In this document: positions 1 through 64,000 of the stretch, in pieces | How positions within the stretch are numbered: position 1 is the first letter of the stretch | Layout: each line of letters starts with the position of its first letter | DNA from: an uncultured Gammaproteobacteria bacterium | GTDB taxonomy: Bacteria; Patescibacteriota; Patescibacteriia; UBA9934 | Direction: 5' to 3' | NCBI GenBank assembly: GCA_964414795.1 | Contig: CAYPWV010000001.1 | Location: forward strand, 5,221-69,220 | Length of the DNA stretch: 64,000 bases | The notes under the pieces: generated by a model | Databases searched by the model: none | What the model saw: the letters and a program-made list of their open reading frames with translations, nothing else | Told to the model about the DNA's origin: nothing | Translations under genes and position numbers: made by a program

Positions 1-1207
1 TCGGCGTAGTAGCAGAAAGCAATACATCAACTTGTTTTACCGCATCATCATATTGCGCGCACAGCACCTGACGAACCGCAAGCGCTTTTTTATAATACGC
101 ATCGCCATAACCGGCTGAAAGCACAAATGATCCGATCATGATGCGACGCTTTGTTTCTATACCAAATCCCTTGCTCCGCGCAGTGATATACGCTTCATCG
201 AGTGCGCCATCGCCTCGTTCTCCGTAGCGCATGCCGTCGTAGCGCGCCAAATTTGATGATGCTTCTGCAGGCTGAATGATGTAATACGCAGGAAGTGCGT
301 ACGGCGTTGTGGGAATAGAAACTTCCACGATTTCTGCGCCTGCATGTTTGAGAACGTCGATTGCTTCGGTAACACAAGCGCGCACTTCGATATCCATTCC
401 TTCGACGAAATATTCCTTGGGAATGCCGATGCGGAGAGGGGGGATTTGGGGGGTGGGGTGTAGGGTGTGGGGGGTCGGGGGGGCCTCTGTCGTGGAATCG
501 TGCGTATCTTTTCCCGAAATAACTGACAAACACAACGCTACATCTTCAACCGTCGTGCCAAACGCACCCACCTGATCGAAACTTGATGCAAGTGCAGTAA
601 CGCCAAAACGCGAAACAGATCCGTACGTTGGCTTCATTCCCACAATGCCGCACATTGCTGCAGGCTGACGGATACTTCCTCCGGTGTCAGAGCCAAGGGC
701 AAGGGGCACAAATCCTGCCGCAACGGCAACCGCCGATCCACCACTTGAACCTCCGGGAATTTTTGTAACATCCCAGGGATTTTTTGTTTTTGTAAATGCC
801 GATGTTTCCGTAGAAGATCCCATCGCAAACTCGTCCATGTTCGTGCGACCGATGATGATTGCGCCATCGCGTTCAAGTCGTGCAACGACCGTTGATGTGT
901 ATGGCGCGCAATAGGTTTCGAGGATGTGCGAACCGGAACTAGAAATTTCTCCCGCATAGAGCATGTTGTCTTTGATGGCAACAGGAACTCCGCACAACGG
1001 GAGTGCTTCTTTTTCTTTTTGAGAAAGTGTGTCGATACGCTGAGCATTTGCACGAACACGATTTGCAAAGACTTCAAGAAAGGCGCCATATTCCCCATCG
1101 CGTTCTGCAATGTCGGCGAGCACCGCATCAACGATTTCTCGTGCAGATACTTTTTTTGTGAGGATACGATTGCGAATCTCAATTGCGGTTCCAGAATGCA
1201 AAGACAT
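1..1207 (-). CDS. gatA: Glutamyl-tRNA(Gln) amidotransferase subunit A. It is 3'-truncated by the window edge. Manual minus-strand translation from the ATG at 1207 is continuous to position 1, so the ORF track missed it only because there is no in-window stop.
   Basis: Amidase signature PGGSSGGSAVAVAAGFVPLALGSDTGGSIRQPAAMCGIVGMKPTYGSVSRFG read on the minus strand. The ATG lies 3 nt after the gatC stop. There is a proline-rich low-complexity insert encoded by a G-rich tract at 437-484. Confidence 0.85.
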   Translation of the reverse strand, partial: MSLHSGTAIEIRNRILTKKVSAREIVDAVLADIAERDGEYGAFLEVFANRVRANAQRIDTLSQKEKEALPLCGVPVAIKDNMLYAGEISSSGSHILETYCAPYTSTVVARLERDGAIIIGRTNMDEFAMGSSTETSAFTKTKNPWDVTKIPGGSSGGSAVAVAAGFVPLALGSDTGGSIRQPAAMCGIVGMKPTYGSVSRFGVTALASSFDQVGAFGTTVEDVALCLSVISGKDTHDSTTEAPPTPHTLHPTPQIPPLRIGIPKEYFVEGMDIEVRACVTEAIDVLKHAGAEIVEVSIPTTPYALPAYYIIQPAEASSNLARYDGMRYGERGDGALDEAYITARSKGFGIETKRRIMIGSFVLSAGYGDAYYKKALAVRQVLCAQYDDAVKQVDVLLSATTP

Positions 1208-1210
1208 ACG

Positions 1211-1522
1211 CTATTCTTGTTCAACAAACTTTTTCTTTGTGCGTGCACCTACTGAAGGAACTTGCAGTGCGCCTGCTTTCTTTTGCGGAAAAAGTGCAAG
1301 CGCAGCATCGCGAACAGTTGCATCTTCTTGCGCAACGTCATCACGCATCACGTTTACCAAGTCCGAAATATACGCGGCTGGATTTACGCCGTCGGTATTT
1401 ACCTCTTGCAGCTTTGCAACATACGCCAAGATAGAAGGAAGCTGTGCGCTCAGCGCCGCATGTTCTTCGGGTGTTAAACGAATTTTGGCGAGTTGTTCGA
1501 GTTTTGTGATGTCTATAAACAT
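1211..1522 (-). CDS. gatC: Asp/Glu-tRNA amidotransferase subunit C
   Basis: 103-aa ORF with typical GatC length and sequence (ITKLEQLAKIRLTPEEHAALSAQL...). It is immediately upstream of gatA. Confidence 0.85.
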   Translation of the reverse strand: MFIDITKLEQLAKIRLTPEEHAALSAQLPSILAYVAKLQEVNTDGVNPAAYISDLVNVMRDDVAQEDATVRDAALALFPQKKAGALQVPSVGARTKKKFVEQE

Positions 1523-1525
1523 AGT

Positions 1526-1553
1526 GGGTGTAGGGGGTTGGGTGTAGGGGGTT
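1526..1553. repeat. Tandem G-rich motif (gggtgtagggggtt x2); a putative G-quadruplex-forming tract on the plus strand
   Basis: Four G-runs are seen directly. A similar tract at 437-484 inside gatA and C-rich equivalents at 29720-29760, 31060-31100 and 31480-31520. Confidence 0.5.
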
Positions 1554-1558
1554 GCGAG

Positions 1559-1674
1559 GTGTCATCCTGAGGGAGATTCCAAGCCGACCGAAGGATCTCT
1601 GGATGAAGTGGTACAGTGGTTTCTCAAAAAATAGGAAGATCCTTCGGTCGACGTAGCGCTCCCTCAGGATGACA
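1559..1674. repeat. Family B palindromic repeat element (GTGTCATCCTGAGGGAG...GTCGACCGAAGGA...TCCTTCGGTCGAC...CTCCCTCAGGATGACAC), full length
   Basis: Near-perfect ~115-bp inverted repeat seen directly between the ligA stop and gatC start. Half copies at 4597-4648 and 37968-38020. Confidence 0.7.
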
Positions 1675-1704
1675 CAAACGCGGACATGACTACTGTATTG
1701 TCAA

Positions 1705-4575
<2,871 letters not shown>

Positions 4576-4596
4576 GTATAAGCATATAATAATAGG

Positions 4597-4648
4597 ACTC
4601 TCGAAGGTCCTTCGGTCGACAAGAGTCTCCCTCAGGATGACACGGGTG
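4597..4648. repeat. Family B repeat, half copy
   Basis: GAAGGTCCTTCGGTCGAC...CTCCCTCAGGATGACAC matches the right half of element 1559-1674. Confidence 0.6.
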
Positions 4649-4649
4649 C

Positions 4650-5165
4650 TTAATTCGTTTCTGGGGTCGTCGTATCTTCTGCAACCGTATACGCTGGACA
4701 CGTTCCTGCCACAAACCCATTTTCTGTTAAACAATTCAAACCTTTTTGCAATCCGAGCTGCGCGCTTGCAGATTCAAGTTCAAATTGCACACGAAATGAT
4801 TCGCTATCTGAGGTGTAGCAATATGCGTTCTCTTGATCTGCGCATCCTGAAAGCTTTTTTACGCCTTGTTGAGGTGTTTCGGGAACAAATTCAATGTATG
4901 GCTCTGTGTCTGAAGAACAGGGAGAAGAAAAACCATCAGCTCCTAAACATGCCGTGGTAACCTGACCAAGTGCGAGTGCGGTAGATGCTTCGGGATACAC
5001 GCCCTTTTCCATGTAAAAAAGATCAAGACCAATTTGCACCTCGCGCATGTGTGCAATACGCGTGACATCACGTAGTTGCGAACGTGCATGAAGCACAAGA
5101 AATCCGGAGATTACCCCCAAGATTGCAATAACCGTACCAATTGCGAATATTTCTGTTTTGTGCAT
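4650..5165 (-). CDS. Membrane-anchored secreted protein, possibly pilin-like. It has an N-terminal hydrophobic helix and a Cys-rich C-terminal region but no canonical G/FTLIE cleavage motif.
   Basis: MHKTEIFAIGTVIAILGVISGFLVL N-terminus. Six Cys in the C-terminal half. Located between pilD and pilM. Confidence 0.4.
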   Translation of the reverse strand: MHKTEIFAIGTVIAILGVISGFLVLHARSQLRDVTRIAHMREVQIGLDLFYMEKGVYPEASTALALGQVTTACLGADGFSSPCSSDTEPYIEFVPETPQQGVKKLSGCADQENAYCYTSDSESFRVQFELESASAQLGLQKGLNCLTENGFVAGTCPAYTVAEDTTTPETN

Positions 5166-5195
5166 AAAAGGTTAATGAACGATAAACCATGAACT

Positions 5196-5567
5196 TTAAA
5201 GCTCTCTTCCCGCTCTGCGAACAATGTCTTGGGGAGTTTGATGACCGCGCAGTGCTACCGTTGCCGCCCCGGCATTCAGCAGCTCTTCGGCTTCTCCGGG
5301 GTGCAGAACCGATACCTCTACAATAACACGAGTTTGGGTAAGCGTAGGAAGGGTTTTCCAGCGCCGCAAGAGAAAGAGCATTTCGTCCTTCTGCTGCATC
5401 TGCGCAACAATCACATGCGGGCGAAATTGTACTGCCCTGCGTTCCGCATCTTCGGCACGCGATGACTCTTCCGCTTCCCATCCTTCTTTTTCAAATTGCC
5501 GCACAAGAACACTTCTGTAGCGTGCATCCGTGCATAAAATAATCACGCGAGGTTCTCGAGACTTCAT
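5196..5567 (-). CDS. Degenerate CheY-like receiver domain protein (pseudo-receiver). The phospho-acceptor Asp positions are not conserved.
   Basis: About 120 aa with receiver-like alternation (RVIILCTDARYRS...HVIVAQ...VIVEVS). Adjacent to and overlapping the pilM 3' end. The start is inferred at MKSREP. Confidence 0.35.
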   Translation of the reverse strand: MKSREPRVIILCTDARYRSVLVRQFEKEGWEAEESSRAEDAERRAVQFRPHVIVAQMQQKDEMLFLLRRWKTLPTLTQTRVIVEVSVLHPGEAEELLNAGAATVALRGHQTPQDIVRRAGREL

Positions 5568-6682
5568 ACAATCCCTTTTTCTGTAATGCGAAGTGCAAGA
5601 CCTGCCGCAACACACAAACGAGGCCCTACTTCTTCTAAAATCTCTCGCGCTTCAGGTGCGGTAGCGATGCGTGCCCATGGATCTCCGATATACACATTTA
5701 CGTTGAGCGCCGCAGTAACGTACGCATCAATGCCCGGAAGATGCGCGGAACCGCCCGTGATAAAAATCTTTTCCACGGTTTTGTGATCGTGAAAGGCTTG
5801 ATCTGCATACATCTGCAGTGCGTAGCGCATTTCGTGCACCATGGGTTGAAGTGCTTCTTGCAAGGGCTTAGGGAGTTCTTGCACGCCGTAGCCTAAATCT
5901 CGCTTTGCAACTTCTGCATCAGCCTCAGAAATACCCATGTTCTTTGCAAGTGCTCGGGTGATTTCCTCTCCCCCTCCCTTAATACCTCTCGTAAGAAACG
6001 GGATTCCTTCATCGGCAATAATCACATTTGAACGCTTTCCGCCCATATCTACAATCATAATCTGGGCATTCTCTTCGGAAACTAATGCACGCACCAGCGA
6101 CATCACTTCGGTTTCTAAAGAAACCAACTCAATTCCTGCCTTAGTAAAAACATCGAGATATTTTTGAATGAGTTTTTTAGGAGCTCCCGTAAGAAAAATA
6201 CGAATAAAACGCTCCTTGCCTTCACTTGCGGCTGCACCTTCATTTTTTCCGGCATTCTTTAATGCCTCTTTATCTAAAACTACGGAATCAAGCACCATTT
6301 CTTCAAGAGGCAGGGAAAATACTTTTTTTGCTTGCGCCTCAATTGCCGGACGTAGATCTTCAAGAGGAGAAGACGGGATAGGGATACTGATAATGGTATG
6401 AAAAACTTCGGATGCCGGAAGCGCCGCAATGGCTTTTTTTGCACGAACTCCTGCATCTTTGCAGATACTTTTTATCATATTCGCAATCTTGTCTGGCTCA
6501 AGAAGCAGCGAAAGATCGTTTTGGATGCTGGTTATTTCGGCGTAACCATACGTTGTAAGTCGAGGCTTTTCTTTTTCGAGTGTAAGCTCTACTACTTTTA
6601 CCCCCACGGTTCCAATATCTATTCCTAAAAGACCGTTAAAAACGGGCTCTGTTCCTTTTTTTGATCCTCCAAACAAGGCCAT
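5564..6682 (-). CDS. pilM: Type IV pilus assembly ATPase-like protein PilM (actin-like fold)
   Basis: LLGIDIGTVGVKVVEL N-terminal actin-fold motif, ~370 aa. The start is chosen at Met19 of the listed ORF (MALFGGSKK), which avoids overlap with rnhA. Confidence 0.8.
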   Translation of the reverse strand: MALFGGSKKGTEPVFNGLLGIDIGTVGVKVVELTLEKEKPRLTTYGYAEITSIQNDLSLLLEPDKIANMIKSICKDAGVRAKKAIAALPASEVFHTIISIPIPSSPLEDLRPAIEAQAKKVFSLPLEEMVLDSVVLDKEALKNAGKNEGAAASEGKERFIRIFLTGAPKKLIQKYLDVFTKAGIELVSLETEVMSLVRALVSEENAQIMIVDMGGKRSNVIIADEGIPFLTRGIKGGGEEITRALAKNMGISEADAEVAKRDLGYGVQELPKPLQEALQPMVHEMRYALQMYADQAFHDHKTVEKIFITGGSAHLPGIDAYVTAALNVNVYIGDPWARIATAPEAREILEEVGPRLCVAAGLALRITEKGIV

Positions 6683-6704
6683 ATGGGGGAAGTATAGCAC
6701 TTCC

Positions 6705-7313
6705 CTACTTCCTTCTATACGCAGTTGCGAGGGCATCGGCGTATTCGTTCCAGCGATTGCCTGCGTGCGCCTTGATCCACTGGAGCGTTATTTCGGGGCG
6801 ATCTTCAAGCAGTGCATGTAACTCTTGCACAAGTTCTAAGTTTTTAATCTCTCCTTTTGATCCTTTTGCTCGTCTCCAGCCCAGCAATTTCCATTTATGA
6901 ATCCAGGTATTGAACGTATTTACACATAATTCACTGTCGGTATACACGACTGTTGTAACGCCACGCGGAACCAATCGACATGCCGCAAGAAGCCCCGTAA
7001 GTTCCATTCGATTATTTGTGGTGTGCGGTTCGTGTCCGCATTCTTCTGCAATAATTTCGTTATCAACCACATACACCGCTCCCCAACCTCCGGGTCCTGG
7101 ATTTGGGTCTGCAGATCCATCAGTAAACACGCCGGACATCGGACCAGCGATATATTTTTCTAGCACCTCAGCTTTTGAAAAATTCTTTTCTCGTGCAGAA
7201 GAAAATTTCTTACAATTCATGCACGTGCTTGGATTCCATCCAGGAAACTTTGCAAGCGTTGCCGCAGGAAAAGAAAACGCTTTATTGCACACTTTGCAGA
7301 GAAATGAGGACAT
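6705..7313 (-). CDS. rnhA: Ribonuclease HI with N-terminal zinc-ribbon
   Basis: TDGSADPNPGPGGWGAV, NNRMELTGLLAA, YTDSELCVNTFNTWIHKWK, AHAGNRWNEYADALA are RNase H catalytic motifs. Confidence 0.85.
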   Translation of the reverse strand: MSSFLCKVCNKAFSFPAATLAKFPGWNPSTCMNCKKFSSAREKNFSKAEVLEKYIAGPMSGVFTDGSADPNPGPGGWGAVYVVDNEIIAEECGHEPHTTNNRMELTGLLAACRLVPRGVTTVVYTDSELCVNTFNTWIHKWKLLGWRRAKGSKGEIKNLELVQELHALLEDRPEITLQWIKAHAGNRWNEYADALATAYRRK

Positions 7314-7435
7314 AAAACTATTTTACAAAACTAGTTCGAAACTGTGACAGTTTGTCACGGTTTTATTTTTCATAATATGGTGTAAAAACACCTTTACATA
7401 CCGATTATTACCGCAAAAATTTTCATGATCCCAAT

Positions 7436-8419
7436 TTATTTCTTTTCAAGATCTTCATATATCTTTTTTGCTATGTGATAAGCAAAATTAACCGGCACGG
7501 CATTGCCAATCATTTTATAACCGTCAGCTACATCACGATATTTGAAAATAAAATCATCAGGAAATGTTTGTATTCTTGCACACTCTCTCACGGACAGACG
7601 GCGATACAAATCCTCTTTACCTGGAACGAAAATCCTTTCATTTTGAGAAATAAATTTCATTTTTGGGGCTTGTGGATGCAATGGGGCATGGCGACCTCCT
7701 GCCTGAATAGTAAATGAAGGCTCGTCCCATGAGCGTACACGATTTCTCGACATATATATTGTCGAAAATCCTCCTGTCATATACTCATGATTTGGAATTT
7801 TCAAACTGTCGCCATGGGTTTTGTTTTTTTCTAAAGCAGGTTCTGCTGAGCCTAAGTTATAAATTGCATCTTTCAAAACTGGCTTATATTTTTGTGGCTG
7901 AGGAAATTCAAACTTCTTTTTTAAGTCTTTTCTATAGCCAACGATAATAACACGCAAACGATCCTCTGGAACATCAAAATCATTTGCATTTAAAAGTTGG
8001 TATGAAATTGCATACCCAGCATTCTCGAATTCTTTTAAAATTGCATTAAATGCATCTGCGTGTTTTGGGTGCAAAATACCAGACACATTTTCTGCAAGGA
8101 AAAATTTTGGCTGCTTATCTTTTAAGATGCGAATATAGTCATAAAATAACTTACCTCTTTGGTCATCTATTCCCCTCCCCGCACCTGCCTCACTCCAACT
8201 TTGACATGGTGGTCCACCAACTATTCCATCGATAATTGGAACATCTTCACTTTTAACATCCGTAATACTTCGAGTATCTAGCGTTGTATTAGGAAAGTTT
8301 AATTTGAACGTATCCCAAATCGACGAATCATATTCATTTGCCCAAGCAATGTGAAAACCAGCTTTTTCAAAGCCCTTATCCAGCCCTCCTGCACCTGAAA
8401 AAAAAGAAGCTATTTTCAT
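7436..8419 (-). CDS. DNA (cytosine-5)-methyltransferase, HaeIII-like (predicted GGCC specificity)
   Basis: C5-MTase motifs FSGAGG (I), GGPPCQSWSEAG (IV), ENV (VI), RECARIQTFPDDF...GNAVPV (IX/X). Strong resemblance along the whole length to M.HaeIII as recalled from memory. AT-rich relative to its flanks. Confidence 0.9.
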   Translation of the reverse strand: MKIASFFSGAGGLDKGFEKAGFHIAWANEYDSSIWDTFKLNFPNTTLDTRSITDVKSEDVPIIDGIVGGPPCQSWSEAGAGRGIDDQRGKLFYDYIRILKDKQPKFFLAENVSGILHPKHADAFNAILKEFENAGYAISYQLLNANDFDVPEDRLRVIIVGYRKDLKKKFEFPQPQKYKPVLKDAIYNLGSAEPALEKNKTHGDSLKIPNHEYMTGGFSTIYMSRNRVRSWDEPSFTIQAGGRHAPLHPQAPKMKFISQNERIFVPGKEDLYRRLSVRECARIQTFPDDFIFKYRDVADGYKMIGNAVPVNFAYHIAKKIYEDLEKK

Positions 8420-8423
8420 AAAA

Positions 8424-9404
8424 TTAATCTTGACTAAGATTAAGAATATTTTTAAATAGTTTTTTAGGCGACTTTAAAAGATTGATATCAAACTTTAAAG
8501 AAGATTCAACCCGAGAACTTGCATTATGAATTCTAAAAGAAAGAGTCCAATCATTGTCCATTGTTACTATCACCGTGGTATCACTACCAGTTTTAAAATC
8601 AATATCAATAATCTCTGTCGGCAATGGAACTTTTGGAGTTTTATATTTAGGTTGAACATCCTTGAAAGGTAAATTCAAAGAACCATTTATATTATATGCA
8701 TGGATTTCCACTTTATTCTTACCCTTAACAACTTTATAAAAATCCCTATTTCCCACAAGATAAGCGACAAGATTTGATGCAACTTTAGTAGGATTTTCTT
8801 CTTGAAGACTTCTAAGTTCTTCGATAAATGCTTTTAAAATTGGAATGTAAATATCTGCATGATAGTCACCAATCTCGCTCCACTTTTTTGTAGCATTACT
8901 TTCTTTTCTGATCTTTTCTAAATTATTAAAAATCGGTATTACTTTATCAAAATAATTTTCAGAAACTTTAATACCAAACCATTTTTCGCCGAAATTAATG
9001 TTTGAAGAAAGTCTTGAGTGCTTTACTGCGTGATGATTATTTTTTGCGGATATACCTATTTCCCATTTCTGCAAAAGACGTATGACTAAAACATCACGCA
9101 CATCTCCAGATTTTCCTTTATCGTCAGATAAAATTTCAAGTTGAAGAATATCATCTTCACTGATATCGTTTGAAAGCCTTGGCTCAATATCCATTAAAAA
9201 ATTAACAGCAAAACTTGCAGAAAGAGAATATCCGCTTCGTTCTAAGTCTGACACACTGTCAAAACATTCTTTTGCAATCTGAAAAGAAGAATTTTTAATA
9301 ACCCGTACATTTGTTTTATTTTTAAGTTTTTCCTCGAATTGAACGAGTAGGGAGTATTCAAAGGATTTTCCGGTTATCATTTGTTTTGATTTTTTTGATG
9401 CCAT
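8424..9404 (-). CDS. Putative type II restriction endonuclease partner of the HaeIII-like methylase
   Basis: 326-aa AT-rich ORF 4 bp upstream of the methylase on the same strand. Its size matches HaeIII-family REases. The assignment rests on context; I recognised no catalytic motif. Confidence 0.55.
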   Translation of the reverse strand: MASKKSKQMITGKSFEYSLLVQFEEKLKNKTNVRVIKNSSFQIAKECFDSVSDLERSGYSLSASFAVNFLMDIEPRLSNDISEDDILQLEILSDDKGKSGDVRDVLVIRLLQKWEIGISAKNNHHAVKHSRLSSNINFGEKWFGIKVSENYFDKVIPIFNNLEKIRKESNATKKWSEIGDYHADIYIPILKAFIEELRSLQEENPTKVASNLVAYLVGNRDFYKVVKGKNKVEIHAYNINGSLNLPFKDVQPKYKTPKVPLPTEIIDIDFKTGSDTTVIVTMDNDWTLSFRIHNASSRVESSLKFDINLLKSPKKLFKNILNLSQD

Positions 9405-9416
9405 AAAGTTATTCTT

Positions 9417-11183
9417 CTATATTGTACCTCCTTTCTGTACATCCACTACGCGATACTGCAATGAACGCTTGCCGTTCCAGGTATTTACCTCAACTTCGTA
9501 GGCGATGTCGAGGTGATCGCCGGTACGAAGAACGGATGCGAGGTGACCAAAGCCAAACCCCACAAACGTTATTTGTTTACCGTTTAGTTCTCGCGTAACA
9601 AAACGAAGATGCGCACCCGTGGAACCCATGCGGACGGTTTCTTCAAGCATAAGATCGCGAGCTGCGAAAACGGGCGGGCGGTTTCCTTCGCCAAAAGGTG
9701 CGCATTGCATAAGAAGCGCATGAAGTTCCCAAGACACTTCAGAAGGTGCGTGCACCGCATCTACATGCAATACATCACACGGTCCATCTGCACCGTAATA
9801 GGCTTGCGCAAACGCATTTCCTCGTGCACGAAAAAGAGCAATCATGTCGGGATTATGTAAAGAAAGTCCACATGCTTGCGGATGACCTCCGCGCTTGATG
9901 TACAGCTCATCTCCGCACGCATTCATCAACTCAACAAGATGTAACCCGCCCAAACTTCTTCCCGAACCCACCACATGATCTCCCACATTGGTGAGCGCAA
10001 ACGCAGGCTTGCCAAAATCATTCTGCAAACGCCCCGCGATAAGACCAACGATGCCCGGAAGCCAATGCGGCGCATAGGCTACAAGCAACTGATCTTCCTT
10101 ATACTCTCGCTCTACTTGCTCAACCGCTTCTTTATACATTTGCTGAAACACTGACTGCCGATCACGATTCAATCGCTCGAGCACGTTTGCTTTTTCTACA
10201 GCTTCCTCAGGCGTTTTTGCGGATAATGTTTCAAACGCCGCCGAAGCAGACGCCATACGCCCCGCTGCATTCATCCGCGGTCCAATACGAAAACCAATTG
10301 CCGTCGTATCAATATCTGCAAACTCGGTTCCACTCATTTCTACAAGTGCGCGAAGTCCTGGACGACGCGTTTTTTGCAGCACGCGCAAACCGTAATATTC
10401 AAGCACGCGATTCTCTCCAATGAGTGGCATGACGTCGGTAACGGTTGCGATTGCCACCAAATCCAAAAACCATTTTTCATATCCTTGTGCGAATGCTGCT
10501 CCTCGTTTTTGCGCTTCGGTAATCAGTGCAGAGGCGAATTTGAAGGCAACTCCCGTGCCGCACAAGGTTTTGTTGGGATAGGTCTCTCCTGGAGCAGAAG
10601 GATGCAAAATAATGGCGTGCTCGGGAAAGTGCTGGCCCATTTGATGGTGATCGCACACGATGACTTGCATGCCGAGTTCGTGTGCTCGCCCAAGTTCAAC
10701 GCCATTTGCGATGCCACAATCAACCGTCACCAAAAGCTCTACGCCTTCCGACGCAAAACGCTCAATGGTATGCAACGCAACGCCGTAGCCATCTTTTTCT
10801 CGATCGGGGAGAAAGGTTACAACATTTGCCTGCCATCCCAACTTTTCTGCAATTTCTTGGAGCGCACCAAACAAGAGCGTTGTTCCGCTTACACCATCTG
10901 CATCATAATCGCCATGAATAACAATGCGTGCACCGCTTTCAAGCGCGTCCATCATCGTATCCACCGCCTCTTGCATACGCGTAAACGCAAACGGGCTGTG
11001 TGTTCCGCTTTCCCACGATGGCGTAAGAAATGATTCTTTCTGCTCCGGATCAATCCCGCGATTTACTAAAAGCTGTGCAAGGAGATCGTCCTGCACACGT
11101 TCAGCAACATGCCACTTTTTTGTTGAAAATGTCTTTTGTTTTTCTATAGAAAATAACCTTAGCAGATATTTCTTCTTCGCCAA
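9417..11183 (-). CDS. recJ: Single-stranded-DNA-specific exonuclease RecJ (DHH/DHHA1)
   Basis: HGDYDADGVSG, VIVCDHHQ (DHH motif), 588 aa. Confidence 0.85.
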   Translation of the reverse strand: MAKKKYLLRLFSIEKQKTFSTKKWHVAERVQDDLLAQLLVNRGIDPEQKESFLTPSWESGTHSPFAFTRMQEAVDTMMDALESGARIVIHGDYDADGVSGTTLLFGALQEIAEKLGWQANVVTFLPDREKDGYGVALHTIERFASEGVELLVTVDCGIANGVELGRAHELGMQVIVCDHHQMGQHFPEHAIILHPSAPGETYPNKTLCGTGVAFKFASALITEAQKRGAAFAQGYEKWFLDLVAIATVTDVMPLIGENRVLEYYGLRVLQKTRRPGLRALVEMSGTEFADIDTTAIGFRIGPRMNAAGRMASASAAFETLSAKTPEEAVEKANVLERLNRDRQSVFQQMYKEAVEQVEREYKEDQLLVAYAPHWLPGIVGLIAGRLQNDFGKPAFALTNVGDHVVGSGRSLGGLHLVELMNACGDELYIKRGGHPQACGLSLHNPDMIALFRARGNAFAQAYYGADGPCDVLHVDAVHAPSEVSWELHALLMQCAPFGEGNRPPVFAARDLMLEETVRMGSTGAHLRFVTRELNGKQITFVGFGFGHLASVLRTGDHLDIAYEVEVNTWNGKRSLQYRVVDVQKGGTI

Positions 11184-11198
11184 GAAAGATATCCCGAA

Positions 11199-12278
11199 CT
11201 AAAGTATTTCAAGCGCATCATGCACAATGCGTTCATCGGCGTTTACGGGGAAGATACGACGAATGCGTTCGGCGTGTTCCTGACGATAAGCAGTTGATTG
11301 CACCATTTTGAGGATAGCCTGGAGAAGTACTTGAGGTGTCATTTGGTAGATTACTTCAGCAGCTTCTTGCGCCTGCAGTGCTTTGGCATTTTCTTCTTGT
11401 TGTGATCCCGGAATGGGAATGATAATGGATGGCTTACCAAGCGCTACAAGCTCGGAAATAGTCCCCATGCCCGCACGAGAAACCACCACATCAGCAACCG
11501 CGTACGCATCTGCCATACCTTCATGCAAAAATTCAAGTGCGATATACGGTTTTCCTTGCTCTTGAAATGTCTGTAACGCAGGGAGCATTTTTCCTCGACC
11601 GGTTAAATGAATAACATTCGCGCAGCGTAAAAGATCTTCTGCAATAATAAGCATCGTTTCATTGAGCGAGGATGCTCCTGTTCCGCCACCCATAACAAGC
11701 ACGGTGGGAAGATCGGCACGCAAAACGTAGCGATCGCGCGCACTTACCCGATCGCCCAGCGCCAACATGCTGCGCACCATCGTTCCCACTACGCTTGTTT
11801 TTTTTGCCGCATACGCTGCAGTACTTTCTGGCCACGTGACGCTTATACGTTTTGCAAAAGGCGCCATGATGCGATTTGCAAGCCCCGGGCGCACATCAAG
11901 TTCGTGAATCCATACCGGAATACGCATACACCACGCCACTAAAACAACAGGCAGAGAAACATACGCTCCCGCAGAAAAAACCATGTCGGGACGCATGTTT
12001 TTAAGTATTTTTGCGGCTTGCCACACACTCCACATCATGTGAAAAGGAATGAAGGGATACGTCCACTTGCGATAGCGATCCATACGAGGAGCAGAAAGCG
12101 AAAGAAAAGGAATTTTCGCACCCTCAACAAGCAGTCGTTCGGGACCTTTTGGCGTACCGATCCACGAACACCGCACATCCGGATCGCGCCTGCGCCACTG
12201 CGCCGCAACCGAAAGCAAGGGCGTTACCGGCCCAAGCGTTCCCCCGCCCGTGAAGAGAATGTGATGAGAAGAAGACAT
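11199..12278 (-). CDS. murG: Undecaprenyl-PP-MurNAc-pentapeptide UDP-GlcNAc transferase (GT28)
   Basis: N-terminal GGGTLGP glycine motif, VMGGGTGASSLN C-terminal donor-binding motif. Lies in the murG-ftsW-mraY neighbourhood. Confidence 0.75.
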   Translation of the reverse strand: MSSSHHILFTGGGTLGPVTPLLSVAAQWRRRDPDVRCSWIGTPKGPERLLVEGAKIPFLSLSAPRMDRYRKWTYPFIPFHMMWSVWQAAKILKNMRPDMVFSAGAYVSLPVVLVAWCMRIPVWIHELDVRPGLANRIMAPFAKRISVTWPESTAAYAAKKTSVVGTMVRSMLALGDRVSARDRYVLRADLPTVLVMGGGTGASSLNETMLIIAEDLLRCANVIHLTGRGKMLPALQTFQEQGKPYIALEFLHEGMADAYAVADVVVSRAGMGTISELVALGKPSIIIPIPGSQQEENAKALQAQEAAEVIYQMTPQVLLQAILKMVQSTAYRQEHAERIRRIFPVNADERIVHDALEIL

Positions 12279-12280
12279 AG

Positions 12281-12497
12281 GTGAGAGTGTGAAGTTTGTA
12301 GTTGTTAGTTTGAAGTGAGTGGATGTTGTTTTTTATTGGAATGAAAGACAGCAGACGACAGATGGGGAAAGTAATCGGGGCTGTATTGTATTTAGGTGAG
12401 CAGATCATTTCTCTTATCCGTCGTCTGCTGTCTGTAGTCTGCTATCTCAAAAGAACTACCTTTCACTTCAAACTAACAACTACAAACTTCAAACCTT
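12281..12497. repeat. Family C long palindromic element (~215 bp; arms AGTTTGAAGTGAAAGG.../...CCTTTCACTTCAAACT, core GACAGCAGACGACAGA.../...TCTGTCGTCTGCTGTC)
   Basis: Nested inverted repeats seen directly. It starts 3 nt after the murG start codon (its 5'-UTR side) and overlaps the last codons of pyrG. Confidence 0.75.
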
Positions 12498-14114
12498 TCC
12501 CAAAGCTGCCTTCACAAATCCCACAAACAACGGATGCGGCGACAAAGGACGCGATTGAAACTCTGGATGAAATTGTACTCCTACAAAAAATGGATGATCT
12601 TTCAGCTCGACGATTTCCACTAACGTTCCGTCGGGAGAAATGCCCGAGATCACGAGACCCGCACGTTCTAGCTCGGTTTTATACGCGTTATTAAACTCGT
12701 ACCGATGGCGATGACGTTCTGAAATCTCATCACTTCCATACGCATTTCTCGCAACGCTTCCCTTCTTGAGATTGCACACATACGAACCTAAACGCAGTGT
12801 TCCTCCCAATCCTTTTCCTTTCAGCTTTTCATCTTGTCCGTGCATTAAATGAATAACGGGATGTGCGGTTTTTGGATTTATCTCCTCTGTATGCGCATCC
12901 TTCCATCCCAGCTCCGTACGTGCAAACGCAATCACTGCACACTGCATACCGTAACACAATCCCAAATACGGAATCTTATGCTTTCGCACAAAGGTGATCG
13001 CCGCAATCTTTCCCTCAATTCCTCGCGATCCAAATCCTCCGGGAATAAGGATACCGTCGTACTGCAATAATTCTTCGAGTGCTTTGGGATCTTTTTCGTA
13101 GGCTTCGGCGTTGAGCCATTCGATAACTGGTTTTGCGTTTTGCGCCCACGCCGCGTGCTTAATTGCCTCAAGCACCGAAAGATAGGCGTCGGACAACAGA
13201 AAATCTCCTGTTGAAAAATACTTTCCAATAACGCCGATACGCACCTCCTTTTTTGCAGAAATAATCGTGGTTACCATCTTTTTCCACGCAACAAGATCGG
13301 GAGCTTTTTTGCGTTTTCCAAAGGATTTTAACACCGTGTCCGCAAAACCTTGTTCCTCAAACACCAACGGCACCTCATAAATAGAACGCACATTCGGTGC
13401 GGCGATGATATGATCGGGCGTTACTCCGCAAAACCTACTCAACTTTTCTCTTCGCGGCGCATCAAGCGCAGTTTCCGATCGACACAGCAAAAAATCAGGC
13501 GCAATACCTACGCGATTCATTTCACGCACCGCATGTTGTGTGGGCTTTGTTTTCATTTCGCCAATAGAAGGAGGCACGGGAAGATAACTCACAAGCACAC
13601 TGCGCACCTGCTTCGGCGTATGCAATTGCATCATGCGAATGGCTTCCAAAAAAAGAATATTTTCATATTCTCCCACCGTTCCCCCGACCTCAATCAACGT
13701 AAAATCTGCCTTTGCCTCTTTTGCTGCTCGCTCAATGCGTGCAATCACCTCTTCAGGAACGCGAGGAACCACCTCAACACATTTCCCCCCATATTCACCT
13801 CGCCGTTCACGCTCAATAACCGATAAATAAATACGCCCCGTGGTCATGTAATTCTTTTTGGTGATGTTGATATCTAAAAATCGTTCGTAGTTTCCAATAT
13901 CTTGATCCGTCTCATCCCCATCTACCGTTACAAAAACTTCCCCATGCTCAACCGGGTTCATCGTTCCCGCGTCGACGTTTACGTACGGATCAATTTTGAT
14001 TGCCGTCACCGTATATCCTCGCGCGCGAAGTAAAAGCCCCAGCGATGCTGTTGACGTTCCCTTTCCCACGCCACTCATCACGCCACCGACTACGAAGATG
14101 TATTTGTGTTGCAT
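12489..14114 (-). CDS. pyrG: CTP synthase
   Basis: MQHKYIFVVGGVMSGVGKGTSTASLG N-terminus, GATase domain with GLCYGMQ. Confidence 0.95.
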   Translation of the reverse strand: MQHKYIFVVGGVMSGVGKGTSTASLGLLLRARGYTVTAIKIDPYVNVDAGTMNPVEHGEVFVTVDGDETDQDIGNYERFLDINITKKNYMTTGRIYLSVIERERRGEYGGKCVEVVPRVPEEVIARIERAAKEAKADFTLIEVGGTVGEYENILFLEAIRMMQLHTPKQVRSVLVSYLPVPPSIGEMKTKPTQHAVREMNRVGIAPDFLLCRSETALDAPRREKLSRFCGVTPDHIIAAPNVRSIYEVPLVFEEQGFADTVLKSFGKRKKAPDLVAWKKMVTTIISAKKEVRIGVIGKYFSTGDFLLSDAYLSVLEAIKHAAWAQNAKPVIEWLNAEAYEKDPKALEELLQYDGILIPGGFGSRGIEGKIAAITFVRKHKIPYLGLCYGMQCAVIAFARTELGWKDAHTEEINPKTAHPVIHLMHGQDEKLKGKGLGGTLRLGSYVCNLKKGSVARNAYGSDEISERHRHRYEFNNAYKTELERAGLVISGISPDGTLVEIVELKDHPFFVGVQFHPEFQSRPLSPHPLFVGFVKAALGKV

Positions 14115-14134
14115 AGGAAGAATTTTGGTATGTA

Positions 14135-15268
14135 TTATACGTTAATTTCCTTTCTCGATTTCGATACATTCAACACCACGCCCACGGCGGTCATGGCAAT
14201 AGCAAGGGCGGTGCCGCCATAGCTCACAAACGGCAGCGGAACACCGGTAATTGGCAAAAGCGCAACCATTGCCCCAATATTCACAAATGCCTGAATACCC
14301 AGCCACGCCATAACTCCCACCACCAAATACGTTCCAAACGTATCAGACGCACGCTCTGCAATAACCAAACCACGAAAGAGCATCGCAACATACAAAACAA
14401 CAAACGCCGATGTAAGCAAAAAGCCCAATTCTTCAGCCATCACCGCAAAAATACTATCTCCTGCAACTTCCGGAAGATACTGAAACTTCTGCAAACTATG
14501 CCCATATCCTCTTCCAAAAATCCCCCCCGAACCCACGGCAAGAAGTGCTTGGTTAATTTGATAACCAGCACCCAGCTTATCCAGTTCTGGATGGAGAAAA
14601 ACCGTTAAACGCTCGGCACGGTAGGGAGAAAAAACAAACAATAAAGAAAGCAATATCGCACCCGCTACGCCAAAAAACGCAAAATACTTTAATGGAGCGC
14701 CAGCAACAAAATACACCGCAAGCGCCATGATCACGATAATACCCATGCTCCCGGTATCAGGCTGCAAAAGAAGAAGCAACATTATCACTCCTAGTACCAC
14801 CAAAAAAGGCAGCAGTCCTTTCGCTGCATCGCGCACATTTTTTCCCATGGTTCCTTCAAGCCACGCCGCAAGGTAAATGAGAAACGTAAACTTTACGAGT
14901 TCAGAAGGCTGAAAAGAAAAAAGCCCTAACGAAACCCAGCTATGCGATCCTTTAATTTCTAATCCTAATCCCGGAACAAACACGATGACTAACAAAAAAA
15001 TGGATATCGCGAGCATGGGCAGTGCAAATTTTCTGTACGATTGATGAGGGATGAGATATGCAACCAAAAGACCTACCATTCCTGGAAGAACCCCGAAAAG
15101 AAATTGGTGAATAAGAAAGTAGTACCCATTTCCGTGAAAATCATCAAAGCTCTTTGGCCAAGAAGCTGACGCAAGCATCAATAGCCCAAACACCAATACT
15201 CCCGCAAACAATAAGGCAAATATCTTATCTCCTGCAAAAGGTATTCCTCCAAGTTTTTGCATACGCAA
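14135..15268 (-). CDS. ftsW: SEDS-family peptidoglycan glycosyltransferase (FtsW/RodA)
   Basis: 10-TM profile. Positioned between murG/pyrG and mraY. Confidence 0.75.
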   Translation of the reverse strand: MRMQKLGGIPFAGDKIFALLFAGVLVFGLLMLASASWPKSFDDFHGNGYYFLIHQFLFGVLPGMVGLLVAYLIPHQSYRKFALPMLAISIFLLVIVFVPGLGLEIKGSHSWVSLGLFSFQPSELVKFTFLIYLAAWLEGTMGKNVRDAAKGLLPFLVVLGVIMLLLLLQPDTGSMGIIVIMALAVYFVAGAPLKYFAFFGVAGAILLSLLFVFSPYRAERLTVFLHPELDKLGAGYQINQALLAVGSGGIFGRGYGHSLQKFQYLPEVAGDSIFAVMAEELGFLLTSAFVVLYVAMLFRGLVIAERASDTFGTYLVVGVMAWLGIQAFVNIGAMVALLPITGVPLPFVSYGGTALAIAMTAVGVVLNVSKSRKEINV

Positions 15269-16348
15269 CTATCGTGTCAAAAAACCGTAATCAATAAAGG
15301 CGAGTGCAAGGCCCACTCCCGCACCCATCCATCCGAGCACCCAAAAACGCATCACTACTTTTGGCTCAGGCCAACCCTTTGCTTCAAAGTGATGATGAAT
15401 AGGGGCAATAAGAAATACTTTGCGCTTAAAAAGCTTTTTTGAACCTAACTGAATAAACGTCGTGAGCGCTTCTGCAACAAATACCACACCAATAATGGGT
15501 AACAAGAATGCAGAGTTCGTAAGCATCGCCACAACACCCAAGGTAACCCCCAAACTCATTGCACCGGTATCTCCCATAATAAAACGTGCAGGATAGATGT
15601 TAAACCACAAAAATGCCAAAATCGTCCCTACAATCACCGCACAAAACGCCGCCAAATCAAATCGCCCTTGCATAAGCGCAATAATGGCATACGCAGCAAA
15701 AGCCGTTGCAAGCGTTCCGCCCGCAAGTCCATCAAGTCCATCCGTTTGATTAACAGAGAATGCTGTTGCAACAATTACCGCCACAAAAAAAGGAACATAC
15801 AACCATCCCATTACTACATCTCCATACAGCGGAATATGCAGCGTATCCCAACCTAACTTTGTATAAAACCACCACGCACCAACGAGTGCAAGCACCGTAT
15901 AAATAACGAGACGATGCGAAATACGAATACCTCCTCCGTGAGGTCCAATTTTTAGTACATTGAAAATGTCATCAGCTACACCCACAAATCCAGCGATAAC
16001 GAGTGCCGCTAACGGTAACCATGTTTGAGAACGCGAAAAAAAGTTTAGCTCTGCTAATAAACTCTGTGGCGCTATCCAGGCAACTCCCGCAAATAAAAGT
16101 GCAATCACTGCGGTAGTTATCCACATAAGCAACCCTCCCATCGTTGGCACACCCGCTTTCTTTTTATGGAGCTCGGCAAACATAGGCGCAGTAACTGCAC
16201 TGCGAATGCTTTTGCCCATGCGGTATTTATACAGCAAGTGCGTTAAAAGAGGCGTCCAGGCAATTGCAAGAATAAAACCGAGCGTTGCAAGGATGAGCAG
16301 TTTTGAAAAAATGAAAGCATCAACCATACGCAATGTTAATAAGCACAA
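15269..16348 (-). CDS. mraY: Phospho-N-acetylmuramoyl-pentapeptide transferase
   Basis: Polyprenyl-phosphate GlcNAc-1-P transferase family motifs (VGVADDIFN, GDTGAMSLG). Confidence 0.85.
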   Translation of the reverse strand: MCLLTLRMVDAFIFSKLLILATLGFILAIAWTPLLTHLLYKYRMGKSIRSAVTAPMFAELHKKKAGVPTMGGLLMWITTAVIALLFAGVAWIAPQSLLAELNFFSRSQTWLPLAALVIAGFVGVADDIFNVLKIGPHGGGIRISHRLVIYTVLALVGAWWFYTKLGWDTLHIPLYGDVVMGWLYVPFFVAVIVATAFSVNQTDGLDGLAGGTLATAFAAYAIIALMQGRFDLAAFCAVIVGTILAFLWFNIYPARFIMGDTGAMSLGVTLGVVAMLTNSAFLLPIIGVVFVAEALTTFIQLGSKKLFKRKVFLIAPIHHHFEAKGWPEPKVVMRFWVLGWMGAGVGLALAFIDYGFLTR

Positions 16349-16706
16349 TTCTTACGAGCGCCATGAGCGCCAAAATACCCACAAACAACGTTACACTCCA
16401 CATTGCAAGTGCAAGCATCGTACGCTTTTTTAACACGGTTGCAGCTACAACTGCGTTGACGAGCGCAATGGCAAAAGAAACAATAGGAACTTCGAGTAGC
16501 TTCCACCACGGTCCAAACGCATCAATACCTACATAGATATTGTAATGCAACGGAACGCTGTCACGTCCATACACCAATGGAAGAATACGCCAACACAAAA
16601 GCGCTACACCCAATACCCAACATACCCCAAACACAAGCGTGGACACCTTCACCACGCCGGGAAGGAGCTCTTCTTCAAGGACGGATTGTTGTTTGATTTG
16701 GGCCAC
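16320..16706 (-). CDS. Small integral membrane protein, unknown function
   Basis: 128 aa, 3-4 predicted TM helices, overlaps the mraY start. Confidence 0.4.
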   Translation of the reverse strand: MAQIKQQSVLEEELLPGVVKVSTLVFGVCWVLGVALLCWRILPLVYGRDSVPLHYNIYVGIDAFGPWWKLLEVPIVSFAIALVNAVVAATVLKKRTMLALAMWSVTLFVGILALMALVRIVLINIAYG

Positions 16707-16715
16707 AATGCTGCT

Positions 16716-16943
16716 CTATTGTACCGCACGAACGCTCCGCACTTCGGGTATTGCGCGCACAAGTGCCGCCTCAACCCCTTCTTTAAGCGTTATTCCGGAT
16801 AATCCACACCCTGCGCAGGTGCCTAGCAGGCGCACGACTACCTCCCCTGTTTCAGGCACACAAGACACCAGTTCAATGCCTCCCGCATGCAGTTTTAAGG
16901 CCACTTCTACGTTTTTTAATACCTCAAGCACCTGTTCTTTCAT
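16716..16943 (-). CDS. NifU-like (Nfu) Fe-S cluster domain protein
   Basis: LLGTCAGCGLSGITLKEGVE CxxC motif typical of the NifU C-terminal domain; 75 aa. Confidence 0.7.
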   Translation of the reverse strand: MKEQVLEVLKNVEVALKLHAGGIELVSCVPETGEVVVRLLGTCAGCGLSGITLKEGVEAALVRAIPEVRSVRAVQ

Positions 16944-17080
16944 AAGAGGAGATCGATTAAGTAGGCTAGAGGGCTAGTTGTGCTAGGCTGGCTCTATTAT
17001 AAGACTACTTCGTTTATTACCTAGCCCCACTAGCCTACTAGCCCAACTCATTCCTTCCCCACCATTCTACCCCCTTCCCT

Positions 17081-17109
17081 TGACCTCTACAATCCTTTTC
17101 TGGTATTCT
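17081..17109 (+). promoter_or_regulatory. Candidate sigma-70 promoter for rpmA (TTGACC, 17-nt spacer, TGgTATTCT extended -10)
   Basis: Seen directly 46 nt upstream of the rpmA ATG. Preceded by an imperfect inverted repeat rich in CTAGCC (16962-17040). Confidence 0.35.
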
Positions 17110-17154
17110 TTTCCACGTTTCCAGCGTAAAGCTGGCCAAATTCTTTCTCTTCAT

Positions 17155-17427
17155 ATGGCACATAAACTAGCCCAGGGTTCTACACGCAACGGCCGCGATT
17201 CGCAGGCCAAGCGTCTCGGCGTAAAGCGCTCAGACGGCACCACGGTCACCACCGGCCAAATTATTGTTCGTCAGCGTGGCACCAAAATCCACCCCGGCAA
17301 AAACGTTGGTGTAGGAACCGATTACACGCTCTTTGCACTTAAAGATGGTGTTATCAGCTTTAAAAAGCGCAAGTCTCCCAACTTCGTTGGCGCCCTCAAG
17401 CTCCGCACCTACGTTTCCGTAACCTAA
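17155..17427 (+). CDS. rpmA: 50S ribosomal protein L27
   Basis: [52 protein letters not shown] is near-consensus L27. The start is trimmed from the longer track ORF. Confidence 0.9.
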
Positions 17428-17430
17428 GAA

Positions 17431-17458
17431 AAAAGAGATCCGCAAGGGTCTCTTTTTG
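17431..17458 (+). terminator. Rho-independent terminator after rpmA
   Basis: AAAAAGAGATCC-GCAA-GGGTCTCTTTTT hairpin with a T-run. Confidence 0.7.
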
Positions 17459-17603
17459 GTTCATGTGGTTAAAATGGTTAAAGTGTTCTGTTCTCGATGC
17501 TCACAGAAACTATTTAACCATTTTGACCAACTTAACCTCCCTTCAAAAACAATAGGCCGCCCACGGTGGACGGTCCTGAACGAAAACGAAGATCAAGAAA
17601 GAA

Positions 17604-17723
17604 CTACCCGGCTGCATCCCCATGATACCAGTAGTATTGAATATTGCCCCTTGAGTCTCTACAGGGCGTATAATCCTCCGTCGACCACTTCTTTGGCATT
17701 TCCCAGGGCATGACTATATCCAT
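17604..17723 (-). CDS. Small ORF (39 aa, MDIVMPWEMPKKWSTEDYTPCRDSRGNIQYYWYHGDAAG), cassette copy 1
   Basis: ATG is preceded by AACAAGTGGGAG (GGGAG Shine-Dalgarno, 5-6 nt spacing) and a TTGAATATTTTGGTATTTTT promoter-like leader. Followed by a GGCCGCCCACGGTGGACGG hairpin and U-run terminator at 17554-17576. It is below the ORF-track size cutoff. Confidence 0.3.
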   Translation of the reverse strand: MDIVMPWEMPKKWSTEDYTPCRDSRGNIQYYWYHGDAAG

Positions 17724-17825
17724 GAAACACTCCCACTTGTTAGAGGCGATAAAAAAATACCAAAATATTCAATAAAAAGCAATTTAATCATCTTAACCGC
17801 TTAACCCTTCTCCCAAAAAAACAAG

Positions 17826-17849
17826 AGGCCGCCCACGGTGGACGGCCCC
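17826..17849 (-). terminator. Intrinsic terminator of small-ORF cassette copy 2 (hairpin GGCCGCCCACGGTGGACGGCC plus T-run on the minus strand). It is near-identical to the hairpin at 17554-17576.
   Basis: Seen directly. Both copies are followed on the minus strand by TTGTTTTT. Confidence 0.55.
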
Positions 17850-17865
17850 GGAGAACGGAAACTCG

Positions 17866-18069
17866 CTATCCAAGCTCCGGAACAGCAGGTATATAGAGAC
17901 CAATGCGCTGCTCATACCGCAGGCGCTGCCACCATCCCGGATCTTCGTCATCTATCGTTCCCCTATAGGGGTTCTTGGCGACGACTACCATTTCCCCTCC
18001 TTCCGGCGTGGGAACCTCTTCTTCCTTCGCCGTTTCTTTCCCATTCGCCGAGCCATTTGAAGTCGCCAT
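17866..18069 (-). CDS. Small ORF (67 aa from MATSNGSANGKETAKEEEVPTPEGG...WWQRLRYEQRIGLYIPAVPELG), cassette copy 2
   Basis: Same leader as copy 1 (TTGATATTTTGGTATTTTTTTGTTGTCTCTAACAAGTGGGAGCGATC-ATG). Acidic N-terminus, Trp-rich C-terminus. Confidence 0.4.
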   Translation of the reverse strand: MATSNGSANGKETAKEEEVPTPEGGEMVVVAKNPYRGTIDDEDPGWWQRLRYEQRIGLYIPAVPELG

Positions 18070-18128
18070 GATCGCTCCCACTTGTTAGAGACAACAAAAA
18101 AATACCAAAATATCAAGAAAAGAACAAA

Positions 18129-18557
18129 TTATCCCTGCAATGCTTCAGCGATAACGGTAATCGTTGCTTCAAAACCGGTGGAGAATTCAATAACAACCTC
18201 GTGCGTGCTAGGTTCGGTGATGGGAACCATTTTTATAACGTCAAAACCTACGGTGTGACCCATTTCTTTAAGTGCGGCGCGAACATCTTTGTAGGAAATG
18301 GGTTTGGCAAATTTTCCATTTTTCATCTTGCCGGCAACGATAACTTCAAGGCCGTCGAGTTCTCCTGCAAGCTGTTCATCTTCTCGTTCTTCTTTACTTG
18401 TTTTTTGAGGAGCCTCTTCTTCCTTGGGTGCACCACCTGCATGTTCAAATGCCAAATGCTGCGGAAATAAAAAATTTACCGCGTAACCTTCCGGAACTTC
18501 CACGGTCGCGCCCGCCGGACCGATGGAGCTGACATCTTCGGTAAGGGTAATCCACAT
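18129..18557 (-). CDS. rplI: 50S ribosomal protein L9
   Basis: MWITLTEDVSSIGPAGATVEVPEGYAVNFLFPQHLA matches the L9 N-domain. Has an acidic linker insert. TGGTATAAT -10 box upstream. Confidence 0.8.
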   Translation of the reverse strand: MWITLTEDVSSIGPAGATVEVPEGYAVNFLFPQHLAFEHAGGAPKEEEAPQKTSKEEREDEQLAGELDGLEVIVAGKMKNGKFAKPISYKDVRAALKEMGHTVGFDVIKMVPITEPSTHEVVIEFSTGFEATITVIAEALQG

Positions 18558-19072
18558 AAGCGTAAAGCTTTCTTTATTATACCAACCATATCGCGATAGC
18601 TTGAACGCGTAAGCAGTTCATCGGCAGGAACCCATGCTACGCCTCTGATGGTTTCGCCTTGTTCTTGGGGTTTTGGTGGTCGAATGGTGGCTTCAGGTGG
18701 CGCTTCGAACAAAAAGTAATAAATGTACTTGTGGATAAGCAATCCTTTATGCACAAAACGATCGCGAAACCAAATGTCGATGTTATCGAGTTTGGCAATA
18801 TATTTTAAATTTCCCAGCGCCATCTCTTCTTTAATTTCACGAATGGCTGTTTGCCGATAACGTTCACCGGGGCGAACATGGCCCTTGGGAAACGCCCACT
18901 TGCCGTACGAGTCGATAACCATTGCAAATTGCAAACCTTCTTTTGTTCTGCGAAAAACAAGACCTCCCGCGGAGACCTCGTTTTTATGACGCTCAGACTC
19001 TCCTTCACTTCGTCGTGAAGAAACTGATCGCCGCATCGAGTTGGGGATCGAGGTTTGCATGATAATCGTCAA
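18476..19072 (-). CDS. NUDIX hydrolase
   Basis: Nudix box GKWAFPKGHVRPGERYRQTAIREIKEEMAL. Its 3' end overlaps the rplI start by 82 nt in another frame. Confidence 0.7.
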   Translation of the reverse strand: MTIIMQTSIPNSMRRSVSSRRSEGESERHKNEVSAGGLVFRRTKEGLQFAMVIDSYGKWAFPKGHVRPGERYRQTAIREIKEEMALGNLKYIAKLDNIDIWFRDRFVHKGLLIHKYIYYFLFEAPPEATIRPPKPQEQGETIRGVAWVPADELLTRSSYRDMVGIIKKALRLCGLPLPKMSAPSVRRARPWKFRKVTR

Positions 19073-20264
19073 GAGTACGAGTTACTACCTGATCGGGCGT
19101 AATACCTGCCTTATCAATAGAACGACCTTGCGGCGTGAGCCAACGTGCAACCGTAATTTTTACCGCACTGCCATCGGGTAAATCTTGATATTCTTGCACA
19201 CTGCCTTTTCCAAAGGTTTGTTCGCCAATAAGTGTGGCGAGACCGTAATCTTGGAGTGCCCCTGAAAAGATTTCAGACGCAGAAGCGCTTCCACCGTTGA
19301 CGAGTACCACCGTTGGCGTATTTGCAAAACGTGCATCACCATCACCCGGAAAAGCCGTACGATCTCCCCGAATTTCTTCTTGCACAACGGTTTGATTTCC
19401 CGTCCAGTATCCCGAAAGCGCAATTGCCGCATCAAGATATCCTCCAGGATTGTTCCGGAGATCCACGATAATACCTTTGACGTGCGCGTTTTGCAGCGTG
19501 TCTGCCGCTTCTGCAAAACCTGCAATTGTATCGTCACCAAAAACACTTACCGAAACAACACCAATGCCATCAGGGCGAATGGTTGTTTTTACACTGTGGT
19601 TTTTAATTTCGTCACGTGTGATGGTAACTGTGCGCGAATCTGCATCTTCTGTTCCAAAAAGCACCAAGGTAACATTGGTTCCTTTTTCTCCCCGAATTTT
19701 TCCTACCGCTTCAGAAACGGTCATGCCTGCCGTATCCACGCCGTCAATCGACAAAATAACATCACCTGCACGAACGCCCGCATTTTCTGCGGGAGTATCC
19801 GCAATGGGTGCAACAACAACCAAACTTCCTTCATCATTTAGCCCAAGCTCTGCACCAATGCCAAAGAATGTTCCCGAAAGTTCTTCGGAAAAATCTTCCG
19901 CCATCTCGGGCGTGAAGTACGTTGAGTACGGATCCTTTAATCCGTAAAGTAAGCCCTGTAATGCGCCTTCAAATAAATCTTCGTCGGAAACAGGCTGATC
20001 GACATATTTTTCTCGTACTAATGCCCAAACTTGCCAAAATAACGTGAAGTCAACATCTTGTGCAATATCTGCGGGAACGGTTACCGTGGTGCCAAAAATT
20101 TCTTCTGCCTGAGTATCATAAAAAAGCTCAGGTCCCTTTCCATAGACGTATCCCCCAAAAAACAATGCACCTGCGGCGCCTACACAAAGAAAGATTTTTA
20201 CCGGCATCCACAGTGTCCGCCACGGTGTGTGGGGGTTTGTAGACATATAGGAAGAGTGTATCAT
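19005..20264 (-). CDS. ctpA: Carboxyl-terminal processing protease (S41) with PDZ domain
   Basis: PDZ segment plus GIIVDLRNNPGGYL S41 motif and catalytic Ser/Lys region; N-terminal TM. Confidence 0.85.
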   Translation of the reverse strand: MIHSSYMSTNPHTPWRTLWMPVKIFLCVGAAGALFFGGYVYGKGPELFYDTQAEEIFGTTVTVPADIAQDVDFTLFWQVWALVREKYVDQPVSDEDLFEGALQGLLYGLKDPYSTYFTPEMAEDFSEELSGTFFGIGAELGLNDEGSLVVVAPIADTPAENAGVRAGDVILSIDGVDTAGMTVSEAVGKIRGEKGTNVTLVLFGTEDADSRTVTITRDEIKNHSVKTTIRPDGIGVVSVSVFGDDTIAGFAEAADTLQNAHVKGIIVDLRNNPGGYLDAAIALSGYWTGNQTVVQEEIRGDRTAFPGDGDARFANTPTVVLVNGGSASASEIFSGALQDYGLATLIGEQTFGKGSVQEYQDLPDGSAVKITVARWLTPQGRSIDKAGITPDQVVTRTLDDYHANLDPQLDAAISFFTTK

Positions 20265-20267
20265 GGG

Positions 20268-20468
20268 AAGGAAAAGTTAGGAAGTTATTAGTTAGAAGCT
20301 TGAAGTGAAAGGTAGTTCCTTCGGGATAACAGACTACAGACAGCAAACGACAGATAAGAAATACCTGATTCTGATCACTTTCCCCATCTGCCGTCTGTAG
20401 TCTGCCGTCCTCACAAACAAAAACACCCTCCACTCACTTCAAACTACCGACTACAAACTTCAAACCCT
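20268..20468. repeat. Family C long palindromic element (full length)
   Basis: GAAGTGAAAGGTAGTTCC...GGAACTACC-like arms and GACAGCAAACGACAGA core. Lies between the divergent ctpA (starts 4 nt after the ctpA ATG) and PEGA genes. Confidence 0.75.
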
Positions 20469-20476
20469 TCCCTCCT

Positions 20477-21445
20477 ATGCTTCCCTACGCCATTCGCAAA
20501 GCTCTGTTCTTTCTTTTTGTAGGTATCTTCTTTGTTTCCGCACCTCTTGTGGTGCTGTATACGGCGGGATACCGATTCAATCGAGGAAATAACACGGTTT
20601 CACAAACGGGTACGCTCGCCATTGCAAGTACGCCAAAAGGAGCGGATATCGTCATCAACAATGAAATGCTTAACGACACCACACCAGCTGTTTTACAACG
20701 TCTTTCTCTGGGAACGCGCACTGTTCACATAGAGAAAGAGGGCTACCATACGTGGGAACGTACGGCGAATGTACAAAGCGGCGCAACAACGTATATCACC
20801 GCACCTCTTTTTCTTGATGAACTTCCCGTTCTTTTAGCACAGGGCGGAACGGATTGGGAACGCGCACAAACGGCGCACGCCGCAAAAATCACCGAACTTC
20901 CCGATACTATTCTCTTTACACCTTCATCCGCAGGCATTGAGGTGTATAAAACATCCCTTACCGGATCCACGTTCATCACCCTCCTTCAAAAGGATACCTA
21001 CACTCCCCTTGCAGCCGATCGCGAAAATCTTTTTGTAAAAAATAGTAAAGGCGAACTCTTTTTTATTGCACTCAGTTCGTCGCAAGCTGCGCAATCGCTG
21101 GGAAAAGATGCGGTTGCTTTTGCATGGGATGCGCACGAGCAGCTCTTTGCCTGGAGCGATGGCCTTGAGGTACATCTTTTTCATCCTGCTACTCGCATGC
21201 AAGAACTCATCACCCGTCAAAGCGATGCAATTACTGCGCTGACATTTGCGCATAGCGGCGAAAGCATTGTTCTTGCGTCCATCATGGGTCTTACGGGTAT
21301 TGATTTGCTTGCCTATACCGATGGACGCATGCAAACATCTCTCCTTTCGTTTGATGAACCAACAACGGTATGGTTTTCTGAAGACGGAAGCATTGCTTAT
21401 CTTGAAACGGCACAAAATCTTTCCTCGCTTGCAATCACGCCGTAA
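20477..21445 (+). CDS. PEGA domain-containing membrane-anchored protein
   Basis: N-terminal TM then PEGA-like segment (IASTPKGADIVINNEML...TVHIEKEGYHTWE). Confidence 0.65.
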   Translation: MLPYAIRKALFFLFVGIFFVSAPLVVLYTAGYRFNRGNNTVSQTGTLAIASTPKGADIVINNEMLNDTTPAVLQRLSLGTRTVHIEKEGYHTWERTANVQSGATTYITAPLFLDELPVLLAQGGTDWERAQTAHAAKITELPDTILFTPSSAGIEVYKTSLTGSTFITLLQKDTYTPLAADRENLFVKNSKGELFFIALSSSQAAQSLGKDAVAFAWDAHEQLFAWSDGLEVHLFHPATRMQELITRQSDAITALTFAHSGESIVLASIMGLTGIDLLAYTDGRMQTSLLSFDEPTTVWFSEDGSIAYLETAQNLSSLAITP

Positions 21446-22554
21446 TTACCATTGCACAATCTTTTTAAGAAGATAAAAATATCCTGCAAGAACCGGATTT
21501 ATTACATGAGTGAGTAGAGGATTTTCTACCTCTTGTGCGGCGATGATGCCCGTGACATCTTTTAAGATTTCCTGGTCAGAAACGGTTCTCATGCGCTGTA
21601 CCGTCTTCCTCCGCTCCACAATTTCATGCCAATGCTGGGAGATAAAAAAGTATTTCCATGCACGCAGCTTTTCCCTCCACCATCCTGAACGACATGCAAA
21701 AAGAAGCGTGCCGATTTCCATCACAAGAAATACGGGCAAGATGAGAAGCAACGTTCCCACTTTCAAATGCGTGAGGTGCGTGATAATACGATTACGCTCC
21801 ATCCAATAGAACTTCGTGATACTGCGAGAAAATTCGTAGTAGTGATAGACAACCGAGCTGTTGTCACACGCAATGTCGTATCCGCGCAACCGCGCACGCC
21901 ACGCGAGATCAAGGTCTTCGTGATACATAAAGTAGCCAGGATCGAATAGGCCCCCTATGTCCCCCAGCACCTTTGCACGAACCAGTAGTCCCGCACCAGA
22001 AGGGTAAAAACGCGGTACACCGCCTCGCAGTACCTCATCGCTTGCCCCAGCCTCATACACCTTGCGATGACCAATGGCATACCCAAACCCCAAAAAATGC
22101 ATAGCATTTCCGATGGTGTTCATCTTTTCGGGCTCTTGCCCAAGCATAATGCGCGACTGCACGAGTGCGGTTTTTGGATGAGCGTCTGCGTATGCAATGA
22201 TATTTGTTAAAAAGTCTGGCGTGAGTGACGTATCTTCATTCAGCAGGTAGAGATATTCTGGGTCGAATGATGCAGAAAAATGTTCATACGCATATGTATG
22301 CCCTCCCGAATATCCTCGATTCTTTTCGCTCTTATAAAAAATGATTTCGGTAAATCCTTTCTCTCTCAATACCGCGATTTTTTCATCTAAAAACGCATGC
22401 AAATTTCCCAACGCCGAAGGATGATCGCTGATAACAATAGCCACTCCTCCTTCGGGAATTTGCACATGAGAAAAACTCTCAAAAAACCTGTGGAGTTTTT
22501 CTTCAATATCCGCAGTGCGGTAAGTAAGAATTTGGATGACTACTTTTTTCGGCA
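21446..22554 (-). CDS. Family 2 glycosyltransferase (start trimmed to MPKKVVIQILTY)
   Basis: GT2 A-fold segments with DxD-like EDTS/YHEDLDLAWR motifs; 4-nt overlap arrangement with the upstream GT2. Confidence 0.65.
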
Positions 22555-23406
22555 TAAGAAAATATATCCATCCATACATGCTCCCGTAAACAGTGCCCAG
22601 GGCACAAAAAGCGCAAGGACGCAGGCTTGCCACAAGGGATGCCATTTTGCAAAAAAGCGTACCATACTCCTTGAAAAACGGAGTTGCCTTATAAAAACCG
22701 ATTGCTGAGAAAAGGTTCTTCCTACATAATCTTGCGCCGTAGCTTCGGCGCTGTACCAAATACCATAGCCCGCTTGCTTTGCACGCAAGCAATAATCCAC
22801 CTCTTCAAACCATACAAAAAAACGATCGCTATCAAACAATCCTACCTTCTCATACACCTCACGTCGAAAGGCAAAAAATGATCCACGTACCTGCTCAACT
22901 ATCTGGGATTTAGTGTAATCAATATCGAGTGCAAGGTATCGAGCGATAAGGTGAGGGAAAAATTTTGCAAGCTTAGTGATAGTTGCAAACTGATCGATGA
23001 AGTGAGGATCTCTGCGCACGGAAGGCATGGTTGATCCGTCTTGCTTAAGCAAATGAATACCCATGACACCAATGTCTTTTCGCAACTCAAGCGTATGCAC
23101 GGTGTGCGCAAGCGCGCCTGGGTGTACGAGCATGTCGGGATTAAGCAAAAGAATTATATCTCCGCTTGATATCTTCATACCCTGATTGCACGCGTATCCA
23201 AATCCGGTGTTGCGATTATTAGCAATACAACATACTTCAGGAAATTCTTTTTTGAGCATTGCCATGGTTCCATCATGTGAGCCGTTATCTACCACAAAAA
23301 TCTCATAGGAAACTTCATGCGCAAGAGAAAAAAGCCGCGTGAGATTTGCATGCAAAAGTTCGCGCACGTTCAAACTTACGATGATGATGGAGAGTTTTGG
23401 CTTCAT
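22540..23406 (-). CDS. Family 2 glycosyltransferase (rhamnosyltransferase-like)
   Basis: LSIIIVSLN...FVVDNGSHDGT...NRNTGFGYACNQG...LLNPDM are classical GT2 motifs. Confidence 0.8.
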   Translation of the reverse strand: MKPKLSIIIVSLNVRELLHANLTRLFSLAHEVSYEIFVVDNGSHDGTMAMLKKEFPEVCCIANNRNTGFGYACNQGMKISSGDIILLLNPDMLVHPGALAHTVHTLELRKDIGVMGIHLLKQDGSTMPSVRRDPHFIDQFATITKLAKFFPHLIARYLALDIDYTKSQIVEQVRGSFFAFRREVYEKVGLFDSDRFFVWFEEVDYCLRAKQAGYGIWYSAEATAQDYVGRTFSQQSVFIRQLRFSRSMVRFFAKWHPLWQACVLALFVPWALFTGACMDGYIFLCRKK

Positions 23407-24266
23407 ACGTGCGTGCGCGATAAAAACGCTTTCAACGCCTCATGTCGCGTACGAAGAGGAGGAAGCTTGGTATTGAGAAGAACCGCATGTGCGGGGCAAG
23501 GCGTGGGGCGAGGAAATACGCTCCGCGCAACAGGAATCAGCGGCGTAGAAATATGCGCCTCTACAAAAACTTCTTGCACAAATCCGTAGACGGTGACACC
23601 CGAACCGCTATTCACGACGTGATAAATACCTGGTGCTCTCTTCTGTTCAAGCAGTGAAATAATTTCCTCGGCAACATCTTCGGTAAACGTAGGACATCCC
23701 TCTTCTTCATCAACAACCTGAAGCTCTGGCTTTATTTTTGCAAGTCGCAGCATAAGCGCAACAACATCCTCTTTTGCGTTTTCGCTCAGCGCCTTTTCGC
23801 CAAATGTTTTTGATGTGCGCACAACATACCACTCTCCACCTTCTTCTGCGACCGCTTGCTCTCCTCTGAGCTTTGTTTTTCCATAGCGCGAAAGAGGGTT
23901 TGGCACGGCATCTTCGGTATATCCCTCTAAATTATCTCCCGCGAATACATAATCGGTGCTCACATGCACAAAGGGAAGAGAAAGTTCACGAGCAACACGC
24001 GCAAGAAAACCGGGAGCATCCCCATTCACACGCATCGCCGAAGCAAAGCGCGCATCGTCGGTTTCTATAAGATCGAGATGATTATCCGCAGTGCAGTTGA
24101 TGATTGCGTCGGGATGCTGTTCGTGCATCGCTTTGCGCACAGCGTCCTCATTCGTAACATCAAGCATACGAGAATCAAAAGCAAGCATGACATGACCACG
24201 ATACTCCCCTGCTCGCACCACATCCTTTCCGAGCATTCCCTTTGCTCCCAACACCGCAATCTTCAT
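23403..24266 (-). CDS. rfbD: dTDP-4-dehydrorhamnose reductase
   Basis: MKIAVLGAKGMLG Rossmann start, RmlD-like length and motifs (VHVSTDYVF...YGKTK). Confidence 0.8.
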   Translation of the reverse strand: MKIAVLGAKGMLGKDVVRAGEYRGHVMLAFDSRMLDVTNEDAVRKAMHEQHPDAIINCTADNHLDLIETDDARFASAMRVNGDAPGFLARVARELSLPFVHVSTDYVFAGDNLEGYTEDAVPNPLSRYGKTKLRGEQAVAEEGGEWYVVRTSKTFGEKALSENAKEDVVALMLRLAKIKPELQVVDEEEGCPTFTEDVAEEIISLLEQKRAPGIYHVVNSGSGVTVYGFVQEVFVEAHISTPLIPVARSVFPRPTPCPAHAVLLNTKLPPLRTRHEALKAFLSRTHV

Positions 24267-24270
24267 AGCG

Positions 24271-24807
24271 CTACCACGGAAGATCAAGCCCCTCAAAACG
24301 GGGTGCGGCTTCATCTTTTGCCGAAAGTGCAGGAACTAGAGGCCATGCAATGGCAAACGTGGGATCGTTCCATGCAATTGCACGATCGAGTTCTTTATTA
24401 AAAACAGACGAAGCTTTATAGAGCATCTCGCAATCTTCTAGTGCGTAAAATCCGTGGGCGCATCCCTCCGGAATATAGAGCATCTTTTTATTTTCGGCGG
24501 ATAATTCAATACCAAACCACTGCTTATACGTAGGAGAATTTTTACGCAAATCAACGGAAACATCCCACAAGCGTCCTTGGGTACAACGCACTAACTTCGC
24601 CATTGCATGGGGTGGTAATTGAAAATGCAAACCGCGCAACACCCCTTTTTTAGAAAAGGAATGATTGTCTTGCACAAAAACGGTGTGAATGCCTAACTCA
24701 GCAAATTTTTCCGCATTATACGATTCAAAAAAGAATCCGCGGTCATCGAGAAAAACATCGGGCTCAATAATCTTTAGCCCCTGGATTGAAGTGTCGACGC
24801 TTTGCAT
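24271..24807 (-). CDS. rfbC: dTDP-4-dehydrorhamnose 3,5-epimerase
   Basis: GLKIIEPDVFLDDRGFFFE...RGLHFQ...GFYALEDCE is the RmlC cupin signature. Confidence 0.85.
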   Translation of the reverse strand: MQSVDTSIQGLKIIEPDVFLDDRGFFFESYNAEKFAELGIHTVFVQDNHSFSKKGVLRGLHFQLPPHAMAKLVRCTQGRLWDVSVDLRKNSPTYKQWFGIELSAENKKMLYIPEGCAHGFYALEDCEMLYKASSVFNKELDRAIAWNDPTFAIAWPLVPALSAKDEAAPRFEGLDLPW

Positions 24808-24809
24808 AC

Positions 24810-25823
24810 TTAGATTCTTTTTGTTTGACCGAAATGTTCTTGATACCATTCCTTATAGTGCGCGCTTGCCTTAATAGGCTTCCACCACCATTCATTTTTT
24901 CGATACCACGTTACCATGTCGCGCAATCCTTCTTCAAACGTGGTAGATGGCTTCCATCCCAATTCTTGCTCTATTTTGTTAAAAGCAATGGCATATCGCT
25001 TATCTTGCCCAGGGCGATCGGGAAGGAATTCGAGCAATGATTCTTGGAGTCCCATGACCGAAAGAAGTGCCTTTGCAGTATCGAGAATAGTCATCTCTGC
25101 GTCCCCTCCCATCATGTATGTTTCTCCTATGCGTCCACGTTCAAGAATGGCAAGGATTCCTCGTGCGTGATCTCCTGCAAAAATCCAATCACGAACCTGA
25201 TGACCATCTCCATGAACAGGAATACCATCACCCGCTAACAAATTAGTGATCCAAATAGACAAAGCTTTTTCTGGATACAAGAATGCGCCGTAATTATTTG
25301 TGCAGTTAGAAATGGTTGCCTGCAAGCCATGCGTTTCAATCGCTGCACGCACCAAATGATCGGATGCGGCTTTGGTTGCACTGTACGGATTGCGAGGATT
25401 GTACGGCGTTATTTCTGAAAACTTTGGATCATTGGGCGAAAGTGATCCGAACACCTCATCGGTAGAGACATGGTGCAGGCGTTTTCCAAAACGCAAACAG
25501 GCATCAATCAGGCGCTGTGTTCCCAAGATGTTGGTGAGAATAAAAGGCTCAACGTCAACAATAGAACGGTCAACATGCGTCTCTGCCGCAAAGTGAGCAA
25601 CGGCATCAACCCCCGAAATTAAATGTTCCACGAGCTGCTTATCGGTAATGCTTCCATACACGAATTTATAGCGCGTATTTAACTGAAAATCTACGGTATT
25701 TACTAAATTCCCCGCGTAGGTAAGTGCGTCAAGATTTACCACTTCCCAATCGGGACGCTCGGCGATGATTGTACGAATAAAGTGCGATCCAATAAACCCG
25801 CAGCCTCCGGTTACCAAAATCTT
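24810..25823 (-). CDS. rfbB: dTDP-glucose 4,6-dehydratase
   Basis: MKILVTGGCGFIGSHF...YSATKAASDHL (YxxxK) SDR family, RmlB-like. Confidence 0.9.
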   Translation of the reverse strand, partial: KILVTGGCGFIGSHFIRTIIAERPDWEVVNLDALTYAGNLVNTVDFQLNTRYKFVYGSITDKQLVEHLISGVDAVAHFAAETHVDRSIVDVEPFILTNILGTQRLIDACLRFGKRLHHVSTDEVFGSLSPNDPKFSEITPYNPRNPYSATKAASDHLVRAAIETHGLQATISNCTNNYGAFLYPEKALSIWITNLLAGDGIPVHGDGHQVRDWIFAGDHARGILAILERGRIGETYMMGGDAEMTILDTAKALLSVMGLQESLLEFLPDRPGQDKRYAIAFNKIEQELGWKPSTTFEEGLRDMVTWYRKNEWWWKPIKASAHYKEWYQEHFGQTKRI

Positions 25824-25881
25824 CATAGTTTCTTTGAGGGTAACATACGCCCTAAAAAGGGACAACAGCAGGAAGCTCGCT

Positions 25882-26325
25882 CTAGTCAGCTAATTCCCGA
25901 TAAAAAATCCCGGCACGAATAGAGGCTAAAGCGCCTCTCACATTGGGAATGGTATTTTCGGGCAAAGCATCCCAGGAATACCACGCAATTTCATCACATT
26001 TTCCTGGCTCTTTATTCACGATCTCTCCCGTCCAGCTCGCACAAGAGTAGAAAAAGTCGATTCGTTCTCCATCGTTGCAATGCAGGCGATGCTGGACATG
26101 CACAAAGGTAAGATCTTGGGGGTTGATGATTATGCCAATTTCTTCCCGTGCCTCACGTGCCATAGCTTCAGTAAGCGACTGCCCGCCATCATGATGACCA
26201 GCGGGAACGCAATACCACCCATCGCGATATCCCGTATTTGCTCGACGCATCAACAAGATTTTATCTTCGCGCATAAGCATGAGATAAACCGCAGGGATTA
26301 CTTTAAAGCGTTCTTTGAGAAGCAT
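25882..26325 (-). CDS. NUDIX hydrolase
   Basis: Nudix box GHHDGGQSLTEAMAREAREEIGI. Confidence 0.7.
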   Translation of the reverse strand: MLLKERFKVIPAVYLMLMREDKILLMRRANTGYRDGWYCVPAGHHDGGQSLTEAMAREAREEIGIIINPQDLTFVHVQHRLHCNDGERIDFFYSCASWTGEIVNKEPGKCDEIAWYSWDALPENTIPNVRGALASIRAGIFYRELAD

Positions 26326-26399
26326 AGAAGTGAGGAGTTTGGCAGAAAGCTTCCTTATTCGTCCGATAGGTCCCTCCTATCGTCGGGATCTTACTCATC

Positions 26400-26804
26400 T
26401 TACATCGACAAAGAACGAATCTTTTCTACAATTATCGCGAGCTCTTCTTTGGAAGGATGTGTTTTTGTAAACGATCTGGTTTCGCCGTTTTTGCGAGGCA
26501 TGATGTGGACGTGGGTATGCATTACTTCTTGTCCGGCAGATTCGCCATGATTCATACCGAGATTATAGCCATCAGCGCAAACGGCTTGCATGATTTTTGG
26601 TGCGAGTACGTACACTGCACTTATCAGTTCTCGTGCGCTTTCGTCACTTCCTGCGGACAAATTTTCTGCATGTACTTTAGGAACAACAAGCGCGTGTCCT
26701 TCGCTCACCGGACCGATATCAAGAAATGCAATGACGTGATCGTTTTCAAAAATGATTTCAGAAGGAATTTCTTTGGCGATGATTTTACAGAATAAGCATT
26801 GCAT
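26400..26804 (-). CDS. HIT-family (histidine triad) nucleotide hydrolase
   Basis: HTHVHIMPR histidine triad; 134 aa. Confidence 0.8.
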   Translation of the reverse strand: MQCLFCKIIAKEIPSEIIFENDHVIAFLDIGPVSEGHALVVPKVHAENLSAGSDESARELISAVYVLAPKIMQAVCADGYNLGMNHGESAGQEVMHTHVHIMPRKNGETRSFTKTHPSKEELAIIVEKIRSLSM

Positions 26805-26807
26805 ATT

Positions 26808-27113
26808 TTACGACTGCTCAAGAATAATCCTCTTTTCAAAACCTCCCCGTTCGGCTTTCTTATGTTGCTTCTTTTCTAAAAGATTTTCAAATGTATCACC
26901 CGCAAGAAGGCCGAGTGCCTCAACAACTTCAAGAATATCCGCCAATTCATCAGACGATCCGCTTTTTCTATACTCATCCCATTCTTCCAAAAACTTCTCC
27001 CGCAACTTTTCGCGATATTCATCTTCGGTCGCAATGTGAAAGAGACACTCTTCGCCCTTTGCGATAATGCGATCAGGCATGTTGTCGCGCACCAGTTTAT
27101 TGTAGATGTTCAT
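26808..27113 (-). CDS. MazG-like nucleoside triphosphate pyrophosphohydrolase (small, all-alpha)
   Basis: 101 aa with an EEWDEY...SSDELADILEVVEAL motif pattern typical of the MazG/PRA-PH-like fold. Confidence 0.55.
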   Translation of the reverse strand: MNIYNKLVRDNMPDRIIAKGEECLFHIATEDEYREKLREKFLEEWDEYRKSGSSDELADILEVVEALGLLAGDTFENLLEKKQHKKAERGGFEKRIILEQS

Positions 27114-27118
27114 AGAGC

Positions 27119-27778
27119 TTACGGTAGTTTACTAAGTTCATCGCGCCTACGATGCAATTCTGCGTAGTCTTCTTCACGCCTTACAATGTTCCGAAGCTTT
27201 TTCAGCATATCGTCAGTGACTTGATTACGCGTGTAATACGTCTTGATCGTCTCTCCTGTGTCGAGATCGAAACGAGAGTCATACGTGTAATATTCCTCTA
27301 GACTATTTCGTCTCCCTCCTGCTGCTTCAAAACGCGCAACAAGTTTATCGTACATTACACGTCGTGTCGCGGTGTACACATCGGTATTTTCTTGCGACTG
27401 AACGTAAGCGACTTCTTCTTTACTCACACGAACATCACGAAACTCTTCACCAATCTTTTTGGCACGTCGTTCTTTAATCATCGCCACATCATGCGAGTGC
27501 TGAGCGATATCTTGTGCTTCTTCTCGCTGACGAATTTCTTGCAATACTGCACTTCTCGCTTCGGCATCAAGCGTCTTATGCTTTATACGTGCGTCGATAA
27601 CCATACAAGCCTGTAAAATATCCCTCTCCCCATCACTATGATAAGGGTTGGAATCTTTAGTACGTGGCAAAACGGCGGTAATATATTCAGGAGGAATTGA
27701 TCCCTTGATGACTACTTTTCCGTCCGTACGACCAGTAAGCGCATCAATTTTTGACGAAGGCACATCGAGAACCATCAC
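27119..27778 (-). CDS. Hypothetical protein (219 aa, charged, no recognised domain); GTG start overlapping the upstream stop (GTGA)
   Basis: Translationally coupled to the 73-aa ORF upstream. Confidence 0.45.
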   Translation of the reverse strand: MMVLDVPSSKIDALTGRTDGKVVIKGSIPPEYITAVLPRTKDSNPYHSDGERDILQACMVIDARIKHKTLDAEARSAVLQEIRQREEAQDIAQHSHDVAMIKERRAKKIGEEFRDVRVSKEEVAYVQSQENTDVYTATRRVMYDKLVARFEAAGGRRNSLEEYYTYDSRFDLDTGETIKTYYTRNQVTDDMLKKLRNIVRREEDYAELHRRRDELSKLP

Positions 27779-27996
27779 TTCTGCGGTTCCAAAATCCGCA
27801 GTTTGTTTTGCGTTTGTCGTTGCGGGAATAATGGAAGAAAAGATTCATTCTCAGGAACGGCAATGATCTCAGTGTCGATGCCATGCTCCGCAAGCATGTT
27901 ATGTAGTTGCTCATCGAGAGAACGCTCTCGATGATCATCTTCCCTATCTACCGTCCGTCGTCTGCCATCTTTTTCTTGCTCTTGAGAATCACTCAT
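27775..27996 (-). CDS. Small charged hypothetical protein (73 aa)
   Basis: In operon. Contains a short family-C-like motif (CCGTCCGTCGTCTGCC) in-frame. Confidence 0.35.
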   Translation of the reverse strand: MSDSQEQEKDGRRRTVDREDDHRERSLDEQLHNMLAEHGIDTEIIAVPENESFLPLFPQRQTQNKLRILEPQK

Positions 27997-28207
27997 ACTT
28001 TTTCAAAAATACGTACTCGATCAAAAGCAAACATCCCGGAATAAGAACCAACACCGGAAACGGAAACACATACGAAACAAATCCCGAATGTCGCCATTCA
28101 AAAAACGCGAATACGAAAAATGCGATGAACCAAGTGATGAAATGACGATGGATGTTTTTCACAGATTTAATATCCTGATGCTGTTTTCTGTTTCTTAAAT
28201 TCTTCAA
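27989..28207 (-). CDS. Small membrane protein (72 aa, 2 TM)
   Basis: Hydrophobic helices; overlaps neighbours by 8 and 41 nt. Confidence 0.35.
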   Translation of the reverse strand: MKNLRNRKQHQDIKSVKNIHRHFITWFIAFFVFAFFEWRHSGFVSYVFPFPVLVLIPGCLLLIEYVFLKKYE

Positions 28208-29681
28208 TTAAATCAGGGTAAGCCTCCATGCGGCGTTCAAAATTCTGAAGTTTATCAATGGGTATCTTTTGTCCACGAAACTTATTTTCCAGCTGTACAA
28301 AAAACATGTGCATATATTTGGGGATGTGCTCACGGATCATTAACTCACCTTGCTTTTTTATCCCCTCTCCATACTCAGGAAGAACCATTTTACTTATATC
28401 AAGAAAGATACGACGTTCATTATCAATCGTTTGTTGAAATTCTCTGGGATTGAAGAAGATATTAAAAATATCGCTCTGAATCACCTCTCTCCTTGCGACC
28501 CAATCATTAAGAAATGATCTTATTGATGCGGTGAAGAAATGAACAAGCTTTTTCTCGACATCAAGAGGATCTTGCTCTGAATATTCCGCCGCCCTAAAAA
28601 ACTTTTCTTTATATTTATTAAAATCTTCTCGAAGGAGATGAAAAATAGTTTCTGGTGTACTCGACGAAAAAGCAGTTTTTATAAAGAGATTAAAATGTAC
28701 AAAAGTTGGCCTGCTCCAGGCTTGATATTGACGCATCTTTACTTCTTTTGTTGAGCTCTTCTTCACGATTTCTTCAAACGTTATGCGAGAAAGAAGGTCT
28801 TTATATTCCTCAGGAATTATGCTTTTCCGTTGCTCAAACTCATCCTTATGTTCCCGAATAATATCCTCGCCGGAACGACTGTTGCTTAGAGCGTTATAAA
28901 ACAATACATATGACAAATGATCCTCGAATTTAGTAAACCATGCCTCAGCACCTTCCTTGATACATCTACCTATTCCCTTTTCATATGCATCACGTAATTT
29001 TTTAACATCAGAATACGTGGGTACGAATGCGATATTTCTCTCAAATTTAGCACGTGCATCTGCTATTTTTTTATTCATCTCTTCTAGAGAATTCGTTGCA
29101 CCAATATCAAATTCTCCAGCAAACTTTCCTTCTAGTCCGTCACGAACCCAAAATTCCAAACAATACTCTTGTAAAGAACATAATTTTTCTTCAAATAAAG
29201 ATTGATATTTACGTGCCTGATCAGGCGTGGCTTTTTTTAATTTTTCACTCAACTCGAAACGCTTTTCTCTACACAGCGCATGCCAAGAACTAACATCAAA
29301 ATTACCCGAAAGAACATCCAAAAACTTAAAAGAAAAATAGGAGGGAAATGTAAACTCTTTCTCAATCCATTCCAAAATTCGTTTTTCTAAAAACTCTGCC
29401 TCTTTTTTTTCACTCTCTGCTAAAGCGTCATATCGCTTCCTCTTTTCAGGTTTAGAGAGTATCTCCCACGCAGCAAGAATGGCAAGTGTCGCTCGCTCTC
29501 CGTGTTCAGTTTTATCTCTATCTTGATGGAACTTTCTAATGAGCTTACGAAAAGCTCTTTGGATTTCTTCATAAGATGCATCCTCTTGAACTCCTAAAAC
29601 TTGGTAAAAATTTCTGCCCTCCAGCGGATCAAATTCTTTTTCTTTAAGTCCTCTATATTTCTCTAATGCAAAGCTGTCCAT
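28167..29681 (-). CDS. J-domain protein with a non-canonical HQD in place of HPD (504 aa), AT-rich
   Basis: NFYQVLGVQEDASYEEIQRAFRKLIRKFHQDRDK...KRKRYDA J-domain signature at the N-terminus. The rest has no recognised domain. Confidence 0.55.
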   Translation of the reverse strand: MDSFALEKYRGLKEKEFDPLEGRNFYQVLGVQEDASYEEIQRAFRKLIRKFHQDRDKTEHGERATLAILAAWEILSKPEKRKRYDALAESEKKEAEFLEKRILEWIEKEFTFPSYFSFKFLDVLSGNFDVSSWHALCREKRFELSEKLKKATPDQARKYQSLFEEKLCSLQEYCLEFWVRDGLEGKFAGEFDIGATNSLEEMNKKIADARAKFERNIAFVPTYSDVKKLRDAYEKGIGRCIKEGAEAWFTKFEDHLSYVLFYNALSNSRSGEDIIREHKDEFEQRKSIIPEEYKDLLSRITFEEIVKKSSTKEVKMRQYQAWSRPTFVHFNLFIKTAFSSSTPETIFHLLREDFNKYKEKFFRAAEYSEQDPLDVEKKLVHFFTASIRSFLNDWVARREVIQSDIFNIFFNPREFQQTIDNERRIFLDISKMVLPEYGEGIKKQGELMIREHIPKYMHMFFVQLENKFRGQKIPIDKLQNFERRMEAYPDLIEEFKKQKTASGY

Positions 29682-29748
29682 AGGTGTTTATTACGTAATA
29701 ATTTTTTTCTTTTTCATAACATCCCACCCCCTAGCCCCAACACCCTCC

Positions 29749-30360
29749 CTACAATCTCCTCTCCCATAATCCTTTCACAAACCATTTTACCTCACCCATA
29801 ACAGACGTTGTGCGTATAAATGTTATGTCAACCGCATGAATGATGGGCTTTTCGGATATATCTTCGACTCCTGGAAGCGATAAAATGAGTTTATAAGCTC
29901 CGTTTTCTTTTTGCACGTTATCTAAAGAGAATGATGCTGTGCCGGATGTCCATTGATCGCTTTCCTGTTGAGAAGTAAGCGGTGAAAGAGTAAAGGTTTG
30001 TTGTGTGAAATTTTGCATTAAGCCGAGTTCGAATTTTTCTTGATCGTGCAGGTCGTAAGCGACGCTCACGTGCATCTCTTGCCACAGGCCCGCAGGAGGG
30101 ACTATCGACATGTACAACGGTTCGTCGATCGCCGTTATGCATGTGCCGCGATCATCAGCACAAGATGCCGTACGATTATCAGGAAGAGGTCGACCGATGA
30201 GCACTGAGTTCTCCCCTGCTTTCCAAGAAATAGTTTTTTCGCCCGATGGTGCGAGATAGATCCACGTGAGGATAGAAAATAATAAGACGGGAAGCGCTAT
30301 GGGAAGGAGCCAGGGAATAATAAGATGACGATCTTCTCTTTTATTCTCGGGTAATTGCAT
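29749..30360 (-). CDS. Membrane-anchored hypothetical protein (203 aa)
   Basis: Single N-terminal TM, then a soluble domain; overlaps the upstream GT-C gene by 20 nt. Confidence 0.4.
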   Translation of the reverse strand: MQLPENKREDRHLIIPWLLPIALPVLLFSILTWIYLAPSGEKTISWKAGENSVLIGRPLPDNRTASCADDRGTCITAIDEPLYMSIVPPAGLWQEMHVSVAYDLHDQEKFELGLMQNFTQQTFTLSPLTSQQESDQWTSGTASFSLDNVQKENGAYKLILSLPGVEDISEKPIIHAVDITFIRTTSVMGEVKWFVKGLWERRL

Positions 30361-32137
30361 ACAACGTTTCTTCGTTGAGGGTTATGACGGGAGTGAAAAT
30401 GATGTTTTCCTGCGCAAAGACGACGTCGTGGAGATACGCGAGATCTGATTGAGGAAACGTGATGCCGAAATAATAAAGCGGCGATGTAGCAAGAAGTTCG
30501 GGAATTGCGCGATATGTTTTTTCATCTCTCAACGGCACGATGACTGCACGATCGGGCCAGAGATATTTATCTGCACGATCGACAATAATGATTGCATCTT
30601 TGGGCGTAGATGCAAGAATGTTCGCTTGCTTTTCTGCAAACGTTGCAAGAGCTTCGCGCGTACGGAGCACGCCGTCATCACCTGTAAAGACGAGATGAGC
30701 TGAAAACAAAGTCATTCCTACGATACAAACAAGCGGGAGAGCGACGATGATCTTTTTCATCCATATCCTTTGCACGAACGAATGTGAAAAGTTTTTCACA
30801 TGGAGCAATGCATATGCCGTTGCAGGAGCAAGTGCTACAAACACCGGCAACCAATACCGCGTATGAGAATTTCCTAAAGAAATAATAGATGGATCGGGAT
30901 TATCAAAAAATGTCCAACTGCCGTAGAGAATGAGGAGGTAGAGGAGCGACACGGTGAGCAAAAGAAAAGAGACGGCAGAAGGCAGAAGGCAGAAAAGAAC
31001 TGTGAATTGAGAATGTCTGTCGTCTGCTGTCTGCTGTCTGTAAGCTCCAATCCATTTCTTCACAACCCCCCACACCAAACACCCCACACCCCCTACCCCC
31101 ACCACCGTCATCCACGGATACAACGCAAAAACATATCTCCACACGTTTTTCAGCGTTGCACGTTCATGAAATCCAAACGGAAAAAGAATGGCGAATACTT
31201 TTTCATACCACGGAATAATTGCACCTTGCGCAATGGTTCCGCCTACTTCCCATACCGGCTGACTCACCGTGTATCCCGTAATAAATGGCGATCCGTAGAT
31301 TGATGCATGCAAAAATAGCGTGATGCCAATCATGATTCCGCATCCTAAAAAGAGAGCGATGGCATCACAAAAAGACAGTTTTTTAGCGATGGATGCCTGC
31401 CTACCGGACAGGCAGGCCGGATCAAGTCCGACATGACGAGAAGCGAACCCCACGCCACGTCGTTCGCGAACGACGTGGCACCCCCAACACCCCACCCCCA
31501 ACACCCCTCCTATAATCCACACCCACTCAGAAGGACGAATTGCAAGTGCAGACGCAAACATGCCTCCTGCACAAAAAAGAAAAAAATATCGTGTACGCGA
31601 GTTCTCTTTCTTAATCGCCACAAGCACCATCCACACCGCAATCAACAACAGCGCAACAAAAGGCACGTTCGGCATAAGCGAACGGATACTGTAATACCAC
31701 CACGCCGGATGTACCGCGAGCGCAACAACACTCAGCAGCGCAAATTCCTGCGATCCACCCAAACGACGAATAATGCCGTACAGCGCACAAAGACCGAGGA
31801 TACAAAAAATCGGCCCCGTACTCACGGCAAGATACGGCGAAAAAAAGAAAAGTAATCCCGCAATGTACGGCATGCCCAAAAATCCTGCGGGGACGATTGC
31901 GGCACCGACCGTGGTTGTACTTCGCGGATGAAGCATGCCGTGCAAAGAAATGTTTCTCGCCTCATCACTTTTTGCAACGCCTGTTTCAGCGATGCTCTGC
32001 GCAAATGCCCATGTTGCATGTTCATCGGGCGAAACGAAGAGGTCATCGCGGGTTGCGTACGGAATCGCAAGAGAAAAAAGTGATGCACCGTAAGCAAGAG
32101 CAAGTGCTACGCAGGCAATTTTTTTAAGCGTGCTCAT
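30341..32137 (-). CDS. GT-C fold membrane glycosyltransferase (ArnT/PMT-like). It contains in-frame copies of repeat families A and C.
   Basis: Multi-TM N-terminal half with an early DE-containing loop (ATRDDLFVSPDE), large C-terminal soluble domain. Confidence 0.5.
   Translation of the reverse strand: MSTLKKIACVALALAYGASLFSLAIPYATRDDLFVSPDEHATWAFAQSIAETGVAKSDEARNISLHGMLHPRSTTTVGAAIVPAGFLGMPYIAGLLFFFSPYLAVSTGPIFCILGLCALYGIIRRLGGSQEFALLSVVALAVHPAWWYYSIRSLMPNVPFVALLLIAVWMVLVAIKKENSRTRYFFLFCAGGMFASALAIRPSEWVWIIGGVLGVGCWGCHVVRERRGVGFASRHVGLDPACLSGRQASIAKKLSFCDAIALFLGCGIMIGITLFLHASIYGSPFITGYTVSQPVWEVGGTIAQGAIIPWYEKVFAILFPFGFHERATLKNVWRYVFALYPWMTVVGVGGVGCLVWGVVKKWIGAYRQQTADDRHSQFTVLFCLLPSAVSFLLLTVSLLYLLILYGSWTFFDNPDPSIISLGNSHTRYWLPVFVALAPATAYALLHVKNFSHSFVQRIWMKKIIVALPLVCIVGMTLFSAHLVFTGDDGVLRTREALATFAEKQANILASTPKDAIIIVDRADKYLWPDRAVIVPLRDEKTYRAIPELLATSPLYYFGITFPQSDLAYLHDVVFAQENIIFTPVITLNEETLYAITRE
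30955..31040. repeat. Family C core motif (CAGACAGCAGACAGCAGACGACAGACA...) inside the GT-C CDS, in-frame
   Basis: Encodes ...LLPSAVSFLLLTV... with no stop codon. Confidence 0.6.
31386..31484. repeat. Family A palindromic element inserted in-frame in the GT-C CDS
   Basis: GCGATGGATGCCTGCCTACCGGACAGGCAGGCCGGATCAAGTCCGACATGACG plus a CCACGTCGTTCGCGAACGACGTGG palindrome. Translates as ...HVVRERRGVGFASRHVGLDPACLSGRQASIAKK... Confidence 0.7.
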
Positions 32138-32139
32138 AG

Positions 32140-32718
32140 CTAGAGCGAATAGGTGATGAGCGCAACGACCGCAAAAACAAGTGAAAGACCAAGCGTATAT
32201 TCTCCCGTTGCAATAAGCGCCGGTACTTCAAGTACAATACCAAGCAAGAGCAAACCAATGGACGTGCACTGCAACACCATTTTCGTTTTTCCCCACGCGT
32301 TCGCCATCATCACACCTCCGCTATACTTCTGTGATGCCCACCGCAACGACGGGAGAATGTCGAGAAAAATGGCAAAAAAGATCAGTGCCGGATGGTAATA
32401 TTTTAATCCTACAAGAAGTGCAACAGAACCTACGAGAAGCTTGTCGGCAATCGGATCAAAAAAGATTCCCCACGGAGTGATTTTATCTCGCACACGTGCA
32501 AGAGAGCCATCGATGACATCCGTAAACGCAGTTAACACAAAAAGAGGAACCGCAAGCAAATACCATTCGTTCGACAAAAACAACAATACGAAAGGCGTAA
32601 GCAGCATGCGCACAATGGTAACGTGATTTGGCTGAACAAACTCAGGAATAAAGGGTAAAACAACCGCTTTCATGAGCTTGTCATGCGGATATAAACGAGG
32701 TGCTTGTTTTTCAGGCAT
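32140..32718 (-). CDS. pgsA: CDP-alcohol phosphatidyltransferase (PgsA-like)
   Basis: DVIDGSLARVRDKITPWGIFFDPIADKLL matches the CDP-OH_P_transf motif. Confidence 0.7.
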   Translation of the reverse strand: MPEKQAPRLYPHDKLMKAVVLPFIPEFVQPNHVTIVRMLLTPFVLLFLSNEWYLLAVPLFVLTAFTDVIDGSLARVRDKITPWGIFFDPIADKLLVGSVALLVGLKYYHPALIFFAIFLDILPSLRWASQKYSGGVMMANAWGKTKMVLQCTSIGLLLLGIVLEVPALIATGEYTLGLSLVFAVVALITYSL

Positions 32719-32731
32719 ACTCTATGAAAAG

Positions 32732-34795
32732 ATGGTAACAGAATCTATGCGCCGTGTCTTTCTTGCTCTCACGTTTCTTTCCTGCGTTTCTCTGCTGGGA
32801 TCTGCGGTTTATTATACAAGCATCATTACACCAGGAACGCTCGTGCTGGCAACTTTAGGGGCGCTCTTGGTGACAGCGGGAATGGATCACTTCTTCGTCA
32901 TCCCGGATCAAGTCCGGCATGACGAAAAACAAAAAAACAAGATGACCGATACGGTGATCCGCCACTACGTTCTCTTCCTCATCGGTCTCTCCTCCCTCAT
33001 CATCTTTGTCTTCCTCGCGATCACCCATCCCATCACTACTGCTACCCGATCACTCTGGCTCCTCTTTTCTCCGACACACATTGTATTTTTGACGATCGCG
33101 TTTTTTTGTACGATTTTATTATATAAAAAACAAGAGGGCGGATACGTTGATCCGCCCCTACACGATCGACCGCCGCGGTACGCGGCGATTCTTGGCGGTC
33201 TGATTGCATTCGTCACGTCTGCACTTGCGGCGATACTCTTTCCACTAGGATTTGGATTCGATCCTTTTCTTCATCGCGCAACACTCGAGCACATCGCAAC
33301 ATTCGGAACCATCACGCCAAAACCACTGTATTACATCGGTGCGTACGCTCTTGAACTTTGTGGAAATCTTTTGCTTCGTATTCCATTATTTTCTCTTGAT
33401 GTTTTTTTGGCTCCAGTTGGATTTGCGTTTCTCGTTTTTATTGCAGTCCGTAGCAAGCAATTGCATCCCGCAATCCTCGCACTCCTTCCCTTTTCTGCAT
33501 TCGTGAGCACAACGCCGCAAGCCATAGGATTTTTGTGGATTTTTGCCGTGATTCTTGCGTTGAAAAATAATCTTCCGCAGTTGTATCTTTGGCTTTTTGC
33601 ACTTGCCGCACTTGCCGCGCATCCTATTGCCGGCGTTCCGGCGGTGATTTTGGTAACGATCTATTGTCTGTTGAACACGAAACGGAACAAAACGAACCAC
33701 GACAAGGTGGCCGATACGGTGATCGGCCACTACGGATCTATTCTTACCACCATTTTCATTATTCTCGGCATCCTCGCACTTCCGCTCATGTTCTTTGCGC
33801 AGCAGCTCATTACCGGCATGAACGTAGGATTTTCTTGGGTAGCGTTTACGGATTTTTCTCGCATTCCTTCTCTTGGATTTTTCTCGATGCAGGGACATGC
33901 GCTCATGGATACCGTCATGCTGTTTGGTGGAAATGTTTTTTTCATCACGGTGATTCTTGCAATTATTGGATTCATCGTGACTTTGGGTCAACGAAAAATC
34001 AATGCTAGATCTTTCGCACAATCACTCGCACTTTTGCTTGCAAGTATCGTTGCACTGGGTAACTTTGTGATGCTCAGTTTAGGATTTGATTTTCCGTTTC
34101 TCATTTCGTACGAACGTACCGATTTTGCGTTGCGACTGGTAACGATTGCGTGGATATTTCTTTTGCCCCTTGCGTCGGATGGAATGAAAAGGATTATAGG
34201 AATTGTGACGGAATGGAAATTACGCAAATCAGAAACACGATATTTAGAATCACATAGGGACGAATTGAGGACGTACGGGCGGGTTTTAAACCCGCCCCTG
34301 CATACGCGTCTAAAAAATGCCTACGGCATTTTACTCATTCTCATCCTTTTCTCCGCAAATATTTACACCACCTTTCCTCGACACGATGGCTACACGCGAT
34401 CGGCGGCGTTCAATGTTACTGTCGCAGATACCGAAATCGTCCACCGCATTGCCGATGATGCTGCAGGTGAATCCTACGCCGTACTCAGCAATCAAACGCT
34501 TGCTTCGATGGCTATCCAAGAATTTGGCTTTTTCCAGTACTTTCATAACAACATCTTCGCCTACCCCATCCCTACCAGCGGCCCACTCTACACGCTCTTT
34601 CTTACCATGATTACAACTCCCAATCTTGAAACTATTGCACAAGCTCACGATCTCACCGGCGCATCTCGCATCTACTTCGTGGTGCACAACTACTGGTGGG
34701 AAGCCGATCTTCGCATTGCCGAAACAAAAAAAATCGCAGACGCATATTTCACGTCTGCTGATGGAACGATTACCGTATTTGTCTTTTCCAGATAA
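32732..34795 (+). CDS. Large polytopic membrane protein of unknown function (about 690 aa). It has an internal protein-level duplication and in-frame copies of three different repeat families.
   Basis: More than 12 predicted TM helices. Start inferred at MVTESMRRVF. Repeats at 32896-32923 (A), 33136-33157 (F) and 34277-34297 (E) are all translated without stops. Confidence 0.5.
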   Translation: MVTESMRRVFLALTFLSCVSLLGSAVYYTSIITPGTLVLATLGALLVTAGMDHFFVIPDQVRHDEKQKNKMTDTVIRHYVLFLIGLSSLIIFVFLAITHPITTATRSLWLLFSPTHIVFLTIAFFCTILLYKKQEGGYVDPPLHDRPPRYAAILGGLIAFVTSALAAILFPLGFGFDPFLHRATLEHIATFGTITPKPLYYIGAYALELCGNLLLRIPLFSLDVFLAPVGFAFLVFIAVRSKQLHPAILALLPFSAFVSTTPQAIGFLWIFAVILALKNNLPQLYLWLFALAALAAHPIAGVPAVILVTIYCLLNTKRNKTNHDKVADTVIGHYGSILTTIFIILGILALPLMFFAQQLITGMNVGFSWVAFTDFSRIPSLGFFSMQGHALMDTVMLFGGNVFFITVILAIIGFIVTLGQRKINARSFAQSLALLLASIVALGNFVMLSLGFDFPFLISYERTDFALRLVTIAWIFLLPLASDGMKRIIGIVTEWKLRKSETRYLESHRDELRTYGRVLNPPLHTRLKNAYGILLILILFSANIYTTFPRHDGYTRSAAFNVTVADTEIVHRIADDAAGESYAVLSNQTLASMAIQEFGFFQYFHNNIFAYPIPTSGPLYTLFLTMITTPNLETIAQAHDLTGASRIYFVVHNYWWEADLRIAETKKIADAYFTSADGTITVFVFSR
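32896..32923. repeat. Family A minimal palindrome (CGTCATCCCGGATCAAGTCCGGCATGACG) in-frame in CDS
   Basis: Encodes FFVIPDQVRHDEK. Confidence 0.6.
33136..33157. repeat. Family F hairpin repeat GGGCGGATACGTTGATCCGCCC (in-frame in CDS; second copy at 63841-63862)
   Basis: Seen directly; encodes EGGYVDPPL. Confidence 0.6.
34277..34297. repeat. Family E hairpin repeat GGGCGGGTTTTAAACCCGCCC (in-frame in CDS; other copies at 42514-42536 and 47696-47716)
   Basis: Perfect palindrome seen directly; encodes GRVLNPPL. Confidence 0.65.
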
Positions 34796-35298
34796 AAAAA
34801 GTGGGCCCGGAGAAACTCTGCTAGAGAGTCCCTTCCGAGCCCGAGAACGAGTTGTAGGCGGGTCGCTTTGGATCCCCTGCCTACTTCACAGTTGAGTCCT
34901 CGGGACTTTCGTCCCGAGGTTGGGGGCGTGTCTCGCCCCCGGGAAACGTCAGTTTGAGAAGGACGAGCATAAGGCCCATCCTTAAAGCGCTTTTCCTCAC
35001 CGAAGTGAGGAGCGTACCCTGGGTTTCCTCAAAACCCCCCAGGCCTAAGCGCATTACCGCAGGAGCGCATCTGCGTCCTCCCGCAGTTCCAGGAAAAATC
35101 TCCCAACTTTTTTGTCGCCGAGGCTAACCTCGGCGACTTTAGTCCCACTTATCTCGTACAGAGGACCATCTCGGGTCCTCTACGTATTCCCAGGCAAAAG
35201 TCCTTTTTTGGGGTGGCCAGCCCCAGTAACTTTCTTTGGCCTCTTACTCTCCTTTGCAGGAGTTTCGATGGCTTCCCCGAAGGGTTTCACCACCGTGT
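34794..35298 (-). ncRNA. Unclassified, highly structured non-coding RNA of about 500 nt with its own near-consensus promoter and intrinsic terminator
   Basis: Minus-strand TTGACA, 17-nt spacer, TATTAT at 35333-35305. No ORF of 60 aa or more on the transcribed strand. Dense GC-rich hairpins with UUCG (x2), GAAA and GCAA tetraloops on the minus strand. Terminal long stem-loop followed by ACUUUUUUU at 34794-34860. Confidence 0.45.
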
Positions 35299-35304
35299 AA
35301 GAAC

Positions 35305-35333
35305 ATAATAGCATATTTTTTCATTTTTGTCAA
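35305..35333 (-). promoter_or_regulatory. Near-consensus sigma-70 promoter (TTGACA, 17-nt spacer, TATTAT) driving the ncRNA
   Basis: Seen directly on the minus strand. An upstream hairpin terminator at 35375-35400 (AAAAGAGCCUCACCGCUCUUUUUU) insulates it from the GT4 operon. Confidence 0.55.
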
Positions 35334-35426
35334 AAGCGTGCCGGAAAAGAGGGCTAGAAAATAGCTTATATAAAACAAAAAAGAGCGGTGAGGCTCTTTT
35401 GGGAAATTTGAGGAATTTGTTGCATT

Positions 35427-35534
35427 CGTCATGCCGGACTTGATCCGGTCTGCCTGTCCGGTAGGCAGGCATCCATCGTTTTTAACCCCATCTTTCTTGA
35501 TGCGATGGATCCCGGGTCGGTGCCCGGGATGACG
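35427..35534. repeat. Family A palindromic element, full-length intergenic copy (CGTCATGCCGGACTTGATCCGG...CCGGGTCGGTGCCCGGGATGACG)
   Basis: Terminal inverted repeats and internal palindromes seen directly. Confidence 0.75.
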
Positions 35535-35540
35535 AAAAGC

Positions 35541-36764
35541 CTATAAAATCACTTTTTCTTTACGCTTTTCGATAACCGCTACAAGAGTTTCGGTGAGCTT
35601 GGTGGCGTAGGTTTCGAGGGCGTAATCTGAAATGCTTGCGCGGATTTCTTCGCGGCGCTCGGCGAAATCTTCTTTGCGGCGATCAACTTCTTGCACAACA
35701 CGCTTTAAATCTTCTTCATTTCCTGGAGTAAACAACATGCCCGTTTCACCTTCGCACAAAAGCTCACCCACCCCCCCAATCTGTGAAGCAATAACTGGTA
35801 CACCTGCCATTAATGACTCGTAGATCACCGTAGGAGAGTTTTCGTAGCAAAGTGAAGGAACGATAAGCGCATCAACAACACTAAACACATTTGCAAGCTC
35901 TTCGGGAGGCGTGTAGCCCAAAAACACGATGCGCTTATCTTGCGCGGCCATGGTTTCAACCTCGCTCTTCATAGGCCCTGCTCCTGCAACATACAACCGC
36001 ACATCGCCGGTAAAGCGCTTGAGCGCATCAAGAAGGAACGCAAGACCTTTATGCTTTCCGAGCTGTCCTACAAACAACAACTTTAACGGTCCGCCCGAAC
36101 GTCCTTTTCTTTTATTCTCTGCATAGTTTGGCGCAGGATTCTGCATCACCATGCGCTCACTTTTTGGAAAAAACTTGTGTGCGTCGTACACGTCTTTTAA
36201 ATAACGCGAAGGAAAAATAACCAAATCGGGATTATCAAACTTTTGTTTGCACACCATGCGATATGCGCCGTACGCAATCTTTTGCAAAATATTTTGCTTT
36301 TCCTGTCCAAACATCAACAGACCCGAAGGAACGATAAGCTGCAAATCGTGCGCCACATGCACGTGAGGAATGTGCAGATCGGCAATAACGCTTGGGATAT
36401 TGAGACCGATGCCTTTGAGATTATGCGTGATGACCACGTCGGGCTGTTCGTCGCGCAAAATGGCGCGTATATGCTCGGCACCGTGCCAAGAAAGGGCATC
36501 GCGTACATGCCAAAAAAAACGAGTAAGCCAGGGATATTTGTAATCGTCAAGCGTAAAGTAAAAGTTACGCGGGAAAAATCGGTAAATGCGCTCGGTGCTT
36601 GACCGGTCGAGCACGACTTTTGTACCCAAACGCTTGGGGTGCCCGGTAATCACAAACACATCGTGCCCCATAGCCATAAGCTGGCCAACGGTGCGCACAA
36701 TAACGTTTTCTGCTCCTCCGCGCGAAAAAGGAGGATAGAGATTGGTGATAATCCCAATTTTCAT
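35541..36764 (-). CDS. Glycosyltransferase family 4 (GT-B, group 1)
   Basis: MKIGIITNLYPPFSRGGAE N-terminus, C-terminal E-x7-E region (GVGELLCEGETGMLF). Confidence 0.8.
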   Translation of the reverse strand: MKIGIITNLYPPFSRGGAENVIVRTVGQLMAMGHDVFVITGHPKRLGTKVVLDRSSTERIYRFFPRNFYFTLDDYKYPWLTRFFWHVRDALSWHGAEHIRAILRDEQPDVVITHNLKGIGLNIPSVIADLHIPHVHVAHDLQLIVPSGLLMFGQEKQNILQKIAYGAYRMVCKQKFDNPDLVIFPSRYLKDVYDAHKFFPKSERMVMQNPAPNYAENKRKGRSGGPLKLLFVGQLGKHKGLAFLLDALKRFTGDVRLYVAGAGPMKSEVETMAAQDKRIVFLGYTPPEELANVFSVVDALIVPSLCYENSPTVIYESLMAGVPVIASQIGGVGELLCEGETGMLFTPGNEEDLKRVVQEVDRRKEDFAERREEIRASISDYALETYATKLTETLVAVIEKRKEKVIL

Positions 36765-36767
36765 ATC

Positions 36768-37907
36768 TCAATCTACAGTACTCTGGCCTGTATAGGCTCG
36801 CAAGAGCGCCGCTTGCTCGGTGTGGAGTGTGGCGTCGTGCATAACTTTTTTATAGGCTTCTTGTCCGAACGTAATACGTTCTTGCTTGTTTTTTGCGAGA
36901 CGCACAAGCGCACTTGTAAGCAAGGCGATATTTCCTGGTTCAACATGTAATCCTGTTTTTTCATGCATCACAAGTGATCGAACTCCGGGGAGTGCGCTCA
37001 CGATCGACGGGATGCCCGACGCTCCTGCTTCGCACGTTACAAGCCCATATGCTTCTGCCCCACTTACCGAAGGCAACACATGCACATCTGCCGCCTGATA
37101 CACGCTAGGAAGATTGGCAAAAGAAACGCCCCCAAAAAACGTTATGCGGTCCGTAATGTCCAATTCATGCGCAAGCTGCTCGTATACTAAGCGGAGATCA
37201 CCATCGCCCACCAACCACAATTGCGCACGGATATCAGAAGGCATTTTTGCAAACGCATGGAGAAGAACGGAGACTCCTTTAAAAGCATGTGCGCGATCCA
37301 TTCCACCCACAAAAAGAAAAACGCACGTGTCATCTGAAATATGCTTTTCTTTCCGCAACTCGGTATTCCTTTGCGGCGTAAATCGACGATCATCAATACC
37401 GAAGGGAATAATCATCGTCTTGTGTTTTGGAAGATCAAGAAGCGAGGCGTAATCATCGGAACTCACACAGAGAACATCCGCAAAACGCTTTACAAGCGGC
37501 TCCTCGAATACACGATGCAAAAAGAAGAGTACTCGTCGCACAAACGCGTGACGCTCGGCTTGCGCGCGCATATGCCAAGAAACAACCAGTCGCTTTTTGG
37601 CAATTTTCGTCATGACTACGACGGAAAATGCCGTACCAAAAAAGGGATAATGAAGATGGACAACATCGGCTTGCTGTATTTCTTGCCACATTTTTTTCAA
37701 CGGAAGTATCGCTGCGTTTCCCCATGCGTACACAGGCTGCATATGCAAAACGTCTTCATTCGTTGCTTCATTCTTTTTAGAATACTTTGGGGTAACGACT
37801 CGCACATTATGTCCCGCTTCGCGCATCAATTGCACTTCTTGCGCCACAACCGCACCCATACCGCCCTTGTAGGGAGGATAGACGGGGGAGAAGACGAGGA
37901 GGCGCAT
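36768..37907 (-). CDS. Glycosyltransferase family 4
   Basis: MRLLVFSPVYPPYKGGMGAV N-terminus, GT1-type C-domain. Confidence 0.8.
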   Translation of the reverse strand: MRLLVFSPVYPPYKGGMGAVVAQEVQLMREAGHNVRVVTPKYSKKNEATNEDVLHMQPVYAWGNAAILPLKKMWQEIQQADVVHLHYPFFGTAFSVVVMTKIAKKRLVVSWHMRAQAERHAFVRRVLFFLHRVFEEPLVKRFADVLCVSSDDYASLLDLPKHKTMIIPFGIDDRRFTPQRNTELRKEKHISDDTCVFLFVGGMDRAHAFKGVSVLLHAFAKMPSDIRAQLWLVGDGDLRLVYEQLAHELDITDRITFFGGVSFANLPSVYQAADVHVLPSVSGAEAYGLVTCEAGASGIPSIVSALPGVRSLVMHEKTGLHVEPGNIALLTSALVRLAKNKQERITFGQEAYKKVMHDATLHTEQAALLRAYTGQSTVD

Positions 37908-37909
37908 AG

Positions 37910-38090
37910 AGGTAGGGAAAGTTTGAAGTTTGGAGTTGGTAGTTTGAAGTGAAAGGATGTTCTGTTTTAGCGTGTCATCCTGAGGGAGTGCTACGTCGAC
38001 CGAAGGAACTTCCAGACGACAGACTGCAGAAGGCAGATGGGGAAAATGAAAGAACTGAGAGAACTGAGAGTGAGGATGGCATTAGTTAGT
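37910..38090. repeat. Family C element (left arm and core) with a nested family B half-copy (37968-38020)
   Basis: AGTTTGAAGTTTGGAGTTGGTAGTTTGAAGTGAAAGGATG arm is identical to the copy at 52305. The right arm is missing. It starts 3 nt after the GT4 start codon. Confidence 0.7.
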
Positions 38091-38283
38091 GTCGAGTGGT
38101 TGTAAATTCGTCTTTGATGAGAGGAACAAAATGTAACATATATTTAACATCGAATGTAAAAGATATGTTACATTTCGTCGAGGTGACAAATGGGCGCGAT
38201 AGGTCCTTCGCTGTCGCTCAGGATCCTGCACGTCACATCTTCATCTCTTCCCAACTTCATCACTTCAGAACTTCCCAACTTCC

Positions 38284-38634
38284 CTACTTCCCTTCCTCCT
38301 TCTTTCCCGGAACTTTAGCGTTCGCGAGGGCGATTTTACGAACGAGTTCGGTGATTTCGGCGTGCATGGTTTGCGTGCGCACGAGGACACGATAGACGGT
38401 ATACAAAAGGACGAGAACCGCAATGTATACAAGCATATCTGCACCTCGCTCTACACCCACGAGATGCGCAACTTCATCGGTTGCGTGAGGGATGAGTGCC
38501 GCAAGCGCAATAAGTGTCCATATACCCGAAAAAGCAAGAAGCCAGTAGCGTGAAACTTGTTCTTTTTTATATTGCCCGTACGTTCGCAAAATAACGATTG
38601 CCGCAAAAACGATAATTCCTATTTGAAAAAGCAT
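38284..38634 (-). CDS. Small membrane protein (DUF2304-like) commonly paired with GT2 enzymes
   Basis: 116 aa, 3 TM, lies immediately downstream of the GT2 gene. Confidence 0.45.
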   Translation of the reverse strand: MLFQIGIIVFAAIVILRTYGQYKKEQVSRYWLLAFSGIWTLIALAALIPHATDEVAHLVGVERGADMLVYIAVLVLLYTVYRVLVRTQTMHAEITELVRKIALANAKVPGKKEEGK

Positions 38635-38635
38635 A

Positions 38636-39331
38636 CTAGCCGATGAGTCGTTTTTTAATAATGTCTTTTACAATTTGTACCGTGCGCGCAAGCGATCCGC
38701 CTTGGAGCTGCAAACTTTTTTCAAGGGTATCTTGCGTGTAGCGAATGGTGACGGGACGTTCTACCATGCGCAAACGACGCGCAACGATAAGATCGAGAAT
38801 TTCTGATGCATGTGCCATACGATCGAGTGAGATGCGCAACTTTTTTGCGGCGTCTTTTGAAAGCGCACGAAATCCGTTATGCGTATCAGTAAGACGGATG
38901 CCGGACATAAGAAGCGTAAAAAAACGCGCACCTACATGCACCATTCTTCGCGACGTCGGCATGTTCTCTACTTCTTTTTCTAAAAAACGTGATCCAAGCA
39001 CCACATCAGCTTCATCTTTGATAATCGGCTCAATCATGTGCGGAATATCTGCAGCGTTCATTTGGCCATCGGCATCAAAATGCACCACGATATCTGCACC
39101 CAAGCTCTCCACCGCAAAGTCGGTTGCGGTTTGGAGCGCCGCTCCTTGGCCGCGATTAATAACATGGCGAAGAACATACGCTCCCACTGCATATGCCGCC
39201 TGCCCCGTACGATCGATACTGCAATCATCAACCACCACCACCGCTGTACAAAATTTCAGCGCATCTTGTACCGCGAGTGCAACACGTTTTTCTTCGTTAA
39301 ATGCGGGAATAACCGCTATCGTTCGCAGCAT
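38636..39331 (-). CDS. GT2 glycosyltransferase (dolichyl/polyprenyl-phosphate sugar synthase-like)
   Basis: AVIPAFNEE...VVVDDCSIDRT...HFDADGQ GT2 motifs; 231 aa. Confidence 0.8.
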   Translation of the reverse strand: MLRTIAVIPAFNEEKRVALAVQDALKFCTAVVVVDDCSIDRTGQAAYAVGAYVLRHVINRGQGAALQTATDFAVESLGADIVVHFDADGQMNAADIPHMIEPIIKDEADVVLGSRFLEKEVENMPTSRRMVHVGARFFTLLMSGIRLTDTHNGFRALSKDAAKKLRISLDRMAHASEILDLIVARRLRMVERPVTIRYTQDTLEKSLQLQGGSLARTVQIVKDIIKKRLIG

Positions 39332-39351
39332 AGTAAACGTATCTCAACCCT

Positions 39352-40353
39352 TTACGAGCTGCGCGTCAAGAGGAACTTATTTGCACGAATGTAATCAAGC
39401 GTCTTTTGCAAACCATCATCTAAACGCACGAGCGGAATCCAGCCTAATTTTTCTCGTGCTTTTTGCAGTGCGGGAAGCGCAAGCGGAATCATGTGCGCGG
39501 GCTGTGATTCGTACGTGATAGGAACGGTTACTCCGGCAAGCTCCATGATTTTTGTTGCGATGTCAGCAATGCGTACATCGGCATCGTTTCCAATATTTAC
39601 CGGACCAATGCCCTTTTCTGCTTTCATGAGCCGCATAAGGCCGTCTACAATATCGGTAACATACGTGAGCGATGTTGCACTTGTTTCATCTCCCGCAATG
39701 ATAATGGGCGTTTCATCAAGAACGTTGAGCACAAAGTCGGGAATTTGATGACCATGGAATAGTGGCATACGCGGACCGTACGTTCTAAAAATGCGCGCAA
39801 TTTTTCCGTCGATTCCCTGCACGGCTTCGTAGGTTGCAGTCATGGTTTCTGCAAAACGTTTTCCTTCGTTAAAGCAGCCGCGAGGATTGAGGTGATCAAA
39901 CATGCCGAGCGCGTCTTCTTTTACCATGGCATGATCTTGATGACTTCCGTAAATGGTTGCGGAAGACGCAAGAAGAAACTTTGCACTGTACTTTACTGCA
40001 ACATCCAGCACGTTTTTCATACCCACGGAATTGCTCAGCACTGCGTGCATGCGAAACTTTTCGTAGTTTTTTACCGATGTGGGCATGGCAAGATGATAGA
40101 TCTCTTGGATGCCTACAAACTTCACTTTAAATGGATCAAGCTCGGAAAAAGATTCAATCTGAAAAGGGTCGTTAATGTTGAGTTTAAGAAATTGAAAATC
40201 AGGATTGCGTAAAAACGCATCGATATTGAGCAAATTTCCTGTAGAAATATCATCAATGCAAATAACGCGATTTCCTTCCCGGAGCAGCGCTTCGCACAAA
40301 AAAGAACCAATAAATCCCGCACCTCCGGTAACGAGAACATTCTTCTTTTCCAT
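39352..40353 (-). CDS. NAD-dependent epimerase/dehydratase, UDP-glucuronate decarboxylase (UXS)-like
   Basis: VLVTGGAGFIGS Rossmann motif, SDR extended family, 333 aa. Confidence 0.7.
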   Translation of the reverse strand: MEKKNVLVTGGAGFIGSFLCEALLREGNRVICIDDISTGNLLNIDAFLRNPDFQFLKLNINDPFQIESFSELDPFKVKFVGIQEIYHLAMPTSVKNYEKFRMHAVLSNSVGMKNVLDVAVKYSAKFLLASSATIYGSHQDHAMVKEDALGMFDHLNPRGCFNEGKRFAETMTATYEAVQGIDGKIARIFRTYGPRMPLFHGHQIPDFVLNVLDETPIIIAGDETSATSLTYVTDIVDGLMRLMKAEKGIGPVNIGNDADVRIADIATKIMELAGVTVPITYESQPAHMIPLALPALQKAREKLGWIPLVRLDDGLQKTLDYIRANKFLLTRSS

Positions 40354-40366
40354 AGATACGCCTATT

Positions 40367-42454
40367 TTACCATGCGGACATCCACGTTCCGGCTACCGGA
40401 ACAATGTCCTTCAGCTCTCCCATAAGCGAGCCCTCTGGCGTCCATACCTGCACACTTCCCGCATGTCCATGCGGTGCGGTAACAATATCCCACACTCCGT
40501 CCACATCAATATCCGCAACAGAAACTGTGGTACCACCATCATCAGTTATATCGGTAATAAAAAACTCCTTCCAAAGTGCACCGATATAATTAAAGATACG
40601 CACATGCCCTGCACCTCCGGTAAGCGGACCAATCACAATTTCATCTCGTGCATCATCATCAAAGTCCCCTGCACTTAACGAAAGACCGGCGGTCATCTTT
40701 TCTGCATACGCAAGAAAATCTACCAGATGCGTTCCGTCTGCGTTATACACGGCAACACGAGGCTCGTGGTCTTGTGCAGCAATAACAATTTCTTTCTCCC
40801 AGTCTCGATCAACGTCCGCAACCGCAACGGTAAAGCGCGTCCCCTCTACAAATCCATCTACGGTAAATCGAGAAAATTCATTCCCGCTTTGATCAAAAAT
40901 AACCACATCATTACTTACTCCCGCGCCTACTGCAGTTACAATTTCTTCAATGCCATCTCCTGTTACGTCCCCAATCGCAGCTGAAACGCCCTGGAGCGAA
41001 GATTCGTCATACGCAAAGAATTGCTTCTTTAGCCCTCCTGATGCCGTAAAAACGCGCACTTGTGGTCCACCTCCTACGCCGGGCGTTGCAACAATTTCAA
41101 CGGCATTATCATCATTCAAATCGTCGGTTGCAGTCTGTACTCCCCCAGTAAATACTTCATCAAATGCAAGGAATGATGCATATTTTATACCGTCCGCACG
41201 CCACACATTTACCCACGGGGCACTTCCTGCGCGTGCCCCGAGCGCCATGTACGAATCATGTGCATCTGGGAAATCGTTGATTAGTTCGGTTGTGGTCGTG
41301 GTGTCTGTGGGATCAGATTGTATATCCGCCCCCGAAGACGTGGACGAACCCTGATTTGCAACTAGCACCCCCGCAGTTTCAAGTGCGCGAGCAATATTAA
41401 TGCGCCCCGCACCCAAAGATCCAGAGCCCGCAAAAGGATACGCAGGATCTACACTGAGTTTTAATGCGGAACGTACATTATCAACAGAAATAGTGGGATA
41501 CGCACTTTTCAAAAGCGCCGCAGCTCCTGCAACAATGGGGCTTGCCATAGACGTTCCGTTCCACGGTCCAATATACAAATCGCGATCATCCGCACTTGCT
41601 CCATCTTCGGCATACTCCAAACCAAAAATGTCTTCTCCGGGCGCTGCAATATCAGCGCAATCTGAACCGTAATTGGTAAAATCGCTTTCTTGATCGGCGC
41701 TATTTGTTGCCGTTACACCAATCACCCAATCAGCTGCATTACTACGCAAACATGCCGGATATACCGGCTCATCATTCACGTTTTGCGTATCGTTTCCGAG
41801 GGCCGCAACAACAACGACATCGTGTTCGTACGCATTCTGCACCGCATTACGTAACGATGCATTCGTTTCATTTCCTACAAAACTTAAATTAATAACATTC
41901 GCACCATTTTTTACCGCATAATTTATCGCAGTAGCGGCATCCGCTTCGCTTCCTGCGCCATTTTCATCCAAAATACGAATGGGCATAATATGCACATCCC
42001 ACGCAATTCCCGTATATCCTCGATGATTATTCCCTACTGCACCGATAATTCCCGCAACTACCGATCCATGCGATTGCGCGCTTGGATCAAGCGAATCTTC
42101 GAGCATAGGTTCTGGCACATTATCATCATCAACAAAATCCCATCCCTGCACATCATCAATAAAGCCGTTTCTATCATCGTCTTTATTATTATCGGAAATT
42201 TCTTTGGTATTTTCCCAAAGATTTACTTCTAAATCAGGGTGCGTAAGCGCAACACCGGTATCGAGCACCGCAACCACAACGCTATCACTTCCCGTTGTCA
42301 CATCCCACGCATCCGGAGCAGAAATATGAGGCAAATACCATAAATCTCCATACTGCGTATCATTGGGCGTACGAGCAAACGCCAAGGAAGGAATAAAAAA
42401 ACTCACACCGACGAGCACTGCACAGATTCTACGCATATAACCACAGTATGACAT
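40367..42454 (-). CDS. Secreted subtilisin-like serine protease (S8) with C-terminal FG-GAP/VCBS-like repeats
   Basis: Catalytic-triad regions VAVLDTGV (Asp), HGSVVAGIIGA (His), GTSMASPIVAGAAALL (Ser). Signal peptide. Repeated GD..GDGIEEIV / DFDDDARDEIV motifs. Confidence 0.8.
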   Translation of the reverse strand: MSYCGYMRRICAVLVGVSFFIPSLAFARTPNDTQYGDLWYLPHISAPDAWDVTTGSDSVVVAVLDTGVALTHPDLEVNLWENTKEISDNNKDDDRNGFIDDVQGWDFVDDDNVPEPMLEDSLDPSAQSHGSVVAGIIGAVGNNHRGYTGIAWDVHIMPIRILDENGAGSEADAATAINYAVKNGANVINLSFVGNETNASLRNAVQNAYEHDVVVVAALGNDTQNVNDEPVYPACLRSNAADWVIGVTATNSADQESDFTNYGSDCADIAAPGEDIFGLEYAEDGASADDRDLYIGPWNGTSMASPIVAGAAALLKSAYPTISVDNVRSALKLSVDPAYPFAGSGSLGAGRINIARALETAGVLVANQGSSTSSGADIQSDPTDTTTTTELINDFPDAHDSYMALGARAGSAPWVNVWRADGIKYASFLAFDEVFTGGVQTATDDLNDDNAVEIVATPGVGGGPQVRVFTASGGLKKQFFAYDESSLQGVSAAIGDVTGDGIEEIVTAVGAGVSNDVVIFDQSGNEFSRFTVDGFVEGTRFTVAVADVDRDWEKEIVIAAQDHEPRVAVYNADGTHLVDFLAYAEKMTAGLSLSAGDFDDDARDEIVIGPLTGGAGHVRIFNYIGALWKEFFITDITDDGGTTVSVADIDVDGVWDIVTAPHGHAGSVQVWTPEGSLMGELKDIVPVAGTWMSAW

Positions 42455-42513
42455 ACAAACAAAATACCGACGCTTTCGATTTGCAACTATGTACGTACAG
42501 GCGGTTGCTTGTA

Positions 42514-42536
42514 CGGGCGGGTTTTAAACCCACCCC
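42514..42536. repeat. Family E hairpin (GGGCGGGTTTTAAACCCACCC) immediately after the stop of the TPR gene
   Basis: Seen directly. It acts as a likely terminator hairpin for a minus-strand gene. Confidence 0.6.
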
Positions 42537-43300
42537 TACTCTGCGGTATGCAACTCCGGCGCCTTCCCATCATCTTCAGTAACATTCATCGCTTTACATG
42601 CGGCTATTGCAGCTTTTGCCTCATCAATCACTTGCTGACGAATTTCATCGGTTGTCGCAAGATCTTCTGCCACATCAAAATGATCGCGCGACCGATCACA
42701 ATCTCCTGCATCGGCATACCAATTTCCGAGTCCAATCATGTTAAACATCTTTCGCCCAAGTATTTCTACCGATTGCTCGTACAATTCTTTTACTTTATCA
42801 CGTTCATCGGGAAATTGCTGGGTGAGAATGCGAATAGCATCACGATATGTTGTTTCAATTGGCGTAAGTTCTACCGCGCGCAAATAGGCATTTTTTGCAT
42901 TTTCATAGTCTTGCATTGTAAACAATGTGTAGCCATAAGAACTCCACGTTGCACTGTTGAGCGAATTATACGTAAGAGATGCTTCAAGCGATTCACGCGC
43001 AAGAACTAAGTCACCCAAAATAAGTGCATCGCTTGCAATGGCATTATATAGATCGGTATTGATTTCTTGTCCCGCATCTTTTGATGCTTGGATGGAAGCC
43101 TGAGCTGTTGCAATACGCTGTTGTGCAAGTGTACGAACACCTTCGTCTGACTGCACATCTATGTGCGTTATCAATCCTTTGTACGGATCTTGATTCGTCC
43201 AAGAGTAGACGCCAATTCCGAGTGCAATAAGAACTGCAAGAACTGCTGCGGAAAAAATGTACTGTTCGCGAGAAAATTTCATATAAAGAAATGGTAGCAA
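42536..43300 (-). CDS. TPR-like repeat protein with N-terminal TM anchor
   Basis: Helical repeat content (tetratricopeptide-like AYLRAVEL..., YNSLNSATWSSYGY); weak. Confidence 0.4.
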   Translation of the reverse strand: MLPFLYMKFSREQYIFSAAVLAVLIALGIGVYSWTNQDPYKGLITHIDVQSDEGVRTLAQQRIATAQASIQASKDAGQEINTDLYNAIASDALILGDLVLARESLEASLTYNSLNSATWSSYGYTLFTMQDYENAKNAYLRAVELTPIETTYRDAIRILTQQFPDERDKVKELYEQSVEILGRKMFNMIGLGNWYADAGDCDRSRDHFDVAEDLATTDEIRQQVIDEAKAAIAACKAMNVTEDDGKAPELHTAE

Positions 43301-43389
43301 AAAATTCCCTAAAAACCAAACCCCCCGCAGCTCCGAAGAGCGACGGGGGTTTTTGGCGTTCGCATCAGACTTCTTACGAAGAATGAGGT

Positions 43390-46300
43390 TTAGAACCGTA
43401 CTGATGAAGCACCGCTGAAGTCAGTGATGTCGACGAGGTATGCACCCCACCAGTCATCCTGGCCACCAACAGAACCGGACACACCATCATCCTTCCACAT
43501 GAAGGAAGCTGGCATGCGGTCAACGTCATCAGCCGCATCGTTGTTTGTACCAGCACTGTCACGTGCGGTGTTCAAGTAGCCACGAACAACGGTAAGGTCG
43601 TTCGTTGCAATGTTCACCAAGAGCATAAGCTCATCACCCGAAGCACAAGCGTTGTCAGCCGTGTCCATACAGAGAATATCTCCAATGGTGTAGGCAGCGC
43701 CGCTCGTTACACTGAGTGTAGTGTCAGTTGCTGTTACGTTGCTCTCGTTGAGGTCGCTTGCTGAGAGGAAGCTTGCTGCAGCAATGATCGGATCAGCTAC
43801 GATCTCGAACAATACGCTGTCATTATCAGCGCTTGCACCAGCCGCACTCATGTAGAGCGAATACGTCTTGGTGGTTCCCGCTGGAACAACTTCATCAGCA
43901 CTAAAGGTTGCCCGTACGTAAGTGAGATCTGCTGCGGTACCATCACACACTGCACCCGTAGACTTATAGAGAGTCCACGCTGCGTCTGCGGTGTCAAGAG
44001 CAGTCGTGAGGTTCGAACGATCATAGATGTCGAACTCAGTAGATGCCTTAACGTAGGTGCCAGGAGAAGAAGTATCACACGTATTCCAGTCAGATGCGGT
44101 CGTATCGGTAGCGGTCAACTTAAAGAGGACGCTATCCATAACCACATCTTCGCTAGAAGTTGCGGACACATTGAAACGAAGTACTTCAGGACGTCCACCT
44201 GCAACACCAGAGGTTGGGGAAGAGGAAGAACGAGCCACAGAAGGGTAAGATTCTTTTACTACGAAGGTAGGAACCAAATCGGTTGCGAATGCATCGTCAC
44301 CAATTGCGGATGCCTGATCATCGTCATCAAGAGTAGAACCCGATCCATCACCCGTTACCTGGAAGTTATCATCGCCCGTTGTGTCTACAAAGAGACCCAT
44401 ACGAACCATTTCGTTTGATGTTGCCGATCCACCAGACACACGGTCGGTAGAAGGAACATTCACATACACTTCAACATCGGTAGGTTCATCAACTGCTACA
44501 GGGATCGAGAGACCCGAGAAGCGAGCTGCATTTCCTGACATAGATGCGCTTGGAGCAGAACCCTCCATGCCATCCCATGCAAGAGAAACCGTGGAAACGT
44601 TGTTTGCATATGCACTTGAATCTGCAGTTCCTGTATCATCCTCAGCTTGCTCTTCAGAGAAGGAAAGCGTGTTGATAGTGAATGCTTCGTTCGTTGCCGT
44701 GAAGCGGTACGTTCCTACGTGGTTGTTTGAAGAACCGGTACGAAGGAAGTCTGCATCTGGCATGTCTGCAGCAACTGCTACAGAGAGCGATCCGGATGCG
44801 TTTACCGAAACAATGTTTGTTGCTGCGGTACCACCGTTTACTGCATCACCCGTTGCCGTTACCGTGTCACCATCTTCATCTTCTGCGGTAATGTCGGCGC
44901 TAACGTCGGCAAGATCAAAAGAGAGATAGGTAACCGTAGCTTCGGAAGGGTTTGCAAGATTACACTCTACATTCAAGGTAACTACATCGGATGATTCAAG
45001 GATCCAATCCATGTTGTCGAAGGTGATGGTGTTACCCGTTGAAGCAGGAGCTTCAGGACCACCTACAAGCGTACTGCCATCGTAAAGAGAGCAGGACTCA
45101 ACATAATCTTCTACCTGACCATCTGTTTCACCACCAAGTACCAACGTGGTGTCGTCAGCATCTCCATAAGCGGAGAGCACAATGTCGGTAACCGTTACAT
45201 CGGAGGAGTCACCTGCCGTTACAGTAAAGCCTACAACCGTATGGCTGTCGGTACCCTGAACGGTCGTGGTGTCACCTGGCGTAGAAGCCAAAGCGATTGT
45301 AAGGGAAGCGGACAATGCTTCTTGGTTATAACCGGTAAGGTCAGAACCAGGAACGATGTCAGATCCAGAAAGTGCGTCACCATTGCCGTCTTCGATCGAA
45401 AGACCGGAAACGTCAAGAGCAGCAGCAAATTCGGTACCCGAAGTTGCAGAGCTATCAATGTCTGCAGTAACTGCAAGGTTCAAGGTTGAACCCGCTTCAA
45501 TTGTGGTGTCGTCCGTGAAGTCGATGGTTTGATCTGCGTCATCACCTGCGGTGACTGCAGAATCAAGTTCCAAAGGACCCATGAATACAGCACCGGTATC
45601 TACGTTGATGATCTTGATATCTTTCAAGTTTGCATCAGCCGTGTTGATCAAACCGTCAGCATCAGAAGCTGCGGCACCAGAGGAATCATCTACTGCATCA
45701 GTTGCATCGTTATCGCCGTCGTCATCACCGTACACGATGATGTCGAGGTCCTTAACGGTAACTTCCTGAGCTGCGGTAAGAGAGAACTCCAAGAGAACCT
45801 GATCTTGACCATCAACCTGAACGTCGCCTGCGGAAGGACCATTAAATGCGAACGTTACTTCGCCACCCTGCACGGTACTGAATGAACAGTTACCGGAAGA
45901 AGTGGTACAAGAAGTACCGTCGTATGAACCGGAGTCTGCGGAAGCGATGTACACCGTGAGGCCATGACCGTAGTCACCACCCTCAGCAACAACGTCAATC
46001 GCATTGTCTACGAATACCTTAACGGTATCTGCATCTTGACCACCGATATCAGCGGAAAGACGGAAGATATTGCTGTCACCTTCTTCGATGTCAAATGGAC
46101 TATCGGAAAGATCACAAACAACCTGATCGCTCACGGTGTTTTCACACACAACGAGCCATTCAGAACCATCCCATAGGTTGTAATCTGAGTGATCGGAAGC
46201 GTTATCAACCTTGAGGGTGATAAGTTCTACCGAAGCATCTTCAGAACCCGTTGCATCGATTTTGAACTCTGCAATTTCTGCATCGTCTTCACCGATGGTT

Positions 46301-47523
46301 GGGTTATCAATGGTACCCGTCTTGGTAATGGTTACGTTACCGGAATCAGATCCAGAAAGCGTAAATTCATCACCAGAAACTGGGAAGTCTCCGTCTACAT
46401 CACCAGAAGCGGTGATCATCTCTGCAGATTCAATTTCGAATCCGAAAGTGTCAGCCGCGGTTTGAGACGCAGAAACGGTTACCTTGACATCAAGAGTTAC
46501 CGTTTCACCTGCAGGGATCTCCACATCAAGCGAACTCATAGTAACTTCGCGTGTAGAAGAGTTCACCGTGCGAGATTCGGTAAGACGCGTTGCACCTTCG
46601 TAAAGGTACACTGCAGCAATATTGGTGGTAGCACCTGCACCTGTTAAGGAGAGGACAAGACCATCAAGTGTTGCATCCTCAGAACCTGCTTCAACGTCGA
46701 AAGAGAATACTTCAACGCCATTTGCGCCACCTGTTACGGTGGAACCTACTGGCATAGAAGAAGCTTCGGAGATAGTGATATCACCCGTTGTAGTAGGCTC
46801 ATCAGTTTCTTCGGTTTGTGCAGCATCTACAAGAGAGGTCACTTCCGAAGAAATGTCATCACCTGCAGTAAGTGCGCTGTCATCGATGCCGGAACCATCC
46901 AAAACGAATTTGGACATAAGACCATTAGCATCCATGCCATCATCACTTACCATACGCATTTCATCATCCCATGAAAGGTACGTATAGCTACCAGACTCGT
47001 AAAGAGCTCCTTCGTATACGGTAGCCTCCATAAGAGAGGTGCCTACGGTGTAATCTGCAAAGAATACATCAGGAACGTCAACAACTCGGCTGCTCCAATC
47101 GGAACCGGCAAAGTCTTCAGCGACGTCTTCAGATTCAATCCAGTGGAGCATGCCGTCGCGAGCAACTGCATACACACTTTCATCAGACTGTACCTTTACC
47201 CACCAAGAACCAGGACGCATAACCACGTTACCACCAAGGGTAATGTCGGAAAGAGCGCTGTCGGAGATGGTAGATACATCATCAAAGTCAGCGTACCAAG
47301 AGAAGAACGTGGTTTCGTTAGGGAATACGTAGCGCTCGCCGTCATAACCGTAGTAATAAACGGTGGAGAGAGACGTTCCCTTGATGAGATCGCCAGCAGA
47401 AGCTGCGCTCACCGATGCAGGGGAAACAAGAAGGCCTGCACCTACGGAGAAAGCAATGGTCGCCGCAGCTACTGCTGCAGAGAAAACACGCTTACCCGTT
47501 TGAAGAACATGTTGCATAAGCAA
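43390..47523 (-). CDS. Giant secreted acidic repeat protein (1377 aa), putative cell-surface/S-layer-like or adhesin
   Basis: Signal peptide (AFSVGAGLLVSPASVSAASA), then repetitive Thr/Ser/Asp/Gly-rich beta-type segments. No stops over 4.1 kb. Confidence 0.7.
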   Translation of the reverse strand: MLMQHVLQTGKRVFSAAVAAATIAFSVGAGLLVSPASVSAASAGDLIKGTSLSTVYYYGYDGERYVFPNETTFFSWYADFDDVSTISDSALSDITLGGNVVMRPGSWWVKVQSDESVYAVARDGMLHWIESEDVAEDFAGSDWSSRVVDVPDVFFADYTVGTSLMEATVYEGALYESGSYTYLSWDDEMRMVSDDGMDANGLMSKFVLDGSGIDDSALTAGDDISSEVTSLVDAAQTEETDEPTTTGDITISEASSMPVGSTVTGGANGVEVFSFDVEAGSEDATLDGLVLSLTGAGATTNIAAVYLYEGATRLTESRTVNSSTREVTMSSLDVEIPAGETVTLDVKVTVSASQTAADTFGFEIESAEMITASGDVDGDFPVSGDEFTLSGSDSGNVTITKTGTIDNPTIGEDDAEIAEFKIDATGSEDASVELITLKVDNASDHSDYNLWDGSEWLVVCENTVSDQVVCDLSDSPFDIEEGDSNIFRLSADIGGQDADTVKVFVDNAIDVVAEGGDYGHGLTVYIASADSGSYDGTSCTTSSGNCSFSTVQGGEVTFAFNGPSAGDVQVDGQDQVLLEFSLTAAQEVTVKDLDIIVYGDDDGDNDATDAVDDSSGAAASDADGLINTADANLKDIKIINVDTGAVFMGPLELDSAVTAGDDADQTIDFTDDTTIEAGSTLNLAVTADIDSSATSGTEFAAALDVSGLSIEDGNGDALSGSDIVPGSDLTGYNQEALSASLTIALASTPGDTTTVQGTDSHTVVGFTVTAGDSSDVTVTDIVLSAYGDADDTTLVLGGETDGQVEDYVESCSLYDGSTLVGGPEAPASTGNTITFDNMDWILESSDVVTLNVECNLANPSEATVTYLSFDLADVSADITAEDEDGDTVTATGDAVNGGTAATNIVSVNASGSLSVAVAADMPDADFLRTGSSNNHVGTYRFTATNEAFTINTLSFSEEQAEDDTGTADSSAYANNVSTVSLAWDGMEGSAPSASMSGNAARFSGLSIPVAVDEPTDVEVYVNVPSTDRVSGGSATSNEMVRMGLFVDTTGDDNFQVTGDGSGSTLDDDDQASAIGDDAFATDLVPTFVVKESYPSVARSSSSPTSGVAGGRPEVLRFNVSATSSEDVVMDSVLFKLTATDTTASDWNTCDTSSPGTYVKASTEFDIYDRSNLTTALDTADAAWTLYKSTGAVCDGTAADLTYVRATFSADEVVPAGTTKTYSLYMSAAGASADNDSVLFEIVADPIIAAASFLSASDLNESNVTATDTTLSVTSGAAYTIGDILCMDTADNACASGDELMLLVNIATNDLTVVRGYLNTARDSAGTNNDAADDVDRMPASFMWKDDGVSGSVGGQDDWWGAYLVDITDFSGASSVRF

Positions 47524-47695
47524 TAAAGAATTGGCTCTTTTACCCCAGAGCCGGGGGTGAGTGTGAAGAAGGACAAAGCCGGCCCTGCGGCCTCGACTTT
47601 TACTGGATTTGTCAGGGATGCGAACGCCATCCCTTCAGAGGCCATCACGTGGGGTGATGATGTCTAAAGGAAGGGTGTTGTAGAGGCGGGGGTAG

Positions 47696-47716
47696 GGGCG
47701 GGTTTTAAACCCGCCC
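47696..47716. repeat. Family E hairpin (GGGGCGGGTTTTAAACCCGCCC) after the stop of the anti-sigma-like gene and inside the 5' leader of the giant gene
   Basis: Seen directly. Confidence 0.6.
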
Positions 47717-47738
47717 GTACAAGCCCCCCGCCCTTGCG

Positions 47739-48842
47739 CTAGGGCTGCGTCATAAGTGCTGCGATAATCGTTTCTTCGACCAGCGTGAGATTGCCTTCTA
47801 TCTCTGCAAGAGAAACGTCCATTTCGCCAAGCGCATCAAGCGCCGAACGGAAACCTCCCGCAGCAAAGTTATCCATGAGAAGAGGAATTACAGCGTCCAT
47901 ATCTGCAACATTATCTTTCATGGCAGTGAAAACGGATTTCTTAGGAAGTACTACTCCCGCTTGCGCAAGAAGAGCCTTTTGCTCCATAGAAATTTGTTCA
48001 ATTTTACTTATACGATGGAACACCATTGCACGGCGTGCTTCAATAGATCCAAGTGTTGTGCGAAATAAACTTTCCATTTCACGTTTTGATTCTTCGCTTG
48101 GAGAAACTTCGTGTGATTTTATTGCGACATCGGTTGCAACTTCAGCGATAGCATCAGTCGTTTCTGCAACTTGTTCAGCAACATCTTGCGACTGCACGTC
48201 ACCTTCTACAATAACGACATCTTCCAAAGAGAGATGATCGACGAACGCTGGTGACACCGTGAGCTGTTCTGCGGATTCATTAAGCACCGCGACTTGATCG
48301 AGCACATTTGCCGCGGTAGTAAGTGCTTGTGTTTGATTTTGTGTTTGGAGTGTTTGTAAATCTGTTGTAGCAGAAGCAATTTCTTCTTGATATGCAGTGA
48401 CCGTTTGGGAAATATAGTGTGCACGACCTGGCTCTTCACCAACAACCCGCTGCAACGCCGCAACTTCTTCAAGGCGATTACCCGCAAATTCGGTATGCAA
48501 TACCGCACGACGATCAAGAGATGCAAGTTGCAGCTGCGCGCGCTCCGCAATAAGTTTTACATTGTAGAGCGTATCTCCCGGCAAGCTGGATTGTGCCGCA
48601 GAAGTGGTCATCCATCCGCCCGTAAGAAACACAAAAGCCGCAGCACTAATTGCTACCGGCTTATAAATAAAGGATTGCGCAAACACCGCAAACGATCCGG
48701 TTGCAGAAGGAGCTGATTCAAACACCGCATCGGGCAACGCAGAAAGAAGACGCGCGCGTGCTTGGGCATGCTCCGTAGCATCAACTGCACCTGCCAAGGG
48801 CAGGTTTTTTGCTTTTCGCAATGCAGAAGGAAGGAAAAACAC
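47739..48842 (-). CDS. Membrane-anchored protein downstream of the ECF sigma factor (anti-sigma/DUF5667-like), low confidence
   Basis: Single TM (FVFLTGGWMTT) after an N-terminal cytoplasmic segment, coiled-coil rich C-terminus. Typical gene order sigma then anti-sigma. Confidence 0.4.
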   Translation of the reverse strand: MFFLPSALRKAKNLPLAGAVDATEHAQARARLLSALPDAVFESAPSATGSFAVFAQSFIYKPVAISAAAFVFLTGGWMTTSAAQSSLPGDTLYNVKLIAERAQLQLASLDRRAVLHTEFAGNRLEEVAALQRVVGEEPGRAHYISQTVTAYQEEIASATTDLQTLQTQNQTQALTTAANVLDQVAVLNESAEQLTVSPAFVDHLSLEDVVIVEGDVQSQDVAEQVAETTDAIAEVATDVAIKSHEVSPSEESKREMESLFRTTLGSIEARRAMVFHRISKIEQISMEQKALLAQAGVVLPKKSVFTAMKDNVADMDAVIPLLMDNFAAGGFRSALDALGEMDVSLAEIEGNLTLVEETIIAALMTQP

Positions 48843-48845
48843 AGG

Positions 48846-49379
48846 CTAAGGATGTACTATTTTTTTTAACGCAGCTTTTGCACGATGCAAAAGCACACGA
48901 ATATTGTTGGGAGTTTTTGTGAGTGCTGTTGCAATTTCTTCTATGTCCATTTCACTGAGGTATCGCATGGTGAGTACTTCTTGATATTCCTCTTTCAGCG
49001 TTTTGAGCGCAACGATTATCTGCTCACCTGCGAGATGTATATCGAGTGCGTCGGGAATATTCGTTGCATCTTGAAGAGAGGCTTCAAGCACTTCGGTAAG
49101 CGCTTCGGGAGTTTTCTTTCGATAGAAATCTGCGATAAGATTTCTTGCGATACGAAAGAGCAACGCGCCTACATCTTCTACCATGCTTGATGTCATGTAT
49201 TCCCATGCACGGAGAAACGTTTCGTGAAGCAAATCTTCTGCATCTTCCTTACGAGGAAGTTTAAAAAAGAGAAACTTACGAATACGATCTGCGTACAGGT
49301 CGTACAGCTCTCCATATGCTTGACCATCGCGTGCGGTAAAAACACGCTTGGAAAGATATTTCGTGCGATATCCTGACAT
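48846..49379 (-). CDS. ECF-type RNA polymerase sigma-70 factor
   Basis: Region 2 (LLHETFLRAWEY...) and region 4 HTH (LTMRYLSEMDIEEIATALTKTPNNIRVLLHRAKAAL). Confidence 0.8.
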   Translation of the reverse strand: MSGYRTKYLSKRVFTARDGQAYGELYDLYADRIRKFLFFKLPRKEDAEDLLHETFLRAWEYMTSSMVEDVGALLFRIARNLIADFYRKKTPEALTEVLEASLQDATNIPDALDIHLAGEQIIVALKTLKEEYQEVLTMRYLSEMDIEEIATALTKTPNNIRVLLHRAKAALKKIVHP

Positions 49380-49499
49380 GTAAGTAGACGTACGAGGCGA
49401 AGAATTATTACAGTACGGATTTTTACCCCCAAAAATCCTGTACAATATACCCGGTACGAAAGATGTAGGATACGGAAATTAGACCAAAAATGCAAGACT

Positions 49500-49736
49500 A
49501 TGCCCTCCCCTGTCTCTATCCGTCTTTCGGTGTCGGAAGCCGCAAAATTCCTTGGCGTAAGCACAAGAACCATTCGCAGAGCCATTCTTGCCGATGCGGT
49601 TACCTATGTAGTCGTTCAAGATCGCTATAAAATTACACTTGCCTCCCTATTATCATGGGCGGAACAGACCGCAACCGTAAAAAAGAAGCTTAATACCGTG
49701 GGTTTTGGAGCTTTTGTTGAGAGATGGAAAACGTAA
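49500..49736 (+). CDS. Small HTH DNA-binding protein (excisionase/MerR-like HTH_17)
   Basis: LSVSEAAKFLGVSTRTIRRAI helix-turn-helix. Confidence 0.55.
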   Translation: MPSPVSIRLSVSEAAKFLGVSTRTIRRAILADAVTYVVVQDRYKITLASLLSWAEQTATVKKKLNTVGFGAFVERWKT

Positions 49737-49761
49737 AGACGGCCCGACGGGCCGTCTTTAC
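49735..49761. terminator. Bidirectional intrinsic terminator (AAAGACGGCCCG-ACG-GGCCGTCTTT)
   Basis: Perfect hairpin flanked by A/T runs between convergent genes. Confidence 0.7.
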
Positions 49762-49762
49762 A

Positions 49763-50926
49763 TTATCGCAGCGCAAGGAGCGCAACAGGTGCTCGTTTTT
49801 CACTTTCGTATAACGCCGCAGTTTTCTTGACGATATCATCCCAATGATAGTCGGTTTCTACCACTTCTCGAGAGAGGCGACCCAGTGCAGTAGCCTGCAA
49901 AGGATCGCGTACCAAATCAAGAATGGCATGCGCAAGTGCATTGGTGTCTCCCACAGGAAAAGAAACGCCACTTTCTGCCAAGAGCTCCATATTTTCAGGA
50001 ATATCAGAACCTACGACCGCTTTTCCATAACTCATCGCTTCAAGAACAGCGATAGGCAATCCTTCACTTTGCGAAGGATGTGCAACGAATGATGCGCCCA
50101 TAAAGAGTGCCTCAAGCGATTCGCCCGTTTGATATCCCGTCATGACGATGGAGGAATCTGCAGATGCTTGTGCGCGCAATTGTGCAACATAATCATCGGT
50201 AAATGCAGAACCTCCGGCAATAGCGAGTTTCATGTTCTTCATGCGGATCGGATCAAGGTCACGAGCTTTTTGCCATGCAGCAATAAGCGTATGTGCTCCT
50301 TTGTGAGGAACAAGACGTGACACCATAAGCACGTAGCTGTACGGCTGCAAACCAAAGGCATCAAGAAGAATCGGATCAAGAGATACACGACGCGGTGTAA
50401 TACCGTTTGGAATATACGTCGCATCACTCTGCCACATTTCTTGCGTATATTTTGCAAGAGTTTTACTTACCACAATAGTTTTATGAGGGAACGCAAGCGC
50501 AGCCTTTTCTCCCAGCCACAACATAAGGCGCGCAAATGCACCCCACTTGGTATGCTCACGGTCAACACAGTGGAAGGTAACGATCGTTTTTGCGCGTGGT
50601 GCAAAAATACGAGGAAGAAACGCAAAAAGCGCAGGTCCTACACCGTGAAAGTGATACACATCAGGACGCTCAAAAAGAAGCGCATGCATAGTCGACAAAA
50701 ACGTATGGGATGCTGCGTCAGCATGCTTTGTGAAAAGTGAAGGAATACGAATCAAACCGATACCATTAAAAGATGGTCCGATATGCTTTCCTACATACCA
50801 AGGGCGAACATACGTCACGACTTCGTGACCCATGCGCACCAAACGCGTTGCCAATTCGGCAACGTGCGTTTCAATACCGCCAAAGCGGCTTGGAATGCCT
50901 TTTGTACCCAACATTGCGATTTTCAT
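49763..50926 (-). CDS. Glycosyltransferase family 4 / group 1
   Basis: MKIAMLGTKGIPSRFGGIETHV N-terminus (DUF1972-like GT), C-terminal GT1 domain. Confidence 0.8.
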   Translation of the reverse strand: MKIAMLGTKGIPSRFGGIETHVAELATRLVRMGHEVVTYVRPWYVGKHIGPSFNGIGLIRIPSLFTKHADAASHTFLSTMHALLFERPDVYHFHGVGPALFAFLPRIFAPRAKTIVTFHCVDREHTKWGAFARLMLWLGEKAALAFPHKTIVVSKTLAKYTQEMWQSDATYIPNGITPRRVSLDPILLDAFGLQPYSYVLMVSRLVPHKGAHTLIAAWQKARDLDPIRMKNMKLAIAGGSAFTDDYVAQLRAQASADSSIVMTGYQTGESLEALFMGASFVAHPSQSEGLPIAVLEAMSYGKAVVGSDIPENMELLAESGVSFPVGDTNALAHAILDLVRDPLQATALGRLSREVVETDYHWDDIVKKTAALYESEKRAPVALLALR

Positions 50927-51063
50927 AACCAGCCATTTTAGCAAAAATAGGGTATTTTGTCAATGCAAAACATGGCTTGTTTTTAGAGAAAAGGCGCCAT
51001 AAAAAGCGCTTATACTAGCGCTTTTATTAGTTATCCACATGTGTATATTTACAAAGGATGCTT

Positions 51064-52302
51064 CTATTGTATCGCCTCCGTATAGATGCCAAAAAGACCC
51101 TCCCAATGTTTATCCGGATCCCCTACCGCTATCCCTCGTACAGCGGCCTGGAGACGCATCTCTTGCACAGCGGAGGCGTTTTTATCGCCTTCAGAAGCAA
51201 GGAGAAAACGGATGTGTTTCTCCCACACATCAAGCGCATCCGGATGCTCCACAAACCCTGAAATGCCATGCTCCACAATCTCCGATAATCCCCCTTCGCT
51301 GCTCACGATTACGGGAGTTCCCAGCGACAATGACTCAAGCCCAACAAGACCAAAAGGCTCAGGCCACCGCGACGGCACAATAACGCCTGCCGCATGCTTG
51401 ATCATCTCCCAAAGTGCTTGAGGCGTTTGCACAGAAAGTACAGAAAGATTTTTTCTCTTGGCTGCAAGTTTGCGAAGCGGTTCTTCCTGAGCGCCATGAC
51501 CTACACATACAAACGTAACGTCCGGCATACGCACCACCAGCTCCATAAGTACATCAACGCCTTTATACGTTTCAAAACGACTAGCGAAAATAATTTGGGG
51601 GATACGATGTGTTCGTACGGGCGGAACATTTTCCGCCCCTACAGATGCTCCCGATGGCAACGGCAACACACGAATATTCATAGCGCGATACCCCCCATCA
51701 GTGAGTGCTTTTTTTACGGCATGCGATGCGGTGAGAATGTGCGTTACACCTTGCGTCCACATACCACACCTTTTTTGCACACGGACGACCGCATCCACAA
51801 CGCCCGTTGCAAACGCCGAATTTTTTATGCATTTCGTTCTCACCACGTCGCGCCACGACGCGTGCGCAGACAACGGACCCACGCCATCAAACAATCCGTA
51901 ATTTGCGCTGATATATCCGTAATCGTGCGCCGTGAGCACCACGGGAACACCCGCATCTTTTGCAGCACTCAGCACTGACGGCGAGAGATGTGTGTATAGA
52001 TTATGCGCGTGAATGACATCGGGCTTGAACGCAGCAATTATTGCGCGTGTTTTTTTATACGCTTCGTAACTCCAGAGTGTTCTTCCTAATTGTCGCAACG
52101 CCTGTATCCCCTTCCCCACGCCTGAGGTTTCAAGATTGCTTACAAAAAAATGCTCCCACGGTGAAGTATTATTTTCCGGATGATGCATGGCGAGCACGGC
52201 CGTTGCGTGGCCATGTGCATCCGCCAGGCGCATCACATCGTGCATATATCTCCCCACGCCATCGCGTTCGTGGTTGTATTTGTTAATGTGGAGAATGCGC
52301 AT
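51064..52302 (-). CDS. Glycosyltransferase family 4
   Basis: MRILHINKY...GVGRY N-domain, EPFGLVGLESLSLGTPVI C-domain motif. Confidence 0.8.
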   Translation of the reverse strand: MRILHINKYNHERDGVGRYMHDVMRLADAHGHATAVLAMHHPENNTSPWEHFFVSNLETSGVGKGIQALRQLGRTLWSYEAYKKTRAIIAAFKPDVIHAHNLYTHLSPSVLSAAKDAGVPVVLTAHDYGYISANYGLFDGVGPLSAHASWRDVVRTKCIKNSAFATGVVDAVVRVQKRCGMWTQGVTHILTASHAVKKALTDGGYRAMNIRVLPLPSGASVGAENVPPVRTHRIPQIIFASRFETYKGVDVLMELVVRMPDVTFVCVGHGAQEEPLRKLAAKRKNLSVLSVQTPQALWEMIKHAAGVIVPSRWPEPFGLVGLESLSLGTPVIVSSEGGLSEIVEHGISGFVEHPDALDVWEKHIRFLLASEGDKNASAVQEMRLQAAVRGIAVGDPDKHWEGLFGIYTEAIQ

Positions 52303-52304
52303 AG

Positions 52305-52508
52305 GGGAGAGTTTGAAGTTTGGAGTTGGTAGTTTGAAGTGAAAGGATGTTTTTTTTGTTGGATGAAGATGAAAGACAGCAGACTACAGACGACAGATTA
52401 GTGAAGTGATCAGAATCAGATATCTTTCATCTGTCGTCTGCTGTCTGTATTCTGTTATTTCAAAGGAACTACCTTTCACTTCAAACTCTTAACTTATAAC
52501 TTCACACC
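52305..52508. repeat. Family C long palindromic element (full length)
   Basis: Arms AGTTTGAAGTTTGGAGTTGGTAGTTTGAAGTGAAAGGATG / GGAACTACCTTTCACTTCAAACTC. Core GACAGCAGACTACAGACGACAGA / TCTGTCGTCTGCTGTCTG. It starts 3 nt after the GT4 start codon and overlaps the Wzy-like gene stop. Confidence 0.75.
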
Positions 52509-54038
52509 TTCCCCATCATCACTCTTCACCCTCGACACCACAAAGCCACACAACACCCACACATACGGTGCCATGGTGCGGACTTCGAAAAAAGTGGCGA
52601 GGAAGGCGTTGAGGGAAAAAGCAACGAGAATTGCTGCCGTGGCTCCGGCAACGGCGCGAATGTCTTTATCTTCGTGATGGAGTGCGGTATGCACACACAA
52701 TAAAAACAAACTGATATAAAACCACAGAAAAGCGCCTAGTCCGATAATTCCAAGCTCGCCCCACAAACTCAACCAATTGTTATCAATATATCCGCCGGTT
52801 CCGTACACACCAAAAGGCAAACTTAAGCGATCGTACACGAGTGTATTCCCCAGTGCCGCAGCCGCACCACCTCCATACTGTCCAGGACCCACACCAAACA
52901 ACGGCGATGACGGCACCACGGTAAGCACGGTTTCCACAACCCAATAGAGGCGACCAAACCCGACATATTCCCCCCGCCAACGTTCGTAAGAAAATGCTTC
53001 AAAGAAACGTTCCGCAACCGTCTGCTCCGGAGTATCGGTAAGCGTGTTTACGAGAAGATTGCTGCCGAAGATGTAGGCCGCTAAAAGAAACGGTGCGATC
53101 ATTGCACACCACAACACGCGCTTATCTTTTTTAAGGAAAATGGCGTAGAAAAGAAAAGCGAGCAAAAATCCAAACCATGCAGAACGCGAATACGTTAACA
53201 CGAGCACAGGAATACCTAGCGCAAGAAGAACCATGCACGCTATTTTTGCCTGCTTTCCTAAACGCTTATCGTATAAAAAGGCAATGGTGAGCAAAAATAC
53301 GAGCGCCAAAAAAATACCCAACTGATCGTAACGCCCCATGGTGCCAAACACACGCTGCCCAGGATCCCAAAATTGATCGGTGCCTTCGGTGAGTTGGATG
53401 TTGCCGAGTGTTCTACGTTCTGAGGGGAGCAAAAAAGCATCGAATGATCCACCAGCAATAGCCTGCAATCCACCGATGGCAACTTGGATGCCCGCAACGG
53501 TTATCAAAATAATCAACAGTGATTTCATCCATTGTTTTGAAGGGGCAAGTTGCACTACGACAAAAAACAAAAGTAAGAAACGAATAAGCTGCCGCGCGCC
53601 AAGGAGCGCAATTGCCGGATCAATAACGTTCACCACAACAGACGCAACAATGGCTACCAAAAAAAAGAAAAATGGTGCATCAAGTGCTGAACGCTTCCAT
53701 TTCTTCTCATGCCAAAACATGTGCAAGAGCACTGACGCTACAAGCATGTACACCACAAGCTCAGAACCATAGCGCGCAAGGACATACACTTCATCGGGAA
53801 TCCACTTCAAAATAAACGGCTCAAACGGCAAATACGCAAGCAATCCCAAAAGCACCTGCTGCGGACGCCACCAGGCAAGTGCAATAAGCGCAACTCCTGC
53901 CGTAAGCGCAATCGTTACTGCGGGAGACGTGAATAACGACAAAAATAATGCACCGCCCACAATGGCAAATAGCACGATCATGGCAATGCGTGCCTTGGTA
54001 TCTGCAAGAAGGATATGAAGGTGAAGATGTTGCCGCAT
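52494..54038 (-). CDS. O-antigen ligase/polymerase family (Wzy-like) membrane protein
   Basis: About 12 TM helices. LTYSRSAWFGFLLAF motif is typical of the Wzy_C / O-antigen ligase domain. Confidence 0.65.
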   Translation of the reverse strand: MRQHLHLHILLADTKARIAMIVLFAIVGGALFLSLFTSPAVTIALTAGVALIALAWWRPQQVLLGLLAYLPFEPFILKWIPDEVYVLARYGSELVVYMLVASVLLHMFWHEKKWKRSALDAPFFFFLVAIVASVVVNVIDPAIALLGARQLIRFLLLFFVVVQLAPSKQWMKSLLIILITVAGIQVAIGGLQAIAGGSFDAFLLPSERRTLGNIQLTEGTDQFWDPGQRVFGTMGRYDQLGIFLALVFLLTIAFLYDKRLGKQAKIACMVLLALGIPVLVLTYSRSAWFGFLLAFLFYAIFLKKDKRVLWCAMIAPFLLAAYIFGSNLLVNTLTDTPEQTVAERFFEAFSYERWRGEYVGFGRLYWVVETVLTVVPSSPLFGVGPGQYGGGAAAALGNTLVYDRLSLPFGVYGTGGYIDNNWLSLWGELGIIGLGAFLWFYISLFLLCVHTALHHEDKDIRAVAGATAAILVAFSLNAFLATFFEVRTMAPYVWVLCGFVVSRVKSDDGEGVKL

Positions 54039-54053
54039 AGGATTAAGAACTTC

Positions 54054-54692
54054 TTATTCCTCATGCACAATGCGGTGTTGGCGGCGGATGCGGTCGGCTT
54101 GGATGAGGACGTATCCTGCGCCGGCAATCAATCCAAGAAATAATCCGGAAAAAGCGTTTACTAAAATATTTGGGCGCACGGGATAACGTGAATTTACAGG
54201 ATCATCAATAACCTGCACAGAAATATCTCCCGTTGCGTAGCGCCAACCGTCGGTAACGTACACATATGCCACTGCAGAAGCGAGTGCTTCGGCCTCTTTT
54301 GGATCGGTGTGGTATGCGTGAATGGTCATGATGCCGCTGCCACGCGTAACGGATGTAGTAACCGTTTTCTCCCACTTCTTTTGAAATTTTAAAATATCTT
54401 CGGGAAAATAATCGCGATCAACGCCATAGCCCGCGTTAAATACCGCCGCATACACGGATGATGTACTTAACAGCGTAGCAAGTTGATCAGCCGCTGACTC
54501 TGCGCTCCGGCTTGCCGTGTAGGGATCAACGCCTTCTACTTTTGGCGTGATGAGAATTTTTGTTGTTGAACTGTATTCGAGCGGTTGCACCAACGAAACC
54601 ACCACCGCAAGCGCAAGGCTGATTGCAGAAAATACCAAGACCGTTGGCCACGCGCGGAGAATGGTTGTGAGTTGAGGAGCTGAGGAAGACAT
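54054..54692 (-). CDS. Polysaccharide chain-length determinant (Wzz-like) protein
   Basis: N-terminal TM, periplasmic domain, C-terminal TM (LFLGLIAGAGYVLI). Wzz architecture. Confidence 0.6.
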   Translation of the reverse strand: MSSSAPQLTTILRAWPTVLVFSAISLALAVVVSLVQPLEYSSTTKILITPKVEGVDPYTASRSAESAADQLATLLSTSSVYAAVFNAGYGVDRDYFPEDILKFQKKWEKTVTTSVTRGSGIMTIHAYHTDPKEAEALASAVAYVYVTDGWRYATGDISVQVIDDPVNSRYPVRPNILVNAFSGLFLGLIAGAGYVLIQADRIRRQHRIVHEE

Positions 54693-54705
54693 AGGGTGAG
54701 CGTAT

Positions 54706-55830
54706 TTAGTATACCAGCTCTTCCCATGTACCTAACGTTACGCTCATGTCTTTTACTTCCCCGCCGCGGGCAACTTGCAGAGTGACTTCTTGGCCAGGGG
54801 CGTACGTGGCAAGAATATCTGCGCACGTAACGGTTCGCGTAATACGCGTGTCATCCAAAGAAAGAATGATGTCGCCATTTGTTAAACCTGCACGATCTGC
54901 AGGACCATCTTTTACCACCGCGCTTCGCTCCCCTGCTTGCGCGATAACGAGTGCGCCCTCGGTGTACCCTTGTGTGAGCTCTGGATCGAGAGAAGAAATA
55001 CGCGAAAGATCCGCAAGAGAAACGCCGAGTGCGGCGTGGGCAATAGGCGACCCACGAAGTGCTTGTTTTACAAACGGACGAAGAGCTTGCGCAGGAATAA
55101 CGGTTCCGTCTTCTTCAACAAAACCAAACAGCCGTGTTTGCGAGGTAAGAAACGGTGTTCCGGGAGATGCCTCTTGCGCAATACGCCATACGGCACTTGG
55201 CTCTTCTGCAGAAACAATGCCATCCACACTTTGCATATCACGACTGACGACCGACGATGCATAAACCTCTCCTAAACTTCCTACACCAAAGATAGGAGCC
55301 CCAAGAAAGATCTCATCGCTTGCCGCAAGCTCAACCGGAGTCCAGCCTTGCGCATCTTGCACATGTATTGCAACCGCATCTGTTTGCGTATCTTCCACTA
55401 CCTTATCAGGAATAAACATTTCGCTTCCTCGCATCACCGAAAAACCGGTGTATCCGCCTTTTTTATCTGCATACCGCGCAAGCTGTGCACGTGTTGTGAG
55501 CATCCATCCATCCGCACTTACAACGACTCCTTCACCGTACACAAAATCATCTCCGAAAAGAAAAGGGCTTTGCGTTGCGTACGGGGTATCTACATCAACT
55601 ACATACACCACCGAATTCAAAACGGTTTCTTGTACTGCAGCAAGTGATTCTTCGAGCGTTGTGGGATTGAGTGCATGTTTTAAGGGAGTAAGTACCGCAA
55701 AGCGCCGATCATCTAAAAGAGATGCCGCATAGCGCTCGAGTGAATTACTCACAAGTACCGCCGAAGCCGTTCCTGCAAGCGCGGCTGCGAGAAGGGTGAG
55801 AAGAAAGATGAAGGGAAACTTTTTTTCCAT
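54706..55830 (-). CDS. Trypsin-like/PDZ (HtrA-like) secreted protein, possibly catalytically degenerate
   Basis: Signal peptide, trypsin-like fold segments and a C-terminal PDZ-like region (GLTNGDIILSLDDTRI). I could not identify the canonical GNSGGPL motif. Confidence 0.45.
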   Translation of the reverse strand: MEKKFPFIFLLTLLAAALAGTASAVLVSNSLERYAASLLDDRRFAVLTPLKHALNPTTLEESLAAVQETVLNSVVYVVDVDTPYATQSPFLFGDDFVYGEGVVVSADGWMLTTRAQLARYADKKGGYTGFSVMRGSEMFIPDKVVEDTQTDAVAIHVQDAQGWTPVELAASDEIFLGAPIFGVGSLGEVYASSVVSRDMQSVDGIVSAEEPSAVWRIAQEASPGTPFLTSQTRLFGFVEEDGTVIPAQALRPFVKQALRGSPIAHAALGVSLADLSRISSLDPELTQGYTEGALVIAQAGERSAVVKDGPADRAGLTNGDIILSLDDTRITRTVTCADILATYAPGQEVTLQVARGGEVKDMSVTLGTWEELVY

Positions 55831-55837
55831 ATTTGAT

Positions 55838-55919
55838 CGTCATGCCGGACACCCACCTCCGCTAAAGCTACGGTTGGGCAGGCCGATTCGGCATCTTTGA
55901 TTTTTAACTAATTTTTCTT
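55838..55919. repeat. Family A element, left part, disrupted by the IS insertion (right part at 57894-57933)
   Basis: CGTCATGCCGGAC...TTTTTAAC...TTTTTCTT on the left; TTTTTCTT-TATGCGATGGATCCCGGGTCAAGCCCGGGATGAC on the right. Confidence 0.7.
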
Positions 55920-55966
55920 GGAGACTATCCCTTGACAGCACCTATACCACGTGTTAATATAGTGGC

Positions 55967-56824
55967 ATGAAAACGCTGACTACAAGAGAATTCAATAAGA
56001 AATATACCAATGACGACGCTTGTCTTCAAGCTATTTTTGTAGCTCGATACGGTGGAGAAATATGTCCTTTCTGTCATAAGGAAGCGAATTTTTATAAATT
56101 AAATGGGCGAAAATGTTATCTCTGTTCTGTTTGCAAAGAGCATATTTATCCGTTGGCGGATACCATTTTTCACAAATCAGACACTCCTCTTAGAAGTTGG
56201 TTTGAAGCTATTTATAAGTTTGCCAATAGCCGTAATGGTGTAGCCGCTACCGAACTACAACGTGATCTTGGAGTGACCTATAAATGTGCATGGCGTATGG
56301 CGCGACAAATTCGTTTGCTATTTGAAACGAATAATCTTTTCCTGTCTGGCACGGTCGAAGCAGATGAGACATATGTCGGCGGCAAGCGGCGTGGTATTCG
56401 TGGTCGTGGTGCGAATGGTAAAACTCCGGTGTTCGGTATTGTAAAGCGCGGCGGTGAAGTCTTTGCTAAAACTGTGTCAAACGTGAAGGCATCAACTGTC
56501 ATGCCGTTAATCCGTAAGAATGTAAAGATTGGTACAACCGTAATGACGGACGAGTTCGGTATCTACAACAATACGAGACAATCCGGATACAGACATGAGC
56601 GTGTCAACCACGGAGCTAGGGAATACGTCCGTGGCGAAGTTCACACTAATACGATCGAAGGCTTCTGGTCACAGATGAAGCGGTCAATAGACGGTACACA
56701 CCACTCTGTAAGTTCTAAGCACCTCCAACACTACGTCGATGAATTCGCTTTTCGCTATAACCATCGGAACGCTTCATCTTTCCTTTTTGATCTGATGCTC
56801 GAACGGGCTGTGCAGCGATTTTAA
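55967..56824 (+). CDS. IS1595/ISXO2-like DDE transposase
   Basis: N-terminal Zn-ribbon (CPFCHK...CSVCKE), ISXO2-like core (EADETYVGGKRRG...GIVKRGGEV...MTDEFGIYN...HERVNHGAREYVRGEVHTNTIEGFWSQMKR). Confidence 0.9.
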   Translation: MKTLTTREFNKKYTNDDACLQAIFVARYGGEICPFCHKEANFYKLNGRKCYLCSVCKEHIYPLADTIFHKSDTPLRSWFEAIYKFANSRNGVAATELQRDLGVTYKCAWRMARQIRLLFETNNLFLSGTVEADETYVGGKRRGIRGRGANGKTPVFGIVKRGGEVFAKTVSNVKASTVMPLIRKNVKIGTTVMTDEFGIYNNTRQSGYRHERVNHGAREYVRGEVHTNTIEGFWSQMKRSIDGTHHSVSSKHLQHYVDEFAFRYNHRNASSFLFDLMLERAVQRF

Positions 56825-56896
56825 TAATCGCATCAAAATCTTCGACAGTTATAGCCTTATTTTTAGCGGGTTTATTTTTCATATCTTAATAATACA

Positions 56897-57856
56897 CTAA
56901 TCTTCTACAGTTTTGGTATTCTTCATTTCGATCTCTTTTTCACTTTCGACCCTTTGCTGTCTTAGAGAGGGTTGATTTAATGTTTCAATTATCTTTATCG
57001 CCGGTGTGACAATGGCTATACCCATGTTGACATTTTTTTCTTCCTCTTTTTTCGCATCTTCATCAGAAGGTAAATTATCAATCGCATCTTCAGAAGTCGG
57101 ATAATGCCCATGGATTAAACCTCCTAACCAAAATGGTCTCCCTCCTACATATGTCGTTCCGTTCTTTTGATTCGGTTCTTGAAAAAAAACAGGAGATCCA
57201 CTGATTCCGCCGATTGACCTCGCTTCTATAAGATACGCATCAATCTCACCATAGCTGGAAGTTTTTATTTTTTCTTGGGAGAGCATCGCGACATTTCCGG
57301 TTCTGACAATGGGAAGATTCTTCTTTTGTCCGTAGTGTCTACTAAATAAACCGGTAATGAATACCTCATTTCCTATCCCGATTTTACCATCTTTAATATG
57401 CTCCTCTGTTAATAACATCTCAATAGGAATCGTCATAACGTCATGTCTCTCTCTATCAAGAGAAAAAGGAATAACTACAACATCAGCGGGATTGTTATCG
57501 TGATCCGGATGCTCGAACCAATCCGCTGAACCCCCTAAACTAACGATATCTTTTCCTCCGTCGTGTGTATTTATGCTAATTCTTAAATTATCCAGCCCAT
57601 ACTTTTTTACTTTTGCGATGTTATGATGAGCAGTAACTAAGTAAATGAAGCCAAGATTTTTATTTACATCTGAAGGAATGGAAACTAAGAATCCCGTTCC
57701 ACCAAAATGACAACTTTTTACATTTTTCTCATCAGTTTGTTCGATCCCGATAAAGACAACACACTTTAAAACTTCATCCGGTATGAACATATTCCAATCT
57801 TTTGGCGGACTTAGATAATAGCGGACAACGCCGCCTAAACGGGTGTCGCTAATCAT
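56897..57856 (-). CDS. Cytoplasmic trypsin-like serine peptidase (S1, Trypsin_2-like), passenger gene of the IS
   Basis: Catalytic His (YLVTAHHN), Asp (NPADVVVIPF), Ser (GGISGSPVF). No signal peptide or TM seen. Confidence 0.7.
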   Translation of the reverse strand: MISDTRLGGVVRYYLSPPKDWNMFIPDEVLKCVVFIGIEQTDEKNVKSCHFGGTGFLVSIPSDVNKNLGFIYLVTAHHNIAKVKKYGLDNLRISINTHDGGKDIVSLGGSADWFEHPDHDNNPADVVVIPFSLDRERHDVMTIPIEMLLTEEHIKDGKIGIGNEVFITGLFSRHYGQKKNLPIVRTGNVAMLSQEKIKTSSYGEIDAYLIEARSIGGISGSPVFFQEPNQKNGTTYVGGRPFWLGGLIHGHYPTSEDAIDNLPSDEDAKKEEEKNVNMGIAIVTPAIKIIETLNQPSLRQQRVESEKEIEMKNTKTVED

Positions 57857-57943
57857 ATCGTTCGTATTGAGGTGCTGTCAAGGGATAGTCGCCTTTTTCT
57901 TTATGCGATGGATCCCGGGTCAAGCCCGGGATGACAGGACTTA

Positions 57944-58720
57944 TTAGCGCCACGGCGTAGTGAGAAATAACAGCAGCAGAAGCGCTCCTGCAAAAAGACT
58001 ATGACGCAACAACAATCGACGATGCACTTTTTGAAATGCGTGCGCACGCATAATGCCTAAGTACCATGCAGCGCATACTGCGAACACTGCAGCATTGGTA
58101 GTATATCCTGTTGGCAACCATGAACACGCAACGTAAATCTCGGTAAGGAGCAACGCACCAATACCTGCGTACATCCTTCCGGCCTCCCAGCTAATTTTAC
58201 TTACCCAAAATACCGCAACAAACACCGCAAACGTTATGAGCGCCATCACGAGCGCCATTGCCCACACCGGTGCTTCCAAAAATACTTGTGCGAGATACGT
58301 TGCGCTTGTGGTAAAAAACAATCCCCCTACCGCAAGCATGAGTGAAAGATATTCAAGCGAATAGGCTTGGTAGGTGCGTGGAAGATGATAAAAAGCAAAA
58401 ATATTTTCTGCAAAAAGTGCGAGACCGAGCGTTACCGCTCCGGCAAGAACCCATTTTGTTCCATCGCTTTCTAGGAGGAGAAAAAATGCGAGTGAAGACA
58501 AGAGGAGAAAAAGAGGCATGCCGAGAAATACCCAAAACCCTGTTCTCCGCACATCCCATACTAACAATCTTGCAAAGAGCAAAAGGATAAGACCGAAACA
58601 GATAAGCGCAGGGATGCCCCACGTAAACGGCGCAATAATAAGCACGATGAATCCCGCTGCGGCAAGGAACGCAATGGCAAACGGGGTAAGACGATGAAGA
58701 AAAATCACAGCGTAAGCCAA
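57944..58720 (-). CDS. Polytopic membrane protein, unknown function
   Basis: 258 aa, about 8 TM helices. Confidence 0.4.
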   Translation of the reverse strand: MAYAVIFLHRLTPFAIAFLAAAGFIVLIIAPFTWGIPALICFGLILLLFARLLVWDVRRTGFWVFLGMPLFLLLSSLAFFLLLESDGTKWVLAGAVTLGLALFAENIFAFYHLPRTYQAYSLEYLSLMLAVGGLFFTTSATYLAQVFLEAPVWAMALVMALITFAVFVAVFWVSKISWEAGRMYAGIGALLLTEIYVACSWLPTGYTTNAAVFAVCAAWYLGIMRAHAFQKVHRRLLLRHSLFAGALLLLLFLTTPWR

Positions 58721-59088
58721 GAATATTGAATATGTAACGCTTGCAAACGTAATTCTCCATCCTCCCTCTCTCCTGCAGCAAGTTTGCCAAATGCACCCAC
58801 AAGACCGATATGAATATCTTTCATGCTGGAGGGAATGCGGGTGATGTAGAGCAAGGTATCGTACGCCGCACTTGCATCGTGATCGGTATCATACGTATGC
58901 AAAACCACACGCACGGCGTTTTGATATTCTTCTTCACTTTGGGCAGGCTGCGAAGCATCCACCGCTTCTGCCGGAATACGATTTCCGGAACGTTCTTCTG
59001 CCTGGCGATGATATACCACCGCAACGCCCAGAAGAACGAGGAGCGTAATGCCGCTTGCAATGACAGGAAACCAATGGCGGGTAATCAT
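58705..59088 (-). CDS. Membrane-anchored hypothetical protein (127 aa)
   Basis: Single N-terminal TM. Confidence 0.35.
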   Translation of the reverse strand: MITRHWFPVIASGITLLVLLGVAVVYHRQAEERSGNRIPAEAVDASQPAQSEEEYQNAVRVVLHTYDTDHDASAAYDTLLYITRIPSSMKDIHIGLVGAFGKLAAGEREDGELRLQALHIQYSWLTL

Positions 59089-59090
59089 AG

Positions 59091-60116
59091 TTATAATATC
59101 TTAATTTCTTCCGCAAATACCATTCCCGCGTTTGCGAGAGGGATGGCGAGAATTGCACCAGGAATTCCTCCCAGCGTCCAGCCGATAAGCACGGCAAGCA
59201 AGCTAAGAAGCGGATTCATGCCCGTTGCGTGCTGCATGATTTTTGGCACAAGCATATGCCCTTCAACACCTTGAATAAGGAAGTATGCCGCCGCAACGAT
59301 AATTGCATGCACCGGGGAAAGCGAAAGAGCGAGCATAACTGCGGGAACTGCAGAAAACAACGGACCGATAAAGGGAATGACTTCAAGTGTTCCTGCAAGG
59401 AGTGCGAGAATGAGCGCATACGGCACACCAATAAGTGAAAGCGCGATATACGTCAGCACAAAAATAACGCCCATGAGCATGAGCTGGCCCCGAAGCCACG
59501 CACCCAACCGATTGCGCAACTTAATCGTTAACTGATTGATAAACGGATGATATTCGGCAGGAGCAATACGAGAAACGGAAGAAACGATGGCTTGTTTTTC
59601 TGCAACAAAATAGTATGCAAGGATGAGCAGAACCGCGATAGCTGCAAACACGCCAATTGCAGAAGAACCTACACCAAAAATTTGTGGCAACGCCGCAGAT
59701 ACGCCTGCACCGCGCAATGTTGTTACAAACGATGTAATCCAGGCAAGCCCATCTTCATGAAACGATGCGGCGAGTACGCTGCCTGTCGCTTGATCGATAT
59801 AGGGAGCAAACAACGGGATAATATTTCCAAATTCAGCAAGTGCGGGAGGCAGAACTACGTAGAGCAATCCTCCTAAAAGAAGGATGGCGAGAACATACAC
59901 GATGAGCGCGGCAATGCTCCGAGGCATGCGCTTGCGTTCGAGCATGTCGGCAAAGGGTTCCATGAGTACCGCTAAAAACAATGCACCTGTTACCAGCAAA
60001 ATAACATCGCGAATGGCAAATGCAAACCACACTGCTGCACATACAAAAAGCACACGGAATATGGTTCCGGTTGAAATAGCTGTTTGCGTTATGCTCCGTT
60101 TTGAAGAATCCCGCAT
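59091..60116 (-). CDS. AI-2E family transporter (PerM/UPF0118)
   Basis: AGTLEVIPFIGPLFSAVPAVMLAL...IQGVEGHMLVPKIM motif. Start uncertain (60116, 60173 or 60197). Confidence 0.75.
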   Translation of the reverse strand: MRDSSKRSITQTAISTGTIFRVLFVCAAVWFAFAIRDVILLVTGALFLAVLMEPFADMLERKRMPRSIAALIVYVLAILLLGGLLYVVLPPALAEFGNIIPLFAPYIDQATGSVLAASFHEDGLAWITSFVTTLRGAGVSAALPQIFGVGSSAIGVFAAIAVLLILAYYFVAEKQAIVSSVSRIAPAEYHPFINQLTIKLRNRLGAWLRGQLMLMGVIFVLTYIALSLIGVPYALILALLAGTLEVIPFIGPLFSAVPAVMLALSLSPVHAIIVAAAYFLIQGVEGHMLVPKIMQHATGMNPLLSLLAVLIGWTLGGIPGAILAIPLANAGMVFAEEIKIL

Positions 60117-60584
60117 ATGGGAGTAGTATACATTGAAAGTGTGCCTTCTCTCGCCACCAACCCCAAAGCTCATCACTCCTTCGATCTCATTGAACAATTT
60201 GAGGGAGGTTTGGTGTTAACGGGAGCTGAAGTAAAAGCCGTGATGCAAGGAAGTGCAAACATTAAAGGAGCGTTTGTTACACTTCGCGGTCGAGAGCTTT
60301 GGCTGCGCAATGCCTACATCGGGCACTACACTCCCGCCGGACCACAAAAAGAAGGCGATGAACGAAGAGATAGAAAAATTCTTGCACATAAGAGTGAGAT
60401 CCGCACCCTTATCATGCGCCACGAAACGGAACGGCTTACGCTCATCCCTCTCGACATTCATCTTTCCAAACGCCGGCTGAAAATCACCTTCGCCCTTGCC
60501 CGCGGAAAACGAAAACACGAAAAACGTGCAGCTATAAAGAAACGTGAAGTTGATCGTGAGATTCGAAGGGAGTTGAAGAATTAA
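60117..60584 (+). CDS. smpB: SsrA-binding protein
   Basis: NPKAHHSFDLIEQFEGGLVLTGAEVKAVMQGSANIKGAFV and C-terminal basic tail are SmpB-like; start uncertain. Confidence 0.85.
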   Translation: MGVVYIESVPSLATNPKAHHSFDLIEQFEGGLVLTGAEVKAVMQGSANIKGAFVTLRGRELWLRNAYIGHYTPAGPQKEGDERRDRKILAHKSEIRTLIMRHETERLTLIPLDIHLSKRRLKITFALARGKRKHEKRAAIKKREVDREIRRELKN

Positions 60585-60829
60585 GCGAATATAAATCTTT
60601 TTCGTGCAAATGCATGCCCTGAAGGAGTTTTTAAGTATCGTTCGAAATCTCGAGCTTTTTCATTTTCTTTGAAAGCCGCATACCAGACAAGCGTCCAGGG
60701 ACGATATTTTTTTGTGTAAGAAGATTTCCCCTCATTATGCTCAATGAGACGAGCGGACATATCTCGTCCTGTGTACCCATAATAGTATCGACCATCACTT
60801 TCGCTCTTAAGAATATACGCAATATACAT
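60581..60829 (-). CDS. GIY-YIG nuclease-domain protein (small, stand-alone)
   Basis: YIAYILKSESDGRYYYGYTGRDMSARLIEHNEGK is the GIY-YIG motif. Confidence 0.7.
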   Translation of the reverse strand: MYIAYILKSESDGRYYYGYTGRDMSARLIEHNEGKSSYTKKYRPWTLVWYAAFKENEKARDFERYLKTPSGHAFARKRFIFA

Positions 60830-61002
60830 ATCAGTTTATGATAACAAAAATACGACCCCTTTCCGGATCATAATTTTATTTGATTCCACTCTGCTCGTTT
60901 AGCGTGCTTCATTTGAGACGCGCCCCACGTCGCCCTCGCTACGCTCGAGCTATGTTGGGGGCATGCCTAACGAAGTTCTGCCTTCGGCAGAACGGAGTGG
61001 CA

Positions 61003-61416
61003 TGGTGGACCCGGGGGGAATTGAACCCCCATCCGTACCACATTCTCCAAAACTCTTTCTTCCAAGCTCATTCGCGTTTAAACGGTTAACGTCTTTTTCG
61101 GTCGAGAAACACGACGAACAGTGAAACCGACGATCATGCAGCAAGAGTCCCGGGCGTAAGGCATGATGCTCACACACAGCAAGTCAGAGATTTATTGCAT
61201 GACGGTGTTATGTACTGACGACATAACGGTCATGGGTGGCGGCGTTATTACGCGGCGACCGGAGCAAATGAGAACGCGCGAGTCGCCGAAGCGAAAGCGG
61301 TCTTCATTTGTGAAAATACGTTTGCATGTACTTTCTGAGGCGTGTGATGACGCGGAACGCCTCGTCCGCGGCTTGAGAGGGATTGGGAATGTAGACGTCG
61401 AAAGCCTAGCAGGCCC
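61003..61416 (-). ncRNA. ssrA: tmRNA (SsrA)
   Basis: 3' tRNA-like end GGGGGUUCAAUUCCCCC-CGGGUCC-ACCA. The 5' GGGCCUGCUAGGCUUUCGACG pairs with the 3' acceptor strand (with two G-U wobbles) and resembles the E. coli 5' end. Internal reading frame GCA AAC GUA ... CCG GUC GCC GCG UAA UAA. Convergent with smpB. Confidence 0.8.
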
Positions 61417-61424
61417 TTGTTAGT

Positions 61425-61552
61425 GATTTGCTACCCAAGTTCGTCCATTTGCGGCGTCGTTTTCTGCGTTTGACCTCGTCGTACTGATGTAGTACGCCTC
61501 GATCAAGCCTCGAAAACTCCTTGCAACTGAACGAACTTAGTAGCAAATCAAC
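61425..61552. repeat. 19-bp inverted repeat (TGATTTGCTACCCAAGTTCG / CGAACTTAGTAGCAAATCA) bracketing a palindrome-containing ~90-bp segment between ssrA and infC
   Basis: Seen directly. Function unknown (MITE-like element or regulatory site). Confidence 0.4.
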
Positions 61553-61645
61553 GCGTTCACAGTTCGCCCCTTACTCTACCATTGATCTGGCATTCTCTCA
61601 ATCATTCTGCTATCATTTTTCTAACTTTCATTTAATCCCCCAAAA

Positions 61646-62203
61646 ATGCGCATCCACAAACACCGTAGGTTCCAGGCTCCTAAGTTTGCTCCTCAACTGT
61701 ATAAGGCGAATAAAGCCATTGCCGCAGAAGAAGTGCGAGTCATTGATGAAGAAGGCAAGCCACTTGGCATTCTTCCTACTGCAAAAGCTATTGCTATTGC
61801 CGAAGAACGTGAGCTTGATCTTATTGAAGTTTCTCCAAAAGCAGAACCTCCCGTTTGTCGTATTGGTGATTACGGCCAGTTCAAATATCAAAAAGAAAAG
61901 GAAGCTCGTAAGCAACGCGCGCAATCAAAAGAAGTGGAAATTAAAGGTGTGCGTTTGGGGTTGCGTATTGGCGAAGGTGACCTCAATATGCGCGTGCAGC
62001 AAGGCGCAAAGTTCTTTGAACAGGGTGATAAATTGAAGGTAGAAATGATTCTCCGCGGCCGTGAGCGTGCCTATCAAGCGCAGGCGCAAATCGTATTTGA
62101 TACGTACGTCACCAAGCTCGGCGCATTTTATCCTGTAAAAATTGAATCTCCGGTAAAAGCACAGGCAGGTAAATTGCACATGATTTTAGCGCGACAGACG
62201 TAG
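61646..62203 (+). CDS. infC: Translation initiation factor IF-3
   Basis: EEVRVIDEEGKPLGIL...IDLIEVSP...PVCRIGDYGQFKYQ...KGVRLGLRIGEGDL...ILRGRE. Gene order infC-rpmI-rplT. Confidence 0.85.
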   Translation: MRIHKHRRFQAPKFAPQLYKANKAIAAEEVRVIDEEGKPLGILPTAKAIAIAEERELDLIEVSPKAEPPVCRIGDYGQFKYQKEKEARKQRAQSKEVEIKGVRLGLRIGEGDLNMRVQQGAKFFEQGDKLKVEMILRGRERAYQAQAQIVFDTYVTKLGAFYPVKIESPVKAQAGKLHMILARQT

Positions 62204-62233
62204 GTTCGTGCACAAACGAGTTGACGCATATAA

Positions 62234-62272
62234 AGAAATTCCGTATACTCCTGCGGAATTTTCTTTTTCCTT
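62234..62272 (+). terminator. Hairpin plus T-run between infC and rpmI (attenuator/terminator)
   Basis: GAAATTCCG...CGGAATTTT followed by CTTTTTCCTTTTT. Confidence 0.45.
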
Positions 62273-62275
62273 TTT

Positions 62276-62473
62276 ATGGCTATCAAGACGAATAAATCCA
62301 TGGTAAAACGCTTTAAAGTAACCACCTCTGGCAAGGTTATGAAGCGAAAAGCCGGACAGGCACACTTCAACTCCCGCGAATCTGGCAATACAACCCGCAA
62401 TAAGCGTACCGACGTTGCAATGCCAAAAACCATTGCTCGTGCGCTTAAAACCCTCATGCCTTATAGCTTCTAA
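62276..62473 (+). CDS. rpmI: 50S ribosomal protein L35
   Basis: KSMVKRFKVTTSGKVMKRKAGQAH is an L35-like basic protein; 65 aa. Confidence 0.85.
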   Translation: MAIKTNKSMVKRFKVTTSGKVMKRKAGQAHFNSRESGNTTRNKRTDVAMPKTIARALKTLMPYSF

Positions 62474-62559
62474 ATCACAAGATCCTGAGCTCGGCGAAGG
62501 ATCTAGCGAACGAATAAGAGATATCTGACAAATGGGTTCTCTGGACCCTTCCTATCGTC

Positions 62560-62600
62560 AGGGTCTTTCCATTCACTTCAAACTCTTAACTTCATACTTC
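62560..62600. repeat. Family C right-arm remnant (CACTTCAAACTCTTAACTTCATACTTCAACC)
   Basis: Matches the right arm of the copy at 52470-52508. Lies between rpmI and rplT. Confidence 0.55.
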
Positions 62601-62613
62601 AACCTCTCTCCAT

Positions 62614-62958
62614 ATGCCTCGTGTCAAACGCGGTACACAACATGTTAAGCGCCGCAATAACCTTCTCGCTCGCGTAAAGGGCTTTAATTGGGGTCGCAAG
62701 AGCAAAATTCGTCTTGCTCGCACTGCAATGCTTAAGGCAGGTGTTTACGCTTTCCGCGACCGCCGAGCAAAAAAGCGCACTTTCCGCAACTTGTGGACCA
62801 TTAAAATCAATGCTGCAGTACGCGAACTTGGTACCACTTACTCGGTTTTCATCGCCAATCTTAAAAAGGCAAACATCGCTATTGACCGCAAAGTTCTTGC
62901 CGTTTTGGCCGAAAAGAACCCCAAAGTCTTTGCAAAAATCGTAGAAGCTGCAAAGTAA
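62614..62958 (+). CDS. rplT: 50S ribosomal protein L20
   Basis: MPRVKRGTQHVKRRNNLLARVKGF...RDRRAKKRTFRNLWTIKINAAVRELG is consensus L20. Confidence 0.9.
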   Translation: MPRVKRGTQHVKRRNNLLARVKGFNWGRKSKIRLARTAMLKAGVYAFRDRRAKKRTFRNLWTIKINAAVRELGTTYSVFIANLKKANIAIDRKVLAVLAEKNPKVFAKIVEAAK

Positions 62959-62971
62959 CGTTACAAAAGTC

Positions 62972-62999
62972 AAAAAATCCCCCGTTTGGGGGATTTTTT
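62972..62999. terminator. Bidirectional intrinsic terminator AAAAAATCCCCC-GTTT-GGGGGATTTTTT
   Basis: Perfect hairpin flanked by A and T runs immediately after rplT. Confidence 0.8.
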
Positions 63000-63029
63000 G
63001 ACTTTTCCCCCCTTTTATGTTATTATTTA

Positions 63030-63644
63030 TTGTCCGTTTGGGTGCCATCCCGGCTCCCCGACGCAAGTTTCGAGACCCCAAAACCCAAGACGCCGGCAAG
63101 CAAAAACGCCGGCAAAAGGAAAGAGGAATTGCCCACTACACCCCAAAAAACCAACCCCTGGATCTGGATTGGCATCCTCGTCGTCGCCACATCTCTGGGC
63201 CTCGCGGGCGCAAAGGGCTGCGGATCGGCCTACGACTGGCTCAAGTCGGCGGCCGCCGTCCACGATGCGGAGGTCGTCGCCCCCCCGGCCCCGGTCGACG
63301 TCTCCGATCAGCCCTTCAACTGCTCCAACGCCCACGAGATCACCTCCGACCTGGAGGGCAATGGAACGCGGGAGAAGTTCGCAGTGATCCCGCTCAACGG
63401 CGGAGCTTCGGCTCTGTACGTGGAGGGAATCTTCGTGAGCAGCGGGACCTGCTACGAGGGCGCCAACGACACGGTCACTAACGGCGACATCTCGGGACTG
63501 TGCGATGACCTGCAAAGGCGAATCAGCACCGAGCTTCCGACCGGAGGCATCCGCGTCACCGAGCCCCTCATGATTTGGGGGCTCAGGATCCGGTTCGACC
63601 TCGGGTCGGCCGATGGCCTCGAGAAGTGCTCCGCGCCGAGCTAG
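63030..63644 (+). CDS. Hypothetical membrane-anchored protein in a high-GC segment (low confidence; several long overlapping ORFs exist here because of the GC content)
   Basis: Basic N-terminus, TM helix (NPWIWIGILVVATSLGLAGA), Cys-containing soluble domain. GC rises sharply from 63000 onward. Confidence 0.3.
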   Translation: MSVWVPSRLPDASFETPKPKTPASKNAGKRKEELPTTPQKTNPWIWIGILVVATSLGLAGAKGCGSAYDWLKSAAAVHDAEVVAPPAPVDVSDQPFNCSNAHEITSDLEGNGTREKFAVIPLNGGASALYVEGIFVSSGTCYEGANDTVTNGDISGLCDDLQRRISTELPTGGIRVTEPLMIWGLRIRFDLGSADGLEKCSAPS

Positions 63645-63840
63645 AAGCGGCGCGAGGCAAGAAGGTGACCGTCACAAAACGCTGCCCTGTCGGTTTCGAC
63701 CGATGGGGCAAACCGCTGACAAAGTACTAGGAGATACAACTCCTTCGGACCTGTCAGCGGGAAACTCACGCCTGCTGACAAGTACCGAAGAGCGATCTTC
63801 TGGGAACGTTGGCGGGCGTTTTGCATTTCGAGAAACGCGG

Positions 63841-63862
63841 GGGCGGATACGTTGATCCGCCC
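63841..63862. repeat. Family F hairpin GGGCGGATACGTTGATCCGCCC, intergenic copy
   Basis: Identical core to 33136-33157. Confidence 0.6.
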
Positions 63863-63933
63863 TTACATGCCCTTCATCGCAAGGCTTCAAAGATTTGCTC
63901 ATCTTGGAAACCCCACGCTTTTAATTTCGAAAA

Positions 63934-63963
63934 GATCTTCACATTGATAATTCTGTGAAGATC
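63934..63963. promoter_or_regulatory. Perfect 10-bp-arm palindrome GATCTTCACA-TTGATAATTC-TGTGAAGATC (operator-like) overlapping a TTGATA -35-like hexamer
   Basis: Seen directly just upstream of an ATG at the window edge. Confidence 0.35.
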
Positions 63964-64000
63964 ATGTTGTATTGTATATTTCGCACCAGTAACAGGATGA

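Follow-up and report, generated by a model that had tools for sequence, protein, structure and literature searches.

A probable MITE-like family of palindromic repeats at the gene junctions of one Patescibacteria (CPR) lineage

The window (the whole 64-kb stretch of DNA that was analysed) carries a dispersed palindromic repeat, termed family C, at the borders of genes identified through Pfam as encoding MurG, an S41/CtpA-like peptidase, two GT4 enzymes, CTP synthase, a Wzy_C protein, a PEGA protein, and L20. The inventory comprises three full palindromes (c1, c2, and c4), one composite (c3), one lone arm (before rplT), one core insert in frame in a GT-C gene, and core fragments. These features and their surroundings are listed below, with the supporting analyses in brackets.

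12276-12278, minus strand: murG start codon, 2 nt past the c1 terminus (…CTCTCACCT ATG) (Pfam and orthologue alignment)
12281-12500, unstranded: copy c1, a full palindromic element forming the entire pyrG-murG spacer (repeat search, motif matches, folding)
12281-12332 and 12449-12500: outer arms of c1
12346-12433: heptad core of c1
12489-12491, minus strand: pyrG stop codon (TGA), supplied by the 5' arm of c1 (orthologue comparison)
20244-20246, minus strand: true ctpA start codon, giving a 413-aa protein with length and N-terminus as in five orthologues
20264-20255, minus strand: native extended -10-like box of ctpA, ATGATACACT (TG(A/G)TACACT conserved in six genomes)
20268-20473, unstranded: copy c2, a full element forming the entire spacer of the divergent ctpA and PEGA genes (repeat search, folding)
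20477-20479, plus strand: start codon of the PEGA-domain gene, 3-5 nt past the other c2 terminus (Pfam, orthologue comparison)
27954-27988, minus strand: weak core-like fragment in a small ORF, 3/16 mismatches (motif search)
30963-31050, minus strand: core-only mini-palindrome, in frame in a GT-C (PMT_2-like) gene and translated as …YRQQTADDRHSQFTVLFCLLPSAVS…
37905-37907, minus strand: GT4 start codon, immediately following the c3 terminus (…CCCTACCTCT ATG) (Pfam, arm census)
37908-38300, unstranded: copy c3, a composite between DUF2304 and the GT4 gene (arm and core matches)
37908-38050: 3' arm and half core of c3
37971-38016, unstranded: different small palindromic repeat nested in c3, GTGTCATCCTGAGGGAG…CGACCGAAGGA, pairing with 1634-1675 and 4599-4644
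~38236-38300: 5' arm of c3, containing the DUF2304 stop codon
38284-38286, minus strand: DUF2304 stop codon (TAG)
52300-52302, minus strand: GT4 start codon, 2 nt past the c4 terminus (…CTCTCCCCT ATG) (Pfam, orthologue comparison)
52305-52514, unstranded: copy c4, a full element forming the wzy-GT4 spacer (repeat search, folding)
52494-52496, minus strand: stop codon (TAA) of wzy (O-antigen-ligase-like), ~18 nt inside the 5' arm of c4
55921-57893: IS1595-family insertion sequence, the only one in the window (transposase 55967-56824)
62477-62558: other small palindromes, just upstream of the lone arm
62559-62611, plus strand: lone 3' arm in the rpmI-rplT spacer, with 2 nt between its end and the rplT ATG (62614)

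The near-full-length copies reported by an earlier note on this DNA are real and lie where it placed them, far above chance expectation. A repeat search of the window recovered all four as both direct and inverted families; the inner-arm motif AGTTTGAAGTGAAAGG, with up to three mismatches allowed, gave 8 matches against 0.83 expected (a count reached in none of 100 shuffles), and the core motif GACAGCAGACGACAGA gave 15 against 0.45 expected. The elements are ~200 bp long, non-coding, and dispersed in multiple copies, as are MITEs, and their terminal inverted repeats are likewise those of a MITE, the two arms of a copy (46-53 nt) being 75-87% complementary. Copies c1, c2, and c4 fold on either strand into imperfect hairpins of ~100 bp at -69 to -101 kcal/mol (-91 and -101 kcal/mol for the two strands of c1).

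Degenerate 7-nt units run through the whole element. The outer arms consist of (GAAGTNN)n on one side and (NNACTTC)n on the other, the conserved inner arm reads AGTTTGAAGTGAAAGG / CCTTTCACTTCAAACT, the core is built of (AGACNNC)n / (GNNGTCT)n, and the termini are GGKRARRGTTTGAAG… / …CTTCAAAC. Whichever strand is read, the 5' arm is C-poor and contains TGA or TAG in all three frames within ~40 nt; the 3' arm is almost G-free, and its tail is thus devoid of ATG, GTG, TTG, and any Shine-Dalgarno-like run. The 3' terminus presents a pyrimidine-rich …YCCT(A)TG context, as do ordinary genes of the same genome.

At c1 and c4, the upstream gene (pyrG and wzy, respectively) stops at a codon inside the element. 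The MurG N-terminus aligns with its orthologues (MSHHILFTGGG), and the C-terminus encoded by pyrG departs from its orthologues beyond …FVKAA. The pyrG-murG site is filled in the window only, relatives L005, L072, L073, and L074 having spacers of 2-23 nt in its place. The wzy-GT4 site is likewise empty in L079 (TAA T ATG), and in L078 it holds a 3' arm only, together with a different palindrome. Copy c3, which the earlier note ended at 38090, is not truncated there; its other arm lies further on, with unrelated small palindromes nested between the two, and orthologous elements occupy the same DUF2304-GT4 junction in L076 (4187-4363) and L077 (5017-5121). Family C elements thus nest with other small palindromes.

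Copy c2 is inverted relative to c1 and c4, and its position corrects a gene start. The description of every element as beginning 3-4 nt after the ATG of an envelope gene does not hold for ctpA: the ATG at 20264 was rejected as the start, as it forms part of the conserved -10-like box, and the true start lies 18 nt downstream. All five ctpA orthologues encode 413 aa beginning MSTNPH or MATTPD, which matches the ATG at 20246, and the succession of TG(A/G)TACACT, 8 nt, and ATG is conserved in the six genomes. The c2 terminus therefore adjoins the box, 18 nt from the true ATG. At the orthologous PEGA/ctpA site, L076 and L077 carry full copies, L073 and L005 carry degenerate ones, and L072 has a 39-nt spacer. 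As the element makes up the whole divergent spacer in three species, it must overlap or adjoin the expression signals of both genes.

The partial pieces fared unevenly. The in-frame piece of the GT-C gene proved to be a core insert in a hypervariable loop, and the L076 orthologue bears a core insert in the same loop (~11027-11109), so that in-frame inserts are present in two species. The fragment noticed between rpmI and rplT is the lone arm listed above, while the one ascribed to a small ORF is a weak match only, possibly a relic or a chance match.

Placement was assessed by an nhmmer search for arms over 287 kb, made up of the window (64 kb of the source genome) and ~220 kb from eight relatives plus a related MAG; an arm was counted as start-facing if its end preceded by 1-11 nt the ATG of an ORF of 80 aa or longer. 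Start-facing arms numbered 17 of 29, against a null of 2.9% for random intergenic positions and orientations (P ~3e-19), the TG of the box at the window and L076 ctpA genes being scored as ATG in this count. Other arms abut a conserved -10-like box (ctpA in the window and in L076, and the S8 peptidase gene in L077), a stop codon, or a tRNA end, and one copy sits between two tRNA genes. Arms face starts more often than stops, and the termini facing either look alike when judged by eye; among lone arms kept in the window's clade, five face starts and none face stops, by a small hand count. The bias toward gene 5' ends, first noticed in the window, is strongly non-random, general, and recurrent in other genomes. 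It is not confined to envelope genes, the specificity that had been proposed, as downstream neighbours include the genes for L20, NrdR, the ATP synthase alpha subunit (AtpA), a HIT protein, an S8 peptidase, and tRNA-Thr.

The lack of a Shine-Dalgarno sequence at the genes behind the elements is genuine but not special to them, such sequences being missing from nearly all window genes. Native leaders have none and favour T at -1, and with native promoters situated 6-19 nt from the ATG, it is normal for a leader to be short or missing. A derivation of the ordinary short leaders from old element ends was rejected as a general rule: once recognised arms were masked, arm pentamers were at most 2-fold enriched, and only the T at -1 stood out. 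A search for native -10 hexamers drew on too small a sample, its signal being dominated by arm hexamers.

Comparison between relatives reveals rapid turnover. Filled and empty states differ at four orthologous junctions, which is the presence/absence pattern of a MITE; besides the pyrG-murG and wzy-GT4 sites, the junction of the PDZ gene with a 212-aa gene and that of the AI-2E gene with a 127-aa gene are filled in the MAG H41 (L008) and reduced in the window to spacers of 13 and 2 nt, respectively. Copies at orthologous sites are degenerate or partial in L073, L005, L077, and L078, and those of L076 and L077 differ by heptad indels though their CtpA proteins are 95% identical. Full copies are nevertheless kept at the PEGA/ctpA and DUF2304-GT4 junctions across species whose CtpA proteins are only 85% identical; the kept copies are 78% alike over aligned bases, a figure inflated by low-complexity alignment, versus 54% for ctpA third codon positions, a difference that could reflect constraint. 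In all three filled-versus-empty comparisons, the native spacer is replaced rather than interrupted by the element, which plain transposition does not explain. TA occurs at both ends of four H41 copies (L008, L023, L031b, and L037a) and at one end of most others, a pattern that is confounded because TA also belongs to the TAA/TAG stops and to the T-ATG context of starts. No clear-cut target-site duplication was seen, and the filled sites are without native spacer.

Sources and partners were sought within the window and beyond. No transposase with matching terminal repeats was found in the window; its sole transposase, of the IS1595 family, was rejected as an autonomous partner on the grounds that the 24-bp terminal repeats of that insertion sequence are unrelated to family C ends, and a Y1 transposase (RAYT) was absent from Pfam scans of 50 window ORFs. 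Among GTDB species representatives, the exact 21-nt arm pattern occurs only in the MAG H41-bin180_1, apart from two chance matches, and of 65 loci in a metagenome scan, genuine copies lie only on Hainich H41 contigs; the other loci (matches of ~33 nt) appear to be unrelated (GAAGTTT)n-like tandem repeats, given their offset-by-7 matches, and were discarded. Comparison by blastn with phage and plasmid collections returned no match to the element, and an exact-sequence look-up of the window's MurG retrieved nothing. The window and the MAG H41 contigs share 71-82% nucleotide identity over ~2.9 kb in three segments, which, together with the source names of homologues, is the basis for placing the lineage in Patescibacteria.

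The elements were also examined for RNA structure and for transcription signals. Arm identity within a copy is not above that between copies, RNAalifold on 10 cores gave the core hairpin an unfavourable covariation term (+0.86), and in c1 and c4 folding is more favourable for the antisense than for the sense strand, no consistent sense-strand folding bias being found between copies; these results argue against the selected RNA structure that had been envisaged. Consensus scanning of c1, c2, and c4 yielded no sigma-70-like promoter, contrary to the idea of a carried promoter, and no terminator-like site of the SPRITE type (G+C-rich stem plus T run), and neither an IHF site nor a -35/-10 match was found in family C. 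The terminal heptad TTCA(A/C)ACT does loosely resemble the TACACT -10 box of the clade and lies 6-12 nt before an ATG or tRNA start. In Rfam, the sole match at the gathering score was the tmRNA, and at E values up to 1 the element itself matched only generic hairpin (miRNA precursor) noise far below threshold. Conservation upstream of orthologues, as expected of a cis-regulatory leader RNA, is confined to two junctions, the element being absent at the murG and GT4 genes of relatives.

Taken together, the evidence is best accounted for, with a probability of about 0.65, by a non-autonomous, MITE-like palindromic repeat family that belongs to one Patescibacteria (CPR) lineage and fills its gene junctions. 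The earlier note had argued that such a position bias was not that of random selfish DNA; the differences in occupancy, the nesting, the in-frame insert, and the copy between tRNA genes point instead to a mobile repeat, and family C is probably mobile. Copies would come and go over the times in which species diverge and would survive almost only where the short spacer between two transcribed units is replaced, the tolerated junctions lying between stop and start codon, stop codon and -10 box, or one tRNA and the next. Because the 5' arm has stops in all three frames, an upstream ORF running into it would end at once, and the G-free 3' arm would mimic the native leaders of this genome devoid of Shine-Dalgarno sequences. 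Within operons, transcription would pass through the element and yield a hairpin whose ~100-bp stem would, at its base, set the upstream stop beside the downstream start; a ribosome terminating on the upstream gene might then open this base and make the start region accessible, such that translational coupling could survive the insertion. Effects on neighbouring genes, if any, would follow incidentally from where the element sits, much as for Correia elements, rather than from dedicated envelope control.

The central interpretation of the earlier note, partly supported overall, cast the elements either as cis-regulatory leader RNAs or as MITEs with a promoter of their own, in both cases coordinating a cell-envelope regulon. 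It draws on the fact that five of the six genes adjoining arm termini in the window are envelope genes, on the three species in which the element is the whole divergent PEGA/ctpA spacer, and on the resemblance of the terminal heptad to the TACACT box. Yet ~40% of window genes fall in the envelope/polysaccharide class (by our own Pfam-based classification), so five of six corresponds, by hand calculation, to P ~0.05, and the neighbours found elsewhere, from L20 to tRNA-Thr, have other functions. A conserved regulator is further contradicted by the empty pyrG-murG site in four relatives and the empty wzy-GT4 site in L079, which keep the same operons, and by the degenerate copies of L073 and L005; the lack of a sigma-70 match, of covariation, and of strand bias, together with the similarity by eye of start- and stop-facing termini, leaves such a regulon improbable. 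Even harder to sustain is an origin other than transposition, in which the heptad arrays would be binding arrays for a protein of nucleoid, segregation, or replication function, or palindromes arising from local slippage or template switching. The 7-nt periodicity of the entire element, the failure to find a transposase or clear target-site duplication, and the replacement rather than interruption of spacers would suit it, but long specific motifs recur in a constant module order at loci that are otherwise unrelated, implying that the copies spread from common sources, and one copy lies in a coding loop and another between tRNA genes.

A mobile origin would also be compatible with later domestication, in which the elements are now selected as general intercistronic cassettes, the hairpin setting translational coupling or RNase III processing and the G-free, CAA-rich 3' arm serving either as a leader or enhancer that needs no Shine-Dalgarno sequence or as a weak outward-facing promoter of mRNAs with very short leaders. 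Such a role is tentatively suggested by termini lying 1-7 nt from start codons in two lineages, by the meeting of stop and start at the stem base, by the persistence of copies at two junctions, where they seem better conserved than synonymous sites, and by lone 3' arms kept before the rplT, GT4, HIT, and S8 peptidase genes; the native promoters close to the ATG, which make short or absent leaders normal, would accommodate it. Against these stand the many orthologous junctions that work without an element, the rapid decay and heptad indels, the lack of an orientation preference (the A-type end faces a start six times and the B-type twice, by hand count), the sense strand that is not the better folder in c1 and c4, and the missing covariation, and domestication is accordingly possible but unlikely. 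Somewhat more doubtful is the recruitment of a selfish repeat as a general gene-boundary signal, whether through coupling or re-initiation at the stem base without a Shine-Dalgarno sequence or through the terminal heptad as a weak -10 box. In the former case, a terminating ribosome may unmask the G-free, CAA-rich leader; in the latter, the weak box may serve near-leaderless mRNAs and tRNA precursors.

Several known repeats offer points of comparison, and family C is best read as new, though apparently analogous to Correia elements and Rickettsia palindromic elements. Correia elements (CREE/NEMIS) of Neisseria are MITEs of ~100-150 bp that combine a conserved core with terminal inverted repeats, lie mostly 5' of genes (in one case with the A of an ATG as the last base), are co-transcribed to give RNase III hairpins, may give rise to promoters at either end, and vary in occupancy between strains (PMC2649163). 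Family C resembles them in its MITE character, its inverted repeats with a core, its placement at gene 5' ends, and its variable occupancy, but shares no sequence similarity with them; its arms are heptad arrays of strong strand asymmetry (C-free versus G-free), it lacks an IHF or -35/-10 match, and it takes the place of the entire spacer, upstream stop codon included. Rickettsia palindromic elements proliferate in a genome that is reduced and host-dependent, where they also insert in frame within genes (PMC10969869). Compared by behaviour only, they and family C are alike as palindromes tolerated both in frame, as in the GT-C loop, and between genes; about half of the Rickettsia copies lie inside genes and encode a conserved peptide, whereas family C is overwhelmingly found at gene junctions, with only its core module inside a gene. 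ERIC/IRU, BOX/RUP/SPRITE, and REP/BIME/REPIN are short dispersed hairpin repeats that are transcribed in operons and vary between strains (PMC2229807; PMC3049150). None of these shows sequence similarity to family C, and REP/REPIN cluster at gene 3' ends and depend on the RAYT transposase, unlike the start-facing family C with its lack of a Y1 transposase match. A heptanucleotide period in intergenic DNA is also characteristic of cyanobacterial STRR heptamer repeats and Nezha-type MITEs, which differ from family C in taxon and sequence, STRR being tandem arrays rather than long palindromes abutting starts.

CPR/Patescibacteria genomes are ~1 Mb in size and are usually regarded as streamlined, and a full-text literature search turned up no paper on MITEs or intergenic palindromes in such genomes. 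Fast turnover at operon junctions would thus extend repeat dynamics like those of Neisseria and Rickettsia to CPR bacteria. In practical terms, the elements shift gene-start calls (e.g., window ctpA and the L078 GT4 gene), alter protein C-termini (pyrG and wzy), add peptides to a membrane glycosyltransferase, and are likely to break metagenome assemblies. Junctions that are filled and empty in close relatives also constitute natural experiments on translation start and coupling without Shine-Dalgarno sequences; if the recruitment considered above were true, a selfish repeat would have become a gene-boundary signal in a minimal genome. Lastly, several nested palindromic repeat families are carried by the same lineage.

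Family C proved to be a real repeat family, as the earlier note had proposed: in the window, its arm motif (AGTTTGAAGTGAAAGG) occurs 8 times at <=3 mismatches against 0.83 expected and its core motif (GACAGCAGACGACAGA) 15 times against 0.45, and a repeat search recovered long direct and inverted repeats common to all four of the loci reported there. Degenerate 7-nt units make up the entire element, which runs from (GAAGTNN)n outer arms through a conserved inner arm, a T-/A-rich stretch, and (AGACNNC)n core units to a short variable loop at its centre, and then through the mirror image of these modules; because of this heptad make-up, C is almost lacking in the 5' half and G in the 3' half, whichever strand is read. 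Folding of copies c1, c2, and c4 gives hairpins with ~100 bp stems (-69 to -101 kcal/mol on either strand). The fragments described in frame inside the GT-C gene and between rpmI and rplT are confirmed, and copy c3, formerly delimited at 37910-38090, is in fact longer. The members in the window are:

12281-12500, c1, complete imperfect palindrome in the pyrG-murG spacer
20268-20473, c2, complete imperfect palindrome in the PEGA/ctpA spacer
30963-31050, core-only mini-palindrome translated in frame within the GT-C glycosyltransferase gene
37908-38300, c3, ~390-bp composite at the DUF2304-GT4 junction, with unrelated small palindromes nested mid-element and its second arm at ~38236-38300
52305-52514, c4, complete imperfect palindrome at the wzy-GT4 junction
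62559-62611, lone arm directly before rplT

The flanking genes are sharply juxtaposed to these copies. Pfam confirms MurG, an S41/CtpA-like peptidase, two GT4 enzymes, CTP synthase, a Wzy_C protein, a PEGA protein, and L20 as neighbours; the start codons of murG (12278), the GT4 genes (37907 and 52302), and, on the plus strand, PEGA (20477) and rplT (62614) lie 1-7 nt past an arm terminus, and the stop codons of pyrG, wzy, and DUF2304 lie within the opposite arm. The ctpA start needs correction from 20264 to 20246, the ATG with which five orthologues, all of 413 aa, align; the ATG at 20264 is part of a TG(A/G)TACACT box, followed by 8 nt and then the ATG, that is conserved in six genomes. By analogy with sigma-70 promoters, we read this box as a putative extended -10 promoter element, and c2 terminates exactly at it. 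Separately, murG of the window begins MSSSHH (MSHH in the relatives L072 and L073), its two extra TCT codons adjoining the c1 terminus (12264-12278). In the relative L078 (4860-5124), the GT4 start was called ~70 nt downstream of its proper place: the ATG shared with the orthologues (…CTTCCCCT ATG CGA ATC TTG CAC) comes after a family C 3' arm, a case that shows these repeats misleading automatic start prediction.

Syntenic loci of eight relatives (L005, L072-L074, and L076-L079) were retrieved via MurG, GT-C, and Wzy homologues, whose source names include Patescibacteria group bacterium, Candidatus Uhrbacteria, and Candidatus Parcubacteria. Searching species-representative genomes with an exact 21-nt arm pattern revealed true copies only in the MAG 'Patescibacteria group bacterium H41-bin180_1'; a metagenome scan added Hainich H41 contigs of the same organism, which are 71-82% identical to the window in nucleotides over ~2.9 kb in three segments. 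Run over 287 kb (the window, all eight relatives, and a non-redundant set of nine H41 contigs), an nhmmer profile of 22 arms detected 29 arms; for 17 of them the terminus is 1-11 nt ahead of an ATG that opens an ORF of >=80 aa, counting two ctpA sites (window and L076) at which the scored ATG is the TG of the -10-like box. A start lies 0-11 nt ahead at only 2.9% of random intergenic positions and orientations (binomial P ~3e-19, orthologous sites not being independent), so the position bias noted earlier is real. Its description as a bias toward gene 5' ends was too narrow, the preference being for gene boundaries in general: most remaining arms adjoin the stop codon of a gene reading into the element (by eye, leaving out L056 6083), and start-facing and stop-facing termini look alike (judged by eye, unscored). 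At the L077 S8 peptidase gene, the arm terminates at a TGnnAnACT box, 20 nt short of the ATG, and in the H41 contig L040 an element fills the tRNA-Tyr/tRNA-Thr spacer, 3-6 nt from each tRNA, with only the tRNA-Tyr-facing arm counted among the 29.

Occupancy of these junctions differs between relatives. The pyrG-murG junction is filled only in the window; L005, L072, L073, and L074 (MurG 81-87% identical) have spacers of 2-23 nt. The wzy-GT4 junction is empty in L079 (TAA T ATG) and retains just the 3' arm, beside a different palindrome, in L078. Conversely, the junctions from a PDZ protein to a 212-aa protein and from an AI-2E transporter to a 127-aa protein are filled in H41 (L008) and have spacers of 13 and 2 nt, respectively, in the window. 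Both PEGA/ctpA and DUF2304-GT4 are filled in the window, L076, and L077, and at the former L073 and L005 carry degenerate copies and L072 a 39-nt spacer; several indels of heptad size separate the copies of L076 and L077, whose CtpA proteins are 95% identical. In three of three filled-versus-empty comparisons, the filled allele is without the native spacer and sometimes without the last codons of the upstream gene; family C replaces the spacer and does not interrupt it.

The proposal that family C serves an envelope regulon as a promoter or leader RNA is not supported. Arms directly precede genes for MurG, GT4 enzymes, PEGA, CtpA, an epimerase, a PBP transpeptidase, UDP-glucose dehydrogenase, and DAG kinase, and also those for ribosomal protein L20, NrdR, ATP synthase alpha subunit, a HIT protein, an S8 peptidase, and tRNA-Thr; because ~40% of the ~60 window genes are envelope/polysaccharide genes (our own classification of Pfam matches), five envelope neighbours of six are barely unusual (~0.05, hand calculation). 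Scans of c1, c2, and c4 for sigma-70-type promoters and intrinsic terminators detected none, and no Rfam family matched. The core hairpin has no covariation support (RNAalifold on ten cores, covariation term +0.86), its pairs being kept mostly because the sequence itself is conserved, and arm identity is no higher within copies (0.58-0.80) than between them (0.64-0.80). In c1 and c4 it is the antisense and not the gene-sense strand that folds better, and the better-folding strand varies among species at PEGA/ctpA. Absence of a Shine-Dalgarno sequence does not single out element-led genes, since it is genome-wide: ordinary window leaders read …TTCCT ATG or …CACCCT ATG, -10-like boxes stand at 6-19 nt before the ATG, and 58% of genes have T at -1, all of which suggests that very short or absent leaders are the norm in this lineage. 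Boxes seen include GGTAnAAT, TGnTACACT, and TATAAT (e.g., upstream of 14114, 18557, 54692, 55967, 16706, and 40353).

Family C is instead probably (about 0.65) a new family of MITE-like elements, which in this Patescibacteria lineage invade the junctions between genes and take the place of their spacers; any effects on neighbours would be incidental or, at most, co-opted locally. It resembles MITEs in size, in copy number, in its terminal inverted repeats, and in being inserted at different sites in different relatives. No clean target-site duplication was visible: TA flanks both ends of four H41 copies, and this dinucleotide also belongs to TAA/TAG stop codons and to the T-ATG start context. 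Further, no autonomous partner was found, the IS1595 element at 55921-57893 having unrelated ends, and phage and plasmid collections gave no match. The closest analogue in behaviour is the Correia element of Neisseria, which has terminal inverted repeats and a core, lies mostly 5' of genes (in one case with its end on the A of an ATG), yields an RNase III hairpin on transcription, can give rise to promoters at its ends, and varies in occupancy among strains (PMC2649163). The in-frame GT-C insert of the window and L076 parallels the Rickettsia palindromic elements of another reduced genome (PMC10969869). A literature search turned up no account of MITEs, or of palindromic repeats between genes, in CPR bacteria. 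The kind of element is already known, but its host group is unexpected and its positioning unusually precise.

A general, selected role as a junction cassette appears unlikely. Two observations would favour some constraint: the PEGA/ctpA orthologous elements are 78-86% identical over aligned bases, a figure inflated by low complexity, versus 54-74% at ctpA third codon positions, and each of the five lone arms counted by hand in the window's clade points toward a start.

On the MITE-like reading, the design of the element would explain why it is tolerated at junctions. Almost every copy, read in either direction, has stops in each of the three frames within its first 40 nt (two frames in 3 of 18 copy-orientations); 17 of the 18 have 0-5 G in their final 65 nt, where ATG, GTG, and TTG are usually absent. 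When an element inserts at a junction, an upstream ORF therefore ends within a few codons and the downstream gene receives a clean leader without start codons. The terminus, …CCT(A)TG, offers the same pyrimidine-rich context as native genes. As the arms pair, the stop (0-20 nt inside the 5' arm) and the start (1-7 nt past the 3' arm) come to lie side by side at the stem base, where a ribosome terminating on the upstream gene could open the stem and expose the downstream start, which would preserve translational coupling across the element. Such unmasking is the classical mechanism of phage MS2 and the E. coli rpmI-rplT pair.

Several other elements were noted. Small palindromic repeats of at least two further families (GTGTCATCCTGAGGGAG…CGACCGAAGGA / GATCCTGAGC…CGAAGGATC, and GGAYCCTTCCTATCGTCAGGRTC) recur in the window (1634-1675, 4599-4644, 37971-38016, 62477-62503, and 62536-62558) and the H41 MAG (L023 2530-2560 and L056 1600-1640), often nested in or beside family C. 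A palindrome at 38125-38172 (AAATGTAACATAT…ATATGTTACATTT), mid-c3 and upstream of the GT4 gene, could be an operator, a promoter, or another nested repeat. Within the GT-C gene, at 31354-31511, there are further lineage-specific in-frame insertions, VVRERRGVGFAS and LSFCDAIAL, absent from nine orthologues. They coincide with other palindromic repeats, among them an 86-nt inverted match to 35426-35511, as well as with low-complexity, G-rich stretches likewise present at 437-475. Repeated G+C-rich hairpins, one type being GGCCGCCCACGGTGGACGGCC with a T run after it (minus strand) and another GGGCGGGTTTTAAACCCGCCC, occur at 17545-17576, 17817-17853, 32935-33162, 33700-33734, and 63833-63867 and at 34273-34302, 42511-42540, and 47692-47721; they resemble either intrinsic terminators of a common design or one more family of repeats. 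The IS1595-family insertion sequence (G+C 0.41, low) has 24-bp terminal inverted repeats reading G(G/C)(A/C)GACTATCCCTTGACAGCACCT, a transposase (55967-56824, plus strand; DDE_Tnp_IS1595 and zinc ribbon), and a 319-aa passenger ORF with no Pfam match (56897-57856, minus strand), and is missing from the syntenic H41 contig (L008 3799-3803). A HaeIII-like restriction-modification pair (7436-9404; C5 cytosine methylase 7436-8419, RE_HaeIII endonuclease 8424-9404; G+C 0.38-0.41) looks like a horizontally acquired island, as it lies between RecJ and RNase H, which are adjacent in L005, L073, and L074. Lastly, a tmRNA gene unreported by ARAGORN lies at 61003-61416 (minus strand; Rfam RF00023, 86 bits), upstream of infC-rpmI-rplT.

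Follow-up and report, generated by a model that had tools for sequence, protein, structure and literature searches.

The window analyzed, a stretch of 64,000 nucleotides of a Patescibacteria genome, carries between the genes rplI and rpmA an insertion of about 690 nt (17458-18128, minus strand) made up by two sister mini-transcription units. The rplI gene (18129-18557, minus strand) encodes the 142-aa ribosomal protein bL9, recognized by the Pfam domains Ribosomal_L9_N/C and by sequence reading, rpmA (17155-17427, plus strand) ribosomal protein bL27 (Pfam Ribosomal_L27), and the two genes are convergent. The rplI stop codon and the -35 hexamer proposed for unit 1 are 1 nt apart, and no terminator intervenes. 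Neighbors in the window, as assigned by Pfam (bL9, a NUDIX hydrolase, an S41 protease, bL27 and NifU), are housekeeping genes, and no recombinase was detected by Pfam among the six nearest genes. The same sequence, 100% identical over 801 nt, is present in an independent Logan assembly (L001), a result which rules out a one-off assembly artefact. The minus-strand pair of cassettes between rpmA and rplI resides where the first-pass annotation had placed it, and the flanking ribosomal genes, as stated there, do not account for two units with conserved expression-type signals.

Integration hotspots are hypervariable accessory slots located between conserved core genes. Comparison with relatives sharing about 76-79% DNA identity shows that the rplI/rpmA gap is such a slot in the Patescibacteria family concerned. 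Collinearity with 14 related loci ends at or just before 17457-17461, and restarts at 18144-18145 in the six related loci also carrying rplI; in every relative the flanks are housekeeping genes in synteny. On the right, the insertion is bounded by an ancestral bidirectional terminator (17429-17457) common to the convergent rpmA and rplI and kept in relatives; in three lineages (L006, L060 and L063) the ancestral site is empty, and the two genes share one terminator. Cargo between rpmA and rplI consists of a 287-aa gene in L002, an RHH pair (toxin-antitoxin-like) in L005, and a CDP-alcohol transferase gene plus a 123-aa ORF in L008. Other cargo lies beside rpmA or rplI only: a reverse transcriptase with bAvd in L003 and a sigma factor in L004, both next to rpmA, and further genes. 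As in known hotspots, some lineages leave the gap empty and others fill it with varied cargo; the present cargo differs in being tiny, devoid of a mobility gene and internally duplicated.

The 5' modules of the two units (18066-18128 in unit 1, 17720-17784 in unit 2, both on the minus strand), delimited by pattern search and by comparison with each other, measure 63-65 nt, and are 82% identical, including perfect blocks of 18 and 16 nt. The 39-nt leader pattern ATATTTTGGTATTTTTTTnnnGnCTCTAACAAGTGGGAG occurs in the window exactly twice (18113-18075 and 17768-17730, minus strand; 0.00 occurrences in shuffled sequences), as does the 16-mer CTCTAACAAGTGGGAG (0.01 expected). A promoter can be predicted by sequence reading in both modules, formed by a -35-like hexamer (TTGTTC at 18127-18122 in unit 1, TTGCTT at 17782-17777 in unit 2), a 17-nt spacer and the extended -10 TGgTATTTT (18107-18099 and 17762-17754, respectively). 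The -10-like TATTTT noticed in the first-pass annotation is present, yet as part of this extended element accompanied by a weak -35; the match to consensus is 7/12, and a simple consensus scan left the promoter unflagged. The -10 is of the host type, as TGGTATTTT or TGGTATTCT are also found 5' of rpmA and of the gene at 26080. The 16-nt leader CTCTAACAAGTGGGAG, invariant in the two units (18090-18075 and 17745-17730), ends with GGGAG, and an ATG (at 18069 and 17723) follows 5-6 nt past this motif, within a conserved TCATGG. The Shine-Dalgarno motif earlier recognized in GGGAG does precede the ATG, but is atypical of the genome, Shine-Dalgarno-like motifs being found upstream of only 2/53 long ORFs in the window. 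Because such motifs are nearly absent here, and the anti-Shine-Dalgarno sequence is missing in about half of the Parcubacteria (PMC9297842), GGGAG may not be a ribosome-binding site.

The 3' modules (about 80 nt, 73% identical) share a perfect 20-nt hairpin with a T-run on its 3' side. The hairpin core CCGTCCACCGTGGGCGGCCT was found twice in the window (17845-17826 and 17573-17554; 0.01 expected), and both hairpins, with their T-runs, score as intrinsic terminators. The unit 1 terminator (17815-17849, minus strand) has an 11-bp stem and a 3-nt loop, followed by TTGTTTTTTT; in unit 2 (17545-17576, minus strand) the same hairpin core is followed by ATTGTTTTT. Conservation reaches about 45 nt beyond the T-run, farther than earlier described, into an array of GGTTAAG/GGTTAAA boxes. 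At the end of unit 1 (17783-17806, minus strand) the array is a half-copy, the three-box arm GGTTAAG cGGTTAAG ATGATTAAA, with a period of 9, located directly 5' of the unit 2 -35. A complete three-box palindrome, both arms of which carry GGTTAA boxes, was identified at 17458-17537 by folding, BLAST and sequence reading, the fold of the 17430-17545 interval yielding -37.7 kcal/mol (z=-5.0). This palindrome is 89% identical, the central loop being inverted, to a hairpin located before nifU in the related lineage L013, and its occurrence in full at another locus suggests that it has been moved or copied. A GGCTAG-box counterpart of the palindrome is found in the nifU leader of the present genome. 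Arms with GGTTAAA boxes in three large phage contigs proved to be a simple 3x9-nt tandem repeat, the contigs being otherwise dissimilar. The three unit junctions all conform to G(A/G)T(T/A)AA|(A)T(T/A)G(C/T)TT. Unit 1 is followed on its 3' side by unit 2, and unit 2 by the palindrome, the bidirectional terminator and the convergent rpmA. A crude scan of 17458-18128 flagged nothing resembling a promoter or a terminator on the plus strand.

Borders between conserved and unrelated sequences are sharp. The description of unrelated ORFs, 67 and 39 aa long, set between conserved signals is borne out, as the two middles cannot be aligned above chance (local alignment, p=0.34; semi-global alignment without the conserved flanks, p=0.79), and BLASTP finds no alignment between ORF67 and ORF39. 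ORF67 (17866-18069, minus strand; unit 1) encodes an acidic, soluble orphan. Its codon usage resembles that of genes and scores highest among the six frames, with a log-likelihood per codon of 0.34, where real genes reach 0.42+/-0.15 and stop-free shuffles -0.12+/-0.15 (p=0.0003), and the ORF is annotated as a gene by public gene callers. An ORF of this length is expected by chance in such sequence with P about 0.05. An internal GGAGG with ATG at 17991 would yield a 41-aa product. No homologues of ORF67 were found among 5.8 billion clustered proteins, or by HMMER among 1.84 billion representatives, the self-match excepted in both searches; PDB sequences gave no significant match, and IMG/VR contained no relative. 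With its host-like codon usage, ORF67 probably corresponds to a genuine orphan protein.

ORF39 (17604-17723, minus strand; unit 2) encodes an aromatic-rich peptide. Its codon score (0.08; p=0.16 vs. shuffles) and a GC1 lower than GC3 provide no coding signal above background, the ORF is absent from the public gene annotation, and the chance of finding an ORF of this length in such sequence is P about 0.10. Nothing was detected by tblastn in phages and plasmids, and a protein search with one upstream residue added to reach the 40-aa minimum gave no match. As the product of unit 2, a peptide that has evolved fast or is decaying may be envisaged, or else an RNA. The label of Trp-rich, originally given to both ORFs, suits ORF39 (3 W in 39 aa), while ORF67 (2 W in 67 aa) hardly deserves it. 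Both peptides are acidic and hydrophilic (GRAVY -0.80 for ORF67, -1.02 for ORF39; maximal 15-residue Kyte-Doolittle mean 0.15), no transmembrane stretch was seen in their hydropathy profiles, no hits were found in Pfam, PHROGs, PADLOC and NCBIfam, and the single-sequence AlphaFold models are of low confidence (mean pLDDT 61 and 72). A six-frame comparison with the variable regions of the relatives matched the palindrome only, indicating that the ORFs are not fragments of larger slot genes.

Further copies of the modules were sought at several levels. Pattern searches allowing up to 3 mismatches detected none in the window, and nhmmer searches with both modules none in the window, in the duplicate contig L001 and in 20 related loci (150 kb). 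An exact scan of IMG/VR returned four chance matches to the 16-mer, with dissimilar flanks, and none to the hairpin; in the GTDB species genomes, scanned for the leader only, a single chance match was found, in Shewanella. JGI metagenomes contain no exact match to the leader and 39 to the hairpin, in contigs of 51-74% GC with unrelated flanks, 38 of the 39 residing in contigs at 62% GC or more. A BLASTN search with the entire insertion retrieved nothing from phage and plasmid collections, and no relative carries ORF67 or ORF39. The first-pass annotation had described the pair as a variable module with conserved expression signals, an interpretation supported in part. The idea of a recurring family of such modules is not supported, as no third copy turned up in the window, the 20 related loci or the public sequence scans, and neither peptide has any homologue in the searched databases. 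Of the outcomes named at the time as speaking against the finding, the searches returned the lack of module copies elsewhere, which had been paired there with absent transcription, and the lack of ORF conservation.

The best explanation, on which confidence and doubt are evenly balanced, is that of a lineage-specific insertion containing two copies of one self-contained unit, derived from an old tandem duplication. Duplication of a single small autonomous transcription unit would be the simplest route, and may have proceeded by unequal crossing-over at short repeats resembling GGTTAAAT-GTT(T)CT; one such repeat lies at the rplI stop, a second separates the units and a third begins the palindrome loop. 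Each unit would consist of a host-style extended -10 promoter (TTGnTT, 17 nt, TGgTATTTT), the invariant 16-nt leader ending with GGGAG 5-6 nt ahead of the ATG, a short acidic ORF, a strong intrinsic terminator and a half-site of the three-box palindrome. Three blocks totalling 54 nt are identical in the two units, while positions expected to be of no consequence (the 5-nt spacer past the -10, the GGGAG-ATG spacer and the whole middle) have drifted in a near-random fashion; because of this, the expression signals are likely under selection, and both units are presumably expressed. Unit 1 would most likely be translated into the 67-aa orphan. As no terminator separates unit 1 from rplI, the two may be co-transcribed, in which case the unit 1 hairpin would serve as the rplI terminator. 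Saturated divergence next to perfect blocks could equally fit middles which have been replaced rather than drifted.

Phage morons are autonomous promoter-ORF-terminator units inserted between conserved genes. The present units are similarly self-contained, set between conserved genes and missing in relatives, but they are flanked by chromosomal genes for ribosomal proteins rather than by phage genes, searches of PHROGs and of phage collections gave no match, and the promoter resembles those of the host.

The main rival, itself unlikely, is that the units encode sibling small RNAs, non-coding or dual-function, of the OmrA/OmrB type, in which the 5' end would be a base-pairing seed, the 3' end a terminator or a chaperone-binding hairpin, and the centers would be free to differ. 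OmrA and OmrB, sibling small RNAs of Enterobacterales, are encoded in E. coli by adjacent genes; they are nearly the same at the 5' and at the 3' end, and differ in the central region (PMC2588501). The two units exhibit this layout, as they are adjacent on the same strand, near-identical at the ends, terminator included, and distinct in the center. The scarce use of Shine-Dalgarno motifs in the genome (cf. PMC9297842), the missing coding signal of ORF39, and the fact that ORF67 and ORF39 are unrelated to each other or to anything else are in line with this reading. Against it, ORF67 has gene-like codon usage, and both units place the ATG identically past GGGAG, within TCATGG. The predicted RNAs are also long, about 205-280 nt, hence 2-3 times longer than OmrA and OmrB, and not more structured than shuffled sequences (z=-0.2 and +1.6). 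The 16-nt leader, matched against 41 translation-initiation regions of the window, forms duplexes with energies no better than those of shuffled leaders, so that leader targets were not found in the window. No Rfam match reached the gathering threshold, chance hits below it being all that was seen in 17400-18200, and there is no sequence or Rfam relation to OmrA/OmrB, which differ from the present units also because each of the latter features an ORF at a fixed ATG following GGGAG, one of these ORFs looks coding, and the host is a CPR bacterium.

It is quite improbable that the insertion is a non-functional relic, made up by decaying foreign or duplicated DNA, in which the ORFs would be spurious and the identical blocks the product of recent partial gene conversion or chance. 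Confinement to one genome among those searched, the low-confidence AlphaFold models and the non-negligible likelihood of either ORF arising by chance are points in its favor. Yet 54 identical nt, distributed in three short blocks amid near-random spacers, are hard to obtain without constraint, the blocks coincide with recognizable signals (the extended -10, the GGGAG-ATG pair and the terminator), and the codon usage of ORF67 is that of a gene.

A highly doubtful alternative is an array of cassettes, generated by independent insertions or swaps of cargo into a conserved shell, through recombination at the three-box GGTTAA half-sites, in an integron-like manner or like the orphan modules of polymorphic toxins. 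The sharp borders, the same half-palindrome ending each unit, the uniform junctions, the location in a proven insertion hotspot, and the full palindrome found at another locus in a related lineage would all suit such a process. However, no third copy was found in anything searched, the six nearest genes include no recombinase, the units are separated by a half-site and not by a full site, and the same junctions can be explained by simple repeat-mediated tandem duplication. Integron cassettes share with the present units unrelated short ORFs, an intervening conserved repeat with palindromic boxes and a short core recurring at the boundaries. They differ in that the present units carry their own promoters and a half-palindrome only, lack an integrase among the six nearest genes, and number just two, other copies having not been found. 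Moreover, the polarity of the boxes, 5' GGTTAA(R) ... (Y)TTAACC 3' on either strand, is the reverse of that of attC, 5' RYYYAAC ... GTTRRRY 3', and the integron reading was rejected on this ground.

The first-pass proposals of a toxin or bacteriocin-like cassette, or of a duplicated regulatory leader peptide, considered here as a small type I toxin, a bacteriocin precursor and a Trp-codon attenuator, can draw on the shortness of the ORFs, the strength of the terminators, the tandem Trp codons located 20 codons ahead of the ORF67 stop, the unit 1 terminator stem beginning 16 nt past this stop, and the RHH pair and diversity-generating retroelement in or beside the slot in other lineages, which indicate that the slot draws conflict-type genes; but they are already largely refuted and exceedingly unlikely, as the peptides are acidic, soluble, devoid of hydrophobic stretches and of family hits, Pfam and NCBIfam showing no leader or profile of class II bacteriocins or double-glycine peptides, no transporter, immunity or modification gene is found among the housekeeping neighbors, the crude scan flagged no antisense promoter, and neither terminator is followed by a same-strand gene to be regulated, only the convergent rpmA lying beyond unit 2. 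As to an antiterminator pairing that would overlap the terminator, the minimum-free-energy folds show the terminators and no evident shared alternative helix, the two unrelated middles offering nothing to compare.

There is a slim chance that the two units represent a native small regulatory or cassette system of a CPR bacterium, a host in which small-RNA biology is, to our knowledge, unexplored. In the regulatory version they would be sibling RNAs, possibly dual-function, having the 16-nt 5' end and the hairpin as working parts; in the cassette version, an expression shell whose cargo would be exchanged by recombination at the three-box half-sites, the palindrome being found also in the nifU leader of related lineages. 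If true, either version would be the first of its kind in Patescibacteria. At present the insertion, seen in no other genome searched, is a small piece of strain-restricted accessory DNA, and as such a local curiosity. The combination of constant expression signals and free sequence in between makes it suited to the study of new small genes or RNAs in reduced genomes, and the rplI/rpmA gap is marked as an insertion hotspot in the family. The two Shine-Dalgarno-like starts, set amid genes nearly devoid of them, bear on translation start in CPR bacteria possibly lacking the anti-Shine-Dalgarno sequence.

The source genome is a metagenome-assembled genome of the Patescibacteria (CPR), and the 90%-identity cluster to which its bL27 belongs is named 'Patescibacteria group bacterium'. 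Two sister mini-transcription units reside on the minus strand after rplI (bL9; 18557..18129), with which they share the strand, and are convergent with rpmA (bL27; 17155..17427, plus strand). Unit 1 consists of a 5' module (18128-18066), whose proposed -35 begins 1 nt past the rplI stop codon, a 67-aa ORF (ORF67; 18069..17866), a hairpin (17849-17825; 11-bp stem, 3-nt loop) followed by a T-run to 17815, and an array of GGTTAAG-type boxes (17806-17783). Unit 2 features a 5' module (17784-17720), a 39-aa ORF (ORF39; 17723..17604), the same hairpin core (17576-17554) with its T-run, and the same box array (17537-17513), which runs on into a full palindrome ending at 17458. A bidirectional terminator (about 17457-17429) lies beyond unit 2. 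Over 801 nt, the separately assembled Logan contig L001 has the same sequence.

Exactly two copies of the 39-nt leader pattern exist in 64 kb, and the same holds for the 16-mer CTCTAACAAGTGGGAG and for the 20-nt hairpin core, against 0.00-0.01 in shuffles; the likeness of the modules exceeds chance. The tandem units with duplicated leader and terminator described in the first-pass annotation are confirmed. The 5' modules agree in 54/66 columns (82% identity), including uninterrupted identical blocks of 18 nt (ATATTTTGGTATTTTTTT) and 16 nt; the 3' modules agree in 63/86 columns (73%), the 20-nt hairpin core being perfect. The middles do not align above chance, either locally (p=0.34) or semi-globally without the conserved flanks (p=0.79), and BLASTP returned no alignment between the two peptides. 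Only 1/5 positions are kept in the 5-nt spacer following the -10, and 2-3/6 in the spacer between GGGAG and ATG, yet three blocks, 54 nt in total, do not differ at all between the units. Conserved ends are set off from a free centre with unusual clarity. Diverged spacers and middles beside 54 identical nt point to an old duplication, with purifying selection on promoter region, leader and terminator.

Related loci, retrieved via the bL27 and bL9 proteins, are about 76-79% identical to the window at the DNA level. Collinearity with 14 of them ends at or just before 17457-17461 and, in the six also carrying rplI, restarts at 18144-18145, which marks 17458-18128 as an insertion. Three lineages (L006, L060, L063) show the empty state, made up by the rplI stop, one shared terminator and the rpmA stop. 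In other loci the space between rpmA and rplI hosts a 287-aa gene (L002), an RHH pair (L005), or a CDP-alcohol phosphatidyltransferase and a 123-aa ORF (L008). A reverse transcriptase and a bAvd gene, forming a diversity-generating retroelement, lie immediately downstream of rpmA in L003 (4265-5815). Likewise beside only one of rpmA and rplI, still other loci have a sigma factor (L004), a 314-aa gene (L007), or further different genes (L062, L065). Being empty or differently filled among related loci, the gap is a hypervariable accessory slot. None of the cargo of the relatives resembles unit 1 or unit 2, at the DNA or protein level.

The palindrome (17458-17537) folds strongly (z=-5.0 for 17430-17545), and each arm contains three boxes at 9-nt spacing, GGTTAA(R) being paired with (Y)TTAACC. 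A hairpin that precedes nifU in the related locus L013, on the opposite side of rpmA, shares 89% identity with it, more than the surrounding genes do. Relative to the L013 copy (3820-3892), the central core of about 10 nt (GAGCATCGAG) is inverted with respect to the asymmetric outer flank AAGGGAGGTTAAG, an outcome expected of recombination, or of template switching, between the arms. A left-arm copy of the palindrome closes each unit, and the sequence right after each arm (ATTGCTTTTT, ATAGTTTCT) resembles that right after the rplI stop (TTTGTTCT), so that the repeat G(A/G)T(T/A)AA-(A)T(T/A)G(C/T)TT is present three times. This is the pattern expected if one ancestral unit, lying between two short direct repeats, had been duplicated by unequal crossing-over, which would be the simplest origin suggested by the sequence.

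In both units a TTGnTT hexamer is located 17 nt upstream of TGgTATTTT, an extended -10. The element TGGTATT(T/C)T is also part of the promoter of rpmA and precedes the gene at 26080 by 130 nt, and the -10 of the units is thus in the host's own promoter style. The promoter remains a predicted one, since it matches the sigma-70 consensus at 7/12 positions and is absent from the list of a simple scan. The ATG is found 5-6 nt after GGGAG, within a conserved TCATGG. Shine-Dalgarno-like motifs are properly placed in 2/53 long ORFs of the window, fewer than the ~10 of a rough chance estimate. Many genes look leaderless, a -10-like element lying 7-12 nt upstream of their ATG, or have a CA-rich, G-poor leader. 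An anti-SD motif was found in only 48% of Parcubacteria in a published survey, and the near-absence of Shine-Dalgarno-like motifs fits lineages reported to lack it (PMC9297842). No 16S rRNA gene resides within the 64-kb window. In 9.4 kb of intergenic DNA, GGAG plus ATG opens a plausible ORF of at least 30 aa in the two units only; one further, chance-like match lies beside the tmRNA gene. GGGAG is a possible ribosome-binding site in this genome. The tmRNA gene (61003-61416, minus strand; Rfam RF00023, 86 bits) was missed by ARAGORN, which detected no tRNA genes in the window.

With 41 long genes of the window as the reference for codon usage, ORF67 reaches 0.34 bits per codon, as compared with 0.42+/-0.15 for real-gene pieces of the same length, -0.74 for off-frame pieces, and -0.12+/-0.15 for its own stop-free shuffles (p=0.0003). 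Among the 254 ATG-ORFs of 35-80 aa in the window it belongs to the top 1.6%, its frame is the best of the six, and its GC content by codon position (0.66, 0.46, 0.55) peaks at GC1, as is usual for genes in this genome. The probable product of unit 1 is a genuine orphan protein of 67 aa; an internal GGAGG plus ATG at 17991 makes a 41-aa product possible. ORF39, not annotated as a gene in public records, has no coding signal by codon score (0.08, p=0.16) or GC position (GC1 lower than GC3). Both peptides are acidic and hydrophilic, neither has a membrane-spanning stretch, and single-sequence structure models are of low confidence.

Searches with ORF67 returned nothing but its own sequence, both among 5.8 billion clustered proteins and in a full HMMER pass over 1.84 billion representatives; ORF39 had no match in protein-level searches, and neither family libraries nor Rfam models matched the units. 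Large collections were scanned for exact 16-20 nt matches, which diverged copies in distant genomes would escape: chance matches aside, the leader is absent from IMG/VR, 185,579 GTDB species genomes and JGI metagenomes, and the contigs matched by the hairpin core are unrelated and, with few exceptions, GC-rich. Profile searches of the window, the duplicate contig L001 and 20 related loci found no diverged module copies. The locus reads as a small transcription unit, duplicated in tandem within an accessory hotspot; things of this general kind are known, and this new one is seen in a single genome.

The reading we favor, at about even confidence, is that of an old duplication in which purifying selection would keep promoter region, leader and terminator, both units would still be in use, and unit 1 would make the 67-aa orphan protein. 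As no terminator separates it from rplI, unit 1 can ride on the rplI transcript, in which case its hairpin would end the rplI operon. Rather unlikely, the units might specify sibling small RNAs like OmrA/OmrB of E. coli, whose architecture they share (neighboring genes with nearly the same 5' and 3' ends around differing centers; PMC2588501), and ORF67 and ORF39 would then need no kinship. Against it speak the gene-like codon usage of ORF67, an ATG at the same place in both units, predicted RNAs that are long and unstructured, and a negative target test. A non-functional relic is improbable, perfect blocks being interleaved with random spacers and ORF67 having a codon signal. Sharp module borders and the insertion hotspot would suit a cassette array exchanging cargo at half-palindromes, quite improbable because no further copy was found, none of the six nearest genes is a recombinase, and box polarity is opposite to that of integron attC sites. 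From the first-pass interpretation, duplicated units with conserved ends and unrelated centers are retained, whereas a toxin, bacteriocin or attenuator is highly improbable, each failing its own defining features (e.g., peptides hydrophilic, no family match).

The nifU 5' leader (16955-17040, minus strand) itself folds into a long hairpin (-50.5 kcal/mol, z=-4.8) with three 7-bp helices spaced 9 nt apart, found also in L008, L013 (3814-3898) and L007 (3753-3781), and absent from the other lineages compared. Boxes are GGCTAG/CTAGCC in the window and L008, GGTTAA/TTAACC in L013 and L007, both changed positions being compensated on the opposite arm in 3/3 boxes; the pattern suggests either conservation of the structure or an operator that co-evolves, ahead of the Fe-S scaffold gene. 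Three tandem copies of ATGGTTAAA, the 9-nt box of the palindrome arm, lie in an AT-rich stretch between genes in each of three related large phage contigs of 130-176 kb (L066, 6786-6810; L067, 3163-3187; L068, 3459-3483), probably by coincidence, as no other similarity is seen.

A further palindromic intergenic module of ~200-230 nt occurs at least four times in 64 kb (12276-12502, 20281-20472, 37910-38051, 52300-52515, 62559-62611). Its outer arms correspond to a CA-rich leader (CACTTCAAACTnnnnACTnnAAACTTCA..CC; 8 copies vs. 0 expected), its centers to AGACnGCAGACGACAGA-type repeats. In six cases an arm stops 2-6 nt short of the ATG that starts an unrelated gene; the arm at 12464-12491 faces the 3' end of pyrG, and hence leads no gene. 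The module may be a shared bidirectional promoter-leader, or a MITE-like element supplying Shine-Dalgarno-free leaders. A second palindromic repeat, CGTCATGCCGGACTTGATCCGG(G)ATGACG, is found at 31417-31438, 32903-32924 and 35427-35448 (3 copies vs. 0 expected), two copies lying within long ORFs and encoding PDQVRHDE. GC-rich hairpins of the form AAACAAGAnGnCnGATACGGTGATCnGCC are repeated at 32935-32969, 33128-33162, 33700-33734 and 63833-63867. The first three are in frame inside a 707-aa ORF (32672-34795) for a large multi-pass membrane protein, in which DTVI(R/G)HY is encoded by two of these copies, and are reminiscent of palindromic elements inserting into coding sequence.

Follow-up and report, generated by a model that had tools for sequence, protein, structure and literature searches.

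Do five tightly packed genes on one strand, led by a gene for a J-domain protein in which the HPD tripeptide reads HQD, belong to one functional system, or does the packing join genes of different history? The five open reading frames lie on the minus strand between positions 26808 and 29681 of the window (the whole stretch of DNA analysed, 64,000 nucleotides), as initially annotated, and their surroundings are an envelope polysaccharide gene cluster. They had been interpreted as a five-gene operon, and as a phage-derived or stress-related module. Gene order in related genomes takes this unit apart. We think it rather likely that the locus is a mosaic, in which a conserved chromosomal string of genes has received extra DNA at two junctions in one lineage, with a J-like orphan inside that extra DNA.

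The order membrane glycosyltransferase-like protein, 197 aa protein, small protein with two transmembrane segments (2-TM), MazG-like protein, HIT protein, an optional NUDIX protein and the rml genes is found in six related Patescibacteria lineages. The flanking genes are 50-87% identical in those loci, and the J gene, the 73 aa ORF and the 219 aa ORF are absent from all six. A local tblastn search of 29 loci from other genomes (E<=1e-2) gave no match to any of these three proteins. We assign the genes for the small membrane protein, the MazG-like, the HIT and the NUDIX protein to a conserved backbone because relatives keep them while lacking the other three. As reconstructed, the backbone string would comprise a CDP-alcohol phosphatidyltransferase, a polytopic membrane protein of ~550-600 aa, an anchored protein of ~200 aa, the small 2-TM protein, a MazG-superfamily NTP pyrophosphohydrolase, the HIT protein, in some cases the NUDIX protein, and rmlB/C/D. 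The backbone gene next to the J gene (29749-30360, minus strand) encodes a 203 aa protein with an N-terminal membrane anchor and no Pfam match; its orthologues in the related loci L003-L011 are 65-69% identical, and in relatives it directly precedes the small membrane protein gene.

The MazG-like gene (26808-27113, minus strand) encodes a 101 aa protein of the COG4997 type, an all-alpha NTP pyrophosphohydrolase according to family naming and motifs. Its family counts over 1159 homologues, for which NCBI and JGI use the names NTP pyrophosphohydrolase and house-cleaning NTP pyrophosphatase (MazG superfamily). The first description as MazG-like, with HIT and NUDIX genes following, is supported. 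In 40 sequences of this family (45-85% identity) the residues K6-D10 (KLVRD), E43, E44, E47, E56, D59 and E62 are invariant, and the acidic metal-binding motifs (EExxE ... ExxD) are present in the 101 aa protein. It thus resembles members of COG4997 and the MazG superfamily in its size of ~100 aa, its KLVRD N-terminus and the invariant EE..E / E..D..E, but membership is reached through weak matches at the level of the family, the protein itself falling under all Pfam thresholds. Of the 40 family members, 21 match PRA-PH (best E=6e-5), 15 match MazG-like (best E=5e-5) and 7 match MazG, all weakly. A profile of the family compared with the PDB placed the HisIE PRA-PH domain and iMazG-type chains on top, at E values which are not significant (0.2-0.5), and PDB sequence searches with the 101 aa and 219 aa proteins returned nothing significant. 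The HIT-family nucleotide hydrolase/transferase (134 aa, 26400-26804, minus strand) is HinT-like (PF01230, E=5.3e-26; NF045834 HinT, E=4e-32, below its cutoff), carries the histidine triad H-T-H-V-H-I-M and has orthologues of 70-79% identity after MazG in all relatives. The NUDIX hydrolase (147 aa, 25882-26325, minus strand; PF00293, E=9.3e-19) has a counterpart at the same position in L003 and L006 and none there in L007, L008, L010 and L011.

The small membrane protein gene (27989-28207, minus strand) separates the two variable junctions. Its product is 72 aa long when read from TTG at 28207 and 57 aa long when read from GTG at 28162, the more likely start. This GTG lies four nucleotides past the stop codon of the J gene, is preceded by AGGA and begins at the conserved part of the protein. 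The protein shows 64-73% identity and 37 invariant columns to ORFs of 68 and 79 aa in L003 and L006, and tblastn matches are found in L003-L011 (in L001/L002 the gene is not called). In five of the six lineages the MazG-like gene follows it directly; in L011 a NUDIX-like ORF stands between the two. On both sides of it, blastn homology to the relatives is interrupted: it is lost at 29764-29749, returns at 28150, is lost again at 28034 and returns at 27114. The first interruption would correspond to an insertion of ~1.6 kb (29748 to ~28163), low in GC and with the J-like orphan as its sole gene, and the second to an insertion of ~0.9 kb with the 73 aa and 219 aa ORFans. Upstream, the first inserted segment ends in the 67 nt intergenic leader of the J gene (29682-29748, minus strand), which is G-rich and then AT-rich; a scan for promoters and terminators yielded little information and found no promoter in this leader, and inspection of the sequence showed no Shine-Dalgarno-like motif adjoining the ATG of the J gene. 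The searches for flanking direct or inverted repeats resembling insertion scars, and for a target-site duplication, an integrase or another transfer signature flanking the J gene, were negative.

The genes had been described as translationally coupled through overlaps of 4-41 nt, which needs correction at two places: the 41 nt overlap between the J gene and the small membrane protein gene is an artefact of the longest-ORF rule, and between the 219 aa ORF and the MazG-like gene there is a gap of 5 nt and no overlap. The J, 73 aa and 219 aa genes share a strand with the backbone genes and leave little room between them, which makes co-transcription with the backbone probable. The tight packing is positional and does not imply a shared function.

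The J gene (28167-29681, minus strand) encodes a 504 aa protein, whose residues 24-85 match PF00226 over model positions 1-63 (E=3.9e-16, 59.3 bits against a cutoff of 27.8). This is the sole Pfam match of the protein; a G/F-rich linker, a zinc finger (PF00684) and a DnaJ C-terminal domain (PF01556) are all absent from it. The NCBIfam DnaJ/CbpA models cover residues 21-108 only and score far under their cutoffs. The N-terminal J domain with HQD, as first reported, is thereby upheld: the tripeptide is His52-Gln53-Asp54 (codons CAT CAA GAT), and in an alignment with the nearest J domains Gln53 falls exactly in the proline column of HPD. These nearest domains all carry HPD, which in them is invariant and in the 504 aa protein is not kept. 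The difference is a single nucleotide (CAA against CCA), and His52, Asp54 and the basic residues of helix II are retained.

Evidence on the proline of HPD comes in part from scanning mutagenesis. In a study with simulations of P34A this residue is described as needed to orient H33 and D35 (PMC13012618). HPD is near-universal among ~280,000 J-domain proteins, natural variants such as HPE occurring in ~1% of them (PMC10410713), and our literature search turned up no J domain with HQD. The HQD protein is probably impaired as an activator of DnaK. The retained basic helix II, His52 and Asp54 would probably still allow docking on DnaK, which is assumed to be present in the genome (the 64 kb window contains no DnaK gene). 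Pro34, in E. coli DnaJ numbering, would orient the His and the Asp for productive contact, and a Gln in its place should leave DnaK with little or no stimulation of its ATPase; clients or targets would be bound by the C-terminal part, which is helical and unique.

Like the class C (type III) bacterial J proteins (DjlA, orphans unrelated to CbpA, DjlB/DjlC), the 504 aa protein has an N-terminal J domain and no G/F region, zinc finger or DnaJ C-terminal domain. Many class C members also have C-terminal parts that are unannotated, and such a lineage-specific remainder, common in the class (PMC10410713), is what we find here. The protein differs from the class in having HQD and not HPD or the HPE of DjlB/DjlC, in a C-terminal part of 410 aa without any relative, in the lack of a partner operon and, unlike DjlA, in the lack of a membrane anchor. 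It is best classed as an orphan class C J-like protein. Pam16/Tim16 and DNAJB13 are proteins with J-like domains lacking HPD (see also PMC10410713). Like the 504 aa protein they combine the J fold and a tripeptide other than HPD, and altered or lost stimulation of the Hsp70 ATPase is expected for all of them; those families are conserved and hold to their variant motif in many species, whereas here the variant is seen in a single sequence. HQD may therefore not be an adaptation, since it is known from one sequence and lies one nucleotide from HPD.

The 410 residues beyond the J domain are all-helical and unique to the lineage. Searched with phmmer against 1.84e9 representatives, they matched only themselves and one protein (P0128), which we rejected as a spurious relative: it consists of 3832 aa of near-identical tandem repeats, and 15 weak stretches inflate its score. 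A word-index homologue search with the whole protein returned the protein itself and J-domain matches and nothing else, the PDB sequence search with the C-terminal part gave no significant match, and one JGI metagenome DNA-pattern scan, placed over the codon for Gln53, likewise found no relative, as did one scan at the protein level. Internal repeats were not found in the J protein, nor was similarity among the proteins of the inserted segments or paralogues within the window. The structure prediction that had been proposed as a check recovers the J fold, in models of low confidence: the AF2 model of the 504 aa protein, made without an alignment, is all-alpha with a mean pLDDT of 61.5, and its J domain overlays solved ones at 2.3-2.8 A across ~63-70 residues. 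In a Foldseek search against PDB and BFVD the J fold alone was matched. Two Logan assemblies contain the identical sequence, which is also recorded on a 102.6 kb NCBI contig (the record only).

The two ORFs of the second junction are of unequal standing. The 219 aa ORFan (27119-27778, minus strand) is lineage-specific and has a GC content typical of the genome; it finds only itself among 5.8e9 clusters, has no match in Pfam, NCBIfam, PHROG or PDB and no relative in IMG/VR. It is predicted to be mostly helical, its AF2 model without an alignment being of low confidence too (mean pLDDT 59). The 73 aa ORF (27775-27996, minus strand), acidic with a pI of 4.9, forms a singleton cluster; among the six frames its own is the best by codon usage, yet with a score of ~0, and its status as a lineage-specific gene is weak. 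The J, 73 aa and 219 aa proteins are all singletons among ~15 billion proteins.

Composition also sets the two insertions apart. The initial annotation described the operon as low in GC, which holds for the J gene (GC 0.366, GC3 0.305, against 0.43-0.49 in its neighbours and a GC3 of 0.39-0.47 in the backbone genes) but not for the 73 aa and 219 aa ORFs, which have a GC of 0.45 like the rest of the genome. This difference argues against a single acquired cassette. The remaining low-GC patches of the window hold a HaeIII-type restriction-modification pair and an IS1595 transposase, whose presence fits an acquisition of the J gene, in our reading by horizontal transfer. By length alone only the 504 aa ORF is beyond chance: at 37% GC an uninterrupted ORF of 504 codons arose in 0 of 400 random 64 kb sequences, while ORFs of at least 219 aa occur 0.4-1.3 times, and ORFs of at least 73 aa more than 100 times, in random sequence of 64 kb. 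All annotated frames are the best frame by codon usage, the 73 aa ORF weakly so, and the scores of the J and 219 aa ORFs (0.17 for the latter) are comparable to those of HIT and NUDIX.

That the five genes make up one stress-related or phage-derived module, with the HQD protein as a decoy or sequestering factor for DnaK acting together with the membrane, charged, 219 aa and MazG-like proteins, we regard as very improbable. Such a module would agree with the packing on one strand, with the presence of HQD in an otherwise well-preserved J domain and with the fact that phages encode J-domain proteins, as seen in the J-domain matches in PHROG and INPHARED. Rki of phage RB43 is one such protein, and with this group (Rki; PHROG 14336, 11153) the 504 aa protein shares a stand-alone J domain, a unique C-terminal part and the character of an acquired low-GC gene. 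Against a phage origin, the similarity ends with the J domain: PHROGs matches of the J protein are restricted to it, searches in IMG/VR, INPHARED (tblastn) and BFVD brought up no relative for the non-J parts, and the window holds no hallmark gene (integrase, terminase, capsid, tail), the neighbours scanned against Pfam being housekeeping or envelope genes. PADLOC gave no significant match to a defence system, only marginal ones (E 0.001-0.02). A phage derivation is thus unsupported, and the module is further opposed by the unlike composition of the inserted genes and by the six lineages with the membrane protein, MazG and HIT genes and none of the other three. Because those relatives keep MazG, HIT and, where present, NUDIX without the J gene, the link of the J protein to these enzymes is an accident of the insertion site.

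A less remote, though still doubtful, alternative is that the J gene is a recent and transient acquisition without function, its key motif already inactivated (CCA to CAA), the 73 aa and 219 aa ORFs being dispensable or partly spurious. The singleton status of all three proteins, the single-nucleotide distance from HPD, the chance-like length and null coding score of the 73 aa ORF and the J gene without a Shine-Dalgarno-like motif speak for it, but a 504-codon frame that random sequence did not produce, codon-usage scores of the J and 219 aa ORFs equal to those of HIT and NUDIX, and the recurrence of the identical sequence in separate assemblies do not. It is improbable that HQD is simply tolerated in a fully working class C co-chaperone which recruits DnaK for a client specific to the lineage, such as an envelope-biogenesis factor from a neighbouring gene. 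The His and Asp that contact DnaK and the basic residues of helix II are kept, HPE-type variants do occur and the gene sits inside an envelope polysaccharide cluster; on the other side stand the role of the proline in orienting H33 and D35, a literature search without any HQD J domain and a neighbourhood due to insertion. We hold it quite improbable that the HQD protein is a horizontally acquired, lineage-specific modulator of DnaK in an ultra-small Patescibacteria cell, which would dock on DnaK but set off no hydrolysis, would serve as brake, decoy or, by way of its unique helical domain, tether to a target, and would work with the two neighbouring ORFans. With respect to the direction of change, a single loss in the other lineages, with the present one as outgroup, would also fit in place of a gain, especially for the 73 aa and 219 aa pair with their native-like GC.

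The mosaic reading is mainly of corrective value: genes that lie close together with overlapping starts and stops do not by that fact make a functional module in the compact genome of a Patescibacteria bacterium, and here such spacing ties conserved house-cleaning genes (MazG-like, HIT, NUDIX) to inserted DNA specific to the lineage. With the J-like protein there is one more orphan class C member whose tripeptide is non-canonical, and should HQD turn out to be a working state, nature would offer here a J domain able to bind Hsp70 but not to activate it. The junctions around the small conserved membrane protein gene accept different genes in different lineages, a modest point on genome plasticity in this group. 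These two junctions vary in the relatives as well, with a GIY-YIG gene and a 93 aa ORF in L006 and a NUDIX-like ORF of 183 aa in L011.

Seven ORFs follow one another on the minus strand between positions 25882 and 29681, among them all those of the initial annotation: the 504 aa J protein's gene (J gene, 28167-29681), a 72 aa ORF (small TM gene, 27989-28207), a 73 aa ORF (27775-27996), a 219 aa ORF (27119-27778), the 101 aa MazG-like protein's gene (26808-27113), and the genes for a HIT protein of 134 aa (26400-26804) and a NUDIX protein of 147 aa (25882-26325). Upstream are found a 203 aa ORF, a 598 aa polytopic membrane protein and a CDP-alcohol phosphatidyltransferase, and downstream the dTDP-rhamnose genes rmlB, rmlC and rmlD.

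The organisation of the locus becomes evident by comparison with the contigs of the closest homologues of the 101 aa protein (66-85% identity), which represent six independent lineages: L003-L005 (Logan SRR215247xx), L006 (GCA_965006295.1), L007 (JGI 3300079086), L008/L009, L010 and L011 (JBBTSN010000056.1, "Patescibacteria group bacterium"). All six carry, in this order, a CDP-OH transferase, a membrane protein of about 550 aa, a 197 aa protein, the small TM protein, the MazG-like protein and HIT. In the relatives rmlB comes after HIT, with NUDIX in between only in L003-L005 and L006. When all proteins of the window were compared by local tblastn to 31 loci (E<=1e-2), the backbone proteins were 48-87% identical in the relatives, and the 504, 73 and 219 aa proteins had no match outside the two Logan contigs identical to the window (L001/L002). 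DNA homology to the relatives breaks off where the 203 aa gene ends, at its stop codon (around 29749-29764), and returns at 28150 within the small TM gene; a second gap runs from 28034 to 27114, where the MazG-like gene starts. The window lineage therefore carries two extra segments, one of about 1.6 kb with only the J gene and its 67 nt leader, and one of about 0.9 kb with the 73 and 219 aa ORFs. The initial annotation is confirmed in part, but its coherent five-gene module is not supported, as the six lineages keep the small TM, MazG-like and HIT genes without the 504, 73 and 219 aa genes; the J gene lies at a variable position within a string of genes conserved in these Patescibacteria. The rmlB of the window (24810-25865, minus strand) shares 87% identity with its L007 counterpart (6767-7780) but only about 50% with those found at this position in the other relatives; these identities point to replacement or a mosaic make-up of the clade's rml genes.

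At the exact junction occupied by the J gene, between the 197 aa gene and the small TM gene, L006 carries a 98 aa GIY-YIG ORF and a 93 aa TM ORF (9168-9767), suggesting a recurrent insertion hot spot. The junction between the small TM and MazG-like genes, which in the window holds the 73 and 219 aa ORFs, is occupied in L011 by a 183 aa ORF (1610-2161) with a Nudix-box-like sequence recognised by eye.

Base composition favours a horizontal origin for the J gene. Its GC is 0.366 (GC3 0.305), against 0.43-0.49 (GC3 0.39-0.47) for the backbone genes into whose probable transcription unit it is packed. Low GC marks acquired DNA in this genome, because the only two other low-GC patches of the window are a complete type II restriction-modification pair (7436-9404, minus strand, patch GC about 0.38), composed of a C5 cytosine methylase (PF00145, E=3e-97) and a HaeIII-type endonuclease (PF09556, E=3e-97), and an IS1595-family transposase (55967-56824, plus strand; PF12762, E=2.5e-47). 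Adjoining the transposase is a 319 aa ORF without Pfam match (56897-57856, minus strand). The low GC ascribed to the whole operon applies to the J gene but not to the 73 and 219 aa ORFs (0.45-0.46), and because of this difference the pair is regarded as an older insertion or one separate from that of the J gene.

In 400 random 64 kb sequences generated from second-order Markov models an ORF of 504 aa never occurred, while ORFs of at least 219 aa arose 0.4-1.3 times and ORFs of at least 73 aa more than 100 times per 64 kb. By codon-usage log-odds, trained on 23 other ORFs of the window, most with Pfam or conserved-orthologue support, the annotated frame ranked first of six for every ORF. Scores of the J gene (0.16) and the 219 aa ORF (0.17) were comparable to those of HIT (0.20) and NUDIX (0.19), and that of the 73 aa ORF was about zero. 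The 72 aa ORF encodes a small 2-TM protein; gene calling on L001/L002 missed it, yet it is clearly conserved in the relatives, with 37 invariant columns. Its reported 41 nt overlap with the J gene exists if the first possible start codon is used, but is probably an artefact of that choice, since a GTG at 28162, preceded by AGGA and 4 nt past the J stop, opens onto the conserved HRHF...FFEWRH segment. The ancestral ATG region of the small TM gene aligns with the last J-gene codons and reads ATG in the relatives and ATC in the window, so that insertion of the J gene appears to have remodelled this start.

The J domain of the 504 aa protein is full-length (PF00226, E=3.9e-16, residues 24-85), and neither Pfam nor NCBIfam detected a second domain. 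As initially annotated, His52-Gln53-Asp54 occupies the HPD column in the alignment with the nearest J-domain relatives, all of which have HPD. Among about 280,000 J-domain proteins the HPD motif is nearly universal, the sole variant in that survey being HPE at about 1%, and in many class-C members the C-terminal part is unannotated (PMC10410713). The proline (Pro34) breaks helix II and keeps H33 and D35 oriented towards L391 and R167 of DnaK (PMC13012618). In the window protein the J fold, which is fused to a unique helical region, keeps the basic residues of helix II, the His and the Asp, and Gln replaces Pro; the protein would probably dock on DnaK and stimulate ATP hydrolysis poorly. That it is effectively non-functional is a less likely outcome, though one to be reckoned with, and full activity is quite improbable.

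HQD may be a lesion that arose recently in a transient, acquired gene; it is one nucleotide from HPD, as the codons are CAT CAA GAT. Alternatively it may be an adaptation, making the protein a brake, decoy or tether; that the protein is a genuine non-stimulating modulator is considered rather improbable. We class it as an orphan J-like protein of class C that carries HQD and belongs to a known, very heterogeneous kind.

An exhaustive phmmer search of 1.84 billion representatives gave no credible relative for its C-terminal 410 aa. One further match (P0128), a 3832 aa protein of near-identical tandem repeats, was rejected because 15 weak stretches add up to its score. The 219 aa protein had no relative in a collection of 5.8 billion clusters, and the J, 219 aa and 73 aa proteins are all singleton clusters. 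PDB sequences gave no further relatives of the J C-terminal part or the 219 aa protein, PHROGs and PADLOC nothing past the J domain, and IMG/VR, INPHARED and JGI metagenomes no further relatives. Within the J protein no repeats occur, and it resembles none of the neighbouring proteins. Single-sequence AlphaFold2 returned low-confidence models for the J protein (all-alpha, pLDDT 61.5) and the 219 aa protein (pLDDT 59), and Foldseek matched only the J fold.

Homologues of the 101 aa protein number more than 1159 and come mainly from Patescibacteria and DPANN archaea; NCBI/JGI name them nucleoside triphosphate pyrophosphohydrolase or house-cleaning NTP pyrophosphatase (MazG superfamily). No Pfam threshold is reached by the window protein, but membership in the MazG superfamily is well supported at the family level by these names, by residues invariant in an alignment of 40 members (K6-L-V-R-D10, E43, E44, E47, E56, D59 and E62) and by weak matches: PRA-PH in 21 of the 40 (weak), MazG-like in 15 and MazG in 7. 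The top PDB profile matches, the PRA-PH domain of HisIE and iMazG-type chains, were not significant. NCBI/Logan start the protein at Met12 (90 aa, P0007); the family-invariant KLVRD at residues 6-10 shows that this call is too short and that the start at 27113 is correct. Within the clade this is a conserved gene of the housekeeping kind and no part of an accessory module. It adjoins HIT also in distant Woesearchaeota, Chlamydiales and Firmicutes genomes (L016, 4572-5294; L022, 3476-4130; L025, 5001-5616), which hints that the real functional pairing is that of MazG-like with HIT, independent of the J gene. The Nudix box of the NUDIX protein, read from its translation, is G-HHDGG-Q-SLTEAMA-REAREEIGI, with the first Glu of the GX5E element replaced by Gln.

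A phage-derived or stress-related module is not supported. The ORFs scanned against Pfam include no phage structural, phage integration or chaperone genes. The window is ordinary chromosome, encoding LigA, RecJ, CTP synthase, FtsW, MraY, MurG, PilM and an S8 peptidase, together with many glycosyltransferases and an O-antigen-ligase-like protein. A 1377 aa ORF (43390-47523, minus strand), for which Pfam gave no match at E<=1e-3, may encode one of the large surface proteins that are typical of Patescibacteria.
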